Positions 1 through 64,000 of a DNA stretch of 64,000 nt are shown here, one piece after another. The notes below the pieces were generated by a model. It was given only the letters and a program-made list of their open reading frames with translations. It ran no database searches and was not told where the DNA came from. The translations under genes were made by a program, and so were the position numbers. This DNA comes from Candidatus Kapaibacterium sp. Its GTDB lineage: Bacteria > Bacteroidota > Ignavibacteria > Kapaibacteriales > UBA2268. Location of the stretch: the NCBI GenBank assembly GCA_963665665.1, contig OY762428.1:4000001-4064000 (forward strand). Direction: 5' to 3'. Each line of letters opens with the position of its first letter. Positions within the stretch are counted from its first letter, which is position 1.

Positions 1-1038
1 AATATATTTTTCTTCAATATCTCCTTCAGGGCTAAGTATTACAATCATAAAATATTTTTTATAACCATCATCGATATCTTCGATTCTGCCAAATCCTACA
101 ATTTTATTATTCTTTAATTGTTTTACACCCTGTATTGACCACCTTTTGCCAATATCATATTGTCTGTTAAAAACAATATCATCGTTTTTATCCAGTTTTA
201 GCAATAACCACTTTTTATCTCCTGTTTCTGGCTTTGTATAACAATTAATTAACTCTACTCCGTTTGATAAATATAAATAGCTATTATACGAGAAGCTTCC
301 TGCCTCCGGATCAATTTTTTTCCCGGAAATATAATTCCCATCACTATCAAATATTGTCCTTACTAAATATGTCTGTTTTCCATATTCAACGTTACTTGGC
401 CCTTTATAATCCATCCTAAACTTCTCATTATGTATAGTTTTCAAGTTGCCAGGTTGGATTTCTGTTAAAGCATCAATATCTATTTGCTCCCTATGAAGGA
501 CAAAGGAATTAATTTTATCCATCCTTAAATTATAGCATGTAAAAACAGTAGTATCTTTAACAAAAGTATGCAGAGCATATAGGATTTTATCTCCCTGTGG
601 ATAAAATTGAGCATTAAAATACATATCTTTTTCAGGAAATTCCTCAATTTGATTCCCCTTTTCATCAAGTATTTTCTTTTTTATATAATAACTTGAATAT
701 TTTGAATTTTTCTGCGTGTAGTAAACAATCGAATCGTTTTCCTTTCGGACTCTGTCCTGGTAAAACTTATCGCTTCCCTTAAAAATTTTATGATAGTAAA
801 TATCAAATTCTTTTGAGCATGAGATTATTCCGGCGCCCTGGAGATTATCATTACCGCTGATGTAAGACGCGGTATATATTAAATATAAATTCCCGTCAAT
901 TTCATACATTTCCGGTTCCCAGGGTTTTTCATGTCCTGGCGCTTCAATAAACATTTCATTAATAATATCTGGTTCCTCGGCAAAAATATTAATAGCGCTT
1001 AAGGATAATAATAGTAAAGCAAGTCCGAATGTTTTCAT
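1..1038 (-). CDS. Secreted protein, paralog of 1120..2544 (3' end runs off the window; probably T9SS cargo)
   Basis: Manual translation from ATG 1038 (GGGAG RBS): MKTFGLALLLLSLSAINIFAEEPDIINEMFIE...ILSPEGDIEEKYI. Open to position 1 and colinear with the 474-aa neighbour. Confidence 0.85.
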   Translation of the reverse strand, partial: MKTFGLALLLLSLSAINIFAEEPDIINEMFIEAPGHEKPWEPEMYEIDGNLYLIYTASYISGNDNLQGAGIISCSKEFDIYYHKIFKGSDKFYQDRVRKENDSIVYYTQKNSKYSSYYIKKKILDEKGNQIEEFPEKDMYFNAQFYPQGDKILYALHTFVKDTTVFTCYNLRMDKINSFVLHREQIDIDALTEIQPGNLKTIHNEKFRMDYKGPSNVEYGKQTYLVRTIFDSDGNYISGKKIDPEAGSFSYNSYLYLSNGVELINCYTKPETGDKKWLLLKLDKNDDIVFNRQYDIGKRWSIQGVKQLKNNKIVGFGRIEDIDDGYKKYFMIVILSPEGDIEEKYI

Positions 1039-1108
1039 TTCATCTCCCGGGGTATGTGTTTGAATTTATTAAAATTACCCATCCGGCTGCTTAAAGCCGC
1101 CGGATGAG
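1039..1108 (-). promoter_or_regulatory. Duplicated intergenic leader with 27-nt hairpin, copy 1
   Basis: Near-identical to 2545-2615; hairpin at 1080-1106. Confidence 0.6.
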
Positions 1109-1119
1109 CTGCTGAATAT

Positions 1120-2544
1120 CTATCTTTCAATCCTGAAGCGCAGGATTCTTATATTGTTTTCGAGTTCTATGTGCAGGAAGTATGTACCCGAGCTAAGGCT
1201 GCCAGTGGCTATTCCGGCAGACAAATTCCCGATGCTGCCTTCGAGAGCTTTTTTGCCGTTAATATCACTGATACTGTAATTTACAGCCGGGCCTGTTTTC
1301 TCGGTTTCAAAATTCAAAAATATTCTGTTACGTGCCGGGTTGGGGTATATGAATGCCGACTGCAATTCCTTTTGCTCCACCGATACATATTTGGGTGCAA
1401 TTTCTGCAAGGTACAGATGCCTGAAATCATTCACGCCGTAAACAATCAGGTTGCCGTTGTCCTTTTCTGCAACCCCGCCAAGGTAGTTCTCGCTGTCCCT
1501 TGCCCAAATATATTTTTCTTCAATATCTCCTTCAGGGCTAAGTATTATAAGCATGAAATACATTTTATAATGGTTGGCAACATCCTTTATCCTGCCCCAT
1601 GCTGCAATTTTCCCGTTTTTTAATTCTTTAATGCCTCTTACCGACCAATTTTCTCCTAACTCATGTAATTTCTTTATTAAAATATTTCCTTCCTTATCCA
1701 ATTTTAAAAGCAACCATTGTTGATTGCCGTTTTCCGGCTTTGTACGGCAATTATAATATTCAGTTCCGTCTTTATTTTCAATTACATTATAGTATGAGTA
1801 GTAACCAACTCTCGGATCAATTTTTTTTCCTGATATATAATTTCCTTCCGAATCAAAAATTGTTCGTACAAAATATGATTGCTTAGCAAATTCCATATCG
1901 CCAGGCCCGGCATAGTCCATTTGATAATTTCCGTATGAAAGCGCTTTCAAGTTTCCGGGCTGAAATATTGTTAATACATCCATGTCAATTTGTTCCTTAT
2001 GCAGGACAAAAGAATTAATTGTATCCATCCTTAAGTTATAGCATGTAAAAACAGTAGTATCTTTAACAAAAGTATGCAGAGCATATAGAATTGTATCTCC
2101 TTGTGGATAATATTGAGCATTCAAATACATATCTTTCTCAGGATATTCCTCAAAAACATTTCCATTTCCGTCAAGTTTCTTCTTTTTTAAATAATAGCTT
2201 GAATAAATCGGGTTTTTCCGGGTATAAAATATTATCGCATTGTTTTCTTTTCGAACCCGGTCTGCCCAATCTTTAAAATCTTCTTTAAAATACTTATGGT
2301 AAATTATTTCCATGTTTAAATTACAAGCTATAATCCCTGGATTTACTTTTTGTTCATTGTTTTCTGTATAAGAGGCTGAATAAATTAAATAAAGCATGCC
2401 ATCAATTTCGTACATATCGGGTATGGCCGGGGCGTACCCGTTAGGTTGTTCAATAAACATTTCATTAATAATTTCGGGTTCCTCGGCGTAAATATTAATA
2501 ACGCTTATGGATAATAATAGTAAAGCAAGTACGAATGTTTTCAT
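1120..2544 (-). CDS. T9SS type A sorting domain-containing secreted protein (beta-rich)
   Basis: Signal peptide; C-terminal IYPNPA...LSSGTYFLHIE...RFRIER motif. Confidence 0.85.
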   Translation of the reverse strand: MKTFVLALLLLSISVINIYAEEPEIINEMFIEQPNGYAPAIPDMYEIDGMLYLIYSASYTENNEQKVNPGIIACNLNMEIIYHKYFKEDFKDWADRVRKENNAIIFYTRKNPIYSSYYLKKKKLDGNGNVFEEYPEKDMYLNAQYYPQGDTILYALHTFVKDTTVFTCYNLRMDTINSFVLHKEQIDMDVLTIFQPGNLKALSYGNYQMDYAGPGDMEFAKQSYFVRTIFDSEGNYISGKKIDPRVGYYSYYNVIENKDGTEYYNCRTKPENGNQQWLLLKLDKEGNILIKKLHELGENWSVRGIKELKNGKIAAWGRIKDVANHYKMYFMLIILSPEGDIEEKYIWARDSENYLGGVAEKDNGNLIVYGVNDFRHLYLAEIAPKYVSVEQKELQSAFIYPNPARNRIFLNFETEKTGPAVNYSISDINGKKALEGSIGNLSAGIATGSLSSGTYFLHIELENNIRILRFRIER

Positions 2545-2615
2545 TTCATCTCCCGGGGTATGTGTTTTGATTTATTAAAAATTACCCATCCGATGACTTT
2601 AAGTCATCGGATGAG
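2545..2615 (-). promoter_or_regulatory. Duplicated intergenic leader with 27-nt hairpin, copy 2
   Basis: Perfect inverted repeat catccgatgactt-t-aagtcatcggatg at 2587-2613. Confidence 0.6.
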
Positions 2616-2628
2616 TCTTTTAAATTTA

Positions 2629-3225
2629 TTAATTGCTTAATTTAACAAATTGTGATTTTAATGATTTGCCGTCGCTGGTGTGAACTATTATATAATAAAC
2701 TCCGCTTTGCAAACCGCCAATATTTATTCTTTCCCGAATGTTGTTCGTTCCTGATTTGAATAATGCCATGCCCCCGGTTTCGCTGAAAATACTGATATTA
2801 TTTACCCGGCTTATATTGCCGGGAATTTTTAGCACGATAAAATCCGAAGCCGGGTTTGGAAAGGCCTCAATGCCTGCGGAATTGTTGCCGGGCAATAATT
2901 CAATAATCCAGTTCCGTCCGCCGTCGTCGCTCCTGTAAACAAGGCAGGATTCTGCGTCCTTTTTAAAAACAGGTTTTTGGGTTATTTGAGTAATTTTATT
3001 CCAGTTCCGCCCGGAATCGGTTGAATAGAAATCAGAGCCGTTTTGTTTCTTCCATATTGTCTCGCCAAAATCAGCGCTGCCGGGCCGGTAAAACACTACT
3101 TTCCTGCACAATTTACCTTCGTGCTGCGAACTGCTGATTTCATAAGGCAGGCCTGAAAAAACGGGAGAAGCCCCGATAACAAGCAGCAGCGAAAGCAAAG
3201 TGATTTTTTTAATTGCTATTTTCAT
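2629..3225 (-). CDS. Small T9SS-sorted protein with two BNR/Asp-box repeats
   Basis: Signal peptide; STDSGRNW and SDDGGRNW; C-terminal AFPNPA...LQSGVYYIIV...FVK. Confidence 0.8.
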   Translation of the reverse strand: MKIAIKKITLLSLLLVIGASPVFSGLPYEISSSQHEGKLCRKVVFYRPGSADFGETIWKKQNGSDFYSTDSGRNWNKITQITQKPVFKKDAESCLVYRSDDGGRNWIIELLPGNNSAGIEAFPNPASDFIVLKIPGNISRVNNISIFSETGGMALFKSGTNNIRERINIGGLQSGVYYIIVHTSDGKSLKSQFVKLSN

Positions 3226-3237
3226 TTTATTCTCCGT

Positions 3238-4053
3238 TTATTCTTCAGGGCAAATTATTTCGCAGGGATCAAGGTATCTTTCTTCCCAGTATCCCGTGGG
3301 AGTACTTGAACCGGTACATTTATCATAGGGAGGAGTTGAATTTTCACAACTTGCTGAACTTGTTGACGATTCTGACTCCATGTAAACCTGTCCGTTGCAC
3401 ATACAGAAATACCTTGTTTGCGTACAACAGCCTTGGTTTGGCCCGTCGCAAGGCAAAGGGCATACAATCATTCTTGTTTCGTTATTTCTTGTAAACGTGC
3501 CGTGGCACAATGCCTGGCAGGCAGGCGACGAATAGAATACTTCGTAATTTTTACAATAGGGAAAGGTACAATTAGGAGGCGTTCCGCTGCAATCATAATC
3601 TGGTTTTCTTGAAGGGGCAAGCCCCGCGTAAAAATCTTCGAAAAAATCATAGGAAAGCTGGTCCATAAGGTTTGTTTTCATTACTTCAAAATTCCAGGGG
3701 CTCATGTAGGAAAAATCATCGGCATAATAGCCCGGGAAAAGGTAAGAAAGCAATCCCTGGCAAATTGTAGTATCCCAGTCCCATGAAAAAGAAATAGGTT
3801 TAAGTTGGACAATCGTTTTTGTACAGCCTCCTTCGGTATATGTACATTCGCGAAACTTGTATTTTATTGTTATCGGGCAGGTATAGCCCTGGTAGTAATA
3901 CGGGCTACTTTCAGTTTCTACAGACCAATCAAGACAATCAGCTCCTGAAGGTAAATTAGTTTCATAGCAGTCAATAGACTGTGCATTAGCGGAAATAAAA
4001 GAAACAACTATTGCTAATAATATAGCCGCTACCGGCGATTTTATCTTTTTCAT
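3238..4053 (-). CDS. Cysteine-rich secreted protein (21 Cys)
   Basis: Likely start MKKIKS at 4053 with signal peptide ending ANA-Q; the ORF track extends it to 4095. Confidence 0.8.
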   Translation of the reverse strand: MKKIKSPVAAILLAIVVSFISANAQSIDCYETNLPSGADCLDWSVETESSPYYYQGYTCPITIKYKFRECTYTEGGCTKTIVQLKPISFSWDWDTTICQGLLSYLFPGYYADDFSYMSPWNFEVMKTNLMDQLSYDFFEDFYAGLAPSRKPDYDCSGTPPNCTFPYCKNYEVFYSSPACQALCHGTFTRNNETRMIVCPLPCDGPNQGCCTQTRYFCMCNGQVYMESESSTSSASCENSTPPYDKCTGSSTPTGYWEERYLDPCEIICPEE

Positions 4054-4820
4054 AAAATATTTCTCTGTAAGAATATAAAATGTTATTTTTGACAATAGAA
4101 TATATAATATATTCTATAAGCGTTAAAATATACCAATCTTTGCGCGGGCGATTTACCATGGTGGCACGCGCTACAGGGCCGATAAAAAAATATTTTTTTA
4201 TCGGCTTCTATTTTTCCGATTTTTCTTATGGCGATCTTATCATAAACCCTCCAACTAAATAGCGTATCATTGAAAACAATTTTTCAAATGCGGCGGGGCA
4301 GTTTTTCCTGTTCCACCTTGTTTTATTATTAAGCTTAAATTAATTTAATAATAATTTGCAAGAAATCCAAAAAAATATTTGTATATTGTGGAAATATTCT
4401 AACTATATATATATATATAATTTGCTTGTTGGCGGCCAACAATATTACCATACAGAAATAAAGACGTATTTGCGGAAACTATGCGGGCATTTTAGTTTCC
4501 GCATTACTCATCCGGTGGGTAGAAACAATATATAGAGAACTATTATTCAATAAAATTGATTGTTGGAGAACGGATTGCCTGCGACATTTTTGTAGAAAGG
4601 CTTCCTATAATTCTTAATTTTCAATAAGGAAATTCCCGCCTTTAGGGCATCCCTTATTATTGAGGAGTGAAAGGTGGGGGGGAAGCGGGAGAAACAATTT
4701 TGATACGAAAGTTGTGAAATATTTCTGTTTCTGTAACATTTAATCGCAAATGATAATAATTTCTTCATCCCAAGCCTTTTATCTTTTATAAATATTTGCT
4801 TATTTTTCGTTTTTTGAAAT

Positions 4821-6944
4821 ATGGTTAAAAGAAAAATGAGTAATAGTAAAATCAATCAAAATGAATTGCCCGTATGGCTGGCAATTATTCCAATTTTGCT
4901 TACAGTTGCCCTTTTGGCGGTACAATTGATCGTTTTCAGGAGTTTCGACCCGCAGGCTCCGCTTTTGTTCGGTATAATGTTTTCTGCTCTTGTTGGAATC
5001 TCCAGGGGGTGGAAATGGCAGGACATGGAGAAGGGAATGTTCAATATCATTGTTATTTCCCTGCCGGCAATTGCTATACTTTTATTAATAGGTGTACTGA
5101 TAGGTTCGTGGGTTGCTTCGGGAACAGTACCCTTTCTGGTGTATTACGGACTGGAATTGCTTTCTCCGGAAATTTTTCTTGCCAGCGGTTTTGTGCTTTG
5201 TGCAATTATGTCCCTGGCGCTCGGTACTTCCTGGGGAACAATAGGAACGCTTGGTATTGTGATAGCAGGAATAGGCGAAACAATGGGCTTTCCTTTATGG
5301 CTTTCCACGGCCGCAGTTGTAAGCGGTGCATTCTTTGGAGATAAAATGTCACCTATATCTGATACCACTAATCTTGCACCTGCAATAACCGGTACAAAAG
5401 TTTACGATCATGTGCGCAATATGGTTCCCACAACAGTCCCGGCCATGATGGCAGGGCTTGTAGTTTACCTGATAATCGGTTTTTCCTATGATATTCCGGA
5501 GATGGACCATAGCAAAGTGGATCAGTTGTTAACAGTTATTGATTCAGGATTTGATCTTAATTTCCTGACACTGTTACCGCCAATTATTATTGTTATCCTG
5601 GCTTTGAGCGGCGTATCGGCTATCCCGGCAATGTTCGGAGGGGTATTCGCGGGATTAGTAATTGCTGTGGCAGTTCAGGGCCACTCGGTCGGGGAGATAT
5701 TTGAAATCATTCGTTCCGGCTACCATATTAAAACCGGGCTTCCTTCGGCAGATAACCTGTTTAACAGGGGTGGTATCGTATCAATGAGCGATACCATGTC
5801 TATAGTTTTCTTTGCCCTGACTTTTGGCGGTATTCTTGAAAGGATTGGCGTTTTTGATGCAATATTGAAACATCTACTGAAAAGGATAAAAAAATTCTGG
5901 CAGTTGCAGGTCAGCGCTATCAGCGGTACCATTATGATGATACTCGGAACGGGTGATTCATATCTGCCAATGGCTTTTATCGGAAGATTATTTTCCAAGG
6001 CTTATGATAAATTCGGGTATTCGCGCCTGAACCTTTCCAGGGCCATTGAGGAAGGCGGAACCCTTATGACGCCGCTGATTCCCTGGAGTGCCAGTGGTAT
6101 TTTTGTTAGTACAACACTCGGCCTTGGAATCACAGAAGGCAATGTTGAGAACCTGCTTTATATTCCCTTGTCTATTGGTTGCTGGCTTTCCCCGATATTG
6201 GGTATAATATTCCCGATAATGGGTTGGTTCTCGAAAAAGGCAACTCCTGAAGAAATTAAAGCTTATTCCGGAGCGGATTCTGATTCTGCAAATATAAGCC
6301 AGCCATTCAAATCATTCCTGAAATGGTATAACCCACCGGTAAATGCTTATGTATCAACACCGGAAATAGCTTTGAAAAATGATATTTCTGATGTTGAAAT
6401 ACCGCTGAAGGAAGTTCTGGAGCACGGGAATATGGGTTTTGCCCATTCCGGGAACAACCTGGTACTTATCAATAATAATATATCATATATTGTTAATGAT
6501 GATATGAACGTAAGTCCTGTTGATGGGAATGTAAACCTTCATGCTGTTAACCTTACTCATTTTTCAAAAGATTATGACGAGACAGTTGAAACTTCTGACG
6601 GGTCTGAAATAAATAAAATTATTCCTGCTGTTCTTCCTTCGCAAAATATGATCTATGGTTTTAATGCTGATGCTGTATTTAAAGCGTTAACATTAAAGAA
6701 CGGAGGCCAATCTGTTGTAATTGAAAATACTTATGGCCGTGTATTTGGATTCTATTATCCTGATTTTATGAAGAACATTGCCGGCGGCCTGAAATTATTC
6801 TATATTGACAGTAAGCGTGAAAAAGGCGGCATGATAGAAAGCGGCTTGATGACAAAACTTGAACTGGAAATAAGCCAGATACCAAAACTTAATGCCGGCC
6901 TTCCGGTAACTGTGAACTTCCTTACAGCTGATCTTGAAGGGTAG
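4821..6944 (+). CDS. nhaC: NhaC-family Na+/H+ antiporter or amino-acid transporter with C-terminal acetolactate-decarboxylase-like domain
   Basis: GTSWGT, GAFFGDKMSPISDTTNLA and LSRAIEEGGT NhaC motifs; ~200-aa soluble C-terminal extension. Confidence 0.85.
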   Translation: MVKRKMSNSKINQNELPVWLAIIPILLTVALLAVQLIVFRSFDPQAPLLFGIMFSALVGISRGWKWQDMEKGMFNIIVISLPAIAILLLIGVLIGSWVASGTVPFLVYYGLELLSPEIFLASGFVLCAIMSLALGTSWGTIGTLGIVIAGIGETMGFPLWLSTAAVVSGAFFGDKMSPISDTTNLAPAITGTKVYDHVRNMVPTTVPAMMAGLVVYLIIGFSYDIPEMDHSKVDQLLTVIDSGFDLNFLTLLPPIIIVILALSGVSAIPAMFGGVFAGLVIAVAVQGHSVGEIFEIIRSGYHIKTGLPSADNLFNRGGIVSMSDTMSIVFFALTFGGILERIGVFDAILKHLLKRIKKFWQLQVSAISGTIMMILGTGDSYLPMAFIGRLFSKAYDKFGYSRLNLSRAIEEGGTLMTPLIPWSASGIFVSTTLGLGITEGNVENLLYIPLSIGCWLSPILGIIFPIMGWFSKKATPEEIKAYSGADSDSANISQPFKSFLKWYNPPVNAYVSTPEIALKNDISDVEIPLKEVLEHGNMGFAHSGNNLVLINNNISYIVNDDMNVSPVDGNVNLHAVNLTHFSKDYDETVETSDGSEINKIIPAVLPSQNMIYGFNADAVFKALTLKNGGQSVVIENTYGRVFGFYYPDFMKNIAGGLKLFYIDSKREKGGMIESGLMTKLELEISQIPKLNAGLPVTVNFLTADLEG

Positions 6945-6999
6945 GGGGGATAATCAAGTTTCCTGGGGACAATGGAATTGCTCCGAAAGCTGGAAACTA

Positions 7000-7069
7000 A
7001 GTCATTCTGTACGCAGCAAAGAATCCTAATCTACTATGAACAATGGGTTTTTTACCGTACAGAATGACT
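7000..7069. repeat. REP/MITE-like element with 14-bp terminal inverted repeats
   Basis: agtcattctgtacg (7000-7013) and cgtacagaatgact (7056-7069), between convergent genes. Confidence 0.6.
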
Positions 7070-7105
7070 AAACCAATAAATTCAGAATTAAAAAAGTTAT
7101 GGCCA

Positions 7106-7681
7106 TTATTTTTTGGGAAAATTTATTACAGCTGTTTTTGAAAGCGAATCATGAAAACCATCCTGAAAAAACAGGAAAGAAAAATTTTCAAAAGGAATTA
7201 ATCTACAGAGTGTTCTGCCTATTATCCTTGCAATTCCCGGAACATCGCCATTGTAATCCACAACTTTTGTTCCGGTAAGAAATTTTCCGACAGTCCTCTG
7301 GAATTTATTTTCCATAATGCCGTAATATAAAACAAATATTAACGGATAAATAATCAGATCAAGTATAGCCATACCATTTTTCAAGCCAAATAATAATTCC
7401 AGCCCCATTGTAATTACAATAGCAATTGAAATTATTATTATCATATCAACTACCATGTGGATGAATCTTTTGAATTTTCCGGCTTCGTCAAGTTCAATTT
7501 CATCTTCAACATCGTCGGTTCTATCAGCCAAAGGATATGAAATATCAATACCCCTCGACCGAAGTTCATTTATAGCTGTTTCGATGAACTCCTCAGGGTA
7601 ATTATGCCGGTCTTTATTCACAATATAAAGAAGTTCGCTATCGTTTTTTCTCGAAACAGAGTTTATTATATCCGAATTCAT
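7106..7681 (-). CDS. RDD family membrane protein
   Basis: KRFIHMVVD, RTVGKFLTGTKVV, RTLCRLIPFE and FHDSLSKT motifs. Confidence 0.9.
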   Translation of the reverse strand: MNSDIINSVSRKNDSELLYIVNKDRHNYPEEFIETAINELRSRGIDISYPLADRTDDVEDEIELDEAGKFKRFIHMVVDMIIIISIAIVITMGLELLFGLKNGMAILDLIIYPLIFVLYYGIMENKFQRTVGKFLTGTKVVDYNGDVPGIARIIGRTLCRLIPFENFSFLFFQDGFHDSLSKTAVINFPKK

Positions 7682-7734
7682 ATTATGCTCCTGCTTAATG
7701 ATTTAATAACTTGTGAGTAAATTTATAAGATAAA

Positions 7735-8388
7735 TCAACTAATCAATTTTTCAACAATTCTATAGACCTGAGAACCAAGTTCTTTTGGAATAATATCTTT
7801 GGTGTTATCATGTTCCTTACCCTGGCCAATAGCAAAATCTACCCTATCCATAAATCTTTTTGGTTTGGGATTATTCTTATTCCAACCTCCCGGAATCAGC
7901 GTTTGCAGGTATTTGTCAATATATTTTTTCCTGCCGCCGGGAACTTTTTTATTTTCAAGTAATTTCCTCCTAACTTCTGGGCTTAAACAGTTAATATCAA
8001 CAAAATGCATTGCAATCCAAATTTCAAAACAGGGATTACTGATTGCAGGAAAAAAATTTCCTTCTTCATTACACATCAGAACAATTTTATTAAGATTTTT
8101 CCATCTATCAACATCTACGATCATCCAAAATTCATCAGAAGGATATAAATGATACTTTTCCTTAATTTCATCTTTTAAAAGATTGAAAACATGAATTGGA
8201 GCGCTCCTTGTATCATCCTTTCCTCTTTTAATAATATGAATATGAATATTCGACGGAATCATTTTGTTATCAATTAATTCCCTGAAATACTTCTCTTCCG
8301 TAATATTCCCTTCGAAAGTCAGAATATATATTTTTTCCGGTTCGATGATATCAGAATCTCTGTATAAATGTGATCTTTCCCGTGCCAT
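7735..8388 (-). CDS. rloB: RloB family protein
   Basis: FEGNITEEKYF, WMIVDVD and ISNPCFEIWIAMHF motifs; directly downstream of an AAA ATPase. Confidence 0.9.
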   Translation of the reverse strand: MARERSHLYRDSDIIEPEKIYILTFEGNITEEKYFRELIDNKMIPSNIHIHIIKRGKDDTRSAPIHVFNLLKDEIKEKYHLYPSDEFWMIVDVDRWKNLNKIVLMCNEEGNFFPAISNPCFEIWIAMHFVDINCLSPEVRRKLLENKKVPGGRKKYIDKYLQTLIPGGWNKNNPKPKRFMDRVDFAIGQGKEHDNTKDIIPKELGSQVYRIVEKLIS

Positions 8389-8389
8389 A

Positions 8390-9760
8390 TCAGTTATTTA
8401 ACAAGTGTGAAATATCGGGTTTATTGATTTTTGGAACAGCTTTAAATCTTCCGAGAAGATAATCCAACCTGGTATTTTTATCGAAATCAGTTTTAAATTC
8501 ATCAAGAGAGTATAATTTTGTTGCCAAAGATTCATCTTTCCTGAAAAACCAAATTTCATCCTTCCTGAATAGATCATTATTCAATAGCAAATTCTCATGA
8601 GAAGTAAAGATCAACTGGCTATTTTTATTTTTTGATAACACAAATATTAATTCTAAAAATTTTATTACCATGTTGGGATGCATACTTCGTTCAATTTCAT
8701 CAATGAAAAACACTTTGTTTCCCGCGCTGAAATCAAGCAAGAGTGGAATAAAATCAATTAGACGATTAGTACCGTCGGATTCTTGGTTGGAGTCAAAAAG
8801 TACAGGTTCGTATTTATCACCTATCTTGTGTTGAGTCATAAATTTATAAAATGCCAACTCTCCATTTTCTATCGTAATAAAATAATTTTTATTTGTTGAG
8901 GAATAAACCGAGATATAATCCCCTTCATTTTGAACAGTAGAAAGGTTATCCAAAGCTTTTTTTATAGTCTCGGGGGGGATTTCAATTTTATCTCTTGCAA
9001 TTTTTTTAATAGCCACACTATCTATTCCGGTATCAAAATAATCTAATAAACCCGAAAAGATTTCTAAAAGATTTGATTTTTTTTGAATATAAAATCTTGT
9101 ACCGACTTTATATTTATCATCCGGAAAAATTGTAATCAGTGAATTAGCAAACCAATCAATAACATTCAAAATATCATCAATATTCCTGACATTATCTTTT
9201 ACTTTCCTGTTTTTAATTTCAGTAAGTAATAATTGATTGTCAGGAGTACTTTTGGCGATAAACCTGATAAACTGTTTATCTTCCTCATCACTATTCAAAT
9301 TCAATAAATAATTTAGATCGTAAATATTCTTAATTGATTCGTCCCTGTCAAAAATCTTAATTTCATTTTTATCAGTTATTTGATAAAGCCATTCCTCGGT
9401 AATCTTCTTTCTTGAAAAAACGAATCCATAAGCGTAATTTTTTCCATTGCTTTGTAATTCAAATTCCATCCGCGATAATTTATTTCTATTATCCGGATCA
9501 AGCTGAAAATTTTGAAAATCAATTTCAGAATCAGGTTTATTTCCGTTTAAAACAAGATTTCTCCCAAACCGTACAGCTTTAATTAAATTGGATTTTCCGG
9601 AAGCGTTAGGCCCGAACATTACAGAATATTTAAGCGTTTTAATGCCATTTACTTTTTTTCCGATATGTTCCTTCTTTTCACTACTTTTCCCGGGTATCAT
9701 TATTATTGATTGCCTGTCTTTGAAGGATAGAAAATTTTCTATGGTAAATCTTATCAGCAT
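8390..9760 (-). CDS. RloA/AAA_21-type ABC-family ATPase
   Basis: ENFLSFKD, Walker A GPNASGKSN, ESDGT signature, Walker B FFIDEIERSMHP, QLIFTSH, YLLGRFKAVP. Confidence 0.9.
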   Translation of the reverse strand: MLIRFTIENFLSFKDRQSIIMIPGKSSEKKEHIGKKVNGIKTLKYSVMFGPNASGKSNLIKAVRFGRNLVLNGNKPDSEIDFQNFQLDPDNRNKLSRMEFELQSNGKNYAYGFVFSRKKITEEWLYQITDKNEIKIFDRDESIKNIYDLNYLLNLNSDEEDKQFIRFIAKSTPDNQLLLTEIKNRKVKDNVRNIDDILNVIDWFANSLITIFPDDKYKVGTRFYIQKKSNLLEIFSGLLDYFDTGIDSVAIKKIARDKIEIPPETIKKALDNLSTVQNEGDYISVYSSTNKNYFITIENGELAFYKFMTQHKIGDKYEPVLFDSNQESDGTNRLIDFIPLLLDFSAGNKVFFIDEIERSMHPNMVIKFLELIFVLSKNKNSQLIFTSHENLLLNNDLFRKDEIWFFRKDESLATKLYSLDEFKTDFDKNTRLDYLLGRFKAVPKINKPDISHLLNN

Positions 9761-9832
9761 TATATTTTTATCTATCTTATTTAATGTTTGAATTAATTTA
9801 ATATAACAATTTAATACTTAATTTCAATAATT

Positions 9833-11329
9833 TTATCTTGCTACTCCGCCAACAAAAGTAGCTAATACCTTTGTCTGCAATATTTCTTTTCTGTCAATGC
9901 CAAGCAGGTTGGCGTTTAAAATTGTGACATCTGCCGGAGCTCCCGGTTCAAGGCCGTGCCATTTATGCCCGAGGGCTTCAACCGGGGTGCGGGTATAGGC
10001 TGTAACAGCTTCTGCAATATTAAGGCATTCATCAGGGCTGAAGGGTTTTTCAGCTCCAGGAGCTGTCCTGTTTACGAATGCGTCAATTCCCGTCAGAGGA
10101 TCGTGGCTTTCAATCGGATAGTCAGAGCCGCCGCAAAGGAGTAATCCTCTTTCTGCAAGGCTTTTCCATCGGTATGCCCTGCCGAGTGTTTCATCATCCA
10201 TTCTGTCCTGGGCCATACCCGTCATATCGGAAGTTCCGTGTATTGGCTGAACGGAGGCTATAATATTGTTTTCAGCCATTCTGTCGGCATCTTCCGGATG
10301 AATGATCTGGACATGTTCAATACGGAGATTGTTCGTGAAGCCATCTTTACGAAGTTGTTCGTAAACGTCAATAACTAATCTGTTGGCAGCATCCCCGATA
10401 GCATGAACAGCAATGTCAAATCCGGCCTCGCATCCCTTTCGGCATTGCTTTAAAAGTCTGTCAAAATTCGTTAGCAATAGTCCCCTGTTTCCGGGCATAT
10501 CCTTATAATCCCTGAGAAGGGCAGCCCCGTGCGAACCAAGAGCGCCATCGGCATAAAATTTCAATCCTTTTATTTCAAATCTGTTTCCAATATATGGCTT
10601 TATCGAATGTTTTAACCATTCATCCTCGTGGGCTTTAATGTAGGCACTTACCCGGACAGTTAGTTTACTTTCTTCGTCAAGCTTTTTATATGCCGGAATA
10701 TTAAGCGGATTCAAATCCATATCATGAGTGGAGGTGAGCCCGACACTTGACAATTCACGGCAGCCCATGTCGATATTATCCATTATTTGCTGATCGGTGA
10801 AAGGTGGAATATGCTTTGAAACAATATTCATTGCCGTATCTATCAATATTCCCGTAGCATTTCCAGACTTGTCTCTTTGAATTTTTCCTCCGGCAGGATC
10901 AGGTGTATAATTATCAATTCCGGCAATATTCAAAGCTACAGTATTAACCCAGGCGGCATGGCCGTCAATTCTTTTTAGAAAAACAGGTGTATCTGAAAAA
11001 GCAGAATCAAGAATATCTTTGTCAGGATAGCATTTGCTTTTCCACTGCTCCTGATTCCAACCCCATGCAGTCAGCCATTTTCCCTGCATAAACCGGTTTT
11101 GCTCAAGAAGCTGTACGCACTGCCCGGCGCTTTTTGTGCCAACAACAGCCATTCCGCGCTTGAACTTACCCAATGCAGCTACATGCCCGTGAGCATCTGT
11201 CATACCCGGATAAAGCCATCCTCCGGGGTAATCTAATTGTTTGCCGTCTATTATTAATGTTGAACGCCCGGAAATATTTTCAATTGATTTTATTTTGCCA
11301 TTTTCTATTTGTACTATTGCCTGTAACAT
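9833..11329 (-). CDS. Amidohydrolase, YtcJ-like
   Basis: PGMTDAHGH, RIDGHAAWVN, HAIGDAAN, RIEHVQ, GSDYPIE. Confidence 0.9.
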   Translation of the reverse strand: MLQAIVQIENGKIKSIENISGRSTLIIDGKQLDYPGGWLYPGMTDAHGHVAALGKFKRGMAVVGTKSAGQCVQLLEQNRFMQGKWLTAWGWNQEQWKSKCYPDKDILDSAFSDTPVFLKRIDGHAAWVNTVALNIAGIDNYTPDPAGGKIQRDKSGNATGILIDTAMNIVSKHIPPFTDQQIMDNIDMGCRELSSVGLTSTHDMDLNPLNIPAYKKLDEESKLTVRVSAYIKAHEDEWLKHSIKPYIGNRFEIKGLKFYADGALGSHGAALLRDYKDMPGNRGLLLTNFDRLLKQCRKGCEAGFDIAVHAIGDAANRLVIDVYEQLRKDGFTNNLRIEHVQIIHPEDADRMAENNIIASVQPIHGTSDMTGMAQDRMDDETLGRAYRWKSLAERGLLLCGGSDYPIESHDPLTGIDAFVNRTAPGAEKPFSPDECLNIAEAVTAYTRTPVEALGHKWHGLEPGAPADVTILNANLLGIDRKEILQTKVLATFVGGVAR

Positions 11330-11352
11330 ACGTCATCCTGTATAAAAAAATG

Positions 11353-11377
11353 AAAAAGCCCTGCAAAAAGCAGGGCT
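11353..11377 (-). terminator. Rho-independent terminator after the ferredoxin gene
   Basis: agccctgc/gcagggct stem with A-tract on the left. Confidence 0.6.
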
Positions 11378-11412
11378 AAATATAATCAAAGTTTTCGATT
11401 CAATATGAAAAA

Positions 11413-11649
<237 letters not shown>

Positions 11650-11842
11650 TTAGTCTAAGCTAAATATTTTCGTATCAAATGTTTACAAGAACAAAATTAA
11701 AAGGAATTTTAATATCCACCAAATAAAAATTATTCTTTTTTTGTAATAAAATAATGACAGAACTCCTACCTGTTCCAAACTCTTTTACTTAGAAAGTATT
11801 TATAAGGACTTTCAATTTTATGAATAATAATATTAGTGCTTA

Positions 11843-12682
11843 CTAAATATTGCTCTTGAGTAATTTGTATAATTCAAACCAATCAGTATCAGGAGCCAAA
11901 CGCAGGGAATCGATATGTGTTGAAAGGCTGGGAACGGGAAAATATAAGTTGAAGCGCTTTCCTTTAAGCAACTGAGCCGGCGTATGAAACCATGCCTTAG
12001 CGATAATTTTCGAGTAATATTTATTCGAAAGCAAACTCTTTGCAACGAATCCCGGTTTATTTACTGTATTTCCTGTCAGTGCAAACCAAAGGCTGTTATC
12101 GTAATTGCCCCTGCAATATGTTCGGAAAATTGTTTCAGATTTTCTCATTGTTTCTTTTGTAGTAAAAAATGTCATAGTTGTGGAAGCACCGTATGTCCAT
12201 TCGATATTGCTTATTTGATGTTTCTTTTTTGTATAGTTGTGTATAGGCAGATTGTGGTAGTCAGGATGATTGAATGGCGAAAGAAAATCAGCATCGGGAA
12301 TTTTTTCAATAGCATCAACCATATTCGGAAGCATATCCGGCAAATAGATATAATCATCTTCGGCAAAATATATTTTCTCGGAATAATCCTGGTTAAGCAG
12401 GATATCAATTTGTTTTCCGAATGTTGCGGCGTTCCCTGCCTTATTCATTTCAATTATTTCAAGGTCTTCAGTAGAAAAGCGTTCTTGAAACAGTGTTTTA
12501 TACTCAGCAGGGCAACCGTCAATAATTGCCCAAATCTTAGGCCTCATTCCTCCCAGGCTTTTTACAAATGACTCCAGGGCAACTGCCGACATTTCAAGCT
12601 TATCATCGGTGAAATCCAGGGCAAATTTTGAAATACCCGGATATATTCTATAAGCAACTGCGAAATCATATTTTGATGGCAT
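11843..12682 (-). CDS. GT-A fold glycosyltransferase
   Basis: IYFAEDDYIY (DxD-like) and PSLSTH; coupled to the upstream GT2 gene. Confidence 0.75.
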   Translation of the reverse strand: MPSKYDFAVAYRIYPGISKFALDFTDDKLEMSAVALESFVKSLGGMRPKIWAIIDGCPAEYKTLFQERFSTEDLEIIEMNKAGNAATFGKQIDILLNQDYSEKIYFAEDDYIYLPDMLPNMVDAIEKIPDADFLSPFNHPDYHNLPIHNYTKKKHQISNIEWTYGASTTMTFFTTKETMRKSETIFRTYCRGNYDNSLWFALTGNTVNKPGFVAKSLLSNKYYSKIIAKAWFHTPAQLLKGKRFNLYFPVPSLSTHIDSLRLAPDTDWFELYKLLKSNI

Positions 12683-12684
12683 AT

Positions 12685-13632
12685 CTATAATTCTTTAAAC
12701 TTTCTTTTCCATACTTTTAAAATCGAACTGAAGAAATCCTGCTGGCCCGCTGCATGGCTTTTTTTCGCCGGCACTGCAAATCCCAGCAATTTCCAAAGAA
12801 CCAACTTGATAAAATTATGAATTATTTCCAATACAATATAGATTCTGCAATAAACACTACTGTTATGCTTTTTGCAGAATAAAACCTTCGAAGAAACAAA
12901 TATATCTGCCTTGTTCGGGGGCATTGTATTAGCTCCGGTACTGCCTCCCCTGTGGTGCATCACTCTGACTTCTGGCAGGTAAATGCATTTATTACCAATA
13001 TTTTCTATCCTTCGGCAAAAATCTGTTTCTTCGGTGAAAAAGAAGTAGTCTTCATCGAAGCCCTTAATTGCATTGAAATCCGATCGACGGACTGCCATGA
13101 CAGCTCCGTCAATATATTGTACGCATTTCTTCGTGTCAAAAGCGGGATCATTATTTTGAAATTTCTTCTTTTTAATATACCTCCGGACGCCGGATAAAAG
13201 AAAAATTTCTTTCAATACCTGGGGAATGCCCGGATAATCGCCGTAGCAATATTGCCAACTCCCATCGGGATAAACCTGCTGGGGGCCGCAAACAGCAACA
13301 TCATGATTTTCTTCCAAAAAGTTTATGATTTTTTCAATAGAATGCGGGTAATATTCTACATCAGAATTTGAAATAATAATATATTTTGAATCTGAAAATT
13401 TCGCGCCTTTATTTACAGCCCCGGCATATCCAAGATTAGTTGAATTTTCAATAATATGAATATCCGGGAATTCTGATTTTATAGTTTCAACAGTATCGTC
13501 ACCCGAATTATTATCAATTACAACAGGATTAATATTCAGCTTACCTGTTGCAGAATTAAGTGAATTCAAACAGGCAATAGTTAATTCCGGATGCTTGTAG
13601 GAAATTATTATAATATCAGCTATTGCAGCCAT
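12685..13632 (-). CDS. Glycosyltransferase family 2
   Basis: VIDNNSGDDT, NLGYAGAVNKG, SNSD, GFDEDYFFFTEETDFCRR. Confidence 0.92.
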   Translation of the reverse strand: MAAIADIIIISYKHPELTIACLNSLNSATGKLNINPVVIDNNSGDDTVETIKSEFPDIHIIENSTNLGYAGAVNKGAKFSDSKYIIISNSDVEYYPHSIEKIINFLEENHDVAVCGPQQVYPDGSWQYCYGDYPGIPQVLKEIFLLSGVRRYIKKKKFQNNDPAFDTKKCVQYIDGAVMAVRRSDFNAIKGFDEDYFFFTEETDFCRRIENIGNKCIYLPEVRVMHHRGGSTGANTMPPNKADIFVSSKVLFCKKHNSSVYCRIYIVLEIIHNFIKLVLWKLLGFAVPAKKSHAAGQQDFFSSILKVWKRKFKEL

Positions 13633-13637
13633 TGTGT

Positions 13638-14987
13638 TTACAAATTCCCGTAAGCTTTATACACATTTTTTTTGGTTGAATATCCAAACTGATATATGCC
13701 AAACGGAACAGAGGATTCCAACTTATGCACACCGTCTTTAATTTTGAACTGATAAAAATAATTTTCGGTATTCTCAACATTCTTATAATAATTCTTTGGT
13801 ATTGCAACACCGTCATAAAGTATGTTACCGATACTATTCTTATCAGCCATGATCGTAACATAATCATCAGTCTTTTCATTAAGAGGTTTTGTCAGGATAT
13901 ATTTCTTCTGGTATATCTTTTCCGAAGGTATTGTTAGCATCATAGGGTCACCATGGGCCTGCTTGCCGGCGTAGCCATGAGAATACTGAACTACATAAAT
14001 AATTCTGTTTGATTCAACTAAGGTTGGTTTTGTCATTTCCCGTATATCATAAAATTCGCCTCGGTCTAAATGTGCTACAGTATCACCGTTAACAATGATT
14101 TGGCTGTCATCTTCGAAACACAAAACTCTAGAACTTGATTTTATTTTACCGGGCAGGGGAGGTATAAAATAACTGTTGGAGCAAAGCTTGAAAGGCAGCA
14201 TTTGCTCTGCTAACATATCGCAGCCAATTTCGCCATTTGGTACTTGTGCACATTGATGCCCCGAAAACATGGCAATATCAGAATCCCATGATTCAATAAT
14301 AGAACCGCTCAGGTCAAAAGGCAGGTCGGGTACATAAGCAATATTTGAATTTGGATCCTGAAGGATACAAAAATTCTGATATTTTTCTAATTCAATCCTT
14401 ATAGGATTGCTGCCTTCCTGGAAAATAATTGCACCAATAAATCTTGGGATCATGTCGAAAACAGCGCTCTTGCTTCCGCTAATGAAAGAAGATTGCGAGA
14501 AAAAATTATCCAGGAAATTAAAATAATTTGCAGAAATATACTTTTTACCCCAATATTTTTCGGGTATCAGTGTATAGGTTCCCGCAGATTGGTCTGATGA
14601 TGATACGCAATAAATTTTGATATTTTTATCAGAGCTTACCCTGATAACATTATTGTTTACCCAATCGGATTTTATATAAGTTAAATTGTAGGCTATGTCT
14701 GCCCTTACAATTGAATCAGGAACAATATCAACCCATATAGTATCCTTGAAGCTTTCATGATAGATAGATACCCTGCAACTGTCTTCGGAAATAATACTTA
14801 GATAATAATGATAATTTTTCTGCCTTTCTTCATTTCCGGTAAATCTTTGATTTTGTAACAAAACGAAACTGAAATTTCTGCCCGAAAACGAAAAATTATT
14901 ATTTTCCTCTGCTTTTAAATTCTCAGAAGAAAGAACACCCGACAGTAATACTAACATTATCAAACATTTTAAAAAAGGACTATTCAT
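13638..14987 (-). CDS. IgGFc-binding protein N-terminal domain secreted protein
   Basis: Signal peptide; DLSGSIIES, AMFSGHQCA, DMLAEQMLP, GDPMM; homologous to the N-terminal half of 47223..50210. Confidence 0.75.
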   Translation of the reverse strand: MNSPFLKCLIMLVLLSGVLSSENLKAEENNNFSFSGRNFSFVLLQNQRFTGNEERQKNYHYYLSIISEDSCRVSIYHESFKDTIWVDIVPDSIVRADIAYNLTYIKSDWVNNNVIRVSSDKNIKIYCVSSSDQSAGTYTLIPEKYWGKKYISANYFNFLDNFFSQSSFISGSKSAVFDMIPRFIGAIIFQEGSNPIRIELEKYQNFCILQDPNSNIAYVPDLPFDLSGSIIESWDSDIAMFSGHQCAQVPNGEIGCDMLAEQMLPFKLCSNSYFIPPLPGKIKSSSRVLCFEDDSQIIVNGDTVAHLDRGEFYDIREMTKPTLVESNRIIYVVQYSHGYAGKQAHGDPMMLTIPSEKIYQKKYILTKPLNEKTDDYVTIMADKNSIGNILYDGVAIPKNYYKNVENTENYFYQFKIKDGVHKLESSVPFGIYQFGYSTKKNVYKAYGNL

Positions 14988-15387
14988 GTATTTACTCAGT
15001 AATTATTTCAAGAATATTATTTTATAAATTAACAATATTAAGAATTAAAAAAAAATCTACCGCGAGCATATATTATATTATCAGTAATTACAGCATTATT
15101 ATGAAAGAAAAATATAAATATTCAACTTTAATATTATCATTAATATATCACTTAAAAGCAAATGAAGCTAAAAATTAGAATAAATTGTAATTAAATTAAG
15201 GTCAAACTAAAAATATTTTGAAAAATTGATAAAATTGGTTTGTTAAATTATCCAAAAATTATATAGTTTTGTACTAACCTTTACGAAGGTTAAAAGATAA
15301 CTATATGTTTTTTAACTAATTGATTTTCTCATATTTCGGGGACATACGTTAATCCGGTCCCGGAAGAGATATAAATAGGAGTAAATT

Positions 15388-16674
15388 ATGGCATCAGAAT
15401 CATTCAATCCGTTCGAAATGGCTCAAGAGCAATTTGATGCAGTAGCAGAACAGTTAGGTTTGGACCAGGCAACAAGAGATTTTCTGAGGAATCCGGACCG
15501 TGAATATCAGTTTAACATTCCTGTACACATGGATGACGGTTCTTACAAAGTATTCCGTGGTTTCCGCGTACAGCACAGCGATGCTCGCGGCCCTGCTAAA
15601 GGCGGTATCCGTTTCCATCCTCAGGAAACAATAGATACAGTTCGCGCTCTGGCTACATGGATGACATGGAAAACAGCAGTTGTTGACATTCCTCTTGGCG
15701 GTGGCAAGGGTGGCGTTATTTGCGATCCACACCATCTTTCACTCAGGGAACAGGAACTTATCTGCCGCGGCTGGGTTCGCCAGGTTGCTAAAAATGTTGG
15801 ACCTCTCCAGGACGTTCCGGCTCCGGACGTGATGACAAACGGCCAGCACATGCTTTGGATGCTTGATGAATACGAAAGAATCTCAGGTTACAAAGCTCCT
15901 GGTTTCATTACAGGTAAACCAATGGGTATGGGCGGTTCTCTTGGCAGGACTGAAGCTACCGGTTACGGTGCTGTTTATACTCTCAGGGAAGCTCTTAAAG
16001 AACTAAACATAGATATTACTAAAACTACTGCTGCATTCCAGGGCTTTGGTAACGTTAGCCAGTATGCAATAGATCTCTATACTCAGTATGGCGGAAAAGC
16101 TATCTGCGTTTCCTGCTGGAACAACAAAGAGAAAAAATCCTATACATTCAAAAAAGCTGATGGTATCGACATGAAAAAACTCATGGAAATCACTGACAAA
16201 TTCGGTGAAATCGATATCGAAAAAGCAAAAGAAATGGGATTTGAAATTCTTCCTGGCGATGCATGGATCGAACAGGATGTTGACGTTCTTGTTCCTGCTG
16301 CCATCGAAAATCAGATCAATGCAAATACTGTTAATAAAATTTCCTCCAGCGTTAAAGTTATCGTTGAAGGCGCTAACGGGCCGACAACACCCGAAGCAGA
16401 TGCAGTTATCAAAGATCGCGGAATCCTTTGTATTCCTGATTTTCTTGCTAATGCAGGTGGTGTTACATGTTCTTACTTCGAACAGGTACAGTGCAACATG
16501 AACTACTTCTGGCCAAAAGAAGAAGTTCTTGAAAAACTCGACGCAAAAATGACTTCAGCATACCATGCAGTATCTGAACTCGCACGTAAAAAAGGTGTTT
16601 ACATGCGTGATGCAGCCTACATGATTGCAATCGCAAGAGTAGCTGAAAATGTTAAAATGCGCGGTTGGGTATAA
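15388..16674 (+). CDS. gdhA: Glutamate dehydrogenase (Glu/Leu/Phe/Val family)
   Basis: GPAKGGIRFHP, GGGKGG, DVPAPDV, QGFGNV, EGANGPTT; AGGAG RBS. Confidence 0.93.
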   Translation: MASESFNPFEMAQEQFDAVAEQLGLDQATRDFLRNPDREYQFNIPVHMDDGSYKVFRGFRVQHSDARGPAKGGIRFHPQETIDTVRALATWMTWKTAVVDIPLGGGKGGVICDPHHLSLREQELICRGWVRQVAKNVGPLQDVPAPDVMTNGQHMLWMLDEYERISGYKAPGFITGKPMGMGGSLGRTEATGYGAVYTLREALKELNIDITKTTAAFQGFGNVSQYAIDLYTQYGGKAICVSCWNNKEKKSYTFKKADGIDMKKLMEITDKFGEIDIEKAKEMGFEILPGDAWIEQDVDVLVPAAIENQINANTVNKISSSVKVIVEGANGPTTPEADAVIKDRGILCIPDFLANAGGVTCSYFEQVQCNMNYFWPKEEVLEKLDAKMTSAYHAVSELARKKGVYMRDAAYMIAIARVAENVKMRGWV

Positions 16675-16692
16675 TTAATTTTGATTTTTTGC

Positions 16693-16722
16693 AGGGCTGC
16701 TTTATTGCAGCCCTTTTTTTTT
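16693..16722 (+). terminator. Rho-independent terminator
   Basis: agggctgc/gcagccct stem followed by a T-run. Confidence 0.85.
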
Positions 16723-16834
16723 ATTAAAAAACAGGGCTGATTCCTGATTTATTTGTGATTTATTTAACACAGAATTTGCATATATCAAAACATTTTTTTA
16801 TTATTACAAAAATTGCAACTATGTTTGGAAATCT

Positions 16835-17716
16835 ATGTCTGTAATTGATTCTTTATTGGAAACCCAGGAATTCGCAACCCTACCACCGGTTGCCGCCAGA
16901 ATATTGAAAATTCTTGAAGACGATAATATCGATCTCAGGGATATTGCCGGAGTAATTGAAACTGATGCCTCTCTTACTCTTAAACTTCTCCGGGTTGCCA
17001 ATTCTCCGTTATATGCAACAAGAAACGAAGTAAAATCAATCCATCAGGCAATAGTTACACTGGGCCTGAACAGATTGACAAATATTGTTCTTGGTGTTTC
17101 AATTTTTTCAAAATTTCTGCTTAGCAGTCAGAAACAGGCAGCGGAACTAATGGAAAAATTCTGGTGGCATTCTTCATGTACAGGTATGGTTGCCAAATCA
17201 TTGTGCGCAAAACTCGGCATACATTTCAAAGAAATAGAATTTATTGGCGGCCTGCTTCATGATATTGGAAAACTTGCAATGATTCAGTTTGATTCATATA
17301 AGTACATGCAGGTGATCAAACTGATTAACGAGAAAAAAATCCTTGATGTAGAAGCAGAAATGGAAGTTTTTGGCGCCACTCACGAAGAGGTCGGAAAAGA
17401 AATTGCTCATTTGTGGCAATTGCCAATGGAGCTGACATCCATTGTATCTAATCATTCGAAAATTACGGAACTTGAAGAGTACAAGGAACTGGTATCTGTT
17501 GTCCGGCTGGCTGATATGTTCTGTGAAGTGTGGGGAGCTGATTTCGACGAGGGTATCCTTACTCTGGATGTTGGTAAATCCGAACCCTGGAGAACTCTTT
17601 GCGAAGCTTATCCAAGGCTTATTGACCTTGACATAGAAGCTTTTACATTTGAACTTGAAGAAGATTTTAAGAATTCAGCAGCTTTCCTGAATATTCTTGT
17701 TCAGGATGCTAATTAG
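16835..17716 (+). CDS. HDOD domain signal-transduction protein
   Basis: LPPVA, DASLTLKLLRVANSPLY, FWWHS, GLLHDIGK. Confidence 0.92.
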   Translation: MSVIDSLLETQEFATLPPVAARILKILEDDNIDLRDIAGVIETDASLTLKLLRVANSPLYATRNEVKSIHQAIVTLGLNRLTNIVLGVSIFSKFLLSSQKQAAELMEKFWWHSSCTGMVAKSLCAKLGIHFKEIEFIGGLLHDIGKLAMIQFDSYKYMQVIKLINEKKILDVEAEMEVFGATHEEVGKEIAHLWQLPMELTSIVSNHSKITELEEYKELVSVVRLADMFCEVWGADFDEGILTLDVGKSEPWRTLCEAYPRLIDLDIEAFTFELEEDFKNSAAFLNILVQDAN

Positions 17717-19000
17717 TCATAACTTTAAATGTTTTTGAATTTCTACGGCGATTCTTTCAGATTCGCCTTTTCCCTTATAGACGTAATCAGAAGCAGTCTG
17801 CCCCAAATGCTTCCTGCATTTATTATCTCTTATCATCTCGGAAATAAATGATAGGTAATCCCCGGTATTTTCAATTACATTCAATGCACCGCATTCCTTC
17901 AGGAGAATTGCATCAGGAGAATTATTCATCCCCGGGCCTGTAGTCAGCGGAATTCCATAACCCGCAGGTTCAGTAACGCTATGCACACCTGCTCCGAATG
18001 CACCTCCGATATGTGCTGTGTGAGCATACCTGTAAAGTTTTAGCAGTTTTCCAATACTATCAACTATTATATCCTTTCCATTAACAAATTCCCCGGATTC
18101 AATTTCACTCAGAAGGTTAGCTCCGGCCATTTTTTTCTTCAGCCTGCTTAAATTTTCTTCCTCGGGTTCATGAGGAACCATTATGATTATAATATTTTTA
18201 AATTCCCCTTTGCCAGCCAGTTCTTTTCTGGCTTCGATGATAATGTCTTCATCTTGTTTCCAGCTGCTTCCTGCAACAATCACAAAGTCGGTGTCAGAAA
18301 AATATCCATCCGGAATTATATTGAAATTTTTTGATTCCTCTACTTTCTCAATAATTCGGTCCAGGCGTGTATCAGCTGAGTCAATTGGATTAATGCTTTG
18401 GTCAAGATCTCTAATATAATCAGAATGGATTGGGCCTACTGTAAAAATTTTATTGAATTTTTTGTAAACCGATTTGTAAAAAGATCTGAGAATCGGGTTT
18501 CTGTCAGGTTTTTCCTTTCCGGGCCTTGTTGCACAAATAAGATATACCGGTATTGATAATTTATTGAGCATTGTCAGGTAATTCAGCCATAATTCGTAAC
18601 GAACAAAAACAGCCAAGTCAGGTTTAAGTTTTGTTACGAATGAATTGGCATTAGTACGGGTATCAAAAGGAAGATAAAAAATTGCGTCAGCATAGGGATA
18701 ACTCTTTTGGTTTTCATATCCTGAAGGAGAAAAAAAAGTAACTGCAATAGCAATGTGGTTATTGCCGGCTTTCAATTTTTCAATAATTGGCTTTGCCTGC
18801 TCAAATTCCCCCATGGAAGAAGCATGAAACCAAACCAGCCTGGAATCAGAGCCAATATCTTTTCTGAAAGATTCCAATAACCTGAGCGTCTCATTGCTGC
18901 CCTGTTCACGCTTCTCCAGTTTAGCATCTGATTTTCTTCTAAACCGCAAATATATTGAAGCAAGCGGAACCACAATGAATTTATATAAAAATACTGCCAT
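17717..19000 (-). CDS. waaA: Kdo transferase
   Basis: VWFHASSMGEFEQ, TFFSPSGY, YLPFD, DTRLDR, VAGSSW, EPAGYGIP. Confidence 0.9.
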   Translation of the reverse strand: MAVFLYKFIVVPLASIYLRFRRKSDAKLEKREQGSNETLRLLESFRKDIGSDSRLVWFHASSMGEFEQAKPIIEKLKAGNNHIAIAVTFFSPSGYENQKSYPYADAIFYLPFDTRTNANSFVTKLKPDLAVFVRYELWLNYLTMLNKLSIPVYLICATRPGKEKPDRNPILRSFYKSVYKKFNKIFTVGPIHSDYIRDLDQSINPIDSADTRLDRIIEKVEESKNFNIIPDGYFSDTDFVIVAGSSWKQDEDIIIEARKELAGKGEFKNIIIIMVPHEPEEENLSRLKKKMAGANLLSEIESGEFVNGKDIIVDSIGKLLKLYRYAHTAHIGGAFGAGVHSVTEPAGYGIPLTTGPGMNNSPDAILLKECGALNVIENTGDYLSFISEMIRDNKCRKHLGQTASDYVYKGKGESERIAVEIQKHLKL

Positions 19001-19073
19001 TTTGATATTTCATTTCGTTAAAAAAACAAAAATAGTATAAATTCCGCTGATTGGGAAAAAAATGATATTATTG

Positions 19074-20423
19074 CTACAGTCCCATTATTAATATGGCTAT
19101 GTTGAAATATATGATCATACCTGTAACGTCGATAAATGTTGCTATGAAAGGGCTGGATATAACAGCAGGATCGAGTTTTAACTTTTCCAGGGCCATTGGC
19201 AGTAATGCGCCGATAAGATTAGCCCATATTACAAGTATAAGCATTGAAGAACTTATAACAATTGCCAGATTCATACTGTCTTTACCTTCAAAATACCCTC
19301 TGAAATAGGTAACACAACCTAAGGCCAAACCAAGTAACAGTCCGATAAATAATTCTTTTCGGAAAACTTTAAGCCAGTCATTGATTTCAATGTCGTTTGT
19401 TGCCAGGCTTCGGATTATCAGCGTTGAAGACTGTGTGCCGGTATTACCGGCAGTTCCTATCAGCATTGGAATGAAAAAAGTCAAGGCCACTACAGCTTCG
19501 ATTATTTCAGAGTAAACTGATATTACTGCTGCTGTTATAAAATTGGCTAAAAGCAAACCAAGAAGCCAGGGAAATCTTTTCGACCATAAACGCCATGATG
19601 ATGCGTTAAGATATGCCTGGTCAACGGGATTGATCGCTGATATTTTCTGAAAGTCCTCTGTGGCCTCTTCTTCAGATATATCCATGATATCATCGAAAGT
19701 AACTATACCAACAAGCTTTCCTTCCGAGTCAACAACGGGGAGGGCGGAAATATCATATTTTTCCATGGTGTGTACAGCTTCTTCCTGATCGTCGAAGGCT
19801 GAAAGGCTTACTACATTATAGTCAGCAATATCAGCTATTGTCTGCTTATCGTTAGCAAGAATAATGTTTCTAAGCAGTATATCATCAAGAAGCTTACCGG
19901 ATCTGTCAGTAACATATATTCTGTTTACGGTTTCACTATCTTTGCCGAACATTCTGATTTGATTCAAAGAATCCTTAATTGTCCATTCAGGGCGCACCGC
20001 AACAAAATCAGGAGTCATCAGCCTGCCAATACTTTCTTCGGGGTATCCGAGCAGCTCCCTGGCTTCTTTCAGATCCTCCGGACTAAGTAAATTTAAAAGC
20101 GACCTGGTTACTTTTGCAGGTAATTCCTCAAGCAGTGAAGTTCTGTCATCAGGATTCAGGTCGGCGAGAAGTTCTCTGGTTTCCTGATCAGTCATTTCAA
20201 TTAGAAGCACCTCCCGCTGTTCGTGCTCCATATAGGTGAAAACATCAGTAGCAAGGTCCCTGGGCAGGGCCCTGAAAAGTAGTACCCTGTTGTATTTATC
20301 GATATCAAGAACAAGGTCGGCAATTTCAGGAGCAGGCCATGAAGAAAGTATATCTTTAAGATCCATCCATTTATGATTGTGGATCAGCTCTTTTATCTCC
20401 GGTTTCAATAGTTCTTTCAGCAT
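19074..20423 (-). CDS. mgtE: Magnesium transporter MgtE
   Basis: MgtE N-domain, CBS pair, PMLIGTAGNTGTQ, DPAVISSPFIATFID; ATG at 20423 with GGAG RBS. Confidence 0.95.
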   Translation of the reverse strand: MLKELLKPEIKELIHNHKWMDLKDILSSWPAPEIADLVLDIDKYNRVLLFRALPRDLATDVFTYMEHEQREVLLIEMTDQETRELLADLNPDDRTSLLEELPAKVTRSLLNLLSPEDLKEARELLGYPEESIGRLMTPDFVAVRPEWTIKDSLNQIRMFGKDSETVNRIYVTDRSGKLLDDILLRNIILANDKQTIADIADYNVVSLSAFDDQEEAVHTMEKYDISALPVVDSEGKLVGIVTFDDIMDISEEEATEDFQKISAINPVDQAYLNASSWRLWSKRFPWLLGLLLANFITAAVISVYSEIIEAVVALTFFIPMLIGTAGNTGTQSSTLIIRSLATNDIEINDWLKVFRKELFIGLLLGLALGCVTYFRGYFEGKDSMNLAIVISSSMLILVIWANLIGALLPMALEKLKLDPAVISSPFIATFIDVTGMIIYFNIAILIMGL

Positions 20424-20631
20424 GACTTTCTCCGGTTTTTTCCATTCCTTTGCAAAAATATTATTGCAAATTAAGCATAATTCTCTATTTTTGCCTTGCA
20501 AATTTTGCGCAGCTGTTTGAAAACGGGTTTAGAAAATTATTTTCTTTGTGTGGAAAGATTTTTCTTGTTTTGTATTTAGAAAACTCTTATATTTGAAATC
20601 TATGTTAAATACTAAATTTTATGGGTGTTAA

Positions 20632-20898
20632 ATGGCGCATCATAAGTCGGCAATAAAAAGAATAAAGCAATCAAATAAACGCAGAATTTATAACAGGCAG
20701 CACAAGAAAGCCGTTAAATATGCTATCAGAGACGTTCGTGAAGCTACAAATTTCGAAGTAGCCTGGGAAAAATTTAAATTAGCAACAAAAGTACTTGACA
20801 GGGCAGCAGCTCAGGGCGTTGTTCACAAAAACAATGCTGCACGGCGCAAATCACGCCTTGCTAAATTTGTTGGCAAACTCAGGAATGTTGAAGCATAA
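20632..20898 (+). CDS. rpsT: 30S ribosomal protein S20
   Basis: MAHHKSAIKRIKQS...GVVHKNNAARRKSRLAK. Confidence 0.97.
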   Translation: MAHHKSAIKRIKQSNKRRIYNRQHKKAVKYAIRDVREATNFEVAWEKFKLATKVLDRAAAQGVVHKNNAARRKSRLAKFVGKLRNVEA

Positions 20899-20920
20899 TT
20901 CCTGATAATTAAAAATTTCT

Positions 20921-20994
20921 GCACCCGTGGCTCAACTGGATAGAGCACCTGACTACGGATCAGGAGGTTACAGGTTCGAATCCTGTCGGGTGTA
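20921..20994 (+). tRNA. tRNA-Arg(ACG)
   Basis: Acceptor GCACCCG/CGGGTGT, anticodon arm CCTGA-CTACGGA-TCAGG, T-arm ACAGG-TTCGAAT-CCTGT; CCA not encoded. Confidence 0.97.
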
Positions 20995-21001
20995 CGAAAT
21001 A
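20953..21001 (+). repeat. attL core (49 bp)
   Basis: ctacggatcaggaggttacaggttcgaatcctgtcgggtgtacgaaata, identical to 44865-44913. Confidence 0.95.
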
Positions 21002-21004
21002 AAT

Positions 21005-21037
21005 AAGCCGCTACAGTTAGTTCTGTAGCGGCTTTTT
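21005..21037 (+). terminator. Element-borne terminator after tRNA-Arg
   Basis: aagccgctacag/ctgtagcggctt stem plus T-run. Confidence 0.85.
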
Positions 21038-21090
21038 GCGTTTTTTGATTTCGTTTTTTCTTCTTTTTTTCTTTGGCTAATTTTAACCAA

Positions 21091-21155
21091 TTCTACCTTT
21101 TTCTACTGTTTTCTACCGTTTTTAGTAGAACATTGGTAGAACATTAGTAGAACGT
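21091..21155. repeat. Putative integrase arm-type sites at attL
   Basis: 3x TTCTAC with 10-bp period, then 3x tRGTAGAACrt with 11-bp period; same motif at 44795-44816. Confidence 0.7.
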
Positions 21156-21158
21156 TTT

Positions 21159-22229
21159 TTAAAACTTTTCCTCCAATATATCTTTCAATACATCAGTATA
21201 TTTCTTTGTGTACTTTCTGTATGTCAAATTTATATCGGTGTGCCGCATCAGATTTGCAGTGTTTTTTAATGACACCCCGGAATTAATTAATTTATTGCTG
21301 AATGTATTTCTCAGCCTGTGGAAGGATTCCCCAGGAACATAATACCCCAATTTCTTGCACACATTGTTAAATTTTTTTGTCAAATTTGATTTCGACACAG
21401 CCTCCCATTTAAATACCTTTTGTTTCTTAGCACCGTATCTTGATTGTGCAATCTGGTACTGCTCCAACAATAACTCACTTATATTTTTTGTAATAGGGAA
21501 AGTATCAATCACTTCCTTATTTATTTTATTTGGCACTTCGATAATCCCTGTTTCAAAATTTATGTCTGTAAACTTCATGTTAAGCGTTTCACTAATTCTA
21601 AATCCTGTCATATACATAAAACGTATAAGATTATTAAACTCTCTGTCCGGCCTGTAATTTGTTCCTTCCATTGTTTCCAGAAAATTAAATATATGTTCCA
21701 TTTCCTCATCAGAAAATGGCTCTTTGGGCTTATTCTGTACTTTTTTCATAAATTCATTACATATATTCGTTTTCTTGATATACTCTTCGCTAATACAATA
21801 ATTCACAAAAGTACGAATATGCCGCAATGCAGTGTTTTTCGATACAACCTGCATATCGGAATTCAATACAAAACTATTTATCATTTTTTCGAGTATTTTC
21901 TTTGATAATATTTCATCAGGTTTCTCAATAACCTTGCAATATGCCCAATCATAATTTCTCATCGTTTTCGGGGCCCGCCCCTTTGCTGTCTGCCTGTCCA
22001 TAAATTCCTGCCAGGCCTGTGCTATTGTTTTTTGCTTTGCCGCCGCGTCTTCAAACTGCCCGGTTATCTGTTGGCGGTAATACTCGTCCTTCAGCTTGTA
22101 AGCAAGCGCGTAACCCTGCTTGTCAGCATTCAGCCCTGTTTTATACCATTTATTAGATATTTTGATATACAGTTTGTTTCTTTTCTGTACTACGCTCCCC
22201 GGTGAACTTGCTCCGCGTTTCCTTGCCAT
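21159..22229 (-). CDS. Tyrosine recombinase/integrase
   Basis: TGFRISE, FHRLRNTF and LMRHTDINLTYRKY catalytic motifs; ATG 22229 with AGGAGG RBS. Confidence 0.93.
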   Translation of the reverse strand: MARKRGASSPGSVVQKRNKLYIKISNKWYKTGLNADKQGYALAYKLKDEYYRQQITGQFEDAAAKQKTIAQAWQEFMDRQTAKGRAPKTMRNYDWAYCKVIEKPDEILSKKILEKMINSFVLNSDMQVVSKNTALRHIRTFVNYCISEEYIKKTNICNEFMKKVQNKPKEPFSDEEMEHIFNFLETMEGTNYRPDREFNNLIRFMYMTGFRISETLNMKFTDINFETGIIEVPNKINKEVIDTFPITKNISELLLEQYQIAQSRYGAKKQKVFKWEAVSKSNLTKKFNNVCKKLGYYVPGESFHRLRNTFSNKLINSGVSLKNTANLMRHTDINLTYRKYTKKYTDVLKDILEEKF

Positions 22230-22508
22230 TGTGCCCTCCTGTTTTGAAAATAAATTGCGACACCGTTTTTTTGATGCTATAATCAAAGCCAGAATCAATT
22301 TCAATCCAAGTTCTCTTAAGCTCTTCAGCCCAAAATTATGAAGTGAAATGTTGATATTTTTTAATTATTCAATAAATCTATGTTACAATTAACATAGTTG
22401 TTTGAATACATATTTCCAAATTTATCTTTGCAAAAAAAATATTAAAATCAGATTAAAATTTTTAAGTCTAAAAATCACAATTAATTGAATTTTATAGAAT
22501 CCTCTCCC

Positions 22509-22537
22509 TTGCCTTTTTCAAGAATATTAACGATATT
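22509..22537 (+). promoter_or_regulatory. Sigma70-like promoter, copy A
   Basis: TTGCCT-N17-GATATT; related copies at 28831 and 29986. Confidence 0.55.
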
Positions 22538-22615
22538 GAAGCTGAATGTTCGTTAGGGAAAATTTCGCTTTTAGCTTGTACAAAATTGATAGTTCCATTT
22601 TTTTTGACTTTTATT

Positions 22616-23071
22616 ATGCAAAAAGATAACAAAACTTATAGTATCACTGATCTGGTCGAAGCTTACAGGCAATTTATTAGGTATCAGAATAACGAGAACT
22701 TCCAGTATCATGTTGAAAATTATCGGGCAATGAGCAAAGCTTTTGGGATATTCTTTGAAAATAAAATACCTGACAGGGTATTGGAAGATTACAGAAATTG
22801 GTTTGAAAGATCAATCATGGACAGCCTGAAAAGCCTCAGCCCTTTCAATGGTCTTCTGGAAGCTCCGAAGCATATTATCAAGCTTTTCAAATCCCAAGGT
22901 GGTCACTTCAAGCAAATTGAAGATGATTTTATGATTGCACACAGAAATTTTCAAATACACCTGGTAGAATTGATGTTTGGAAAAGTTGAAAAATCTGTAA
23001 CCTCGGATGACCTGCTGGAAAATGGTTTTGATGACAGACGTGAAGCTCCTGATCCATTTGATTATTCGTAG
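22616..23071 (+). CDS. Hypothetical protein
   Basis: Open frame downstream of promoter copy A; ATG at 22616 (track start 22586). Confidence 0.65.
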   Translation: MQKDNKTYSITDLVEAYRQFIRYQNNENFQYHVENYRAMSKAFGIFFENKIPDRVLEDYRNWFERSIMDSLKSLSPFNGLLEAPKHIIKLFKSQGGHFKQIEDDFMIAHRNFQIHLVELMFGKVEKSVTSDDLLENGFDDRREAPDPFDYS

Positions 23072-23088
23072 AATTGTAGTACATTCGA

Positions 23089-23161
23089 TTTTCTTTACCC
23101 CAAGTTAAAAAATTACTGTCATTTCTAAAATATCGGTACAACAATAACCATTCAGTCGGTA
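23089..23161. repeat. ~72-bp dispersed repeat, copy 1
   Basis: 32-bp core ttttctttaccccaagttaaaaaattactgtc identical to 26568-26599. Confidence 0.8.
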
Positions 23162-23327
23162 AACTTTGAATGTTTTATGCGCTAAACAAAAATGAAAACT
23201 GTTTGTAGGAAAATATTTGTTCAGATCATTGAATTAAGCTCCCAATTGACTGATTTGTTATTTTGAAATAAATTCGTATATTAAATTGTTATTTCTACTT
23301 CTTTTGTTTGAAAAATCAGGTGCCATT

Positions 23328-24455
23328 ATGAAGAGGTTCATACCATTTTTATTTATTTCCATTTTAACTTTAATTGAAGTTCAAGCTCAATGTGTTGAAG
23401 GAGATTGTCAGGACGGCTATGGTGTTTTAAATACTCAGGGTGAAATTTATAAAGGAGAATTTAAGAACGGAAAGATGAATGGCAAAGGCAAATATATCTG
23501 GCCTAATGGAAATTATTTAGAAGGAATATTTGTTGACGATTATCTTGAAGGCCTTGGATATAGTTATTATGCATCTGATAGTACACTATACAAGGGGATG
23601 TTCCATAAAGACAAATTGCAGGACGGACATGTTGTAGTTTTTCGGAATGGAGATACAGTCTATGTAGGGGATATGGTTAATTCTAAATACAATGGTAAAG
23701 GAAAAATATTTCTACCGAATGGAGATATTTATCAGGGTGATTGGAAGAATGATAAAATGGATGGAAATGGTACATATTTTTATAAAAATGGGAATTATTA
23801 TACTGGCGGGTTTCGAGACAATTTGTTTCATGGCAAGGGAAAATGCTTGAATGGAAGTGTTCTTTACGATGGCGATTGGGTCAATGATGTTATTGATGGA
23901 GATGGAATTTATATTTATCAAAATGGTGATAAATATGAAGGAGGATGCTATAAATGGATGAAACATGGAAGGGGAACTTTGACATATAAAAGTGGTGGAA
24001 AAATGATCGGCCAATGGGAATTAGATGTTTTTGTAACCGGAAACGAAATTGATAAATATCAGACAAGTGTCGTTTTTTTGGAACATTCTGAATCCGGAAT
24101 TTATTTTATTCCGGTAAAGCTCAATGACAAAATTGAAATTAATATGATATTGGATACAGGCGCTTCAGAATTGTTTTTAACTCCTGATATTGTTCTAACT
24201 TTGATCAGAACCGGAACCTTAACAGAAGATGATATTATGGAAGGTGGTACATTTACTGATGCCAATGGTGATTTAAACTATCATGTTCGGTTCAATATTA
24301 AAAGTGTTAAAATCGGAGATTTTACTTTTGATAATGTTTCTGCTGCAATAGCTAACCAGGTAATGGCATCAAACCTATTAGGCCAAAATGTATTAAATCA
24401 ACTAAAAAGGTTTACATTTGATTATGTCACTGCTACTATGATTTTGTATCGGTAA
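23328..24455 (+). CDS. Secreted MORN-repeat protein with C-terminal retropepsin-like aspartyl protease
   Basis: Signal peptide, multiple YxGxW/FxxxxxxGxG repeats, ILDTGAS, LLGQNVL. Confidence 0.88.
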   Translation: MKRFIPFLFISILTLIEVQAQCVEGDCQDGYGVLNTQGEIYKGEFKNGKMNGKGKYIWPNGNYLEGIFVDDYLEGLGYSYYASDSTLYKGMFHKDKLQDGHVVVFRNGDTVYVGDMVNSKYNGKGKIFLPNGDIYQGDWKNDKMDGNGTYFYKNGNYYTGGFRDNLFHGKGKCLNGSVLYDGDWVNDVIDGDGIYIYQNGDKYEGGCYKWMKHGRGTLTYKSGGKMIGQWELDVFVTGNEIDKYQTSVVFLEHSESGIYFIPVKLNDKIEINMILDTGASELFLTPDIVLTLIRTGTLTEDDIMEGGTFTDANGDLNYHVRFNIKSVKIGDFTFDNVSAAIANQVMASNLLGQNVLNQLKRFTFDYVTATMILYR

Positions 24456-24518
24456 AAAATTTGACAAATTCAGATACTATTTCAATATAAAAAATTGTTC
24501 ACATTATTGGGGTTAATT

Positions 24519-25688
24519 ATGCAGGATGATACTTATTCAGAACTCGAATTAAGAATTAAAAGTATTGAGAAGAAACAGAAAAGAAGCAAATTTACAAATC
24601 TATTCCTGTTACTAATAATCATATCCGGGTTAATGTATGGTTTCCAAATTACCCAAAAATTTAAAACACTGGAAGTTGAAAAACTAGTTTTAATTGACAG
24701 TCTTGGTAAACAAAGAGTTGTAATGATGATTGATGAAAAATTTGATCCTAAGTACCAAATGTTTAATAAGAATGGAGATGAAGTATTTGATTTAAGTTTG
24801 GTAAGAGATAAGGCTAATATAAATATGCGTTTTATCGATTCAAATAAAAACGAATCAGTATTATTGTTAAATTCAACTGAATGCATATTAAAAAATGATA
24901 CTAATTGTGCCATTCATTTAACAACTGAATATGATTTAAGTCCTTATATTTTTATTTATCGTAAGGATAATTCTGGTTCAAGTTTCTCATCCGATATAAA
25001 AGCATCATCTATACAAATGGTACATGCCAAAAACGGAGAATCAAACAATTATATCTACATTAAAAATTTTGGTGAAGGTGATTCTCTTGGAATAAAAATT
25101 TCAAAACATTCCTCCGAAAGAGATAGTATGTTTGCGGAAGCCATTGAAGTTAAAATTGAAAACTTTGGCCCTCAAATCCATATGTACGACTATAATAAAA
25201 CTACTTTAAAGTACAGATACCGTCAATTGTTAACCAACTATGGAAATAAATGTGTTTGTAGTCTCGATAGTACTAAATTGGTTTTTGGATATGATTGGTC
25301 AGATTCTTGGAGAAGTAGATTGGTTCATACCCAACCGGGTATGAGAATTTACGATAGAATTAATTCATTGCGCTATATGTCAGGTATTACATATGATAAA
25401 AATATGGTCTATACATCTTACTATGGTAAATCATCTTCTGATATAACTATTATTGGCAATCTTCAAAACAATGGTTTTTTGGATTTTTATAAAAATGATC
25501 GTACGAGAATATCTTTGAACTTTACAGATTATGGCGTACCAAGTATATCTATGTTTGACTATTATGGTAATATTCGATTAAACCTTGGAGGAATTAAAAC
25601 CACAAGAAATGGCAGGTCAATTAATAATTACGAATCTTCAATATTTCTATTTAATGAAAAAGGAAATGGACTTTTTTCAGCCCCGTAA
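24519..25688 (+). CDS. Membrane-anchored beta-rich hypothetical protein
   Basis: N-terminal short coiled coil plus TM helix; LxDxxGKxR-type repeats. Confidence 0.7.
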   Translation: MQDDTYSELELRIKSIEKKQKRSKFTNLFLLLIIISGLMYGFQITQKFKTLEVEKLVLIDSLGKQRVVMMIDEKFDPKYQMFNKNGDEVFDLSLVRDKANINMRFIDSNKNESVLLLNSTECILKNDTNCAIHLTTEYDLSPYIFIYRKDNSGSSFSSDIKASSIQMVHAKNGESNNYIYIKNFGEGDSLGIKISKHSSERDSMFAEAIEVKIENFGPQIHMYDYNKTTLKYRYRQLLTNYGNKCVCSLDSTKLVFGYDWSDSWRSRLVHTQPGMRIYDRINSLRYMSGITYDKNMVYTSYYGKSSSDITIIGNLQNNGFLDFYKNDRTRISLNFTDYGVPSISMFDYYGNIRLNLGGIKTTRNGRSINNYESSIFLFNEKGNGLFSAP

Positions 25689-25704
25689 TAAAGAAAGCAA
25701 ATAA

Positions 25705-26454
25705 ATGAAAATAGAAGAAATAAATAAAATGATCGAAGAAAAGAAAAAATCTGAAACGTTAATGTATTTTAGTGAAATTGATAATGCAGTTGATTCCTTA
25801 GAAACAGCTGTTTTTTTAATTGACAGAGATGATTCCGGCAAGTGGAAATGGGTATCTTTGTGTATTTATCATTCTCTGTATAATTTTTGCATTGCTTCAC
25901 TAACAAATGGATTTTCCGGGAATGTTCTTCAAGATAAAAGAGGTAAAATATTTTATTCTCGTGATGAAGTTAATTGGAAAAAGGCAGTATGGAAAAAAAT
26001 TGATGGTACAACGTTTGGAAGAATACAATGGAATGATGTAACGGATAAGTCGGAACTACCGAAGATCGATAATAATATTCCAAATACTGATGAAGTGTTT
26101 TACGAATATGAAAAGAATGATTTGATTTCTTTTCAATGTGCCTTGTCCCGAGTAATGGATCAGGAATACTGGATGGGAAGGTATTATGATCAAAAAGGAC
26201 TCAAATTATCCGATGAGGAAATTAAAGATATTGATAAAATTCATAAACTTAGGAATGATTTTATTCATTTTAAACCCAAACTGGTAATATATGATATTGA
26301 AACAATAAAAAAGAAATTAGAAATTTATTTGAAAGCTATAACATTTCTCGTTTTTGATTCTAATTCAATATTGGAAATTGGAGAAAAACCTTTTAGAGAC
26401 AGAGTTGAGGAATTATTACATAAACTGAGTATAGAACTTGATATTCAGAACTGA
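25705..26454 (+). CDS. Hypothetical protein with HEPN-like RxxxxH motif
   Basis: LRNDFIHF near the C-terminus; helical N-terminus KWVSLCIYHSL. Confidence 0.65.
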   Translation: MKIEEINKMIEEKKKSETLMYFSEIDNAVDSLETAVFLIDRDDSGKWKWVSLCIYHSLYNFCIASLTNGFSGNVLQDKRGKIFYSRDEVNWKKAVWKKIDGTTFGRIQWNDVTDKSELPKIDNNIPNTDEVFYEYEKNDLISFQCALSRVMDQEYWMGRYYDQKGLKLSDEEIKDIDKIHKLRNDFIHFKPKLVIYDIETIKKKLEIYLKAITFLVFDSNSILEIGEKPFRDRVEELLHKLSIELDIQN

Positions 26455-26567
26455 AATTTCGATTCGTTAGTTTGGTCAGAAAAAAAAAACCGGTAGCTTG
26501 TCACTGCCGGGGTTTTCGACTATCAGGCCAATGCTCTGTTTTTAAAAATCCAAGAAGAAACCACAGG

Positions 26568-26639
26568 TTTTCTTTACCCCAAGTTAAAAAATTACTGTCT
26601 TTTCAAGAATACTGGTACACTAACAACTGTTTATCGGTA
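26568..26639. repeat. ~72-bp dispersed repeat, copy 2
   Basis: Matches 23089-23161. Confidence 0.8.
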
Positions 26640-26820
26640 CACACGACTGCTGGTTGTGCAACAGGTGGTTGGCAACTCAGCTAACTATATAAATCACATC
26701 TGACTCCTGTTAGTAATTATATTCAAAAATATTACGGCTTTTCTGCTCGATGTATTAAAGATTGAACTTTATAGAAACATCACCTTTTTTAACATACAAT
26801 ACCAGTACAATAAATTATAC

Positions 26821-26848
26821 AAAAAAGCCGGGAATTTCTTCCCGGCTT
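26821..26848 (-). terminator. Rho-independent terminator for the 27061..28041 gene
   Basis: aagccgggaa/ttcccggctt stem with A-tract on the left. Confidence 0.75.
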
Positions 26849-26974
26849 GCTAAGGAACGCATGGCAAAGCAAAAACCAATAGAAAATAAGGAGCTAAAGA
26901 AGCTATTCTGAGTACATTATGCCATGATATTCCGTGAAATTTCAGTGAAAACGGCGTAGCAGTGCGATTTTCGC

Positions 26975-27102
26975 GCAACTTTTCAGCAACTTTTTGTTGA
27001 TTATCTGCAACAAAGAGCACTGCGTCGCAACTTTTATCAACTTTCTGCAACATTCTGCAATTATTCGCCTGTTGCATCCGTTTTACCGGAACTATCTGCA
27101 AC
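26975..27102. repeat. Helically phased GCAAC repeat array
   Basis: Copies at 26975, 26986, 27007, 27027, 27037 (TCAAC), 27047, 27057 (GCAAT) and 27098; inverted copy at 27071. Confidence 0.7.
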
Positions 27103-28041
27103 AAACGAGTCTAAATCATCATCAAAGTCATCCAAATCGGGCAAATCAGGATAAGTTGCATAGTCAACAGGCTCGGGTTGCTGATAGTTTGCCTGTTGTT
27201 GCATTGGCGTTGCAGCCTGTTGCTGTTTGGCAGCGAACATATTCGAAAATGTATTGACAAGTTTCGGCGCGATGCTCGGCCCGATGTTCTCGCCCAGGCT
27301 TTTAAGCAACTCGGACACACCCGGTTTGTCGAGCAGGCCGGAAAGTCCGCCGCTTTCTTTATCTGAGTTCTTACGCAGTTCTGCAATTACCCTGTCGATT
27401 TCTAATTGGATTTCGTCGCCGAATTCAATTATCCTGTTCTCAACCATCTCAGTAATCAAATTCCGGATTTCTTCCTTATTAGTTTTCAGCTTTTCATCCA
27501 TTACAATTTCAAGGTTAAAAGCCTGATCCTGAATTTTACCGTTAATATTATTCTGGAAGTTCTCGAACAGGTATTTCATGTGGTCAACCTCGCGGATAAC
27601 CTGCATATTCTTCAGCCTTTCGTCCTGAAGCTCCTGCGTCAGGTTATAATTTCGGCTTTCCAGCTTATCCATCTTACTTTCTCCCTTACGCACTTCATTT
27701 GTCAGGTATCGTGTATATTCATCGTCGTTTAATTGTTCCATCGGATTTTCCTTAGTTTTTGAGGCAGGTTTCAGTTGTTTCTCGTATTCCATTGTCTGCT
27801 TAATTCTGTTAATCGCGTCAGGGGCGTACTCGGCAGCTCCTCCGGTTTCGGTAAGGCCCTGCACGAAGTTCTGCACAATGTTTGCCGGAACCAGTTCCTG
27901 CTTTTTTCGTTCCATTCTGGAAATCTGACTTTTACTGCTCATGTTAAGAAGCCGTGCAGCATTTTCCTGGCTAAGCCCGAAATATTCCCTCAGCCGTCGG
28001 AATTCTTCTCCTGTCAGTGGAGGTAGGTTGTCGTGAAACAT
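27061..28041 (-). CDS. XRE-type HTH protein with central coiled coil and low-complexity Q/D-rich tail
   Basis: FRRLREYFGLSQENAARLLNMSSKSQISRMER; heptad-rich middle region. Confidence 0.8.
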   Translation of the reverse strand: MFHDNLPPLTGEEFRRLREYFGLSQENAARLLNMSSKSQISRMERKKQELVPANIVQNFVQGLTETGGAAEYAPDAINRIKQTMEYEKQLKPASKTKENPMEQLNDDEYTRYLTNEVRKGESKMDKLESRNYNLTQELQDERLKNMQVIREVDHMKYLFENFQNNINGKIQDQAFNLEIVMDEKLKTNKEEIRNLITEMVENRIIEFGDEIQLEIDRVIAELRKNSDKESGGLSGLLDKPGVSELLKSLGENIGPSIAPKLVNTFSNMFAAKQQQAATPMQQQANYQQPEPVDYATYPDLPDLDDFDDDLDSFVADSSGKTDATGE

Positions 28042-28303
28042 AATTTGTCTTTCTATTATTAATTATATGTTCGTGTTTCATGTTTGATTGAAGCTATTCA
28101 TGAATATAATTATCTTATAGTTAGTAATAAAATAATTTATATTCGTTTTAAAAATTCTGCCTTCATAATCGCTCTCAGAGCCATTTTAGCCGCAGTCTTC
28201 GATTAAAACCATAGCCCTGCATCCAAATCATCACAATGGTTAAATACGGCGCTAATTCCAAGTCCGGCAGTAATTTCCCCGATTATATCCCCAAATATGG
28301 CTT

Positions 28304-28690
28304 TCATAGTTCCTCCTGGGCATTCGGGAACAACTTCGGGGCATTTTCGAGGAAACGGAAAAGCTCGTCCGTGAGTTCTTTCAGGATTTCATCACTAATC
28401 TTGAATTCATTCATGCAGGCAAACGCCAACATAAGAAAATCCTGAAGATAGCTGCGATAGAAATCAGGGCTGGCAAGAACGTCGTGCTCCATGCTCAGGC
28501 GTTTTGTTTCGTGCTGCTTTCTAAGCATATCGGCAAGGTGGTCAATGGCCTCTTTTTCCGGTGCAAGAGGGAAAAGTATTGCTGCCGGTAAATTATTTTT
28601 CGTCAGGCAGGCAAAACCCAGCTTTTCACTCACCCTTACGAGCTGTGAAATTCCCATTTTCGAGGCTTCGTTCATTGCGAAATTTTGCAT
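28304..28690 (-). CDS. Phd/YefM-like N-terminal domain protein
   Basis: MQNFAMNEASKMGISQLV...LTKNNLPAAILFPL resembles the Phd fold pattern. Confidence 0.55.
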   Translation of the reverse strand: MQNFAMNEASKMGISQLVRVSEKLGFACLTKNNLPAAILFPLAPEKEAIDHLADMLRKQHETKRLSMEHDVLASPDFYRSYLQDFLMLAFACMNEFKISDEILKELTDELFRFLENAPKLFPNAQEEL

Positions 28691-28844
28691 AATGGTCTAA
28701 CCTTGTTTATTATTGTAAAATACTGTTAAGCCCATAAAAAACAATGGCTTATAGTTATAATATACGAAAAATATTTCAATATATTTCAATGTATATGAAA
28801 ATTTATTTTAAGATTTGTATATTCCTTCCCTTGCCTTTTTCAAG

Positions 28845-28964
28845 AAAATTTGCGATATTGGGAATTGAATGCTCGCGGGGGAGTATTCCGGCAATGGCAG
28901 AGCGAAGGGTAGGAAAAATTTAATCAAAGCGGCAGTCAAAACTGACTGGTGTTTTTCGTGGTTT
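28845..28964 (+). repeat. 120-bp direct repeat, copy 1 (promoter -10 plus structured leader)
   Basis: 116/120 identical to 30000-30119; TTGCCT-N17-GATATT promoter overlaps its 5' end. Confidence 0.9.
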
Positions 28965-28985
28965 GATATTTATGAAAGGGTTATT

Positions 28986-29675
28986 ATGAGATTTTTAATA
29001 CTTTTTGTTGTAGCTGTTTTGTCAATTTCTTTTCAGTCTTGTGGGATATCCGGAAATATGACAAGGTCATCAGATATGATACAATTTCAGGGTCGAACTG
29101 CTGTACTAATTGGTGATTACGACCTGGGCAATCTGCCTGATGTTAAGAATGATATTAGAGAATTAAATAGAATTTTACTTAATGCTCTTAAGAGAAATGG
29201 TGTTAATGTAAAAATTACTGATATTAATTCAATTGGCGTATATGATCGTTCTAAGTTGAAGGAAATATGTGAACTCCTTAATATTGACCTTTTGATATTA
29301 CCGTCTTACAATGTTTATGATTCATGGCGGGAATATGTAATCGTTTCAACAAAAAAAGAAGCTGTTAATCTGGAACTGCTTTTTTATGATAATAAGACAG
29401 AAAAGATTGAAGGGCGTATCTTTTGTACCGGAGAATATTTCAGATCCCAGAGGCAAATATTTCTTCTTGGAGGATTAACTACATTTGCAGTTGCAAGCCA
29501 AAAGGATGATGATAAAGAAAAAATTTTAACTTATGGTCTTATCGGATCTGCTGTGATTGAATTTATTAATCATATAGTTACCAGCAGCCCGGATTATCAA
29601 AATACTTTCGAATTTACAATTAACAGGGCAATTGACCATGCTTTTAGAACTGTCCGTTTAAAGGTGGATTATTGA
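28986..29675 (+). CDS. Putative lipoprotein
   Basis: MRFLILFVVAVLSISFQS-C lipobox; the track start at 28869 lies inside the repeat. Confidence 0.75.
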   Translation: MRFLILFVVAVLSISFQSCGISGNMTRSSDMIQFQGRTAVLIGDYDLGNLPDVKNDIRELNRILLNALKRNGVNVKITDINSIGVYDRSKLKEICELLNIDLLILPSYNVYDSWREYVIVSTKKEAVNLELLFYDNKTEKIEGRIFCTGEYFRSQRQIFLLGGLTTFAVASQKDDDKEKILTYGLIGSAVIEFINHIVTSSPDYQNTFEFTINRAIDHAFRTVRLKVDY

Positions 29676-29676
29676 T

Positions 29677-29982
29677 ATGAAAACCAATCACTTAATAATT
29701 ATCAAAATCCTTCTTGCAATCTTATTTCTGATATGTCTGCTTAACATGCCTTATGGCTATTTCCAATTAGTCAGGTATCTGGGTATGGTTGGTTTCGGGA
29801 TTTTAGCCTATAAGCAATATCAGAAGAACCTGGGATGGTTTATAATGTGGCTGGCATCAGCAATCCTGATTAATCCAATAATTAAAATCTCTCTTGGAAG
29901 ATTGATTTGGAATATTGTTGATGTTATTTGGGCCGTAATTCTGTTACTTTCAATATTTCTTGAGAAATATGATACTGATTAA
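29677..29982 (+). CDS. Small membrane protein, DUF6804-like
   Basis: MPYGYFQLVR, AILINPIIKISLGR, WNIVDV. Confidence 0.8.
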   Translation: MKTNHLIIIKILLAILFLICLLNMPYGYFQLVRYLGMVGFGILAYKQYQKNLGWFIMWLASAILINPIIKISLGRLIWNIVDVIWAVILLLSIFLEKYDTD

Positions 29983-29999
29983 CCCTTGACTCTCTCATC

Positions 30000-30119
30000 A
30001 AAATTTGCGATATTGGGAATTGAATGCTCGCGGGGGAGTATTCCGGCAATGGCAGAGCGAAGGGTAGAAAAAATTTAATCAAAGCGGCAGTCTAAGTTGA
30101 CTGGTGTTTTTCGTGGTTT
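30000..30119 (+). repeat. 120-bp direct repeat, copy 2 (leader of the hsd operon)
   Basis: TTGACT-N17-GATATT promoter at 29986-30014, then the shared leader. Confidence 0.9.
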
Positions 30120-30163
30120 ATTTTTTTGTAATTTGGGAAATTATTGAATTTTAAACAGGACAA

Positions 30164-31624
30164 ATGATGTTTGAGCAGACTTTTAAAAATATTGACGATA
30201 TATTATATAAGGACAGCGGCGCAGATAGCGAACTGGATTATATAGGCCAGACTTCCTGGATACTTTTCCTGAAATACCTTGATAACCTGGAAAAGGATAA
30301 ATCCGACAAAGCTGAACTTCGTGGCGAAGATTACAACTATATTCTTGCCGATGAATTTCGCTGGCCAGCATGGGCCATGCCGAAAGATAAGGACGGCAAA
30401 AAGGATCATAATAAAGCCCTGACAGGCCCCGACCTGGTGCAGTTTGTTGATGGGAAGCTCTTTCCATACCTGGCAGGATTTAAGCAGCAGCACAATGATA
30501 AACCGCAAACCATTGAATATAAGATCGGTGAAATATTTTCCGAGTTGAAGAACAAAATCCAGAGCGGCTATAACCTTCGGGAAATTATTGAATATATCGA
30601 TCCTCTGGAATTCCGCACGCAAAAGGATAAACACGAGCTGAGCCACCTGTACGAAAGTAAAATTAAGAACATGGGTAATGCCGGGCGTAACGGCGGGCAA
30701 TACTACACCCCAAGACCGCTTATCCGCGCAATGATTAAGATCATCAAACCGCAGATTGGCGAAAAAGTTTATGACGCTGCCGCAGGCTCCTGCGGATTTC
30801 TTTGCGAAGCTCATGATTATATCTACGGCAGTATGAAGAAAAATACTGCCAACCTGAATACATTGCAGTCCGATACTTTTTACGGCAAGGAGAAAAAGAA
30901 CCTTGCCTACGTTATTGGCATAATGAATATGATACTGCACGGAATTGAAGCTCCCAACCTGATCCATACCAATACGCTGGGCGAGGACATAAGAGGAATC
31001 CAGGAGAAAGACCGCTATCATGTTATATTGGCAAACCCGCCATTTGGTGGCAAGGAAAGAAAGGAAGTTCAGCAGAATTTCGATATTAAAACAGGCGAAA
31101 CTGCTTTTCTATTCCTTCAGCATTTTATTAAAAGCCTTAAGGCCGGGGGCCGCGCCGCTATAGTAATAAAGAACACATTCCTGAGCAACACGGACAATGC
31201 CTCGATCAGTTTGCGTAAACACCTGCTGGAAAGCTGCAACCTGCATACAATCCTTGATATGCCGCAGGGAACATTCCTCGGGGCCGGAGTGAAAACCGTT
31301 GTGCTTTTCTTCCGCAAGGGCGAGCCTACGAAAAGCACATGGTATTACCAGCTTGATCCCGGCCGCAGCCTTGGTAAAACAAATCCGCTTAATGACGCAG
31401 ACCTGGAGGAATTTGTTGAATTGCAGGAGAAAAAGCCGGAAACGGAAAAAAGCTGGAACCTGAAATTTACTGATGTAAACCCGGATACTTTTGACCTTTC
31501 CGTGAAGAACCCGAACACACCCGAGGAAGCCCCGCTGCGAAGCCCTGCCGAAATACTGAAGGAAATGGAAGAGCTTGACGCGGAAACAAAAGCCGTGCTA
31601 TCATCGATCAGGGAGCTGGTATGA
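30164..31624 (+). CDS. hsdM: Type I R-M methyltransferase subunit M
   Basis: GQYYTPRPLI, YDAAAGSCGFL, ANPPFGG. Confidence 0.95.
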   Translation: MMFEQTFKNIDDILYKDSGADSELDYIGQTSWILFLKYLDNLEKDKSDKAELRGEDYNYILADEFRWPAWAMPKDKDGKKDHNKALTGPDLVQFVDGKLFPYLAGFKQQHNDKPQTIEYKIGEIFSELKNKIQSGYNLREIIEYIDPLEFRTQKDKHELSHLYESKIKNMGNAGRNGGQYYTPRPLIRAMIKIIKPQIGEKVYDAAAGSCGFLCEAHDYIYGSMKKNTANLNTLQSDTFYGKEKKNLAYVIGIMNMILHGIEAPNLIHTNTLGEDIRGIQEKDRYHVILANPPFGGKERKEVQQNFDIKTGETAFLFLQHFIKSLKAGGRAAIVIKNTFLSNTDNASISLRKHLLESCNLHTILDMPQGTFLGAGVKTVVLFFRKGEPTKSTWYYQLDPGRSLGKTNPLNDADLEEFVELQEKKPETEKSWNLKFTDVNPDTFDLSVKNPNTPEEAPLRSPAEILKEMEELDAETKAVLSSIRELV

Positions 31625-31661
31625 ACGAAAGAATTAAAGAAAACCTGAAAAAGATAAAAAT

Positions 31662-32777
31662 ATGAAAATTGATTTTAATGAACTGGTAGGGAACATACTT
31701 AGTACTGATTCCGGTTTTCGCAACCATGCTGTCAAATCTGTTGATAAATTGATGACATTACGGAACTGGCTTATTGGCGCTTATATTTTTGAATATGAAC
31801 AGAACGGCGCTGATAAGGCTGAATACGGAAGCAAACTGGAAGAGAATATTGCCGTGAAAATAGACCGGAAAGGGCTTTCTGCAAGAAACTTAAAGCTATT
31901 CAAACAGTTCTATATTACTTATCCACAGATTATGCAGACAGTGTCTGCGTTATCTGAAATCAGCCCGGAAACGGTGCAGACAGTGTCTGCATTATTGCCC
32001 CGAAGAGATCAGGAAGAAATAAAATACCCTGTTTTACCGGATATTCTGATTGAAAATCTTTCATTTTCTCATTTTGTAGAGCTTCTGAAGATAAATGATA
32101 AAAATAAGAGGCTTTTCTACGAAATTCAGGCAATAAAAGGCGCATGGAGTGTAAGAGAACTAAAAAATCAGATCAACAAACTATGTTATGAGCGTACTGC
32201 AAATGCACAAAACACTGATTTTGTTTTGAATTCATTAGTTGAAAAAACTGAAACGCAAAAGCCTAAAGCCATTATTAAAACTCCCTACGTGTTTGATTTT
32301 TTAGAAATTCCTGACGGGATACTTGCATCGGAATCTGAATTGGAAAAAGCGCTGATCAGCGATCTGAAAAACTTTATGATAGAATTGGGGCACGGTTTCT
32401 GTTTCGAAGCGCAGCAAAAACGTATTGTTATTGGCGGAGAATACTATTTTATTGATCTCGTGTTTTATCATAGAATTCTGAAATGCCATATCCTGATCGA
32501 GCTGAAAATAGATGAGTTCAAACATACTTATGCAGGGCAGCTCAACACATATTTGCAATATTATAAACAGAACTTAAAAGAAGAGAATGACAACCCGCCT
32601 ATCGGGATACTGCTTTGTACAAATCAAAATTCCGAACTGGTGGAATATGCATTAGGCGGAATGGACAATAATTTATTTGTCTCTCAATATCAAACAAAAT
32701 TGCCTTCGGAAAAGCAGTTGCAGAAATTTTTACTTGATAAGAAGAAAGATATTGAGGCTTTGGGATATGGCGAATGA
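31662..32777 (+). CDS. YhcG/DUF1016 PD-(D/E)XK nuclease domain protein
   Basis: NWLIGAYIFEYEQNG, LSFSHFVELL, WSVREL, DLVFYHRILKCHILIELK, GQLNTY, PPIGILLC. Confidence 0.93.
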   Translation: MKIDFNELVGNILSTDSGFRNHAVKSVDKLMTLRNWLIGAYIFEYEQNGADKAEYGSKLEENIAVKIDRKGLSARNLKLFKQFYITYPQIMQTVSALSEISPETVQTVSALLPRRDQEEIKYPVLPDILIENLSFSHFVELLKINDKNKRLFYEIQAIKGAWSVRELKNQINKLCYERTANAQNTDFVLNSLVEKTETQKPKAIIKTPYVFDFLEIPDGILASESELEKALISDLKNFMIELGHGFCFEAQQKRIVIGGEYYFIDLVFYHRILKCHILIELKIDEFKHTYAGQLNTYLQYYKQNLKEENDNPPIGILLCTNQNSELVEYALGGMDNNLFVSQYQTKLPSEKQLQKFLLDKKKDIEALGYGE

Positions 32778-32857
32778 GTGGGAATAATATAAATTTTCGA
32801 AAATAACTGAACTATTCTGAACGAAAGAATTAATGAGAATCTGAAGAAGATAAAATA

Positions 32858-33190
32858 ATGAGCTTTAAAGATAAAATAAACCAGCCTGAGTTAAGGCCCG
32901 AGTCAGGGTCTGAGTCAAGGCAAGAGTTGGAGCAAGAGTCTATATATGATGCAGTTATACTCAATCTATTTGGCACTCAACTTTCAAAGGGAAAATTAGC
33001 AAAAGCCCTGGGGCAGAAAAGCGTTTCCGGCGGATTGAAAAAAGTTATCAGCAAGCTGATGGAAGAAGAATTGATAGAATGGACTATTCCCGAAAAACCG
33101 AACAGCTCCAAACAAAAATACAGGCTTACAGCAAAGGGAAAAGGTTATTATAAGACTAAATTTGGAAATGATGTTGGGATTGTGAAATGA
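32858..33190 (+). CDS. Stand-alone winged-HTH resembling the C-terminus of Fic/ATP-binding regulators (possible remnant)
   Basis: LIEWTIPEKPNSSKQKYRLTAKG. Confidence 0.6.
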   Translation: MSFKDKINQPELRPESGSESRQELEQESIYDAVILNLFGTQLSKGKLAKALGQKSVSGGLKKVISKLMEEELIEWTIPEKPNSSKQKYRLTAKGKGYYKTKFGNDVGIVK

Positions 33191-34470
33191 GGGAAAATAT
33201 GAATAATAAAACAATAGATACGGATAAGCCCCGGCAAAAAAGCCCAAAAAACGGGCTGCCGGAGGGTTGGGAAATGAAGGAGCTGGGGGAAGTGTGTGAG
33301 ATTACTCATGGTTTTGCTTTTTCTGGAAAAGATTTTGAAGCAGATTATTATGGAGAAAAACCAATTGTTTTAACACCAGGTAATTTTACTGAAAATTCGA
33401 CTTTAATATTTAATGAAAAAAATACTAAAAGATGTAGGTGTGATTATCCTAAAAAATTTGAATTTAATATTGGCGATCTTGTGGTAGTTATGACCGACTT
33501 GTCATCAAAAATGAAAATACTTGGTAAACCTTCAATAATTGAGTATGAGAATATTCTACATAATCAACGGATAGGTAGATTTATTTTTTCAGAAAATTTA
33601 ATTGAAAAAAGATTTTTATACTTTTTCCTTCAAACAGATTCTTATCTAAAGATGATTAAGAAATCTGCAACAGGGACAATGGTTAGACATACTGCACCAA
33701 AAAGAATTTTAGCAATCCCTATCCCCATCCCTCCCCTTTTGGAGCAGAAGCGGATAGTGGGCATACTTGACCAAGCCTTTGCCGCCATAGACAAGGCCGA
33801 GGCCAATGCCGAACAAAACCTCAAAAACGCCAAAGAACTTTTTGAAAGCTATTTGCAGGGAATTGTTTCAAATGGAAACAAATGGGAAAAGAAAACATTA
33901 GCACAAATTTCTACAACATTTGGACGGGGAAAATCAAAACATCGTCCAAGGAATTGGGAAGGCCTTTATGGGGGTAAATATCCATTTATTCAAACAGGCG
34001 ACATCAGAAATTGCAACCATTTTATAACGGAATATTCACAAACTTATAATGAAGTTGGATTTGCCCAAAGTAAACTTTGGCCAGCAGGAACAATCTGTAT
34101 TACAATTGCTGCAAATATTGCAGAAACAGGTATTTTAACTTTTGATTCGTGCTTTCCTGATAGTGTAATTGGAATTGTTGTTAATAAAAAGTTAGCCGAC
34201 AGAGATTTTGTCGAATATTTATTGCAATCATTTAAAGTCAGAATTCAATCGCTTGGAAAAGGCAGTGCACAAGCAAATATCAATATGGGAACTTTTGAAA
34301 ATGAATTATTCCCATTTCCCCCGGTTAAGGAACAAAAGTTAATTGTTGAAAGATTAAATCAACTTGCCATTGAATGCAATAAGCTTGAAGATATTTATAT
34401 TAAAAAATCAAATAACCTAGAAGAACTGAAAAAAAGTATATTGCAAAAAGCATTTGCAGGGGGGCTGTAG
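33187..34470 (+). CDS. hsdS: Type I R-M specificity subunit S
   Basis: LPEGWEMKELGEV, IPIPPLLEQKRIV, PPVKEQKLIV, LKKSILQKAFAG; two TRDs. Confidence 0.95.
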   Translation: MRENMNNKTIDTDKPRQKSPKNGLPEGWEMKELGEVCEITHGFAFSGKDFEADYYGEKPIVLTPGNFTENSTLIFNEKNTKRCRCDYPKKFEFNIGDLVVVMTDLSSKMKILGKPSIIEYENILHNQRIGRFIFSENLIEKRFLYFFLQTDSYLKMIKKSATGTMVRHTAPKRILAIPIPIPPLLEQKRIVGILDQAFAAIDKAEANAEQNLKNAKELFESYLQGIVSNGNKWEKKTLAQISTTFGRGKSKHRPRNWEGLYGGKYPFIQTGDIRNCNHFITEYSQTYNEVGFAQSKLWPAGTICITIAANIAETGILTFDSCFPDSVIGIVVNKKLADRDFVEYLLQSFKVRIQSLGKGSAQANINMGTFENELFPFPPVKEQKLIVERLNQLAIECNKLEDIYIKKSNNLEELKKSILQKAFAGGL

Positions 34471-34474
34471 TAAG

Positions 34475-35380
34475 ATGAGTAAAGACACTTTGAATTGTAA
34501 AAAAACAAAAATTGTAAGAGGACAAAAAGAAGAATGGGGTGGCCCCTGGACCGAAAGAAAACTGGAAGCTTTTTCAAAATACGTGTGGTCTTACCTTACC
34601 ATAATGAAAAAAAATGACTACTGGCAAACTATCTATTTTGATGGCTTTGCAGGTAGCGGAACCCGAGAGAAAACAAATAAGACTGAATTGTATCAGCAAT
34701 TATCTATAACAGAAGAGGAAGAAAAGACATACAAAGGGGCGGCTGAAAGAGTTCTGGGAATCAAGGATTTATATTTTGATTACTATTATTTTATTGACAA
34801 AAAGGAAGAATCTTTAAATAAATTAAAAGCGAAGTTAGAACCAAAATTTGCTGATAAAAATATTGTTTATAAACACGGGGATGCAAACGAACATATTATT
34901 AATTTGGCAAAATCCTTGAAAACAAAACAATATGCAGCATTAACCTTTCTTGATCCTTTCGGTATGCAGATTGATTGGAACTCAATTGCGAAGCTTAAAG
35001 AAACTCGTTCTGATGTTTGGATATTAGTTCCAACAGGGGTCATAGTAAATCGTTTACTTGATAAAAAAGGAAAACTGATCTTTAGTGAAAAATTAGAATC
35101 ATTTTTTGGTTTATCTGTTGAGGAAATAAGAACTTTTTTTTACAAGGAGGAAAAAAATCTGACCTTATTTGGTGAAGAAAGTGTGATAACAAAAGTCTCT
35201 GAACCAATAGAGAAAATTGCAAAATTATATTGTCAAAGAATGAAAACTATTTGGAAATATGTAACAGAAGAACCCCTTGTATTAAAGAACAGAAATAACT
35301 CCCCAATTTTTCATTTTATTTTTGCTTCTAATAATCCGAATGCCAAAAAGATTGCAAAAGAAATTATTCAAAGGGTATAA
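34475..35380 (+). CDS. tcmP: Three-Cys-motif partner protein TcmP (methyltransferase-like fold)
   Basis: WGGPWTERKL, YFDGFAGSG, GDANE, FLDPFG; adjacent to DUF5131. Confidence 0.88.
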   Translation: MSKDTLNCKKTKIVRGQKEEWGGPWTERKLEAFSKYVWSYLTIMKKNDYWQTIYFDGFAGSGTREKTNKTELYQQLSITEEEEKTYKGAAERVLGIKDLYFDYYYFIDKKEESLNKLKAKLEPKFADKNIVYKHGDANEHIINLAKSLKTKQYAALTFLDPFGMQIDWNSIAKLKETRSDVWILVPTGVIVNRLLDKKGKLIFSEKLESFFGLSVEEIRTFFYKEEKNLTLFGEESVITKVSEPIEKIAKLYCQRMKTIWKYVTEEPLVLKNRNNSPIFHFIFASNNPNAKKIAKEIIQRV

Positions 35381-35383
35381 AAA

Positions 35384-36136
35384 ATGGCAACTAAAATAGA
35401 ATGGACAGAACAGACATGGAATCCTTCAGCGGGTTGCACAAAAAAAAGCGCAGGCTGCAAAAACTGTTATGCAGAAACAATGGCCCACAGGCTTATGCAC
35501 ATGGGTATAAGCGGATACGAGAACGGTTTTAAGTTCAACATTGTTCCTAAACGGTTAAACGATCCTTTGAAAAGAAAGAAGCCCACGATATTTTTTGTAA
35601 ATTCTATGAGCGATATTTTCCACGAAGAGATGCCCGGAGAATATCTTGATAAAATTTTTGAGGTAATTGAACAAACTCCCTGGCATACATATCAAATCCT
35701 GACAAAAAGGGCTGAAAGAATGTATGAATACTTATCAGGAAGGCATATTCCGGAAAATATCTGGCTCGGAGTAACCGTTGAGAACAGGAAAGAAGGCCTG
35801 CCGAGAATAGATAAACTAAGACAATTAAAAGCGAGCGTGTTATTTCTTTCGATAGAACCTTTACTCGAGGATTTGGGGACAATTGATCTTACAAATATTG
35901 ATTGGGTAATTGTCGGTGGAGAAAGTGGCCCAAAGGCAAGGCCAATGGAAAAAAAATGGGTGTTGAATATAAAAACACAATGTGAAAATAAAGACATTGC
36001 TTTCTTCTTTAAACAATGGGGTACATGGGGAGCCGATAAAGTAAAAAGAAATAAAAAATTGAATGGCAAAGAAATTGATGGACGTATTTGGCAGCAATAT
36101 CCCGGAGTTATTGAGCAACGATATATTTTTACATGA
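35384..36136 (+). CDS. DUF5131 / phage Gp37-Gp68 family protein (three-Cys, radical-SAM-like)
   Basis: TWNPSAGCTKKSAGCKNCYAE, VNSMSDIFH, QILTKR, WVIVGGESG, FFFKQWG. Confidence 0.93.
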   Translation: MATKIEWTEQTWNPSAGCTKKSAGCKNCYAETMAHRLMHMGISGYENGFKFNIVPKRLNDPLKRKKPTIFFVNSMSDIFHEEMPGEYLDKIFEVIEQTPWHTYQILTKRAERMYEYLSGRHIPENIWLGVTVENRKEGLPRIDKLRQLKASVLFLSIEPLLEDLGTIDLTNIDWVIVGGESGPKARPMEKKWVLNIKTQCENKDIAFFFKQWGTWGADKVKRNKKLNGKEIDGRIWQQYPGVIEQRYIFT

Positions 36137-36267
36137 TCATTTTTCTTGTTTCTGTTTTGATTGATGTCTGAACCTTGATTATAACTATTCCAGGATTACT
36201 TGATTAAAATAGAAAGGGACAAAATCATGGTTCAAGACAAGAAGTATTTTGAAAGACAGGTGTAATT

Positions 36268-36786
36268 ATGGGAATAATGGAAAAAGGTTTTTCTTTTCGG
36301 CATAATGCCTCATTTGGCAAGAGGATAGAGTATTATATCATCGGCCTGATGCTGAAAGAGGGATTGGACGTTTATGTTCCCCTTGTTGATGACGACGCAA
36401 TAGACGCAGTGGTTAAAAAGCCGGATGGCAATTATGTAGAGATACAGATCAAAGCAAGGTCAAAGGATGTGATATTCGGCGATGCTGCCCTTTTTGCCGC
36501 ACTGACTCACGAGTACAGGCCGAATTACTGGTTCGTGTTCTATTCAGTGCGTATGGATAAAACCTGGATAATGTCTTCAAAAGAATTTATTGAAGAATCC
36601 GTGCAGAACAAAAAGGGAAAGAACAAAGGCAAAAGGTCAATATGGTTCAACGGAAAGAACAGCAAAGATCAGACTGAGCACGTAAAGCCCCAGTTCGAAA
36701 AATATCTTGTGAATGATTTTTCAAGAATTATAAACGATAATCCGGATGAGGGTTTTCCACTGTTTAAACAAGAGGAGAAGATATGA
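36268..36786 (+). CDS. Small PD-(D/E)XK-fold endonuclease
   Basis: GKRIE...VYVPLVDDDAIDAVV...EIQIKARS. Confidence 0.75.
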   Translation: MGIMEKGFSFRHNASFGKRIEYYIIGLMLKEGLDVYVPLVDDDAIDAVVKKPDGNYVEIQIKARSKDVIFGDAALFAALTHEYRPNYWFVFYSVRMDKTWIMSSKEFIEESVQNKKGKNKGKRSIWFNGKNSKDQTEHVKPQFEKYLVNDFSRIINDNPDEGFPLFKQEEKI

Positions 36787-38275
36787 CAAATCAAACTGAA
36801 TTTTTACAAACTGATACCGAAAACAAACCTATGTCGGCCAGTGTAACTCTGAAAAATCCGAAAGTAATTATTCCTGCCGATAATCCATTTGCTAACTGCA
36901 AGCTTGGCCGAGAAGCATACGCAGAAGTTCTGACAAATATAGTTGAGAACTATGCTGAAGGCTTTGTTCTTGCCCTTAACAGTGAATGGGGAAGCGGGAA
37001 GACAACATTTGTGGAAATGTGGCAAAAACATCTTGAGTTACAAGATTTCAAAACAATATATTTCAATGCCTGGGAAAACGATCTTGAAAGTGATCCGCTT
37101 ATTGCACTTATATCAGAAATGAAAAGTATTGCTGGTGATTCAAACAATGATAAATTTAAAAAGGTCATTAAAAACGCTGCTCCTCTTACGAAAACTGTAA
37201 TTAAAGGTTTAGCTAAAGGAGTTATTGAACGTTATGCAGGAGATGGTTTCGTTGGTGACCTTGCGATGGCAGCAACCGATCAGTCAATAAAGATATTTGA
37301 AAAAAAAGTAGAATTATATACAAAGCAAAAAAAGGGAATCAAGGAATTTCATGATAGTCTGGTAGATTTTGTAAAAAGTGAAAATGCTGAAAACAAACCG
37401 ATTGTTTTCTTTATTGATGAAATGGACAGATGCCGCCCGGACTATGCCGTTGAATTGCTTGAAAAGATAAAGCACCTTTTCGATATACCGGGTATAGTTT
37501 TTGTCCTTTCAATCGATAAGGAACAATTGAAACATGCTATTTGCGGGGTTTACGGCAGCGGTGAAATAAATTCCGAGGAGTATCTTCGCAGATTTATTGA
37601 TGTTGAATATTCACTGCCGGAACCGGATAAGGAGAAATATATTGATTTTCTTTTTGAATTTTATAGATTTGAAGAATTAGTACGCCCATTTATTCATTTC
37701 CAGGCGGATGATAGAGAAATTATCAATTTGAAAAAGACTGCAAGTATTTTATTTTCAAAGGAAAATGTGATCCTTAGGCAACAGGAAAAAATTATAGCAA
37801 GAACAAGACTGATTATCAATTCATATAACAGAAAAGAACGCATTTTTCCGGAATTTCTATTATTTATGATATATATAAAAACATTTCAACCTGAACTTTA
37901 TATATCCATAAAATTTAAAATATTACCTCGTAGAGAAGTACAAACAAAAATTGACGACCTTTTATCAGAATTTTTGTCATTAGATAGTCAAATAACACTT
38001 TTAAATATTGAAGCACAATCTTATTTTTCTATGGCAAGAATTTTCAAGAGAGAGATAGTATTTATTTATGGTTTAAAAAAGAAGAAAAGATATTGAATTT
38101 TGAATCAAATTTGGAAATCAGTACATTAAACAATTATGTAGGATATGAAAAATCGACAGAATTAATTAGAAGACGGTTATTTGATCTGCATAATACCTAT
38201 GATACTATTCCGATAAATGTTGATTATTACATAAATAAAATCGAATTGTACGAAAAATTGGAAATCGCCAAATGA
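36783..38275 (+). CDS. KAP family P-loop NTPase, apparently frameshifted near 38019 (track ORFs 36783..38096 and 38093..38275)
   Basis: EWGSGKTTF, FFIDEMDRCRPDYAVELLEKIKHLF, YLRRFID; the alternate frame continues to a TGA that overlaps the hsdR ATG. Confidence 0.85.
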
Positions 38276-40776
38276 ATGAAGCCCAGACAGAACTTGATTT
38301 GATTGATCCCGCGCTGGACGCGGCGGGTTGGAGAGATACCGAAGGCGCTAAAATACATAAGCAGTTCCCTATTGCCAGTGGCCGGATAACAGGAAAAAAC
38401 ATGCGCTCCAAACCGCTACGTGCGGACTACGTGCTGCAATATCGGAACAGGTATATAGGCGTTATCGAGGGAAAAGCAAGCAATAAATATTATACCGAAG
38501 GTGTGGGCCAGGCTAAAAACTATGCCTTTATGCTGAACATTCGTTTTGCCTTTGCTACAAACGGCCACAAATCCTACCGTATTGACATGCAGGAGGGCAG
38601 CGAGGGCGATATTAGTAAATTCCCGACGCCGGATGAACTTTGGGAAATGACATTCCCGAAAAAGTCAACCGACCTGGCAACCCGTGAGGACTTATGGAAG
38701 GACAGGATGCTTTCCGTGCCATACGAAACAAAAAGCGGCACATGGCGGCCCCGTTACTATCAGGAAAATGCAGTAACCGCCGTGCTGGACTCTCTGGCTG
38801 AAGGAAAGAAAAGAATTCTGCTGACACTTGCCACCGGTACCGGAAAAACAGATATTGCATTCCAGATAGCATGGAAACTATACGAATCACGCTGGAACCT
38901 GCAATTCGACGGCAAAAGAAGGCCGAGGATACTTTTCCTGGCGGACAGGAACCTGCTGGCAGACCAGGCATTCAACAAGTTCAATTCATTCAATGCATTC
39001 GAGGAAAACGCGCTAGTGCGTATCTCGCCAGGCGAAATCAGCAAAAAACAGAAACCGCTTACAAACGGGAATATGTTTTATACAATTTTCCAGACTTTCA
39101 TGGCCGAGAACATTCAGCCCAAGGCAAAAAGAAATAAAATTTCAGCAAAAGCTACGGATAAAGATATTAGCAATATAAAAAGTGCCGCCGAACCCGACCA
39201 GGAATACACTACGGCAAACATGAAACCAAATTTCGGACAATACCCCAAAGACTTCTTTGATTTGATAATTATCGACGAATGTCACAGGGGCGGCTCCAAC
39301 GATGAAAGCACATGGCGCGGAATTCTTGAGTATTTCAGCCCGGCGGTTCAACTCGGGCTGACCGCCACGCCAAAAAGAGAAGTGAACAAAGATACCTACC
39401 TATACTTTGGCGATCCGGTATATGTTTATTCCCTGAAGCAGGGCATAAACGACGGTTTTCTTACCCCTTTCAAAGTAAAGGCAATTTCAACCACCGAGGA
39501 CGTATATAAATATACTTCGGGCGATACAGTTCTCCAGGGGGAGATTGACGAGGAGAGGGAATACGGACTGAAAGAACAGAACAGGATAATCATTATTCCT
39601 GCATTGGAAGAATACCGGGTAAAAGTATTTCTCGATAAAATTGATCAGGATCAGAAAACTCTGGTATTCTGTGCTACACAGAAACACGCTGCCATGGTTC
39701 GGGACTTTATTAACCAGCACGCAAGAAGTAAAAATCCGGATTACTGCCAGAGGGTAACGGCAAACGACGGGGCCGTAGGCGAACAGCATTTGAAGAACTT
39801 CCAGGACAATGAACGAACTATCCCTACAATCCTTACAACTTCCCAGAAACTGAGTACAGGAGTTGACGCGCCGGAGATCAGGAATATTATTCTTATGAGA
39901 ACGGTTAATTCCATAGTTGAATTCAAACAGATTATTGGCAGGGGTACCCGACTTTATGAAGGCAAGCCCTATTTCACTCTTTACGACTTTTACAAAGCAC
40001 ACGAGCATTTCAGCGATCCGGAATGGGACGGCGAACCGATAGAACCGGAAATATGCAAAAAATGCGGGAAATATCCCTGCGAATGCGAACCTGTGGTTTG
40101 TATAAAATGCGGTCAGTTCCCCTGCATTTGCATAAAAGAGCCGCCGGAGCCATGTCCCAATTGCCATAATATACCCTGCATTTGCGACAGGCCTGATAAA
40201 ACAATTAAGGTAATGCTATCGGATAATAAGGTCAGGGAACTTGATTCGATGGTGAAAACAAGATTCTACAGCCCGGACGGGAAAACAATTTCAGCCGAGG
40301 AATTCATTCGTATGCTGTTTGGCGATTTGCCGGGTCTGTTCAGGGATGAAGAAGAACTGCGGAAATTATGGAGCAGTCCGGTAACAAGAAAGCAACTACT
40401 TGAAGAGCTGAATAATATTGGTTACACTGCCGATCAGCTTGAAGACCTTTCCAAGCTTGTTCACGGCGAAGACAGCGACCTGTTTGATGTGCTAAACTAT
40501 ATTGCCTACCACCGTGAAATGATACCGAGGAAGAAAAGGGCTGATCAGGCCCGAAAATATTTCAATGTTTACAGCGACAACCAGCGTGATTTTCTGGACT
40601 TCGTGCTAAAGCAGTACATCAGTATCGGCTTTGACGAGCTTGACGACAGCAAACTTCCGGAACTACTCACCTTGAAGTACCAGGCAATAGGAGACGCGCA
40701 AGAGAAACTTGGGGAGATAAAATCCATACGTGAAACATTCATCAGCTTCCAGGAACATTTATACCGGGTAGCATAG
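38272..40776 (+). CDS. hsdR: Type I R-M restriction subunit R (EcoAI/EcoEI-like)
   Basis: ADYVL...VIEGK, LATGTGKT, IIDECHRG, GLTATP, QIIGRGTRL. Confidence 0.95.
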   Translation: MNEAQTELDLIDPALDAAGWRDTEGAKIHKQFPIASGRITGKNMRSKPLRADYVLQYRNRYIGVIEGKASNKYYTEGVGQAKNYAFMLNIRFAFATNGHKSYRIDMQEGSEGDISKFPTPDELWEMTFPKKSTDLATREDLWKDRMLSVPYETKSGTWRPRYYQENAVTAVLDSLAEGKKRILLTLATGTGKTDIAFQIAWKLYESRWNLQFDGKRRPRILFLADRNLLADQAFNKFNSFNAFEENALVRISPGEISKKQKPLTNGNMFYTIFQTFMAENIQPKAKRNKISAKATDKDISNIKSAAEPDQEYTTANMKPNFGQYPKDFFDLIIIDECHRGGSNDESTWRGILEYFSPAVQLGLTATPKREVNKDTYLYFGDPVYVYSLKQGINDGFLTPFKVKAISTTEDVYKYTSGDTVLQGEIDEEREYGLKEQNRIIIIPALEEYRVKVFLDKIDQDQKTLVFCATQKHAAMVRDFINQHARSKNPDYCQRVTANDGAVGEQHLKNFQDNERTIPTILTTSQKLSTGVDAPEIRNIILMRTVNSIVEFKQIIGRGTRLYEGKPYFTLYDFYKAHEHFSDPEWDGEPIEPEICKKCGKYPCECEPVVCIKCGQFPCICIKEPPEPCPNCHNIPCICDRPDKTIKVMLSDNKVRELDSMVKTRFYSPDGKTISAEEFIRMLFGDLPGLFRDEEELRKLWSSPVTRKQLLEELNNIGYTADQLEDLSKLVHGEDSDLFDVLNYIAYHREMIPRKKRADQARKYFNVYSDNQRDFLDFVLKQYISIGFDELDDSKLPELLTLKYQAIGDAQEKLGEIKSIRETFISFQEHLYRVA

Positions 40777-40793
40777 GAAGGTGAGGTGCATAA

Positions 40794-40958
40794 TTGGCTG
40801 AAAACATTAAATATCTATACCATTATACTAAATTCGATTCGGGAATAAAGATTTTGGAATCCCAATCGCTAAGAATGTATAATGCACTTTCGCAAAGCGA
40901 TCCTTATGATATTGTATATGGAGCGCAAGAAGCTTTTAAAATGAGCAGGCGGAAATGA
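40794..40958 (+). pseudogene. Truncated DUF2971-like N-terminal fragment (54 aa)
   Basis: GAGGTG RBS plus TTG start; YLYHYTKFDSGIKILESQSLRMYNALSQSDPYD matches the LYHYT...IL...L.....DP pattern. Confidence 0.5.
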
Positions 40959-41388
40959 TAGCAGAGGAATTGACTGGAGAAAGATAAAAGCAGAATAATA
41001 AAATATAGAAATTATTCTCAGGCAGTTCAAAATTATTTAACTATATTTATTTCGAGTACATTGAAATAAATAATTATAATGGTAATTTCATAGGTTTTTC
41101 TCTCTTTCTTTCTTTTGGTTGTTTAGTGAATTAATTTTACTTTTACTGAAATTTTGCCATTCCAAGGCTAATTATTTTTTTAGTTTATCTTAATCTTAAC
41201 ACTTGTTGTAATTTTTAACACTGTTAAAGTTGCCTTATTAGATAACATTTTGCTGAAAATTCCGGAAAATTAGTTATTAAAGGTACTATCGTTGTCAGTT
41301 TTGATATACTTCCTAAAAATAAAAATGCCATTTTAAAAATTTAAAAGTATGTCAGAATATACAACGTCTGTAACTTAAACAACTATTT

Positions 41389-41703
41389 TTATGACAAAAA
41401 GTTAATCATAAATTCATATAAGTTCTCTAATCTTTTCCTCTCGTGATCGCTTAGGATATTTTCATTATCCTCTATTGCTAATTTGATTCCTTCGGGTTTT
41501 AGCAGAATGGCTTTTACATATTTTACCCCGTTGGGATGGGATATTATTTCTATATCAAGTGATTTTAATTTATCGATGAAATAATCAATACTACGGGGTT
41601 TAAAGCCATCGCAATTTTTGCAAAAAGACTGATAAACGGCATAGTGGATGTTCAGACTAATATATACAGTATCGTTAACGTTATAGACTATATCATAATT
41701 CAT
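41389..41703 (-). CDS. Hypothetical protein downstream of the primase
   Basis: 104-aa ORF co-oriented with the primase, AGGAAG RBS. Confidence 0.6.
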   Translation of the reverse strand: MNYDIVYNVNDTVYISLNIHYAVYQSFCKNCDGFKPRSIDYFIDKLKSLDIEIISHPNGVKYVKAILLKPEGIKLAIEDNENILSDHERKRLENLYEFMINFLS

Positions 41704-41720
41704 AATATTTCTTCCTAAAA

Positions 41721-44084
41721 TTATTTAAACATGCTGTTATTTCCAGGATTCGGGTTGTTTTTGGGATCGTCAGCAACTTTTTGCCGGGCTTCCGGTTTAA
41801 ATTTTAATCCGGTTATATATTTTTTATTTCCAGTACTTGTAATTTTTTTAAATCCTTTTTCTTCCAGTTTTCTGTAAAAAGTTCTGTTGCCAAGTATCCT
41901 TTCAGAATATTCTCTGCACCAGGTCTGGTATGATACGAAAACACTTTTCGCAAGTATCTTATCATTCGGATCATTTGTTATATCAAAAAATTCCTCAAGG
42001 AAATCCTGGACAATGTCATTTTCATTGCGGTATTCACTTGTCGCGGAAGTTACTATTCTTGGTGGTTGCAGGCCGTACATCTGGTATTTCTTCCATCCTT
42101 CTATCATCCAGTTCAGGATCACGGATTTCTCGTTCATAAGTTCGTCCATAATCTCATCAGCAGGGCGGCGTTCATCATCGGAAATGGTAACGGTAAAGGG
42201 AATAATCAATATGCGTCGCCATATTCCTTCGTCCGTGCCTTTTATTATTGGTTTGTGGTTGCCGTACATCCAAAGCGTGTGCGTGGGGAAGAAATCAAAA
42301 AACTCCTGCCGCAGGAAACGCGCCGTAATTTTGTCGTGGCCTGTCAGGTCTTTTACTTTTTCCTCGTTCAGGCGGCGGCTTTCCGGTAGTTCCGAGCTTA
42401 CTACCAGCCTGTGGCCCACGATACGCGCCAAATCGTTGGATATACCTTCGTTTTGCCTTTGCATCAGAGTATCGGCCCCGATTTTCATACCGTAATCGCC
42501 AAACATCTTATCCAGCACGTTAAAGAAAATGGATTTTCCGTTCTTACCTGTGCCATAGCAGAAGAAAAGAACTTCTTCGCTAACATTTCCGTTCATGGTG
42601 TAGCCCACGGCCCTTTGCACAAAATCGATAAGCTCCTGGTTATCATCAAAAACTGTGGCAAGGAATAAATCCCATGCAACGCCCATATCCTCGTCGGGTT
42701 TATACTCGGCATCAACGATATTTGTTATCATATCTTCGCGCTGGTGGGGGGTTTTGAAAACATTGTCCCGCAGGTCGTAAGTTCCGTTTGCCAGGTTAAA
42801 CAGGTGGTTATGTTTATTATAATCGCTTTCCAGTGTGGCAAACCCGTTCCGGCCCTTTGCCATTTTTATTGAATTATAAAAAGTGCTGGCGCTTTGGGAT
42901 TTCAGGCTCCATTTGTAAAGTTCCTTTTTTTTCCCTCCGTTTTTTTCCTGGCTTGCCTCAATCTTCAGCTTCATAACGGTTTCATCCATGTACCTTTCAT
43001 GCTTATCTTTCTCGTCCAGGTTCCATTTTGTTCCGTCCCATATCATCCATTTGCCTCGGTTATGGTTAAAGCGCAGGGTATCCTTCCATTGCTCGTAAAA
43101 CCTGACGGAGTTTCCGCGTTCCGTCATATCGGGGCCTTCGTTCTTTGCGCGGTTGGCCTCGGCAATACCCGGAATTTTATTAATATCGTAGCCGTAATGC
43201 TTCGCAAAGTATATTAGCGTTCCGATACTGATATTCCGCAGGCGGTATTTCATTTTTCGGGCTGTCCCCATATCTTCGTCGCGGCTCCAGTTTTCTACAA
43301 TATCCACGGCGGTAGTCATATCCGATTCAAAATAATTGCCAATGGCGGAAATTATCTTCAGCCAAACATAGTAGCCGGGATAGGGGGGTATCGCGTCCAG
43401 CATTTCTTCTATGTGTTTGCGCCCGATTTCCCTGTCCGCGTACTCCCTGTAAAACTTTGTTTTGGGTTCCTCGTGGTGGTAGTCCTGCTTTGCTGCTTCC
43501 CAAAAAGATCGTGTCATCAGGTTATCAAAAATATAGAAGTCACCTTTCGAGCTGCCGTAATACATTCGGGAAACATCTTTGCACTGATCGTCCGCGTCGT
43601 ATTTGCGGATAAAGAACAATACTGTTTCCTGGAACTGTGTGGCGCTCAGGCTTGTTTTTTGGAACGAAAGAACTATCCTGAACTTGTGATGCTCCGGCGT
43701 ATGGCTTGCAGTGGTATAAATCATTACGGCATTATTTGTCAGCTCGGGATCATTTACAGCATCTTCAACCCGGAAGTATCCCTCGTGTTCTTTTTTGCAT
43801 CTTATTTCGCCGGTTTCCTTGTCAGTAATAGTGTTATCAATATCCAGGGCCACCAGCCGGGCTTTCAGGAAATTAGCCGCGCCGCGCCCTTCTTTCGGGT
43901 TTTTCCAATACGCACAGGAAAAGGCAAACCCTTTTGCAATATGCTCCTTCAGCTCTTCGGCAGTAAGCTCGGCATTTTCCCATTTATGCGTATCAGCAGC
44001 GCGGTTATGGGCCTTATCAATAATCCCCTTGTTAATACTGCAAGGGTATGTTCTTGGTTTTGTTTTTTTAACTAAGTCAATCAT
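41721..44084 (-). CDS. P4/D5-family primase-helicase (prim-pol, PriCT-2-like, D5_N, SF3 helicase)
   Basis: ALDIDN, YTTASH, KFRIV; GTGKNGKS, LTGHDKITARFL, NHKPIIKGTDEGIWRR. Confidence 0.93.
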   Translation of the reverse strand: MIDLVKKTKPRTYPCSINKGIIDKAHNRAADTHKWENAELTAEELKEHIAKGFAFSCAYWKNPKEGRGAANFLKARLVALDIDNTITDKETGEIRCKKEHEGYFRVEDAVNDPELTNNAVMIYTTASHTPEHHKFRIVLSFQKTSLSATQFQETVLFFIRKYDADDQCKDVSRMYYGSSKGDFYIFDNLMTRSFWEAAKQDYHHEEPKTKFYREYADREIGRKHIEEMLDAIPPYPGYYVWLKIISAIGNYFESDMTTAVDIVENWSRDEDMGTARKMKYRLRNISIGTLIYFAKHYGYDINKIPGIAEANRAKNEGPDMTERGNSVRFYEQWKDTLRFNHNRGKWMIWDGTKWNLDEKDKHERYMDETVMKLKIEASQEKNGGKKKELYKWSLKSQSASTFYNSIKMAKGRNGFATLESDYNKHNHLFNLANGTYDLRDNVFKTPHQREDMITNIVDAEYKPDEDMGVAWDLFLATVFDDNQELIDFVQRAVGYTMNGNVSEEVLFFCYGTGKNGKSIFFNVLDKMFGDYGMKIGADTLMQRQNEGISNDLARIVGHRLVVSSELPESRRLNEEKVKDLTGHDKITARFLRQEFFDFFPTHTLWMYGNHKPIIKGTDEGIWRRILIIPFTVTISDDERRPADEIMDELMNEKSVILNWMIEGWKKYQMYGLQPPRIVTSATSEYRNENDIVQDFLEEFFDITNDPNDKILAKSVFVSYQTWCREYSERILGNRTFYRKLEEKGFKKITSTGNKKYITGLKFKPEARQKVADDPKNNPNPGNNSMFK

Positions 44085-44401
44085 TATTTCAGTTCCTCAT
44101 TATTACATTTATCATCCTGAAATAACTTCATAACTTCTGATCGTTTGAAGAATATTCTTCCGCCAACTGGATGAACTTTGATTAGTCCTTTTTCTATCCA
44201 GTTATAGATTGTTGGCCTTGACACCTTCAACAATGAAATCAAATCAATCATTGTCATAATATCGGATTCTGTTGAGCTTGATTCACTTTCATTATTTTTC
44301 GTTTTCAGATTATTTAATTCCTGTTTAATCATCGCACGAACTTCACTGGATTGAAAGTGTTTTGATTCCGGGGTTTCTTTCTTGTTCATAATAGATTCCA
44401 T
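44084..44401 (-). CDS. Excisionase/AlpA-like HTH DNA-binding protein
   Basis: LLKVSRPTIYNWIEKGLIKVHPVGGRIFFKRSEV; stop overlaps the primase start. Confidence 0.85.
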   Translation of the reverse strand: MESIMNKKETPESKHFQSSEVRAMIKQELNNLKTKNNESESSSTESDIMTMIDLISLLKVSRPTIYNWIEKGLIKVHPVGGRIFFKRSEVMKLFQDDKCNNEELK

Positions 44402-44547
44402 TATTATTAATAACAATTATTATCAATATCTTACTTGTCTTGTCAAGATTTAATGGAATTTATCGTTTAGGCGCTATTAATGAAAATAATCTTACTTAAA
44501 AAATTTTTCAGTAATCTGTATCTTATTGGTTTTTTTGATTTTATTTT

Positions 44548-44781
44548 TTACTTAAAACTTTTTACTGATATTTCTTTTAGGGCTGCATCGGTTAAATATT
44601 TCATAATACGTTGCTTTGCCTTTCTTGCTGCAAGGATAGCTTCCCTGTTTTTATAATATCTTTCTCGGGCTTTTTCCTTAATTTTTTCCTTATTTTTGGG
44701 GTTGTTATAATACTTTCTGTTCATAATTTTTCGGTCTTCAGAAGTATAATATTTTCGTGGCTTTTGGAGCTTAATTTCCAT
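44548..44781 (-). CDS. Small basic hypothetical protein
   Basis: 77 aa, K/R/Y-rich; AAGGGA RBS. Confidence 0.6.
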   Translation of the reverse strand: MEIKLQKPRKYYTSEDRKIMNRKYYNNPKNKEKIKEKARERYYKNREAILAARKAKQRIMKYLTDAALKEISVKSFK

Positions 44782-44794
44782 AGGAATCCCTTAA

Positions 44795-44816
44795 TAGTAG
44801 AACATCAGTAGAACAT
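44795..44816. repeat. Putative integrase arm-type sites at attR
   Basis: tagtagaacat-cagtagaacat, same as 21123-21155. Confidence 0.7.
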
Positions 44817-44864
44817 TTTGTAAAAATAACGTTTTTTTGTTAAAAATCAATGGTTATTATTTCT

Positions 44865-44913
44865 CTACGGATCAGGAGGTTACAGGTTCGAATCCTGTCG
44901 GGTGTACGAAATA
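44865..44913 (+). repeat. attR core (duplicated 3' half of tRNA-Arg)
   Basis: Identical to 20953-21001; lacks the 5' half of the tRNA. Confidence 0.95.
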
Positions 44914-44920
44914 TAAGATT

Positions 44921-44955
44921 AAGTCTTTGTAATATAATAAATTACAAAGGCTTTT
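44921..44955 (+). terminator. Displaced original tRNA terminator
   Basis: aagtctttgtaat/attacaaaggctt stem plus T-run. Confidence 0.65.
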
Positions 44956-45396
44956 CTTGTTTTTACACAAACATTCCGTAAACTTATCCGGGCTCACACA
45001 CAAAACTTGGGGACTAAGCAAAAAGTTTCATAAATCTGAATATGAAGAAGTCGTTATCGACAACACCTCTCTGGTTAGGCCTGAATAGTTTAATCCCCCG
45101 GATTTGTTTCTGACCTGAATAATTCACGAGTTTTATCAGTTTTTATTTGTATTGAATGTAACTGATATTGCAGTTGTTCTCTGCCTGCAATTTGTGGTAA
45201 TGAAAAAAAATTATTATATAAAAAAATATGCATAAATTTCCGAACAAACCTTTCTCTAAATTAGATTTAGCTAAAAATAATTTCAATATATTGTAAGTTC
45301 TGATCAGATTTTTCAAAAATTTGTAATATATTGCAACTTGTTATTTTTGTATGGGGATTTTAAGTACTTTTTTTAATTAACTATTTGGGAGATGAA

Positions 45397-46524
45397 ATGT
45401 CTCAGGAAAAAACTTACAAAATAGCGTGGCTGCCGGGTGACGGAATTGGCGTGGACGTTCTTGATGCTGCTAAGATTATCTTTGACAAGATTAAGCTTAA
45501 TGCTGAATATATACATGGTGATATTGGTTGGGAATTTTGGTGCAAAGAAGGAGACCCTTTACCGAAACGCACTATAGAACTTCTGGAAAATTCAGATGCT
45601 TCGATGTTTGGCGCAATTACTTCAAAACCGGTAAAAGCTGCAAATGCCGAGCTGGCTCCGGAATTGCAGGATAAAGGGCTCATATATCGTTCGCCTATCG
45701 TAAGAATGCGTCAGTTGTTCGACCTTTATGTATGCTTAAGGCCCACAAAGGCCTATTTGGGCAATCCTTTGAACTATCGTGATGATATTGATATTGTTGT
45801 TTTCAGGGAAAATACCGAGGATCTGTATTCAGGGGTTGAATTTTCGCCGGTACCCAAAGAGCTGAGCGATGTTCTTAACAAAATTTCAGGCCCGTTCTCG
45901 AAATTTGCCGGCCTGAATAATGACGAGTATGCAATATCCTGCAAAATTAATACTGCCAAAGGATGTGAAAGGATTATTCGTGCTGCATTTGATTATGCAA
46001 AAACTCACAACAGGCAGAAAGTTACTATCGTACACAAGGCCAATGTTGTTCGTGCAACTGATGGAATGTTCCTTGAAATCGGCCGCGAAGTGGCAAAAGA
46101 TTATCCTGAAATAGAAATGGATGAAGGAAACATTGATGCAATGACAATGTGGCTGCTTAAAAATCCGGAAAGATATGACGTGCTGGTTGCTCCAAACCTG
46201 TACGGAGATGTAATATCAGACCTTTGTGCACAGATGGTTGGCGGCCTTGGATTTGGTTGTTCAGGTAATATTGGCGAGAAACTGTGCGTTGCCGAACCTA
46301 CTCACGGATCTGCTCCGAAATATGCCGGCCAATACAAAGTAAACCCGATAGCAACTATTCTTGCTGGTAAAATGATGCTTGAAGAGCTTGGGGAACTTGA
46401 AAAAGCTGCTATTATCGAGAAAGCAACTGCTGAAGTTATTGCCGACGGTAAAGTAAGAACTTACGACATGGGCGGTGATGCAACAACATTGCAAATGGCC
46501 GAAGCAATAGCTGAAAGAATATAA
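45397..46524 (+). CDS. Isocitrate/isopropylmalate dehydrogenase family protein
   Basis: LPGDGIG, RENTEDLY, HKANV, NLYGDVISD, EPTHGSAPKYAG. Confidence 0.93.
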   Translation: MSQEKTYKIAWLPGDGIGVDVLDAAKIIFDKIKLNAEYIHGDIGWEFWCKEGDPLPKRTIELLENSDASMFGAITSKPVKAANAELAPELQDKGLIYRSPIVRMRQLFDLYVCLRPTKAYLGNPLNYRDDIDIVVFRENTEDLYSGVEFSPVPKELSDVLNKISGPFSKFAGLNNDEYAISCKINTAKGCERIIRAAFDYAKTHNRQKVTIVHKANVVRATDGMFLEIGREVAKDYPEIEMDEGNIDAMTMWLLKNPERYDVLVAPNLYGDVISDLCAQMVGGLGFGCSGNIGEKLCVAEPTHGSAPKYAGQYKVNPIATILAGKMMLEELGELEKAAIIEKATAEVIADGKVRTYDMGGDATTLQMAEAIAERI

Positions 46525-46546
46525 TACAAATTGAATTGCTATATGC

Positions 46547-46582
46547 AAAAAAAGGCTGCCCGGATCAGGCAGCCTTTTTTTT
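46547..46582. terminator. Bidirectional terminator
   Basis: A7-ggctgcc/ggcagcc-T8 between convergent genes. Confidence 0.85.
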
Positions 46583-46601
46583 GATGATATTTAAAAGTTC
46601 T

Positions 46602-47108
46602 TTAGTTGTAAATATCCAAAACTCCATTGTCAGCCTTTACTTTCAGGCCTTCAGTGCTTTCTGCCTCGAAATTGTAACTACCCGTTATCCTGCTTCCGAT
46701 TATGGATGTTATATTTACTGAACCGCTCTTGGATATGTAAGTTTCACGGGCTTTCCCGTCAAGAAAAGTTGAAAATGTGGCTATTGCATAATCCACATCT
46801 TCGTTTTGTTTTTTTTCATCGATATCTATTATTGGGAATACTCCGGATATTTCACTGTTCTTAAAATATATATAAAGTGTCATATAGTATTTTAAGGAGT
46901 CTGTTTCCATTGGGCTGGCAAGCTGTACAACATAACGACCGCTATCACTGGCTTCAGTTACAAAAGTTTGAGATTCGAATAAAATTTCAATCTCTCCGCT
47001 TATATCTGCTGTCATTTCAGGATCATAAACAGGAGTCGAAGAGGGGGGATCATCATTACATGAAATCATGATTAATAATGGGATAAAAAGTAAAATTAGT
47101 TTTTTCAT
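46602..47108 (-). CDS. Putative lipoprotein
   Basis: MKKLILLFIPLLIMIS-C lipobox; SGSVNITS...ITGSYNFEA. Confidence 0.8.
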   Translation of the reverse strand: MKKLILLFIPLLIMISCNDDPPSSTPVYDPEMTADISGEIEILFESQTFVTEASDSGRYVVQLASPMETDSLKYYMTLYIYFKNSEISGVFPIIDIDEKKQNEDVDYAIATFSTFLDGKARETYISKSGSVNITSIIGSRITGSYNFEAESTEGLKVKADNGVLDIYN

Positions 47109-47165
47109 TATAATACTCCTGATTAAAATTCAGAAAATCTTTCAAACTCAGTACATATAAGATAC

Positions 47166-47202
47166 AAAAAAATCTGCCAACTAAATAAGCAGGCAGATTT
47201 TT
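47166..47202 (-). terminator. Rho-independent terminator
   Basis: aaaaatctgcc/ggcagattttt stem. Confidence 0.7.
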
Positions 47203-47222
47203 CTTATGAAAAATTAATAATT

Positions 47223-50210
47223 TTATCTTGCTATTATCAATGTTGACGTTTTAACATCACGCCCGTAAAATAACCTGTAAACATACATTCCCTGCCTAAG
47301 ATCTGAAACATCGACGGTTAATGTATAATATCCTGCCTTCATGTACTGGTTCAGAACTGATTTTACATGATTGCCTGACAAATCGAAGATATCGACTTTT
47401 ACATCAGCGCTGCCGGGAATTCCCATATCGATAATAACTTGTTCGGTGGCCGGGTTAGGTTTGCCGTCCTGCAGAAGAACTGTTTCCGGAACTTTTGATG
47501 TTGTCATCCTTACTCCGATATCGCATTTTGTTTCCGAGGTTCTTTCGAATGGCAGGCCGAAACCTTCTAAGGGTACAATTTTAGTAAGGCAATTGAACAC
47601 AATGCTTAGCGAATCGCGATACATTTCCTGATTTGAATTCAGAGGCTTAAAGCATACATTCAGTAACTCAAAGTCTCCGGGTTGAATTTCAATAGGAAGC
47701 TCTGCCTGTGGAACTGAGAAAAATATGTTTTCTGCCATCCTGGCGTCTTCGAAAACTATCGGGAAGCTTCCATAATTTTCTATTTTTAATTCATAGCAGT
47801 ACCTCCCGCCGATTTCCTGACCCTCGTAATCAACAATGCTGATTGAAGTGTAGGCATCTTCCTGTAGTTCCGGGAAAACGATAGTGTATCCGGGGATTGC
47901 ATGATCAATAACAGTTTCGTGTCCGACTGAATCAGTAACTATTATACTTACAAATGCATCCTGGTATGGATCTTCTACTTCAACCTTCATGTGGGATTCA
48001 AATATCCCGAATTCAAAATCAAATATTGCGCAATTTGTTGTATCAGTTACCTCAATTTTTTCAATACCGAAATCAAGCCTTGTGGAATCCGTTATAGTAA
48101 GCTCCACGTAGCGGTTGCAAGGATCCTGGTTCATGCTGAACTCGGGATCGTTCTCATCGTCCTGCGCAAAAATATTTATAGTAATTAAGCTTTCATCACA
48201 ATCGGATATTAATTTTAATATATCCGAATATTCTCCTCCGTCCAAAGGCGTGATGCATATTTTAATTTCTTCTGATTGCCCGGGTTCAATATCCAGGGGC
48301 ATAGGAGTATCAATTGTGAAATCATCGCCACCCTGTACAAAATCGCTTTGATTGATTATTTGAGTGAATTTGCCGTGATTCTTTATTGTAAGATAAAAAC
48401 AGAATTGATTTCGTACCCGGCATATATCATTGTATTCCATTCCGCTGCCGTTGTCTTCGGTGTTTGTAAACGATAATGTATAACCGGGAATTTCGTAGTT
48501 TTCAGTTGTTTCATGGGTAGCAGAATCGGTTGCAACTATTGTAAAACTGCCGTCCATATTGCGGTTAACTAACGAGGCTTTGAAATTGACAATTTTATCA
48601 CCCGAGGTGAATCCGTTAAAGTCAACATTCACATTATTAGTATTAGTTGCTTCTACTTTATCAATGTAGGAATCATTAAGAGAAGTATCGGCGATTATTC
48701 CTTCAAACTCGAAACAATCTTCCTTGTGAGTTATATCAGGTGGAAGAAAATCGAAATATTTAACGCTTACTCCTCCGAAATAGCCGTAAGAATTAGCTTC
48801 TCCATAACCGTAAATATACAGGCCAAATTGGGAGGGCGATTCAATAGTATGCACTCCCTGACTGACATCAATATGTATATATGCCCATCCGGTATTTCCG
48901 ATATTATATGATTTTTCGCCGGTTATTGGTTTGTTGTCGAGCCTGATTGTTGGTATGGCAGAAATCTTGCTAATCACTGTAATGTAATGTTCGGAATAAA
49001 CCGGGTAGTAGTTTTTGAATGTAGTATCGTATTCATGTGATTGAATATTGATGAATCTGTAAAAAATATCAAAATTTTCAGTTTGGGGGATATACATCAT
49101 AAATGGATCACTAACCTTTGTGGTGTTTCCACTACCTTTGGAGGATTTTTTGTATTGGCAGACCATAATTGGTTTATTACTTTTTACCGAGTGGGCTCTT
49201 GTAAGATTTCCCTCGTGAAATTCACCTTTGTCAAGACTGGTAATAAAAATATCATCAATTTTTATTTCTGTTCCGTCAAAAGCGGCAAGAATCCTGTAAA
49301 GGTCATTTTCCTCGCTCGATTGATTACTACCAGACTTAAATGGAAATAGGAATACATTGTTGCCCCATGATTCAACAGGCATCATTTGTTCCATAAGGCA
49401 ATCTCTTGAACCACCACTCCATGAATCCTTTACTGGTACGGATGCCCGGGTATGTCCGGAAAAAACTGCCACGGGCTTTGATGTTTCAACGTAAGAGCCA
49501 GTCAGATCAAGCTGTGCAGAAGAATATTCATTTCTATATGCTTCCACAAGATAACTTTCTCCCTGGTTAAGAGTAAATTCCTGAACTTTTGAAGATGCTT
49601 TTTTATGTGTAGGTGCTTTTGGCTCAATTCGTACATGTGTTCCGTCTTCGGTGGCAACAATTGCAAATTGGGAAGGAGTCATTGATGAAAGACTAGAATA
49701 AGGTCTGGAATTATTATACGACATCACCATATACTTTTTTCCAAGTGCGTCAGTTGGCATAACGTTGAATGCGTCACTTGACATCTGTGCCTGATTATGA
49801 GCGTAAATTGTCACGTCACTTTCGGAAGTGATATGAAACGACTGCTTTATTGGGATTTCACTGTCACCTAAATTGTGTACAGAACCTTTAATTTCATAGT
49901 CCCACCAGCTAACCCTGAACATATACAGCTCGTCGGGGTTTGTTATAGTGAAATTTTCTTCATGCCTTTGTTCGCTTTTATCCCAGTATTCTATTGTGCC
50001 GCTTGTTGGCTCTGTAGCACCAATAAAAATATACAGGGAATCCCCGAACTTTAATCTGGGCTTGTTCGAATCATAGTTATTATGATAATTCGGAAGATAT
50101 GTTACCCAGAAATCTGTTCCACGGGTATCGGGATCCTTATCTGCTGAAATAAGTGGGTGAGAAAAAGTAAAAAGAACTATTAGCAGCAGCAGTATTTTAT
50201 TTATTTTCAT
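47223..50210 (-). CDS. IgGFc-binding domain protein with Ig-like domains and T9SS sorting domain
   Basis: DTRGTDFW, DLTGSYVETSKPVAVFSGH, LMEQMMP; C-terminal PNPA...LRQGMYVYRL. Confidence 0.88.
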   Translation of the reverse strand: MKINKILLLLIVLFTFSHPLISADKDPDTRGTDFWVTYLPNYHNNYDSNKPRLKFGDSLYIFIGATEPTSGTIEYWDKSEQRHEENFTITNPDELYMFRVSWWDYEIKGSVHNLGDSEIPIKQSFHITSESDVTIYAHNQAQMSSDAFNVMPTDALGKKYMVMSYNNSRPYSSLSSMTPSQFAIVATEDGTHVRIEPKAPTHKKASSKVQEFTLNQGESYLVEAYRNEYSSAQLDLTGSYVETSKPVAVFSGHTRASVPVKDSWSGGSRDCLMEQMMPVESWGNNVFLFPFKSGSNQSSEENDLYRILAAFDGTEIKIDDIFITSLDKGEFHEGNLTRAHSVKSNKPIMVCQYKKSSKGSGNTTKVSDPFMMYIPQTENFDIFYRFINIQSHEYDTTFKNYYPVYSEHYITVISKISAIPTIRLDNKPITGEKSYNIGNTGWAYIHIDVSQGVHTIESPSQFGLYIYGYGEANSYGYFGGVSVKYFDFLPPDITHKEDCFEFEGIIADTSLNDSYIDKVEATNTNNVNVDFNGFTSGDKIVNFKASLVNRNMDGSFTIVATDSATHETTENYEIPGYTLSFTNTEDNGSGMEYNDICRVRNQFCFYLTIKNHGKFTQIINQSDFVQGGDDFTIDTPMPLDIEPGQSEEIKICITPLDGGEYSDILKLISDCDESLITINIFAQDDENDPEFSMNQDPCNRYVELTITDSTRLDFGIEKIEVTDTTNCAIFDFEFGIFESHMKVEVEDPYQDAFVSIIVTDSVGHETVIDHAIPGYTIVFPELQEDAYTSISIVDYEGQEIGGRYCYELKIENYGSFPIVFEDARMAENIFFSVPQAELPIEIQPGDFELLNVCFKPLNSNQEMYRDSLSIVFNCLTKIVPLEGFGLPFERTSETKCDIGVRMTTSKVPETVLLQDGKPNPATEQVIIDMGIPGSADVKVDIFDLSGNHVKSVLNQYMKAGYYTLTVDVSDLRQGMYVYRLFYGRDVKTSTLIIAR

Positions 50211-50402
50211 GATATTTCCTTCAAGTGCCAATTGATAATATTACTAAAGACAAACCGGACATCATCTTATTTTACAAGCGTCTAATTAACTAACAAATCA
50301 ACCCCGGCTTTGGTTACATTTCTTTTTCAGATAAATGCTCTTTCGAAAAATTTTCATAATTTGCAATTCTTTTGTTAATGAATTATAAAGAATAACGAAA
50401 TA

Positions 50403-50990
50403 ATGCGAAAATTGTCTCATTCGGAAATTCTGGAAGAACGCCTGACCCCTGAAGAAGCTATTCTGGCTGACAGGAATCCGGTTTCAGTAATTATCCACAA
50501 CGTCCGTAGTTTGTATAATGTAGGGTCAATTTTCAGGACCTGTGATTCCGCAAAGGCTGCCGGGTTGATCATGAGTGGCTACACCCCTCATCCCCCGCGT
50601 AAGGAAATCGAGAAGACTGCCCTTGGCGCTGTTGATTCTGTACCATGGCAATACGAGAAAGATATTTTTACTGCCATTGAATCCCGAAAAGCCCTTGGGG
50701 AGAAAGTTTTTGCCGTTGAACTTACCGACAAAAAACGTCCCTATGATTCACTTCTTCCTGATGAATACCCGGTATGCCTGGTTCTGGGCAATGAACTAAC
50801 CGGCCTGGAAGATGACGTTATCGACGCTTGTGATGATGCCATTGAAATTCCCATGCACGGCGTGAAACATTCCCTGAATGTATCGGTAGCAGCCGGAATC
50901 AGTATTTTTGAAGCCGTCAGGCTTTTTCTTAAGTTTTCAAAAAATCCCGCAACACAGTCTCCGTTTGATAATATTACACCTGAAAAGTAA
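50403..50990 (+). CDS. TrmH/SpoU family RNA methyltransferase
   Basis: HNVRSLYNVGSIFRT, LGNELTG, IPMHGVKHSLNVSVAAG. Confidence 0.93.
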   Translation: MRKLSHSEILEERLTPEEAILADRNPVSVIIHNVRSLYNVGSIFRTCDSAKAAGLIMSGYTPHPPRKEIEKTALGAVDSVPWQYEKDIFTAIESRKALGEKVFAVELTDKKRPYDSLLPDEYPVCLVLGNELTGLEDDVIDACDDAIEIPMHGVKHSLNVSVAAGISIFEAVRLFLKFSKNPATQSPFDNITPEK

Positions 50991-51018
50991 AATCGTTAAC
51001 AATAATTGGAAAAAATGT

Positions 51019-51825
51019 ATGAATTTGAAGATAGCCGTACCCGACAATAAGATATTTAAGCCTTTATATATGAATAGCGAATCAGTTTCAAAACAGTTCA
51101 ATGTTACTCTGCTGCCAATGCCGGAAAACCAGGTGACTGAAATGATGCTGAACAATCGTGTGGACATTGCTCTGATTACTCCCGAGGGGTATGGAAGGGG
51201 ATTAGCTAAAGCCGATTTCAGAATTATTCCGGGTCCCGCGCTTGCCACAACCGGCTACACTGCACTGGCCTCTATGTATTTCAGGCGTAATCTGGATGTT
51301 ATAAGCAGTTGTTCGTCTCCGGCCCCTGATGATTTTCTTATCAGGATCGGGCACAAACTGATGGCTGAAAATTTTGCGTATCACGGGGAATTAAAAAAGG
51401 ACAGCGGAAAGTCAGCCGATTTACTAAAAAATTCCGAATCTGCTATTGTATATGGCAGTCATGATTTTGAAGAAGTAGCCATTGATATCAGCGAAGAGTG
51501 GTTCCTGACTTATGAAATGCCTCTTCCATTGGCATTTTGGGTTTGTCGGAATGAGGAAATTCCGGATGATCCGCGCCCGGTTGTTGAAAAACTTGCTTCA
51601 GCGGAACTTATAGATGAAGAAGATGTTGTTGAATACAACGGGGATGATGATTCCGGTATAAGGCGGGGTATTTTGCATTGGAAATGGACAGATGAAATGA
51701 AGCTGGCACTCGACCAGACTCTGCAGTTCCTTTTCTTCAGGCAGATGCTGACAGCCATACCTGCCGTAAAGGTTTACGGTGAAAAAGCTCCCGGAGAAGA
51801 GGAAGAAGGCGAAGAAAAGAAATAA
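51019..51825 (+). CDS. MqnA/MqnD-like (futalosine pathway) protein
   Basis: KPLY, VDIALI, DISEEWFLTYEMPLPLAFWVCR resemble MqnA. Confidence 0.65.
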   Translation: MNLKIAVPDNKIFKPLYMNSESVSKQFNVTLLPMPENQVTEMMLNNRVDIALITPEGYGRGLAKADFRIIPGPALATTGYTALASMYFRRNLDVISSCSSPAPDDFLIRIGHKLMAENFAYHGELKKDSGKSADLLKNSESAIVYGSHDFEEVAIDISEEWFLTYEMPLPLAFWVCRNEEIPDDPRPVVEKLASAELIDEEDVVEYNGDDDSGIRRGILHWKWTDEMKLALDQTLQFLFFRQMLTAIPAVKVYGEKAPGEEEEGEEKK

Positions 51826-51950
51826 GCCGGGTTAAATCTTTGATATAAAAATAGTTTGATAATATGAAACAGGAATCTGATGCATGACTGGAGACTGTTA
51901 TTATTTCCCATTCCCGGCCATACCGGGGATGATTTAAGTTGCATTACAAA

Positions 51951-52427
51951 TTATTTCTTACTAATGGTTTTTATTTCTGATTCAGTATTTTTTACAAGTG
52001 TTTCTGGTTGTTTGATCGGTATTGCAAAATCATTAACGATATTATCTCCATCTTTTCTTTTTGGAAATATCGATTTAAGAATAATGATAAACATACCAAT
52101 AATATTCGCGGTAGTTGCACCTATTAGCGATAATATTATTTGGTCGCTAAGATCAAACCCCCATAGTTTAAATCCATCAAATAGTAAAATTAATACAATT
52201 GAAGCAACCCAGCCGATCAATAACCAAGCCACATAATTAACTGACTTTTTTCGTAAAGAAATTTCGTTTGTTAAATATTCGATAAATTTTGCAGCTCTTT
52301 CTGATTCCAAATCAAATTTTCCGGGTTGATAATCCGGATTCGAAATTATTTGTACACTGACCTTTGACTTAGTATCAGAACTACTCTTTTGGGAAGAATG
52401 AAACTGTAATGGGGGTAAATCAATCAT
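51951..52427 (-). CDS. Two-TM membrane protein, candidate toxin partner of the Panacea protein
   Basis: Two hydrophobic helices; start overlaps the upstream stop (ATGA). Confidence 0.7.
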   Translation of the reverse strand: MIDLPPLQFHSSQKSSSDTKSKVSVQIISNPDYQPGKFDLESERAAKFIEYLTNEISLRKKSVNYVAWLLIGWVASIVLILLFDGFKLWGFDLSDQIILSLIGATTANIIGMFIIILKSIFPKRKDGDNIVNDFAIPIKQPETLVKNTESEIKTISKK

Positions 52428-52957
52428 CTTAATTCATTAGAAGCTAATATATTGTAAAAATGCTCATGTATTAATTCATTAGGTATAACTGCATTAGGAA
52501 TATTTCTTCCTCCTAATTCATTCCAAACAATATCCCAAGGTCCACCTTTTTCATGAGACAAGTTTGTTAAATCTTTTCCAGAATAATTTTTGTAATTATG
52601 CCATACTGATTCTAATATCTCTAAGGTTTCATTGTCGTGAGCGTAAACTACTGGTTCAACAAAATTCTGGCCGTTAAAATTAATAATTTTCGATCTTATC
52701 GATTTTTTGTAATTGTCATTCCGCAGCTTGTAATATAAAGATTGTAAAACAGGTCCGAACTCCCATGCAACAAACTTTTCATCAATTAACGGCCTGTCTT
52801 TATATCCGTAATACCAACAATGTGCTAAATATACCAGTTTTAATAACTTTGTTAAAGGTAATTCTATGTTGTCCTCCAGAGCCTTATCAATAAAATAATT
52901 GGCTATAGCTTCGGGAGAGTAGAATTCTTTTCTAATTGGTATTGGATACTCATACAT
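52424..52957 (-). CDS. Panacea (DUF4065/GepA/SocA) antitoxin domain protein
   Basis: IANYFI, KLLKLVYLAH, AWEFGPV, LTNLSHEKGGPW; AAGGAG RBS. Confidence 0.92.
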   Translation of the reverse strand: MYEYPIPIRKEFYSPEAIANYFIDKALEDNIELPLTKLLKLVYLAHCWYYGYKDRPLIDEKFVAWEFGPVLQSLYYKLRNDNYKKSIRSKIINFNGQNFVEPVVYAHDNETLEILESVWHNYKNYSGKDLTNLSHEKGGPWDIVWNELGGRNIPNAVIPNELIHEHFYNILASNELR

Positions 52958-53284
52958 CGTTTTACTCCTTTATTGTTGATAACATTATATCAACTAAGCC
53001 AAATATAATAGTTTTACACATATTTAACTAACAATAAAAACGAAAATACATCAATTTTATGGCATTTTATAGCAAATTATTTAAATTATTTTGTTAATTG
53101 GTCAATAGTGTGCAAATAATTAATAGATTATTAAATAGAATTATTTAAGTATTTCTCCTCATTACTTTACTTTCAAAACTTCGGCAAATATACTACTTCT
53201 TCTATGTGCTGGTCATAAAGCGAAAAAAGGACAATTCTATTAGAAAAATTCCCGAATCCGGCATAAATCGGCACTAGGTACATA

Positions 53285-53314
53285 ACAAAGAAGCCTTCCA
53301 AATCTGGAAGGCTT
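53285..53314 (-). terminator. Hairpin terminator after tRNA-Pro
   Basis: aagccttcca/tggaaggctt stem. Confidence 0.7.
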
Positions 53315-53316
53315 TG

Positions 53317-53390
53317 TCGGGGTGAGAGGATTTGAACCTCCGACCTCTTCGTCCCGAACGAAGCGCGCTGCCGGGCTGCGCTACACCCCG
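53317..53390 (-). tRNA. tRNA-Pro(CGG)
   Basis: Reverse complement CGGGGTG...CTTCG-TTCGGGA-CGAAG...GGAGG-TTCAAAT-CCTCT-CACCCCG-A. Confidence 0.95.
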
Positions 53391-53576
53391 TGGGTTTTAT
53401 CCCGTTTTCAAGAGATTCAAAAATACGGACTTTTATGTTTACAGCCAAAAATTATTTTCAATTATGATAAAGAATTTCTCAATAATAGTAAATGACAATA
53501 TAAATTGCCTGTAATTGTCAATTAAAACACTTATTTTTGGTCTTGTTTGATTTTGAAAAATTGTATCTGTATTATT

Positions 53577-55757
53577 ATGAATAGTTATTCTCTTGCAATT
53601 TCAATATCATGGGCAGTGGCGATCTTATTATTTATCGCGGCAGCTGCGCTTACTTTTTACACCTATCGCATAACTGTGCCACCTGTTTCTGGCAGGAAAA
53701 AGGCATTGCTTATGAGCCTTCGGGCCATAGCGTTGTTCCTTCTTCTGTTTATTGTTTACGAACCGATAATGACAATAATATCGGGAAGCGAAAAAGCGCC
53801 CGAAATTGTGGTTATGCTGGATAATTCCTTATCGGCAGGCATGAAGGACGGTACAGGCGAGCGAACGGCTGATTATAAAAAAGCACTGGATAATTCAGGC
53901 CTTGATAAGTTAGATAACGATCAGGTTAGTGTAATTAAATTTAGCGAAGGAACAGAGGAAATTTTTTCTCCTTCTTTCGACAGCCTGGATTTCAGCGGGC
54001 AGAGCACAAATATTTCCAGGGCTATCCGCAAGGTTACTAAATCTGCTGCCGGGAAAAATCTCCGGGCTGCTTTGCTGGTTACGGACGGAGCTTTCAATGA
54101 GGGTACGAACCCGGTATATGATGCCGGTATGCTTGGCAGGCCGGTTTATGTATTTGGTATTGGAGATACGGTCAGCCCGAAGGATGCCTCAGTGAAATCA
54201 ATCCTGACAAATGAAACCGCGTATATTGATAATCCTGTTCCGGTAAACGTTGATGTTGAAATTAACGGATATAGTGATGGTGAACTTCTTCTTGAACTTT
54301 TTGACGGGAATAAAAAAATTTCAGAGCAGCAGATATTTGTATCCGAAGGAAAAACAAATTACCCCGCTATGTTTGAATACATACCGGATACCGAGGGCTA
54401 TAGAAAGCTGACAGCAAAACTTGGAACCCTTGAAAACGAATTGACAGAAAAAAATAATTCTGCTTCCGTATTTATTAACGTGCTGAAAAACAAAAGAAAG
54501 ATTGCAATTTTTGCCGGAGCGCCAAGCCCCGACCTCTCGTTTATCAAGAATGAATTAAAAAATGAAAAGGGCGTGAAATTTACTGAATTTATTCAGAAAA
54601 AAGGCCCTGAATATTATAATGATGCTCCTAATCCTTCGCTGCTGAATGATGCCGAGTTCATTGTTTTTATCGGATACCCGATAGCATCCACAAGGCCGCA
54701 GGATATTGAAATGATAGCACGACAGCTTGAAGCAGGCAAGCCTCTGCTATTTATAGCTGCACAAAATACCGACTACAATAAATTGAAAAAACTTGAAGAA
54801 TACCTGCCATTCAGAACGGTTTCTTCTAATATCAGGGAATTTATGGCAATTCCTGAAATCAGCGACAGAATGATCTCTCATCCGGTACTCAGAATAAATG
54901 GCACCGACGATGACAAAGACGTCTGGAACCAATTACCACCGCTTTTCCGAACTGAAACATTCGTTACAGTGAAGCCCGAAAGCCGGATTGTGGCAGGATT
55001 CAAGGTGAATAATGTTGCTATGAAAGATCCCCTGATAGTATCTCGTGATTTTAATGATAAAAAGTCATTGGCAGTTCTTGGCTACGGTTTGTACAGGTGG
55101 AAGCTTCTTGCTGCCGGAGCCGACCGGAGCAGGGGCCAAACCGGAAAGCCGGACTTATTCAGAATATTCGTACAAAATTCATTGCGTTGGTTGTCTGTTA
55201 GCAACAGAAATAAAAAAGTAATAATTAAAAGTGTGAAAAGCAATTACACCGAAAGCGAGAAAATAGAATTCAGCGCTCAGGTTTACGACGACTCGTACAA
55301 CCCGGTTGATAATGCTAAAATCAGCGTGAGTATTTTGGGAGAAGGCGAAAAACGCGATATCAGCCTTAGTTCCTATGGCAATGGAAGATACTCGGGCAGC
55401 GCCGAAGGATTTGCTTCAGGAGATTACGCATTTTCCGGCAGCGCCGAACTTGAAGGCCGGAAACTCGGATCCGACCGCGGACGTTTCAGTGTTGGCGAAC
55501 TTAACCTGGAATACCGCGATATGACTATGAATATCAACCTGCTCAGGAATATTGCAAATGAAAGCGGCGGTAAATTTTACCTGCCTGACGAAACTGATAA
55601 ATTTATTAATGACCTTTTAAACGACCGGAATTTCCAGGCCAGGCCGATTACGCTCAGAAGCGAAACCGCCCTGTGGGATATTCCATGGCTGCTTGCCGGG
55701 GCAATTCTGTGCTTCGGAATTGAATGGCTCGTCCGGAAAAGGTCTGGTATGTTGTAA
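53577..55757 (+). CDS. vWA-domain membrane protein
   Basis: N-terminal TMs, MIDAS-like DNSLS, STNIS, LVTDG, C-terminal TM ending EWLVRKRSGML. Confidence 0.85.
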   Translation: MNSYSLAISISWAVAILLFIAAAALTFYTYRITVPPVSGRKKALLMSLRAIALFLLLFIVYEPIMTIISGSEKAPEIVVMLDNSLSAGMKDGTGERTADYKKALDNSGLDKLDNDQVSVIKFSEGTEEIFSPSFDSLDFSGQSTNISRAIRKVTKSAAGKNLRAALLVTDGAFNEGTNPVYDAGMLGRPVYVFGIGDTVSPKDASVKSILTNETAYIDNPVPVNVDVEINGYSDGELLLELFDGNKKISEQQIFVSEGKTNYPAMFEYIPDTEGYRKLTAKLGTLENELTEKNNSASVFINVLKNKRKIAIFAGAPSPDLSFIKNELKNEKGVKFTEFIQKKGPEYYNDAPNPSLLNDAEFIVFIGYPIASTRPQDIEMIARQLEAGKPLLFIAAQNTDYNKLKKLEEYLPFRTVSSNIREFMAIPEISDRMISHPVLRINGTDDDKDVWNQLPPLFRTETFVTVKPESRIVAGFKVNNVAMKDPLIVSRDFNDKKSLAVLGYGLYRWKLLAAGADRSRGQTGKPDLFRIFVQNSLRWLSVSNRNKKVIIKSVKSNYTESEKIEFSAQVYDDSYNPVDNAKISVSILGEGEKRDISLSSYGNGRYSGSAEGFASGDYAFSGSAELEGRKLGSDRGRFSVGELNLEYRDMTMNINLLRNIANESGGKFYLPDETDKFINDLLNDRNFQARPITLRSETALWDIPWLLAGAILCFGIEWLVRKRSGML

Positions 55758-55780
55758 TGTATATTTAATTAGGAAATGAA

Positions 55781-56164
55781 ATGAACTTATGTTTTCCAAT
55801 TAGTAAAGACGAAGGGCTTGAAAGCCGCGTTTTCGGGCATTTCGGTTCTGCGCCGGGATTCATTGTTTGCAACTCTGAAACCCTTGAATACAAAATAATC
55901 AATAGTCCGCATGAAGAACATCAGCACGGGCAGTGCAATCCTGTTGGCAGGCTTGCAGGCCACGATATTGACGTTCTTTTTGTTGGCGGAATAGGCGGCG
56001 GTGCGCTAATGAAACTCAACGCTGCCGGCATCAGGGTTTGCCATGCTGCCGACGCTACTATCGGGGAAAATGTAGAATACTTCAAACAGAACAGGCTCCC
56101 GGAGTTTTCGATGAACAACACCTGCGGCGGCCATGGCCATAACGGCGGTGGTTGCGGACATTAA
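55781..56164 (+). CDS. NifB/NifX (dinitrogenase FeMo-co-binding) family protein
   Basis: GHFGSAPGF, GGIGGGA, His/Cys-rich tail. Confidence 0.9.
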   Translation: MNLCFPISKDEGLESRVFGHFGSAPGFIVCNSETLEYKIINSPHEEHQHGQCNPVGRLAGHDIDVLFVGGIGGGALMKLNAAGIRVCHAADATIGENVEYFKQNRLPEFSMNNTCGGHGHNGGGCGH

Positions 56165-56192
56165 TTGTCGGGGCTGAAATTTTAAATCTTCT

Positions 56193-56230
56193 AAGTTTCC
56201 GCAGGTTGTTTACCTGTGGAAACTTTCTTT
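56193..56230 (+). terminator. Rho-independent terminator
   Basis: aagtttccgcaggt/acctgtggaaactt stem. Confidence 0.75.
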
Positions 56231-56491
56231 ATTTCTGAATAACCTGCTGTATAGGAATTATAATTCTATTTTATGCAGGAAACTATCATTGATCTGTTTT
56301 ATACCCTGATCTTATGGCCTTAACAAATACTTTTGAACCCGGGATCCATTATTATTTTTAAAACAAATTCCATTATTTCTATCCATCATAGCGTTGGTTG
56401 GTGTCATCAAAGTCATATTTTTTGATAAAGATTTCGCAATTATTATCCAAAAAAAGATAAAATTACTAATACCTGTATTTTTAATAATAAT

Positions 56492-56761
56492 CCGAGCATT
56501 TCCCCGAGCCTGCCGAGTGTTCCCCCGTGCCTGCCGAGCGTTCCCTCGAGCCTGCCGAGCATTTCCCCGTGCCTGCCGAGTGTTTCCCCGTGCCTGCCGA
56601 GCGTTCCCCCGAGCCTGCCGAGCATTCCCCCGAGCCTGCCGAGCATTCCCCCGAGCCTGCCGAGCATTCCCCCGAGCCTGCCGAGTGTTCCCCCGTGCCT
56701 GCCGAGTGTTCCCCCGTACCTGCCGAGTGTTCCCCCGTGCCTGCCGAGCGTTCCCCCGTGC
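56492..56761. repeat. 21-bp GC-rich tandem repeat, ~13 copies
   Basis: Consensus ccgagYRttYccccgWgcctg, no spacers. Confidence 0.95.
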
Positions 56762-57053
56762 TTTCGGATTAATCTTTCAGGATAAAATTTCACTCATTCA
56801 GGAGGCAGAATGTGTCAATTGATATTTATAAAGTATTATCTGGAACAGGGTATGTAAAAAAAATGCCGGAATTTCGATCTGGATGTATTTGGTTTTAAAA
56901 GATAAGCTTAGATTTTTCAGATACAATAATTGTATTTCAATAGTAAGTAAAAGAAATCCGGGATAAACGATTTTTAACGTGGATCCCGGACTTAATGGAA
57001 CTTACAGATTTGCCGGCAATTTGCTAAACTTTATCAATGATTTCAAAAAGTAC

Positions 57054-59345
57054 TTAAAACTGGAAATTGAATCCTATACTTGGCAGAAGGCCTATTGATT
57101 CATTATATTCAGCCTGTTGTGTACGGTAGTTCCAGCGTATAGCCGATATATTCTTTTGATTATAGATATTCTGAATATCAATATAAGTAATTATCGAGAA
57201 GCTGTCGAAAATCCATCGTTTATCAAGCCTGACGTCAAGTGCATGGAAAGTAGGAAGTCTTTCCCCATCGTTATAATTAGCAAAATCAAGCTGCCCGGAA
57301 AGATCGTCTTTATATGGTGTTGTAGGAAGGCCTGTGGCTACCCTGAATTTTCCTGAGAGTTCCCACAAAGGATGAAAACGCCACCCTGCGGAGAGATTTA
57401 AAATAAACCTTGAATCAAAAGCGCCGTCGCGTTCAATACCATCCAGGGACTCAAACCTTGTCTGGCTGAATGTCAGGCTGAATAATCCAAAGATTGGAAT
57501 ATCGCTCAGCTTCTTTTGTATAAATAGTTCAACGCCACGGGAGAAGCCCGTACCATTGCTGACAAGAGGCTCCAAACCATAGGGAATATCATTGTTAAGG
57601 TCATCAAACCCGGCCGGTGAGAGGACTGACTGCGGACGATATACCCTTGCAGGATAATCAGAATACCATTTATAATATGTTTCTATCTGTACTTTTACTT
57701 CTTCAAGTGGGGTATGCTCGTAGCCCAGAACTACCTGGTCGGCTTTAATAGGCATTAATTCATTTTCCAGGCCACCTACAAGCCACACATAAGAAGGAGC
57801 CTGGTAATACCTTCCTGCACTCAGGATTATCGAGGATACCGGGTTTATTTTATAAATAGCAGACAATCTTGGAGAAATGAAAAGATTATCCTTAGTGAAA
57901 CTATAATAATCCATTCTCAACCCGCCGCTTAATTTCCAATGGCCAAGATTAGCGCTGATATTTCCATAAGTTGCATTTTTAAAAGCATTGAATGAAGTAT
58001 CAACCTGCAAAGCAGCAGGTGACCCATTATTATCAAGCCTCATGTATCCGGGGATCATTATGTCATATTCCAGTTTGGAAGCAAATTTTATCTGGTTGCC
58101 AAATGAAAGCTCCATACCTTTCATCAGCTGGAAATCAAAATCAGTTTTTAGTGATGTTTCTCCTTCATAGGAATTATTCTGGAAAATCCTGTTCAGCAGG
58201 GAATCGTTCTGGAAGGTATCGAAATAAACAAAGCTGCGGCCAAGAGTAACAGTGGCAAAGCCATTACCAAAAAGATGTTTCCATGTAAGCCCCGAAAAAT
58301 ATTGTTTCTGGTTCGGAACAGCCACGCGGCTGTTGTCATAACGGTCGTCAAGTTCATCGTTGTTCAGTTTCACATCGTCAAGTGCTCCAATCATAACAAA
58401 TGAAAATTTGTTATTCTGGTCAAGATCATAGCTGACCTTTGTTGACAGGTCCCAATACTGTGGTATAAAACTGAAACCAGCAGCATCGAATATGAAATCA
58501 AGATATGATCGCCTGACATTAAACAGATATGTACCTTTATCTCCTACCGGCCCTTCCAGAATAAGCCCGGCTCCTGTAGCCGAAAGATTTACTTCGCCGG
58601 CAAAACGCTGGTCATTTCCTTTTCTCAGTGTAATATTTGTCATCGAAGAAACTTTGTCGCCATACTTAGCACCGAAACCGCCCGATGAAAATTCCACATT
58701 ACGGACAAAATCAATATTTATTAGGGATAGCGGCCCGCCGGAAGCGCCTTGTGAACCAAAATGATTAATATTAGGTACTTCAATATTGTCAACAATAAAT
58801 AGATTTTCAAAAGGAGCGCCGCCCCTAACCAGCAGGTCATTTCTTCCGGCCGCTGTAACGCCAACACCAGGAAGAAGGGCAGTGGCACGTATCACATCTT
58901 CCTGAACGCCCGGTGCACGCCGGATATCTTCCGAATTAAAAGTCTGAGTACTTGTTACAGTTTGAATTTTTTTGGGGAAGTATGTTCCTTTTACCTCGGC
59001 ACCTTCAAGCTCGATAACTTTTTCAACCAGTTCAACGCGCATGGTAAGAGGTTTACCGCAAGTAAATATAATATCAGATTTTACAAAAGTCTCGTATCCG
59101 ATTCCGGAAAACCTGATACTGTAAATTCCCGTTGGTACATTCGGAATTTTAAATTTTCCGTCGGAACGGGTAATAGCTCCATATTTTTCACTTTCAATTC
59201 TAACTGTTATTCCGGGTATTGGATTTTGGGTGGCAGCACTGAGAACCTGGCCCGTAATTGCGCAATTTGGCCCGTCATTATCCTGTGCATTAATGCTTAA
59301 AGTAGTTAATAACAATAAAAAAGTGGTTAACAAAAATTTGCTCAT
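57054..59345 (-). CDS. TonB-dependent receptor
   Basis: Carboxypeptidase-regulatory-like N-domain, VRGGAPFENLF plug, GGFGAKYGD, C-terminal Phe. Confidence 0.92.
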   Translation of the reverse strand: MSKFLLTTFLLLLTTLSINAQDNDGPNCAITGQVLSAATQNPIPGITVRIESEKYGAITRSDGKFKIPNVPTGIYSIRFSGIGYETFVKSDIIFTCGKPLTMRVELVEKVIELEGAEVKGTYFPKKIQTVTSTQTFNSEDIRRAPGVQEDVIRATALLPGVGVTAAGRNDLLVRGGAPFENLFIVDNIEVPNINHFGSQGASGGPLSLINIDFVRNVEFSSGGFGAKYGDKVSSMTNITLRKGNDQRFAGEVNLSATGAGLILEGPVGDKGTYLFNVRRSYLDFIFDAAGFSFIPQYWDLSTKVSYDLDQNNKFSFVMIGALDDVKLNNDELDDRYDNSRVAVPNQKQYFSGLTWKHLFGNGFATVTLGRSFVYFDTFQNDSLLNRIFQNNSYEGETSLKTDFDFQLMKGMELSFGNQIKFASKLEYDIMIPGYMRLDNNGSPAALQVDTSFNAFKNATYGNISANLGHWKLSGGLRMDYYSFTKDNLFISPRLSAIYKINPVSSIILSAGRYYQAPSYVWLVGGLENELMPIKADQVVLGYEHTPLEEVKVQIETYYKWYSDYPARVYRPQSVLSPAGFDDLNNDIPYGLEPLVSNGTGFSRGVELFIQKKLSDIPIFGLFSLTFSQTRFESLDGIERDGAFDSRFILNLSAGWRFHPLWELSGKFRVATGLPTTPYKDDLSGQLDFANYNDGERLPTFHALDVRLDKRWIFDSFSIITYIDIQNIYNQKNISAIRWNYRTQQAEYNESIGLLPSIGFNFQF

Positions 59346-59599
59346 TATTTTTTCCAATGTAGTTTGTGTATTCCCATATTAAAAAACAAAACGAAACGGA
59401 TGTTTTTTTATTATACTGATAAGGAATATAAACATCTCATTGGTAATATTATCAGGCATAGAGAAAATATGATTTTTCAGTATGCTTTTCTTTCAGATAA
59501 TATATTTTTTTCATATCTTAATATTCTGTTTTTTTGGGATTTAGAAATAATTCAAAAATTGGATGTTATAATTTTGAAAATATAAATTTGGAGGTTTAA

Positions 59600-60955
59600 T
59601 TGGCTGAAGCAGCACAACCTAAGTATCATAAGTCGTTCTGGATAGCAAACTTTACCGAAATGCTTGAAAGGGCGGCGTTTTACGGAATGTTTATATCGAT
59701 AACACTCTACCTGTCCAGAGTTGTTGGATTTTCAGATGTTGAAGCTGGTTTTTTATCTGCTGGTTTCTCTGCACTCGTGTATTTTTTCCCGATATTTGTG
59801 GGTTCTTTCTCTGATAAAATAGGATTCCGGGCGGCAATAATTTTAGCTTTTGCCCTGCAAACTGTTGCCTACTTCTGCCTTGCCATGCTTCCCTATAAGC
59901 CTATTGTACCGTTAGCATTATTTCTTTTGCTAATCGGCGGTGCTTTTATTAAATCCTTGATAACCGGTACGGTAGCTAAAACAACAACAAGTGAAAATCG
60001 TGCGAAAGCTTATTCTATATTCTACATGATGGTAAATATCGGATCATTCTCCGGTAAGACTTTGGCAGCACCTGTCAGGATTGATTATGGTGTTGAATAT
60101 GTAAGTTATGTTTCAGCAGCTCTAACTCTTTTAGCATTGGTTGTTGTAATATTTGCATACAAGAATGTTGATATTGAAAAAACCCAGAAAACCTTGAAAC
60201 AAACCTGGGACGGGCTTGTTAAAGCTATTTCAAACCCAAGGCTGCTTATTCTTATGCTTATTATTGGCGGTTTCTGGCTGATACAGCACCAGATGTATGC
60301 TACTCTGCCAAAGTATCTGCTTCGCCTTGTTGGTGAAACATCCAAACCGGAGTGGCTGGCCAATGTAAATCCGCTGATTGTAGTTTCTTTTGTTTATGTA
60401 GTAAATGCGCTAACGAAGAAATTCAAAGCCTTAAACGTGATGTCAACCGGTATGTTCCTGATGCCGCTGTCGGTTGCTGCCATGGCTTCCGGCCTGCTTC
60501 TTACAAATGTGGTGGGTTCGAGTATATCCATTCTGGGACTATTTTCTATTCACCCTATTACGCTTATGCTTGCTGTTGGTATTGCAGTTCAGGGGCTTGC
60601 CGAATGTTTCATTTCACCGCGCTACTTAGAATATTTTTCCCTGCAGTCCCCCAAAGGAGAGGAAGGAACCTATCTCGGGTTTGCACACTTGCATTCATTC
60701 TTCGGCAACGCCATTGGTTTTATCATGTCAGGTTATCTTCTGGATGCCTATTGTCCGAATCCAAACAGAGCGGACCTTAAGGATTTATCTCCGGAACAGC
60801 TGGCACCTTACTATTCCGAAGCGCATTATATCTGGTATGCATTTACAGCCATTGCGATAGCATCTGCTGTAGCTCTTATAATTTATGGCAAGGTAACCAG
60901 AAGTATTGATGCAAAGAAAGCTGCCGAGGCTGCCCTTGCGGATAAAGCCGAATAG
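59600..60955 (+). CDS. MFS transporter, POT/PTR-like
   Basis: EMLERAAFYG, AYSIFYMMVNIGS; GGAGG RBS plus TTG start. Confidence 0.9.
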   Translation: MAEAAQPKYHKSFWIANFTEMLERAAFYGMFISITLYLSRVVGFSDVEAGFLSAGFSALVYFFPIFVGSFSDKIGFRAAIILAFALQTVAYFCLAMLPYKPIVPLALFLLLIGGAFIKSLITGTVAKTTTSENRAKAYSIFYMMVNIGSFSGKTLAAPVRIDYGVEYVSYVSAALTLLALVVVIFAYKNVDIEKTQKTLKQTWDGLVKAISNPRLLILMLIIGGFWLIQHQMYATLPKYLLRLVGETSKPEWLANVNPLIVVSFVYVVNALTKKFKALNVMSTGMFLMPLSVAAMASGLLLTNVVGSSISILGLFSIHPITLMLAVGIAVQGLAECFISPRYLEYFSLQSPKGEEGTYLGFAHLHSFFGNAIGFIMSGYLLDAYCPNPNRADLKDLSPEQLAPYYSEAHYIWYAFTAIAIASAVALIIYGKVTRSIDAKKAAEAALADKAE

Positions 60956-60978
60956 TTATTGATTGAAATTATTTTGAT

Positions 60979-61011
60979 AATCCCGATGGATATTCTGTCG
61001 GGATTTTTTTT
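60979..61011 (+). terminator. Rho-independent terminator
   Basis: aatcccgatgga/tctgtcgggatt stem plus T-run. Confidence 0.8.
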
Positions 61012-61152
61012 GATATGGAATTATCTTAGTTAATACCCATGAAGTTAAAAAGGAAAAGTATTGAATTTAATTTTTTTAAATGGAATATTTTACTTAATTT
61101 AAAACACTAAATGTTCTTTTATTATCATTCATTTCTTAGAGGGAGTTTTCAA

Positions 61153-61629
61153 ATGAAGAAAACAGGTTTAGCTCTTTTCGCTATTTTAGCAGCATTCGTT
61201 GTAACGTCTTGCACCACAAGGCTTACTGATTTCACGGTCATATCTTCGAAAAATGTTGATCTCAGCCAGATGGCTAAGTACAAAAAAGGTGGAGACAGGG
61301 TTATTGGTGAAGATATTGCTCATATCATATTTGTTATTCCAACAGGAATGCCTAACTTAAAAGAAGCTATCGACAAAGCAATTGAATCGGTTCCTGGATG
61401 TGTTGCCTTGGCTGATGGAGTAATGTCATCAAAATCTTTTTGGATTTTAGTATATGGACAGCAGGGATTTATTGTTGAAGGAACTCCTTTAATTGATCCT
61501 GCACTTGCTTCTGTTGATGACCTTGAGTCAAAATATATGATCAGTGAAATTGACGAAGAAGGTAATTCTTCACTCAGATACGTATCTGAAGAAGAATACA
61601 ATGAAGTCAAAGCTGAATATGCTGACTAA
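61153..61629 (+). CDS. Putative lipoprotein
   Basis: GGGAG RBS; MKKTGLALFAILAAFVVTS-C lipobox. Confidence 0.8.
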   Translation: MKKTGLALFAILAAFVVTSCTTRLTDFTVISSKNVDLSQMAKYKKGGDRVIGEDIAHIIFVIPTGMPNLKEAIDKAIESVPGCVALADGVMSSKSFWILVYGQQGFIVEGTPLIDPALASVDDLESKYMISEIDEEGNSSLRYVSEEEYNEVKAEYAD

Positions 61630-61644
61630 ATTTAATAATGTTTT

Positions 61645-61676
61645 ACCCCCTGATAAATAGTTCAGGGGGTTTTTTT
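61645..61676 (+). terminator. Rho-independent terminator
   Basis: accccctga/tcagggggt stem plus T-run. Confidence 0.8.
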
Positions 61677-61693
61677 ATTTTGGAGGAAACCTT

Positions 61694-62863
61694 ATGAAAA
61701 TTATCTTCAGTATTTTTATATTATTGATCTTTGTATCAACAATTAATGCCAAAGATTTCAACTTAATTCAGGGCGAAAAATATATTGTTGAAAGGGAAAA
61801 TGGAGAGCCAATTGAAGCTTTGTTTTCCGAAGAAAAAGGGGATTATTACGTTTTTACAATTGGAAAAACCATTATCAATATATATAAAGATAAAATTATT
61901 GAAATAGTTAAGATTGATGAAGACAAGGATGATAATTTTTATTTTCGATTTGATAAAAACAAAAAATATATTATTAAATTGGAAAATGGTCAGATTGTTA
62001 AGGGCAATTTCCAAAGCCAAACTGACTCTACAGTTGTAATTAAATCAGGTTATGCCGATTTTAATATTAGCAAATCAGATATTATCTATATTGATGTTGA
62101 AAAAGTAAAAAAATCAAATAGTAATGAAACAATTTTTAGTAAAGAGGAATCGATTTCTTCTTATTCTGATTATTTTATTGCACATTCCAATATCCCTGTT
62201 AATGAATCACATTTCCAAATCAATTTGTTATTTACAGATATTGAACTGATTTTTTCACCTATTAAAAACCTGACAGTCCATGGAAGTATCGATGGCTTTT
62301 CAACCATATATACTTACAGCAGCCTTTACAGCCTTTCAATTGCATATAATTTTTTTGAATCTAAGAATATTATCTCAACTGTTCAGTTGAAGCACTGTAA
62401 TCATTTTGAAGTTGATGATATAAGTAGTCGTACCATAAAGGTATATGACGCTATTAGTGGTTTTGATCCTGAATTTTATGATTTTAACTTAGCCGGAGTC
62501 AATTTTACTTATAATGATAATTTCAATTTCACTGCCGGTATACATTATATGTTTGGTACTGAAGAATTTGAATCCGGTTTATTAATTAATGCTGCGGCCA
62601 GGATACCATTTAATTATCGAACCGGATGCATTGTTGAAGTTCAGGATATTCATGCATACGAGGATGACTTCCTTTTGGCCATGGCCGGCTTTTATATTGA
62701 TTTAATGAAAATCAGGCTGAAACTTGGTGTTGCAAGATATAATGCAACAGAACGGGTCTATTTGTTTACTCAAAAAGATAAAAAGTGGAAATCCGGTGAT
62801 GGTAAGTTTTTCCCTGTACTTGGTTTGGAGGTATCCCTGGATGAAGCAGTGGGAATAAAATAG
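61694..62863 (+). CDS. Secreted/outer-membrane hypothetical protein (two small N-terminal repeats plus beta-rich C-terminus)
   Basis: GGAGG RBS, signal peptide, duplicated KYIxxxENGxxxxG/AxF unit. Confidence 0.75.
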   Translation: MKIIFSIFILLIFVSTINAKDFNLIQGEKYIVERENGEPIEALFSEEKGDYYVFTIGKTIINIYKDKIIEIVKIDEDKDDNFYFRFDKNKKYIIKLENGQIVKGNFQSQTDSTVVIKSGYADFNISKSDIIYIDVEKVKKSNSNETIFSKEESISSYSDYFIAHSNIPVNESHFQINLLFTDIELIFSPIKNLTVHGSIDGFSTIYTYSSLYSLSIAYNFFESKNIISTVQLKHCNHFEVDDISSRTIKVYDAISGFDPEFYDFNLAGVNFTYNDNFNFTAGIHYMFGTEEFESGLLINAAARIPFNYRTGCIVEVQDIHAYEDDFLLAMAGFYIDLMKIRLKLGVARYNATERVYLFTQKDKKWKSGDGKFFPVLGLEVSLDEAVGIK

Positions 62864-62960
62864 ATATTTTTATCAATTTACGGGACATTATATATATACG
62901 TACTGTTAGATTAATACAGTATGGGTAGATGTTGTTTTGTAAATTATCAGTTTTTCACAT

Positions 62961-63020
62961 TTTTTAAATTATTATGGAATATTTAAAATTATTATGAAAT
63001 ATTTAAAATTATTATGAAAT
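62961..63020 (+). repeat. 20-bp tandem repeat x3 spanning a start codon
   Basis: tttttaaattattatggaat / atttaaaattattatgaaat / atttaaaattattatgaaat. Confidence 0.85.
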
Positions 63021-64000
63021 ACTATATTTTATTGCTTTTTTTTACCTTCTCTGTGCTAAATGTTTTTGCTGCAAAAAGCGGATTATCAGAGGGAAAAAAA
63101 TATTATATTGAAAGAGACAACGGTGACCCGGTAACAGCCATTTTTGTTGAAGAAAAGGATGACTATTTTGTATTCAGTTTTGGCAAATCACCAATATATA
63201 TTTACAAAAAAAATATTCTGGAAATTGTTGAAATTGCAGACAACCTCCAGGAAGATAATTATTATCGTTTCGAGAAAGGGGAGAGATATGTTATCAATTT
63301 AGAAAACGACAAAATCATCAAAGGTGCATTTACCAGTGAAACTGACTCGATAATTCATATTAAGTCGGGATATGCTTCTTTCCAGGTTAGAAAATCAGAT
63401 ATAAAATCTATCAAATTGATTAAAACTTTTAATAAGGACGGAACGACTGTTTACGGCCCGGAAGAAGCTGAAACTCTGTATTATGACTATTTTCTAATGC
63501 ATTCATATATACCGGTAAACGATCAGCATCTGGAATTCAAGGCATTATTTTCTGAATTCGAAACATCCTTCTCACCAATCAGAAATTTAAATGTAAAGGC
63601 TGTTTTTGACATAATATCACTTAGATTGTTTGTAGAATCTCTATATAGTTTTTCAATAGCATATAATATCATTTCTGATTCGTCATTCTATACAACATTA
63701 CGATTGAATCACAGCGGCTATTTACACATAGAGGACCTTGATGGCAAGCTCCCTTCAACTTATGATTTAATCAAAGGTTTCGAACCTGAGTTCTATAGTT
63801 ATAATTCATTTGGGGCAATTTTTACACATAAAAATAAGAAATATAATTTTTCAGCCGGGATAGATTACATATTTGGTACCGATCAATTCAATTCAGGCCT
63901 GATGCTTAAATTTGGAGGCAGGTATCAATTGAACGAAAAATTCGGTTGGATTTTAGAGTGCCAGGATATAATTGCTTATAAGGAGAACTTCCTGCTGGCA
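63014..64000 (+). CDS. Paralog of 61694..62863 (runs off the window)
   Basis: Manual translation MKYYILLLFFTFSVLNVFAAKSGLSEGKKYYIERDNGDPVTAIFVEEKDDYFVF aligns with the neighbour. Confidence 0.85.
   Translation, partial: MKYYILLLFFTFSVLNVFAAKSGLSEGKKYYIERDNGDPVTAIFVEEKDDYFVFSFGKSPIYIYKKNILEIVEIADNLQEDNYYRFEKGERYVINLENDKIIKGAFTSETDSIIHIKSGYASFQVRKSDIKSIKLIKTFNKDGTTVYGPEEAETLYYDYFLMHSYIPVNDQHLEFKALFSEFETSFSPIRNLNVKAVFDIISLRLFVESLYSFSIAYNIISDSSFYTTLRLNHSGYLHIEDLDGKLPSTYDLIKGFEPEFYSYNSFGAIFTHKNKKYNFSAGIDYIFGTDQFNSGLMLKFGGRYQLNEKFGWILECQDIIAYKENFLLA

Follow-up and report, generated by a model that had tools for sequence, protein, structure and literature searches.

Several transporters are known to carry fused soluble modules, among them the SulP-STAS-beta-carbonic anhydrase proteins and the channels and transporters that bear CBS or RCK domains. 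The fusion described here resembles these systems in that a cytoplasmic enzyme-derived or ligand-binding domain is placed on a secondary transporter. It differs from them in that the enzyme appears to be dead, the fold is that of acetolactate decarboxylase (ALDC), and two unrelated transporter families are involved. The soluble part shares its fold, its Pfam family and a predicted two-fold dimer with the AlsD/BudA ALDCs (EC 4.1.1.5; PF03306, TIGR01252; structures 4bt2, 5xne and 6inb), but it is tethered to a transporter, falls below the TIGR01252 cut-off, and lacks the Zn His triad, Thr58, Glu65, Arg145 and Glu253, with the Arg loop deleted. The membrane part belongs to the NhaC family (TIGR00931, PF03553, COG1757; B. 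subtilis MleN, ArcD-type exchangers, LysW), whose cut-off it passes and whose core motifs it keeps; the extra C-terminal domain of ~200 aa was present only in the fusion and absent from the unfused relatives fetched. According to the available text of two papers, NhaC-family genes under lysine riboswitches may encode amino-acid transporters or true antiporters (PMC5584792, PMC11477304). The preliminary description of this locus knew of no account of such a fusion, and likewise we found no paper describing an NhaC-ALDC or SulP-STAS-ALDC fusion among the listings and abstracts of the open literature.

The fusion gene and its transporter part

The window, that is, the whole 64,000-nucleotide stretch of Candidatus Kapaibacterium sp. 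DNA that was analysed, lies in a host genome consisting of one contig (5.46 Mb, 99.5% complete). The features of the fusion gene are as follows.

4821..6944, + strand: fusion ORF (P0001), a single ORF of 707 aa comprising an NhaC-family transporter and an ALDC-fold domain
4872..6221, + strand: NhaC-family (ion-transporter superfamily, elevator-type) membrane domain, residues 18-467, from TIGR00931, AF2 helices, Foldseek and motifs
6222..6338, + strand: linker of ~40 residues, most likely cytoplasmic, with a helix (476-485) and then a low-confidence stretch (487-504), from AF2 pLDDT and K/R alternation
6303..6335, + strand: aromatic motif PxxxFLxWYxP, residues 495-505
6339..6941, + strand: putative ALDC-fold pseudo-enzyme domain, residues ~507-707, from PF03306, PDB sequence matches and fold Z scores of 26-27

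A possible alternative ATG start is found at 4836, and both flanking genes lie on the opposite strand. In runs X1 and X3, which represent one sample and possibly the source of the DNA, the junction between the two parts lay inside one contig spanning 4700-7100 with 0 differences. Contigs 5895-6333 and 6309-6606 of another study (X4) cover it too, with no indel or stop listed. The preliminary description had allowed that the fusion might be unique and due to a lost stop codon or a misassembly. These explanations, as well as artefact and read-through, were ruled out by the junction-spanning contigs together with the same fusion in other genomes, where six other full-length NhaC fusions were found. 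Codon use was uninformative as to a recent chimaera, the GC3 being 0.43 in the transporter part and 0.32 in the ALDC-fold domain, against genome quartiles of 0.34-0.41.

No Rfam match near the gathering score was found in 4000-7300, and promoter-like sites were about as frequent as expected by chance (13 vs 9.8+-3.3). The minus strand of the window carries, two genes downstream of the fusion, an RloB-like gene and an AAA_21 ATPase (7735-9760), an RloAB/AbiE-like pair in a stretch of low GC (0.29-0.33). On the other side lie, also on the minus strand, a gene for a cysteine-rich secreted protein of ~285 aa, for which Pfam gave nothing over cut-off (3238-4095), and, after it, genes for two products bearing T9SS C-terminal sorting domains (2629-3225 and 1120-2544).

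The transporter part passed the family thresholds by sequence, PF03553 matching residues 169-469 (199.7 bits, cut-off 23) and TIGR00931 giving 415 bits against a cut-off of 370. Across the six NhaC fusions scanned, the latter score ranged from 398 to 418 bits, a seventh (P0059) having been scanned against Pfam only. The hairpin and broken-helix motifs are intact (GTSWGT, FFGDKMSPISDTT, GDSY, EEGGT...PW), and the transport motifs of the fusion are those of its unfused relatives. When the full-length AF2 model (pLDDT 91) was submitted to Foldseek, the integrative model of MleN (9a59; 32% identity) came first, followed by ALDC crystal structures and then by TRAP/DASS transporters. Thus the IT/DASS-like fold, with its two hairpins and broken helices, is present in the transporter part. 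For the NhaC family, the PDB fold search returned the integrative model 9a59 only and no experimental structure.

Membership of the NhaC family is, at the level of sequence, no proof of Na+/H+ antiport, and the link to pH homeostasis drawn in the preliminary description from the two parent families was not supported. The equivalog for the arginine/ornithine antiporter ArcD (NF052307) was also below its cut-off (344 vs 650). Among the 80 nearest unfused GTDB relatives, which share 44-52% identity and come mostly from marine Pseudomonadota, 21 (from 14 of 38 genus labels) had an amino- or imino-acid catabolic gene within 4 kb of the transporter, and 19 had a GbdR-like regulator within that distance; these kin are not independent, and the counts come without a background rate. 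The catabolic genes were pipecolate-oxidase-like, AmaB or PutA, D-amino-acid-dehydrogenase-like, cyclodeaminase-like, SoxG, and PurU or GlyA, each cluster being named from one or two representatives. Such a neighbourhood is a hint that the substrate is an amino or imino acid and not Na+/H+. As guesses, we would give an amino or imino acid an even chance, regard Na+/H+ as somewhat unlikely, and regard a carboxylate as unlikely.

The ALDC-fold domain is most likely cytoplasmic. Lysine/arginine-rich loops alternate with acidic loops in a pattern that would put the N-terminus, the C-terminal tail and residues 60-78, 188-200, 339-360 and 388-408 inside. Past residue 470, the chain has no other hydrophobic segment. 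Residues 487-504 of the linker were modelled at pLDDT below 50. The length of the linker was 39-40 residues in five NhaC fusions and 47 in two. The motif PxxxFLxWYxP, just before the domain, was common to all seven and found in none of the aligned stand-alone ALDCs, and is a possible docking helix candidate. Intact ALDCs with an N-terminal extension were also observed (P0010, P0012 and the gene at L228:1465-2295), the extension of P0012 giving a weak ribbon-helix-helix match (PF22513) below cut-off. The FLKWY helix of the fusion may be derived from an extension of the P0010/P0012 type.

An ALDC-fold domain and its former active site

The C-terminal ~200 aa had been described as following the ALDC pattern, and this description held: all of the quoted motifs are present, and PF03306 (AAL_decarboxy) matched residues 517-706 with 67 bits (cut-off 25, E 1.9e-18). 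Six of the eight PDB sequence matches to the domain were ALDCs, the best with an E value of 3.8e-11. The AF2 model of the domain alone (pLDDT 94) was then compared with solved structures by VIA-align, and matched the ALDCs 6inb, 4bt2 and 1xv2 with Z scores of 27.1, 26.4 and 26.1, at an rmsd of ~2 A over ~200 residues (best 2.0 A, 197 aligned). The two-domain alpha/beta fold of ALDC is thus present in the model. Other members of the ALDC-like superfamily, although related in fold, gave much weaker matches: PTD012 had a Z score of 14.2, the PPC (DUF296) proteins 8-9.5, and the next unrelated structure 4.3. Descent from a specific ALDC subfamily sets the domain apart from PPC/DUF296 and PTD012. 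PPC domains are oligomerisation modules. The ESM Atlas was blank for the NhaC-fusion domain, and for the domain of the SulP fusions described below it held generic ALDC clusters only.

The active site of the B. brevis ALDC comprises Thr58, Glu65, Arg145, His194, His196, His207 and Glu253/254, according to the available text of the source (PMC9090609). Two of its elements can be placed on the fusion gene by alignment, with roles taken from that text.

6792..6833, + strand: former Zn site, in which the equivalents of His194, His196 and His207 are K658, F660 and M671
6690..6716, + strand: deleted Arg145 loop (ALDC segment RSV...Q), with a short hairpin in its place

The loss of all three Zn histidines, as proposed in the preliminary description, was borne out, and the loss proved to be wider. 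Thr58, Glu65 and Arg145 are replaced, ~15 residues past Arg145 are deleted, and the chain stops before the C-terminal helix that carries Glu253. The alignment is gappy around the Thr58 and Glu65 columns, which makes the exact residues there less sure; in P0007, one of the fusions, the Glu65 column is occupied by Glu. Across the seven NhaC fusions, the three His columns read KNNKKSA, FFFFFFG and MKRRRLR, that is, 0 of 21 Zn histidines, while all 34 comparison ALDCs, a set picked as His-intact, keep every one. With all seven active-site residues lost, the domain is, as far as sequence can tell, catalytically dead. Accordingly, the claim of a dead ALDC-like domain fused to an NhaC transporter was upheld by the family cut-offs, by the fold, and by recurrence in other genomes. 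TIGR01252, the equivalog of the enzyme, scored only 47.3 bits, far below its cut-off of 180.65. Databases name such proteins acetolactate decarboxylases (the IMG names of P0008 and P0060), and this mislabelling is a warning on the ALDC annotation of fusions.

Could the domain still catalyse some other reaction without a metal, or sense pH directly in connection with Na+/H+ antiport? In favour of such a role, the fold is fully intact and the protein is over the NhaC cut-off. However, none of the domain positions conserved in the fusions is a His, Cys, Asp, Lys or Arg; the polar ones are E587, S512, T579, S607, N609, Q686, T697 and T702. In addition, the host has two other CPA-family exchangers. 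We consider this explanation very unlikely.

Stand-alone proteins without an intact site were also encountered. Five ALDC-fold proteins (P0014, P0016, P0029, P0034 and P0038) have signal-peptide- or lipobox-like N-termini and lack the Zn histidines, four of them with a short Arg-loop deletion like that of the fusion. Being apart from the transporter fusions in a quick tree, they probably represent a further independent inactivation. P0043 is a divergent ALDC-like protein with one His only near the Zn site, a short loop and a long tree branch. A divergent secreted PF03306 subfamily was found in genomes of the same class (L183-L191), and in the three sequences read (L183, L187, L188), HxH...GH was kept and the canonical Arg loop was absent.

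Recurrence of the NhaC fusion and a second fusion on SulP

The preliminary description had suggested a survey of the architecture in other genomes. A region search of proteins of 388-1238 residues returned four of 940 candidates, namely the fusion gene from another assembly and three fusions of 701-708 residues with 43-46% domain identity. An exhaustive search of 50% representatives gave 52 matches, the top six of which include two further full-length fusions and two fragments; the cluster of one fragment held another fusion, of 703 residues. Identity among the seven full-length NhaC fusions now known is 45-73% for the transporter and 25-50% for the domain. Their domains formed one clade with support of 100/100 (37 rows, LG+G4; composition bias flagged for four) and fell into two subgroups. 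Both subgroups were recovered by the transporter tree (FastTree, 46 of 157 recovered NhaC rows), where support for joining them was only 73. In a mixture-model quick tree, the NhaC domains formed no exclusive clade (support 24; 95 with P0050 inside). Judged by these sequences, the NhaC-ALDC fusion has been retained over the long term.

The fusion is nevertheless rare, its sources being metagenome-type records and a few genomes only. It was absent from 60 relatives, from 400 other genomes of the class (29 had PF03306, all in open frames below 290 aa), and from 400 other genomes of the phylum, where the longest frame among 25 PF03306 matches (528 aa) was an intact secreted ALDC. PF03306-like sequence was found at none of 160 fetched NhaC loci, those of the 80 nearest unfused relatives included, so close relatives evidently manage without the domain. 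One of the fetched loci (L085) proved to be the fusion gene cut by a contig end: it holds the 5' part of the P0005 gene, and its neighbours have 45-62% homologues elsewhere in the host genome. A related host thus has the fusion in another neighbourhood, L085 being the one DNA context available among the other NhaC fusions.

Next, we searched for long ALDC-containing proteins (693-2000 aa). One match among 8000 candidates scored, P0058, has the architecture SulP-STAS-ALDC, and P0060 represents a second cluster of such fusions. In the order to which the Sedimenticola locus L075 belongs, PF03306 was found in 49 of 380 genomes and in frames above 800 aa in two, and both of these frames are SulP fusions.

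L229:5806-8481: SulP-STAS-ALDC fusion with a His-less ALDC domain, encoding the P0058/P0061 cluster
L230:137-2587: SulP-STAS-ALDC fusion with a His-less ALDC domain, encoding a third protein

All three distinct SulP fusion proteins lack the His triad, and all three have Arg at the His207 position. STAS presumably being cytoplasmic, the ALDC domain that follows it should be cytoplasmic too. The SulP-fusion domains formed a single group (100/99), with intact enzymes as its sister (100/98) and separate from the NhaC clade, which indicates that fusion and inactivation happened twice; the SulP proteins thus constitute, by their sequences, a second and independent dead ALDC fusion. A 100/98 branch places both fusion types together with one ALDC subfamily, whose members end in LPx[TS]xDYL. 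Between L229 and L230, dN/dS was 0.10 for SulP, 0.18 for STAS and 0.21 for the dead domain (bootstrap CI 0.13-0.30), a Nei-Gojobori estimate for this one SulP pair only. Other ALDC fusions with an intact active site were a chorismate mutase type II-ALDC protein (P0045) and a secreted N-terminal domain of ~290 residues joined to ALDC (L252:381-1952).

The SulP hosts G571 and G653 keep intact ALDC copies of the same subfamily elsewhere (L233, L234), and there the dead domain may conceivably pair with an active enzyme. In the Kapaibacterium host such pairing is impossible, the fusion being the sole PF03306 match.

Rarity is also what would be expected of a tolerated relic, formed by an ancient fusion of neighbouring genes, deprived of enzyme activity, without a role in transport, and persisting only as a harmless folded, dimer-satisfied tail. 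The domain diverges faster than the transporter, and its absence from relatives, class and phylum genomes and close unfused transporters fits such an origin. However, one stop codon could remove the domain, yet it is whole in 7/7 fusions, down to 25% identity, a count for which the searches select, members that lost the domain being uncounted. In addition, the linker motif is conserved and the linker length near-constant, and the path of fusing and then dying was taken twice, with the dN/dS of 0.21 in the SulP pair. We regard a mere relic as unlikely.

Intact enzymes of the donor subfamily were found next to importer genes, with the ALDC gene convergent to them.

L256:2396-10557: intact same-clade ALDC-importer locus, with a STAS protein
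L257:9972-17485: intact same-clade ALDC-importer locus, with a SpoIIE-type phosphatase
L258:6911-10729: intact same-clade ALDC-importer locus, with a STAS protein

At these loci, few in number, the ALDC adjoins amino-acid ABC or NCS2 importers and an RsbW-type kinase, which suggests a tie of the subfamily to uptake control. This would agree with a role as ligand sensor, in which a small metabolite from the cytoplasm would bind in the opened pocket, now without metal, and so gate transport, dimerisation being only a scaffold; a carboxylate or a 2-oxo or hydroxy acid, held by Arg in place of the Zn charge, would be an example. The His207 position is Arg in four of the seven NhaC fusions (Lys in one) as well as in the SulP fusions, thus in independent lineages, and the His196 position is Phe in six of seven. 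On the other hand, His to Arg is a single base change, the protein of the window has Met there, the ALDC genes at the three loci are convergent to the importer genes, and the six alignable old pocket positions have a mean identity of 0.26 in the NhaC fusions, not above the 0.29 of the rest of the domain. Moreover, neither acetolactate synthase nor IlvC was found over cut-off in the host, and the only two TPP enzymes that passed the Pfam cut-off were an indolepyruvate-decarboxylase-like protein and MenD; the host is a probable branched-chain amino acid auxotroph on this gene content. Acetolactate sensing is therefore unlikely, and the link to acetolactate or acetoin as ligand, raised in the preliminary description, found no backing in either the host or the pocket. 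A ligand sensor in general we consider rather improbable.

Conservation of the predicted dimer surface and the proposed role

The preliminary description had also offered an assembly module as one use of the domain, and this option was supported by the homodimer model and by the conservation of its interface.

6876..6938, + strand: main predicted homodimer segment, residues 686-706, Q...LPxTxxFLT, from the homodimer model and conservation

In the predicted homodimer, this segment pairs with residues 606-611 and 647-653. The model scored 0.79 (pLDDT 89), while the best of three controls scored 0.00, and contacts agreed by at least 93% between runs. For this complex score, 20 of 30 solved homodimers attain the mark, as does one of 23 monomers. 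Since solved ALDC homodimers exist, the score may come from likeness, and alone it would be no demonstration that this copy of the domain binds itself.

Conservation provides a line of evidence separate from the model. The 29 interface positions had a mean pairwise identity of 0.61 in the NhaC-fusion domains, compared with 0.29 elsewhere (P ~1e-8); compared with other strand positions, P was ~1e-7, and none of 198 shifted masks reached the interface value. The seven fusions being related, these P values overstate independence. In ten intact enzymes of the same clade, the interface stood at 0.64 and the rest at 0.49. The ratio of interface to rest was thus 2.1 in the NhaC fusions and 1.3 in these ten, while 1000 random seven-member subsets of the 34 intact ALDCs gave 0.93+-0.09, with a maximum of 1.25. 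As the three less diverged SulP fusions had a ratio of only 1.26, the signal is clear for the NhaC fusions alone. Comparison of 0.61 with 0.64 and of 0.29 with 0.49 indicates that the interface has kept the level of constraint that it inherited, constraint on the remainder of the domain having loosened. Because the interface is conserved above average in the intact donor clade too, the dimer surface would have been retained and not newly gained. In sequence terms, the predicted dimer surface of the NhaC fusions is selectively conserved.

We propose that the dead ALDC domain is a pseudo-enzyme dimerisation module tethered to an elevator-type transporter, the most likely of the readings in our view, with about an even chance of being right. 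The last transmembrane helix of the NhaC-family secondary transporter would carry the domain into the cytoplasm, where, on its flexible tether of ~40 residues, it is predicted to form a homodimer. DASS transporters are dimers in which the last helix is part of the mobile transport domain, according to the available text of PMC7553777. By its fold match, the transporter of the fusion may be a dimer like these relatives, in which case its two ALDC domains could pair beneath the membrane. As this helix is in the moving elevator part of DASS proteins, the pair would either stabilise the dimer or hold back and link the two elevators.

A bolder extension, which we think improbable, is that one ALDC-fold subfamily is a general transport-control module, fused at least twice to unrelated transporters and now a metal-free, dimeric, Arg-based acid sensor that gates transport allosterically. 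If true, this would add a new class to the regulatory domains of transporters, on a par with CBS, RCK or STAS.

The reach of the finding is limited by the rarity of the fusion. Within the NhaC family, it would add a soluble partner domain. More broadly, the locus offers a natural case in which the change from enzyme to pseudo-enzyme took place in parallel on two unrelated transporters and the retained surface can be identified, which makes the claim directly testable by domain deletion and interface mutants.

What the first reader, a model, noticed from the sequence alone, without database searches (positions are those of the whole stretch)
30164..40958. Type I R-M operon interleaved with TcmP-DUF5131, two PD-(D/E)XK nucleases and a KAP NTPase
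Seen: the order M, yhcG, wHTH, S, tcmP, DUF5131, nuclease, KAP, R, with short gaps or ATGA overlaps (nuclease/KAP, KAP/hsdR). TcmP carries methyltransferase-like motifs (DGFAGSG, DPFG) and DUF5131 has a Cx6CxxC radical-SAM-like motif. The pairing is known but its function is not established to my knowledge. Inference: a second DNA-modification chemistry, with a possible cognate nuclease, co-expressed with the R-M system as a layered or backup defence. This is my best candidate for an undescribed system in the window.
Basis: partly seen in the sequence, partly recalled or inferred. Interest (0 to 1): 0.75.

Follow-up and report, generated by a model that had tools for sequence, protein, structure and literature searches.

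The report
Restriction operon with stacked passenger genes
A restriction-modification operon on a mobile element carries several separately acquired passenger genes, most already listed as untested anti-phage candidates, and its methyltransferase-like/radical-SAM pair never travels with the neighbouring nuclease in the relatives examined, so it is likely not a new modify-and-cut system, although this lineage of the pair keeps sitting inside such operons.

Summary
The nine genes are real and in the stated order. The apparent KAP frameshift is an assembly error, so both ATGA overlaps hold. The core is an EcoAI/FtnUII-family type I R-M operon in the swappable slot of a 24-kb tRNA-Arg element; a sister element carries a different R-M there. 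tcmP-DUF5131, yhcG and KAP match untested PADLOC candidates (PDC-M41/M30, S02, S20), a set built from R-M-embedded genes. The wHTH gene is a deletion remnant. The 'cognate nuclease' idea fails: it flanks 0 of 98 tcmP loci and occurs in 0 of 27 other tcmP-bearing genomes, and it sits in such operons without the pair. DUF5131 folds like spore photoproduct lyase; TcmP is a class I methyltransferase fold; chemistry untested. The scan has reported this pair in many other genomes, including between hsdS and hsdR. Ordinary architecture; open chemistry.

The parts
20953..21001 (+). attL: 3' part of tRNA-Arg(ACG) (gene 20921-20995), left end of the integrated element
   Evidence: 49-nt exact direct repeat with 44865-44913; tRNA
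21159..22304 (-). tyrosine integrase of the element
   Evidence: PF00589 6e-24; 96% identical copy in sister element E2
30164..31624 (+). hsdM, N6-adenine methyltransferase subunit, NPPF motif
   Evidence: PF02384 5e-59; PADLOC MTase_I 9e-159; motifs
31613..31665 (+). scar 1: 3' tail of an hsdM of another family (the E2 type), overlapping the hsdM stop
   Evidence: 53-nt repeat D6; reads ...NERIKENLKKIKI*, like the E2 HsdM end
31662..32777 (+). yhcG (DUF1016) PD-(D/E)XK nuclease, PADLOC candidate PDC-S02; at least 9 long paralogues elsewhere in the genome
   Evidence: PF06250, PF17761; PDC-S02 3e-119; paralogues at 30-35% identity
32809..32861 (+). scar 2: second copy of the E2-type hsdM tail
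32858..33190 (+). 110-aa in-frame deletion remnant (first ~10 residues joined to the C-terminal wHTH) of a 514-aa Schlafen/AlbA_2-HATPase-wHTH protein that is intact in sister element E2
   Evidence: 87% and 94% DNA identity to the two ends of the E2 gene; E2 domains
33187..34470 (+). hsdS, two target-recognition domains
   Evidence: PF01420, 2 stretches; PADLOC Specificity_I
34475..35380 (+). tcmP, class I SAM-methyltransferase fold, DGFAGSG and DPFG; PDC-M41A
   Evidence: TIGR04474 146.6 bits, cut-off 53; PDC-M41A 1e-110; folds
35384..36136 (+). DUF5131 (Gp37/Gp68), Cx6CxxC radical-SAM fold closest to spore photoproduct lyase; PDC-M41B/M30B
   Evidence: PF07505 6e-107; folds
36268..36786 (+). 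small PD-(D/E)XK (D...QxK) nuclease-like protein, independent passenger
   Evidence: PF11645 below cut-off; D46 invariant, E21/Q60/K62 near-invariant in 38 relatives; contexts
36783..38275 (+). KAP-family NTPase, PDC-S20; one frame in the read data, split in the window by a missing base
   Evidence: PF07693 4e-44; PDC-S20 3e-145; extra T behind 38018 in 3 of 3 holding runs
38272..40776 (+). hsdR, EcoAI/FtnUII family; nuclease, Walker A and DEAH-type motifs intact
   Evidence: NF046051 753 bits, cut-off 550; motifs
41721..44084 (-). P4/D5-type primase-helicase of the element
   Evidence: TIGR01613, PF08706
44084..44416 (-). excisionase-like HTH
   Evidence: TIGR01764 above cut-off
44865..44913 (+). 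attR, right end of the element

Best explanation
The block is an EcoAI/FtnUII-family type I restriction-modification operon, in the exchangeable slot of a 24-kb integrated element, that has likely collected four unrelated passengers (yhcG plus a broken regulator, tcmP-DUF5131, a small nuclease, a KAP NTPase), of which only tcmP-DUF5131 behaves as a fixed two-gene unit, predicted to act on DNA bases without a cutting partner. SHOWN: gene content, element ends, recombination scars, independent distribution of the passengers, folds. INFERRED FROM FAMILY KNOWLEDGE: M2S methylates adenines in a bipartite site and R2M2S translocates and cuts unmethylated DNA; passengers placed in-strand between hsd genes are likely co-transcribed and co-transferred. 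INFERRED, UNTESTED (my committed mechanism, about 0.4 on its own): DUF5131 binds a [4Fe-4S] cluster through C18/C25/C28, cleaves SAM to a 5'-deoxyadenosyl radical and abstracts a hydrogen from a damaged or modified nucleotide in DNA, as spore photoproduct lyase does. TcmP binds SAM and would methylate or hold the base next to it. The pair would be a DNA-damage-linked base-processing module, useful when DNA is being broken or chemically altered during phage attack or restriction, and independent of the HsdS sequence specificity.
For: Element: 49-nt att repeats. Sister element E2 is 90-93% identical at DNA level over both arms but holds an unrelated type I R-M and other cargo; a third element holds a third family. 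Mosaic: two tails of an E2-type hsdM and the deleted AlbA gene; GC3 0.51-0.53 for hsdM/hsdR against 0.26-0.27 for hsdS/tcmP/KAP and 0.47 for the nuclease. Variable slot: 35 of 400 other genomes carry this hsdM family; of the 26 with a complete hsdM-hsdR interval none has tcmP, DUF5131, KAP or yhcG, 2 have the nuclease, and the rest carry PDDEXK_3, IS200-like TnpA, RhuM, OLD+UvrD, HipA, IrrE and others or nothing. Independence: nuclease 0 of 98 and KAP 0 of 98 tcmP loci, 38 of them well flanked; 7 of 8 KAP relatives have no hsd gene within 1.5 kb. Pair: DUF5131 follows tcmP in 71 of 73 loci with room; purifying selection, e.g. tcmP dN 0.19 vs dS 2.3. Folds: SPL is the top hit (Foldseek E 5e-4; Z 12.8, rmsd 3.2, 194 aligned, next 10.8); RadicalSAM.org puts DUF5131 in megacluster 5 with SPL (PMC9477430, passage). 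DNA-damage link: a lexA gene is translationally coupled upstream of tcmP-DUF5131 in 5 loci of one lineage.
Against: The window's TcmP lineage is in a type I operon in 26 of 27 informative loci, in two R-M families, and co-diverges with HsdR in one family (Mantel r 0.45 and 0.70, 12 loci): more fidelity than a random passenger should show. The lexA operon is one lineage, distant from the window's (TcmP 49-52% identical). The TcmP fold match is not specific (many methyltransferases within 1 Z unit; model pLDDT 70.6). No residue-level comparison with the SPL active site was possible. No expression data.
Confidence: 0.7

Rival explanations
1. This lineage of tcmP-DUF5131 is a dedicated type I R-M accessory, a PrrC-like guard or helper. 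It would be triggered when the R-M enzyme is inhibited or has cut, and would then attack phage DNA or make an antiviral nucleotide.
For: 26 of 27 informative loci of the 95*-supported clade are in type I operons; the pair lies between hsdS and hsdR in both M-S-R (EcoAI type) and R-S-M (PRK11448-like) operons; the EcoAI-embedded TcmPs nest inside those embedded in the other family, so the lineage changed R-M family and stayed embedded. PrrC precedent (Payne 2024 discussion; PMC12707154 passage).
Against: HsdM and HsdR of the two host families are only about 25-30% identical, so a specific protein contact is hard to keep. More distant TcmPs are mostly outside type I operons (2 of 20 well flanked), some beside type IIG R-M, AbiH or housekeeping genes. 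No toxic effector domain was recognised. Embedding by linkage alone (the 'genomic sink' reading) gives the same pattern, and the loci are kin.
Confidence: 0.2
2. One reading: TcmP-DUF5131 writes a second mark on host DNA and the 172-aa nuclease (or YhcG) cuts unmarked DNA, a second R-M layer in one operon.
For: Methyltransferase and radical-SAM folds with invariant catalytic-type motifs; all genes in-strand and closely spaced; nuclease motifs intact.
Against: Nuclease beside 0 of 98 tcmP loci and yhcG beside 1 of 98; 27 genomes have tcmP without the nuclease and 2 have the nuclease without tcmP; in those 2 it follows hsdS directly; in 7 of 7 loci from other phyla it has neither pair nor hsd gene nearby; 131-nt gap and a different codon style separate it from DUF5131.
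Confidence: 0.05
3. The pair is not DNA-directed: it modifies RNA or a small molecule and merely hitchhikes.
For: Best TcmP folds are RNA methyltransferases (RlmJ, Trm1) and many small-molecule methyltransferases score alike; viperin and other radical-SAM enzymes follow SPL within about 2 Z units.
Against: SPL is the top fold in two searches; contexts are R-M, lexA and defence genes.
Confidence: 0.15

Closest known systems
PADLOC phage-defence candidates PDC-M41 (and PDC-M30); Payne et al., bioRxiv 10.1101/2024.01.29.577857
   Same: TcmP matches PDC-M41A (1e-110) and DUF5131 matches PDC-M41B/M30B (1e-108, 2e-113), adjacent and in-strand. The PDC set was derived from genes embedded in BREX, DISARM and type I R-M systems and is stated to be untested (sections read).
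   Different: Nothing in kind. The main text does not name M41; its supplementary tables could not be seen. Added here: the R-M fidelity of one TcmP lineage across two type I families, and the DUF5131 swap.
EcoAI/FtnUII-family type I R-M (NCBIfam NF046051)
   Same: HsdR above the cut-off; HsdM with NPPF; two-domain HsdS; catalytic motifs intact.
   Different: Six extra genes between hsdM and hsdR, against 0-5 same-strand ORFs in 26 relatives; specificity unknown; subunit exchange with EcoAI not testable.
PrrC in EcoprrI (R-M-embedded guard)
   Same: Embedded in a type I operon; the lineage is rarely found outside one.
   Different: PrrC is an ABC-ATPase anticodon nuclease held inactive by its R-M enzyme; the pair has no such domains and no shown contact or toxicity.
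Spore photoproduct lyase (SplB; PDB 4fhc)
   Same: Top structural match of DUF5131 (Z 12.8, 194 residues, rmsd 3.2); three-Cys motif.
   Different: Cx6CxxC instead of the usual CxxxCxxC (recalled), 250 vs 340 aa, 16% identity, obligate methyltransferase-fold partner; substrate unknown.
Stand-alone KAP NTPase defence proteins (EF_KAP, PMC13552941; PDC-S20)
   Same: KAP domain with Walker A/B intact; single-gene KAP systems protect against phage (passages).
   Different: Not tested whether this one shares their membrane helices or C-terminal region; its relatives are 31-43% identical and mostly solo.

Membership tests
EcoAI/FtnUII-family type I R-M | HsdR above the curated family cut-off with nuclease and motor motifs | tested here: met
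   NF046051 753 vs 550 bits; D-x13-E-x-K at 52, ATGTGKT, DECH, QIIGRGTR
EcoAI/FtnUII-family type I R-M | HsdM N6-methyltransferase and HsdS with two target-recognition domains in the same operon | tested here: met
EcoAI/FtnUII-family type I R-M | Type IB in the strict sense: subunit exchange with EcoAI; restriction activity | not testable with these tools
   families are defined by subunit exchange (PMC12707154 table)
PADLOC PDC-M41 | Adjacent A (TcmP) and B (DUF5131) genes matching the models | tested here: met
   3-nt gap
PADLOC PDC-M41 | Anti-phage activity | not testable with these tools
   candidates are untested in the source paper; no test found in searches
Radical SAM superfamily (SPL-like) | Three conserved cluster cysteines | tested here: met
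   C18, C25, C28 invariant in 58 of 58 sequences, variant spacing Cx6CxxC
Radical SAM superfamily (SPL-like) | Partial TIM-barrel fold | tested here: met
   model pLDDT 91.9; top VIA hits are radical-SAM enzymes, SPL first
Radical SAM superfamily (SPL-like) | [4Fe-4S] binding and reductive SAM cleavage | not testable with these tools
   needs anaerobic biochemistry
DNA amino-methyltransferase | Class I fold with SAM-binding motif I and a DP-aromatic motif IV | tested here: met
   D56/G57/F58/G60/G62, D108, D136/N138, D160-P-F-G invariant in 36 close relatives; folds
DNA amino-methyltransferase | DNA rather than RNA or small molecule as substrate; a target-recognition domain | tested here: inconclusive
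   best folds are RlmJ/Trm1 and many others within 1 Z unit; no profile similarity to the window's HsdM; no PDB sequence hit
Modification system with cognate nuclease | Writer and nuclease co-occur across genomes | tested here: not met
   0 of 98 loci (38 well flanked), 0 of 27 genomes; nuclease present without the pair
PrrC-like R-M guard | Near-exclusive embedding in type I R-M | tested here: inconclusive
   met for the window's clade (26 of 27), not for the family (2 of 20 distant well-flanked loci)
PrrC-like R-M guard | Binds the R-M enzyme and is activated by its inhibition | not tested
   no structure prediction of a complex was available; needs experiment

The most novel reading that the evidence does not exclude
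One lineage of TcmP-DUF5131 has become a dedicated accessory of type I restriction enzymes: it stays between hsdS and hsdR through a jump between two unrelated type I families and through replacement of its radical-SAM partner, because it performs radical chemistry on DNA that the R-M enzyme has marked, cut or failed to cut. That would be the first radical-SAM/methyltransferase arm of restriction-modification immunity, with a base chemistry not yet seen.
Probability: 0.15. Interest if true: 0.75.

Novelty: new member of a known kind. Interest (0 to 1): 0.3.

Why it matters
As an arrangement it is ordinary: defence genes stacked in a type I operon on a mobile element, with three of the passengers already catalogued. 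It matters as a test case. TcmP-DUF5131 is widespread, under purifying selection and has no chemistry in the papers searched. The finding that one lineage is nearly confined to type I operons of two families gives a direct test (pair with and without hsdMSR and anti-restriction proteins) of whether it is a PrrC-like helper or a hitchhiking DNA-damage module. The analysis also removes the nuclease from that test.

Tried and rejected
1) KAP as a pseudogene: suggested by the window, rejected by the extra base in 3 of 3 holding runs, all one sample. 2) wHTH as an operon regulator: rejected as an intact gene; residual DNA binding not excluded. 3) Cognate nuclease: rejected. 4) My first reading that the pair had followed one R-M family through a rearrangement (family labels pooled) was wrong; separating families showed two different R-M families. 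5) Strict co-evolution of TcmP and DUF5131: rejected for the EcoAI-embedded group (AU p 4e-10). 6) The 57% identity split was chosen after seeing the data; the tree counts replace it. 7) Nuclease: no PDB sequence hit; Atlas neighbours of a homologue are unnamed or 'group I intron-associated PD-(D/E)XK' clusters; 656 representatives at 50% clustering, some with N-terminal DUF7662/DUF7669; one plasmid copy next to an SOS-associated peptidase gene, no R-M or pair nearby; viral contigs were not scanned. 8) TcmP in annotated phages: 2 of 50,697 records, 26% identity. 9) Promoter/terminator scan uninformative (47 sites vs 31.9 +/- 7.1 by chance, sigma-70 consensus may not fit this host). 10) No RNA holder listed. 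12) Papers: searches for DUF5131 (1 paper), TcmP + three-Cys-motif (2), PDC names (10 papers, none with PDC-M41 or PDC-S20), accession terms (6), and three mechanism searches (1, 0, 1 papers) found no experimental study; subscription journals and bioRxiv supplements are not covered.
Full report
OBSERVATION. The nine ORFs are present, in-strand and in the stated order, with junctions of +37, +80, -4, +4, +3, +131 and -4 nt. In the window KAP ends at 38096 and its tail lies in another frame that stops at 38273-38275. Contigs of the 3 runs that hold the stretch (one sample; the fourth run laid nothing) show one extra T behind 38018 in a 7144-base contig with no other difference. The break is an assembly error and the KAP/hsdR ATGA overlap is real.

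SETTING. The block lies in a 24-kb element bounded by a 49-nt repeat of the tRNA-Arg(ACG) 3' end (20953-21001, 44865-44913), with an integrase, a P4/D5 primase and an excisionase-like gene; no phage structural gene was recognised among the ORFs scanned. The genome holds a sister, E2, at tRNA-Asn, 90-93% identical over both arms but with a type I R-M of another family and other cargo in the same slot, and a third element, E3, with a third type I family. The R-M block is thus exchangeable cargo. The host is probably Bacteroidota in the wide sense (inference from homologue names and secretion-tail proteins in relatives; no call names it).

THE OPERON IS A MOSAIC. HsdR is EcoAI/FtnUII family (753 bits, cut-off 550) with intact motifs. 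A 53-nt repeat before yhcG and before the wHTH gene is the 3' tail of an E2-type hsdM, and the wHTH gene is the two ends of E2's 514-aa Schlafen/AlbA_2-HATPase-wHTH gene joined in frame. So yhcG and the remnant came from an operon of another R-M family. GC3 is 0.51-0.53 in hsdM/hsdR, 0.26-0.27 in hsdS, tcmP and KAP, 0.35-0.36 in DUF5131 and yhcG, and 0.47 in the nuclease, against a host median of 0.37 over 583 long ORFs of the first 1.5 Mb. Of 400 other genomes of the phylum sample, 35 carry this hsdM family; all 35 regions were fetched, 26 reach hsdR. None of the 26 has tcmP, DUF5131, KAP or yhcG, 2 have the nuclease, 5 have no extra gene, and the others carry varied genes.

ALREADY CATALOGUED. 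TcmP matches PDC-M41A, DUF5131 PDC-M41B/M30B, YhcG PDC-S02 and KAP PDC-S20. Searches found no experimental study of the pair. The scan's index holds 176 notes on the pair in at least 170 genomes, several between hsdS and hsdR (unchecked AI notes).

NO COGNATE NUCLEASE. I examined 98 tcmP loci: the 80 kept of 103 metagenome hits and 18 of the 27 tcmP-positive genomes, extended; the 9 left out were weak, partial or on short contigs. The nuclease is beside 0 of 98, KAP 0 of 98, yhcG 1 of 98; 38 loci have at least 2.5 kb upstream and 3.3 kb downstream. In the 400 genomes, 27 have tcmP and 2 others have the nuclease, with no overlap. In those 2 the nuclease directly follows hsdS of an EcoAI-type operon; in 7 of 7 loci from other phyla and archaea no hsd, tcmP or DUF5131 gene was found nearby, some on short contigs. 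It is a real, conserved PD-(D/E)XK protein (3837 relatives, top 120 at 75-86% identity; motifs; synonymous sites saturated) but an independent passenger. KAP relatives (8 genomes) have no nuclease or pair within 1.5 kb, and 1 of 8 lies upstream of an hsdM.

THE PAIR. DUF5131 follows tcmP in 71 of 73 loci with room to see it. Its model (pLDDT 91.9) matches spore photoproduct lyase first in both searches (E 5e-4; Z 12.8, rmsd 3.2, 194 aligned, next 10.8); C18, C25, C28 are invariant in 58 sequences. RadicalSAM.org files DUF5131 in megacluster 5 beside SPL (PMC9477430, one passage). TcmP (pLDDT 70.6) is a class I methyltransferase fold, RlmJ and Trm1 first by Foldseek, a DUF519 protein first but tied with others by VIA (Z 13.7, rmsd 4.7, 199 aligned); that DPFG resembles the Trm1/RlmJ catalytic motif is recalled, not tested. 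Five loci of one lineage have lexA directly upstream, 1-nt gaps in the three complete ones, a DNA-damage link that agrees with earlier scan notes but is a single event far from the window's lineage. Other non-type-I copies sit beside type IIG R-M, AbiH, HNH, RhuM or housekeeping genes (58 of 102 neighbours scanned, more).

WHAT IS ADDED. In a 96-sequence tree the window's TcmP lies in a clade (support 95) of 31, of which 27 have informative flanks and 26 are in type I operons: 11 of the window's family (order M-S-pair-R, window included) and 15 of the E3, PRK11448-like family (order R-pair-S-M) (same nesting in the IQ-TREE quick tree of 61 rows). HsdM and HsdR of the two families are about 25-30% identical. 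Within the E3 family TcmP and DUF5131 distances follow HsdR (Mantel r 0.45, 0.70; 12 loci after dropping near-copies); within the window's family the signal is weak or absent (r 0.54, p 0.06; r 0.0; 6 loci). The 11 EcoAI-embedded loci have one TcmP clade but two distant DUF5131 types (AU p 4e-10): a partner is needed but can be replaced. Against over-reading: these loci are kin and metagenomic, outside the clade embedding is rare (2 of 20 well-flanked distant loci), and linkage alone can hold a passenger in place.

MECHANISM AND VERDICT. Best reading: a working type I R-M enzyme (inferred from motifs) with stacked, independent passengers (confidence 0.7). For the pair I commit to an SPL-like radical attack on a damaged or modified DNA base, with TcmP as SAM-binding partner, independent of HsdS specificity (about 0.4; untested). 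A PrrC-like guard role (0.2; PrrC from PMC12707154 passages) and an RNA or small-molecule substrate (0.15) remain open; a second mark with its own nuclease is unlikely (0.05). These chemistry odds overlap the architecture reading and do not sum to one. KAP may be a single-gene defence like EF_KAP (PMC13552941 passages). Novelty: new member of a known kind; interest 0.3.

Noticed in passing
G000:C1:1404484-1430620 (L008, L009) and G000:C1:722938-740447 (L010): Two sister integrated elements in the same genome, one at tRNA-Asn with 60-nt att repeats; each carries a different type I R-M family with its own embedded cargo (E2: DUF4268/NucS-like, AlbA_2-HATPase, AAA_13; E3: DUF6946, HigBA-like pair by eye). 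One genome, three R-M families on related carriers.
   Followed up: partly
window 36268-36786; L001-L007, L125, L126, L187: The small nuclease family is unnamed, very conserved across phyla (75-86% identity in the top 120 of 3837), usually alone among housekeeping genes, and R-M-embedded in 3 of 3 copies in this phylum sample; some relatives carry N-terminal DUF7662/DUF7669. No PADLOC, NCBIfam or PDB match. It may be a single-gene defence or mobile nuclease worth its own test.
   Followed up: partly
window 36165-36180 and 36223-36239: Imperfect inverted repeat in the 131-nt gap between DUF5131 and the nuclease; no full second copy in the genome; significance not tested.
   Followed up: partly
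window 40060-40185: Three Cys-rich repeats (CxxCGxxPCxC-like) inside hsdR before the C-terminal domain (repeat D8); possible zinc-binding linker.
   Followed up: no
L089, L094, L104 (also L100, L103, cut): lexA-tcmP-DUF5131 operon with 1-nt gaps; LexA copies about 90% identical, one lineage.
   Followed up: partly
protein P0131: 395-aa protein joining an EcoAI-type HsdM N-terminus to a nearly whole TcmP; probably a deletion or assembly chimera from an M-S-tcmP locus, single contig.
   Followed up: no
window 40794-40958: 54-codon frame after hsdR with a 'LYHYT...IL' start that recalls DUF2971 proteins (recalled; no Pfam match); likely a gene remnant.
   Followed up: partly
window 27061-28690 and 29983-30126: HTH gene plus 128-aa gene and a 144-nt leader repeat recur at several places in the genome; the repeat directly precedes hsdM.
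   Followed up: no
window 31927-31972 (inside yhcG): A short palindromic stretch in yhcG also occurs in the E2 element downstream of its AlbA gene.
   Followed up: no
L135, L136: Two genomes have tcmP without a following DUF5131 and on long branches: possibly decaying orphans.
   Followed up: no
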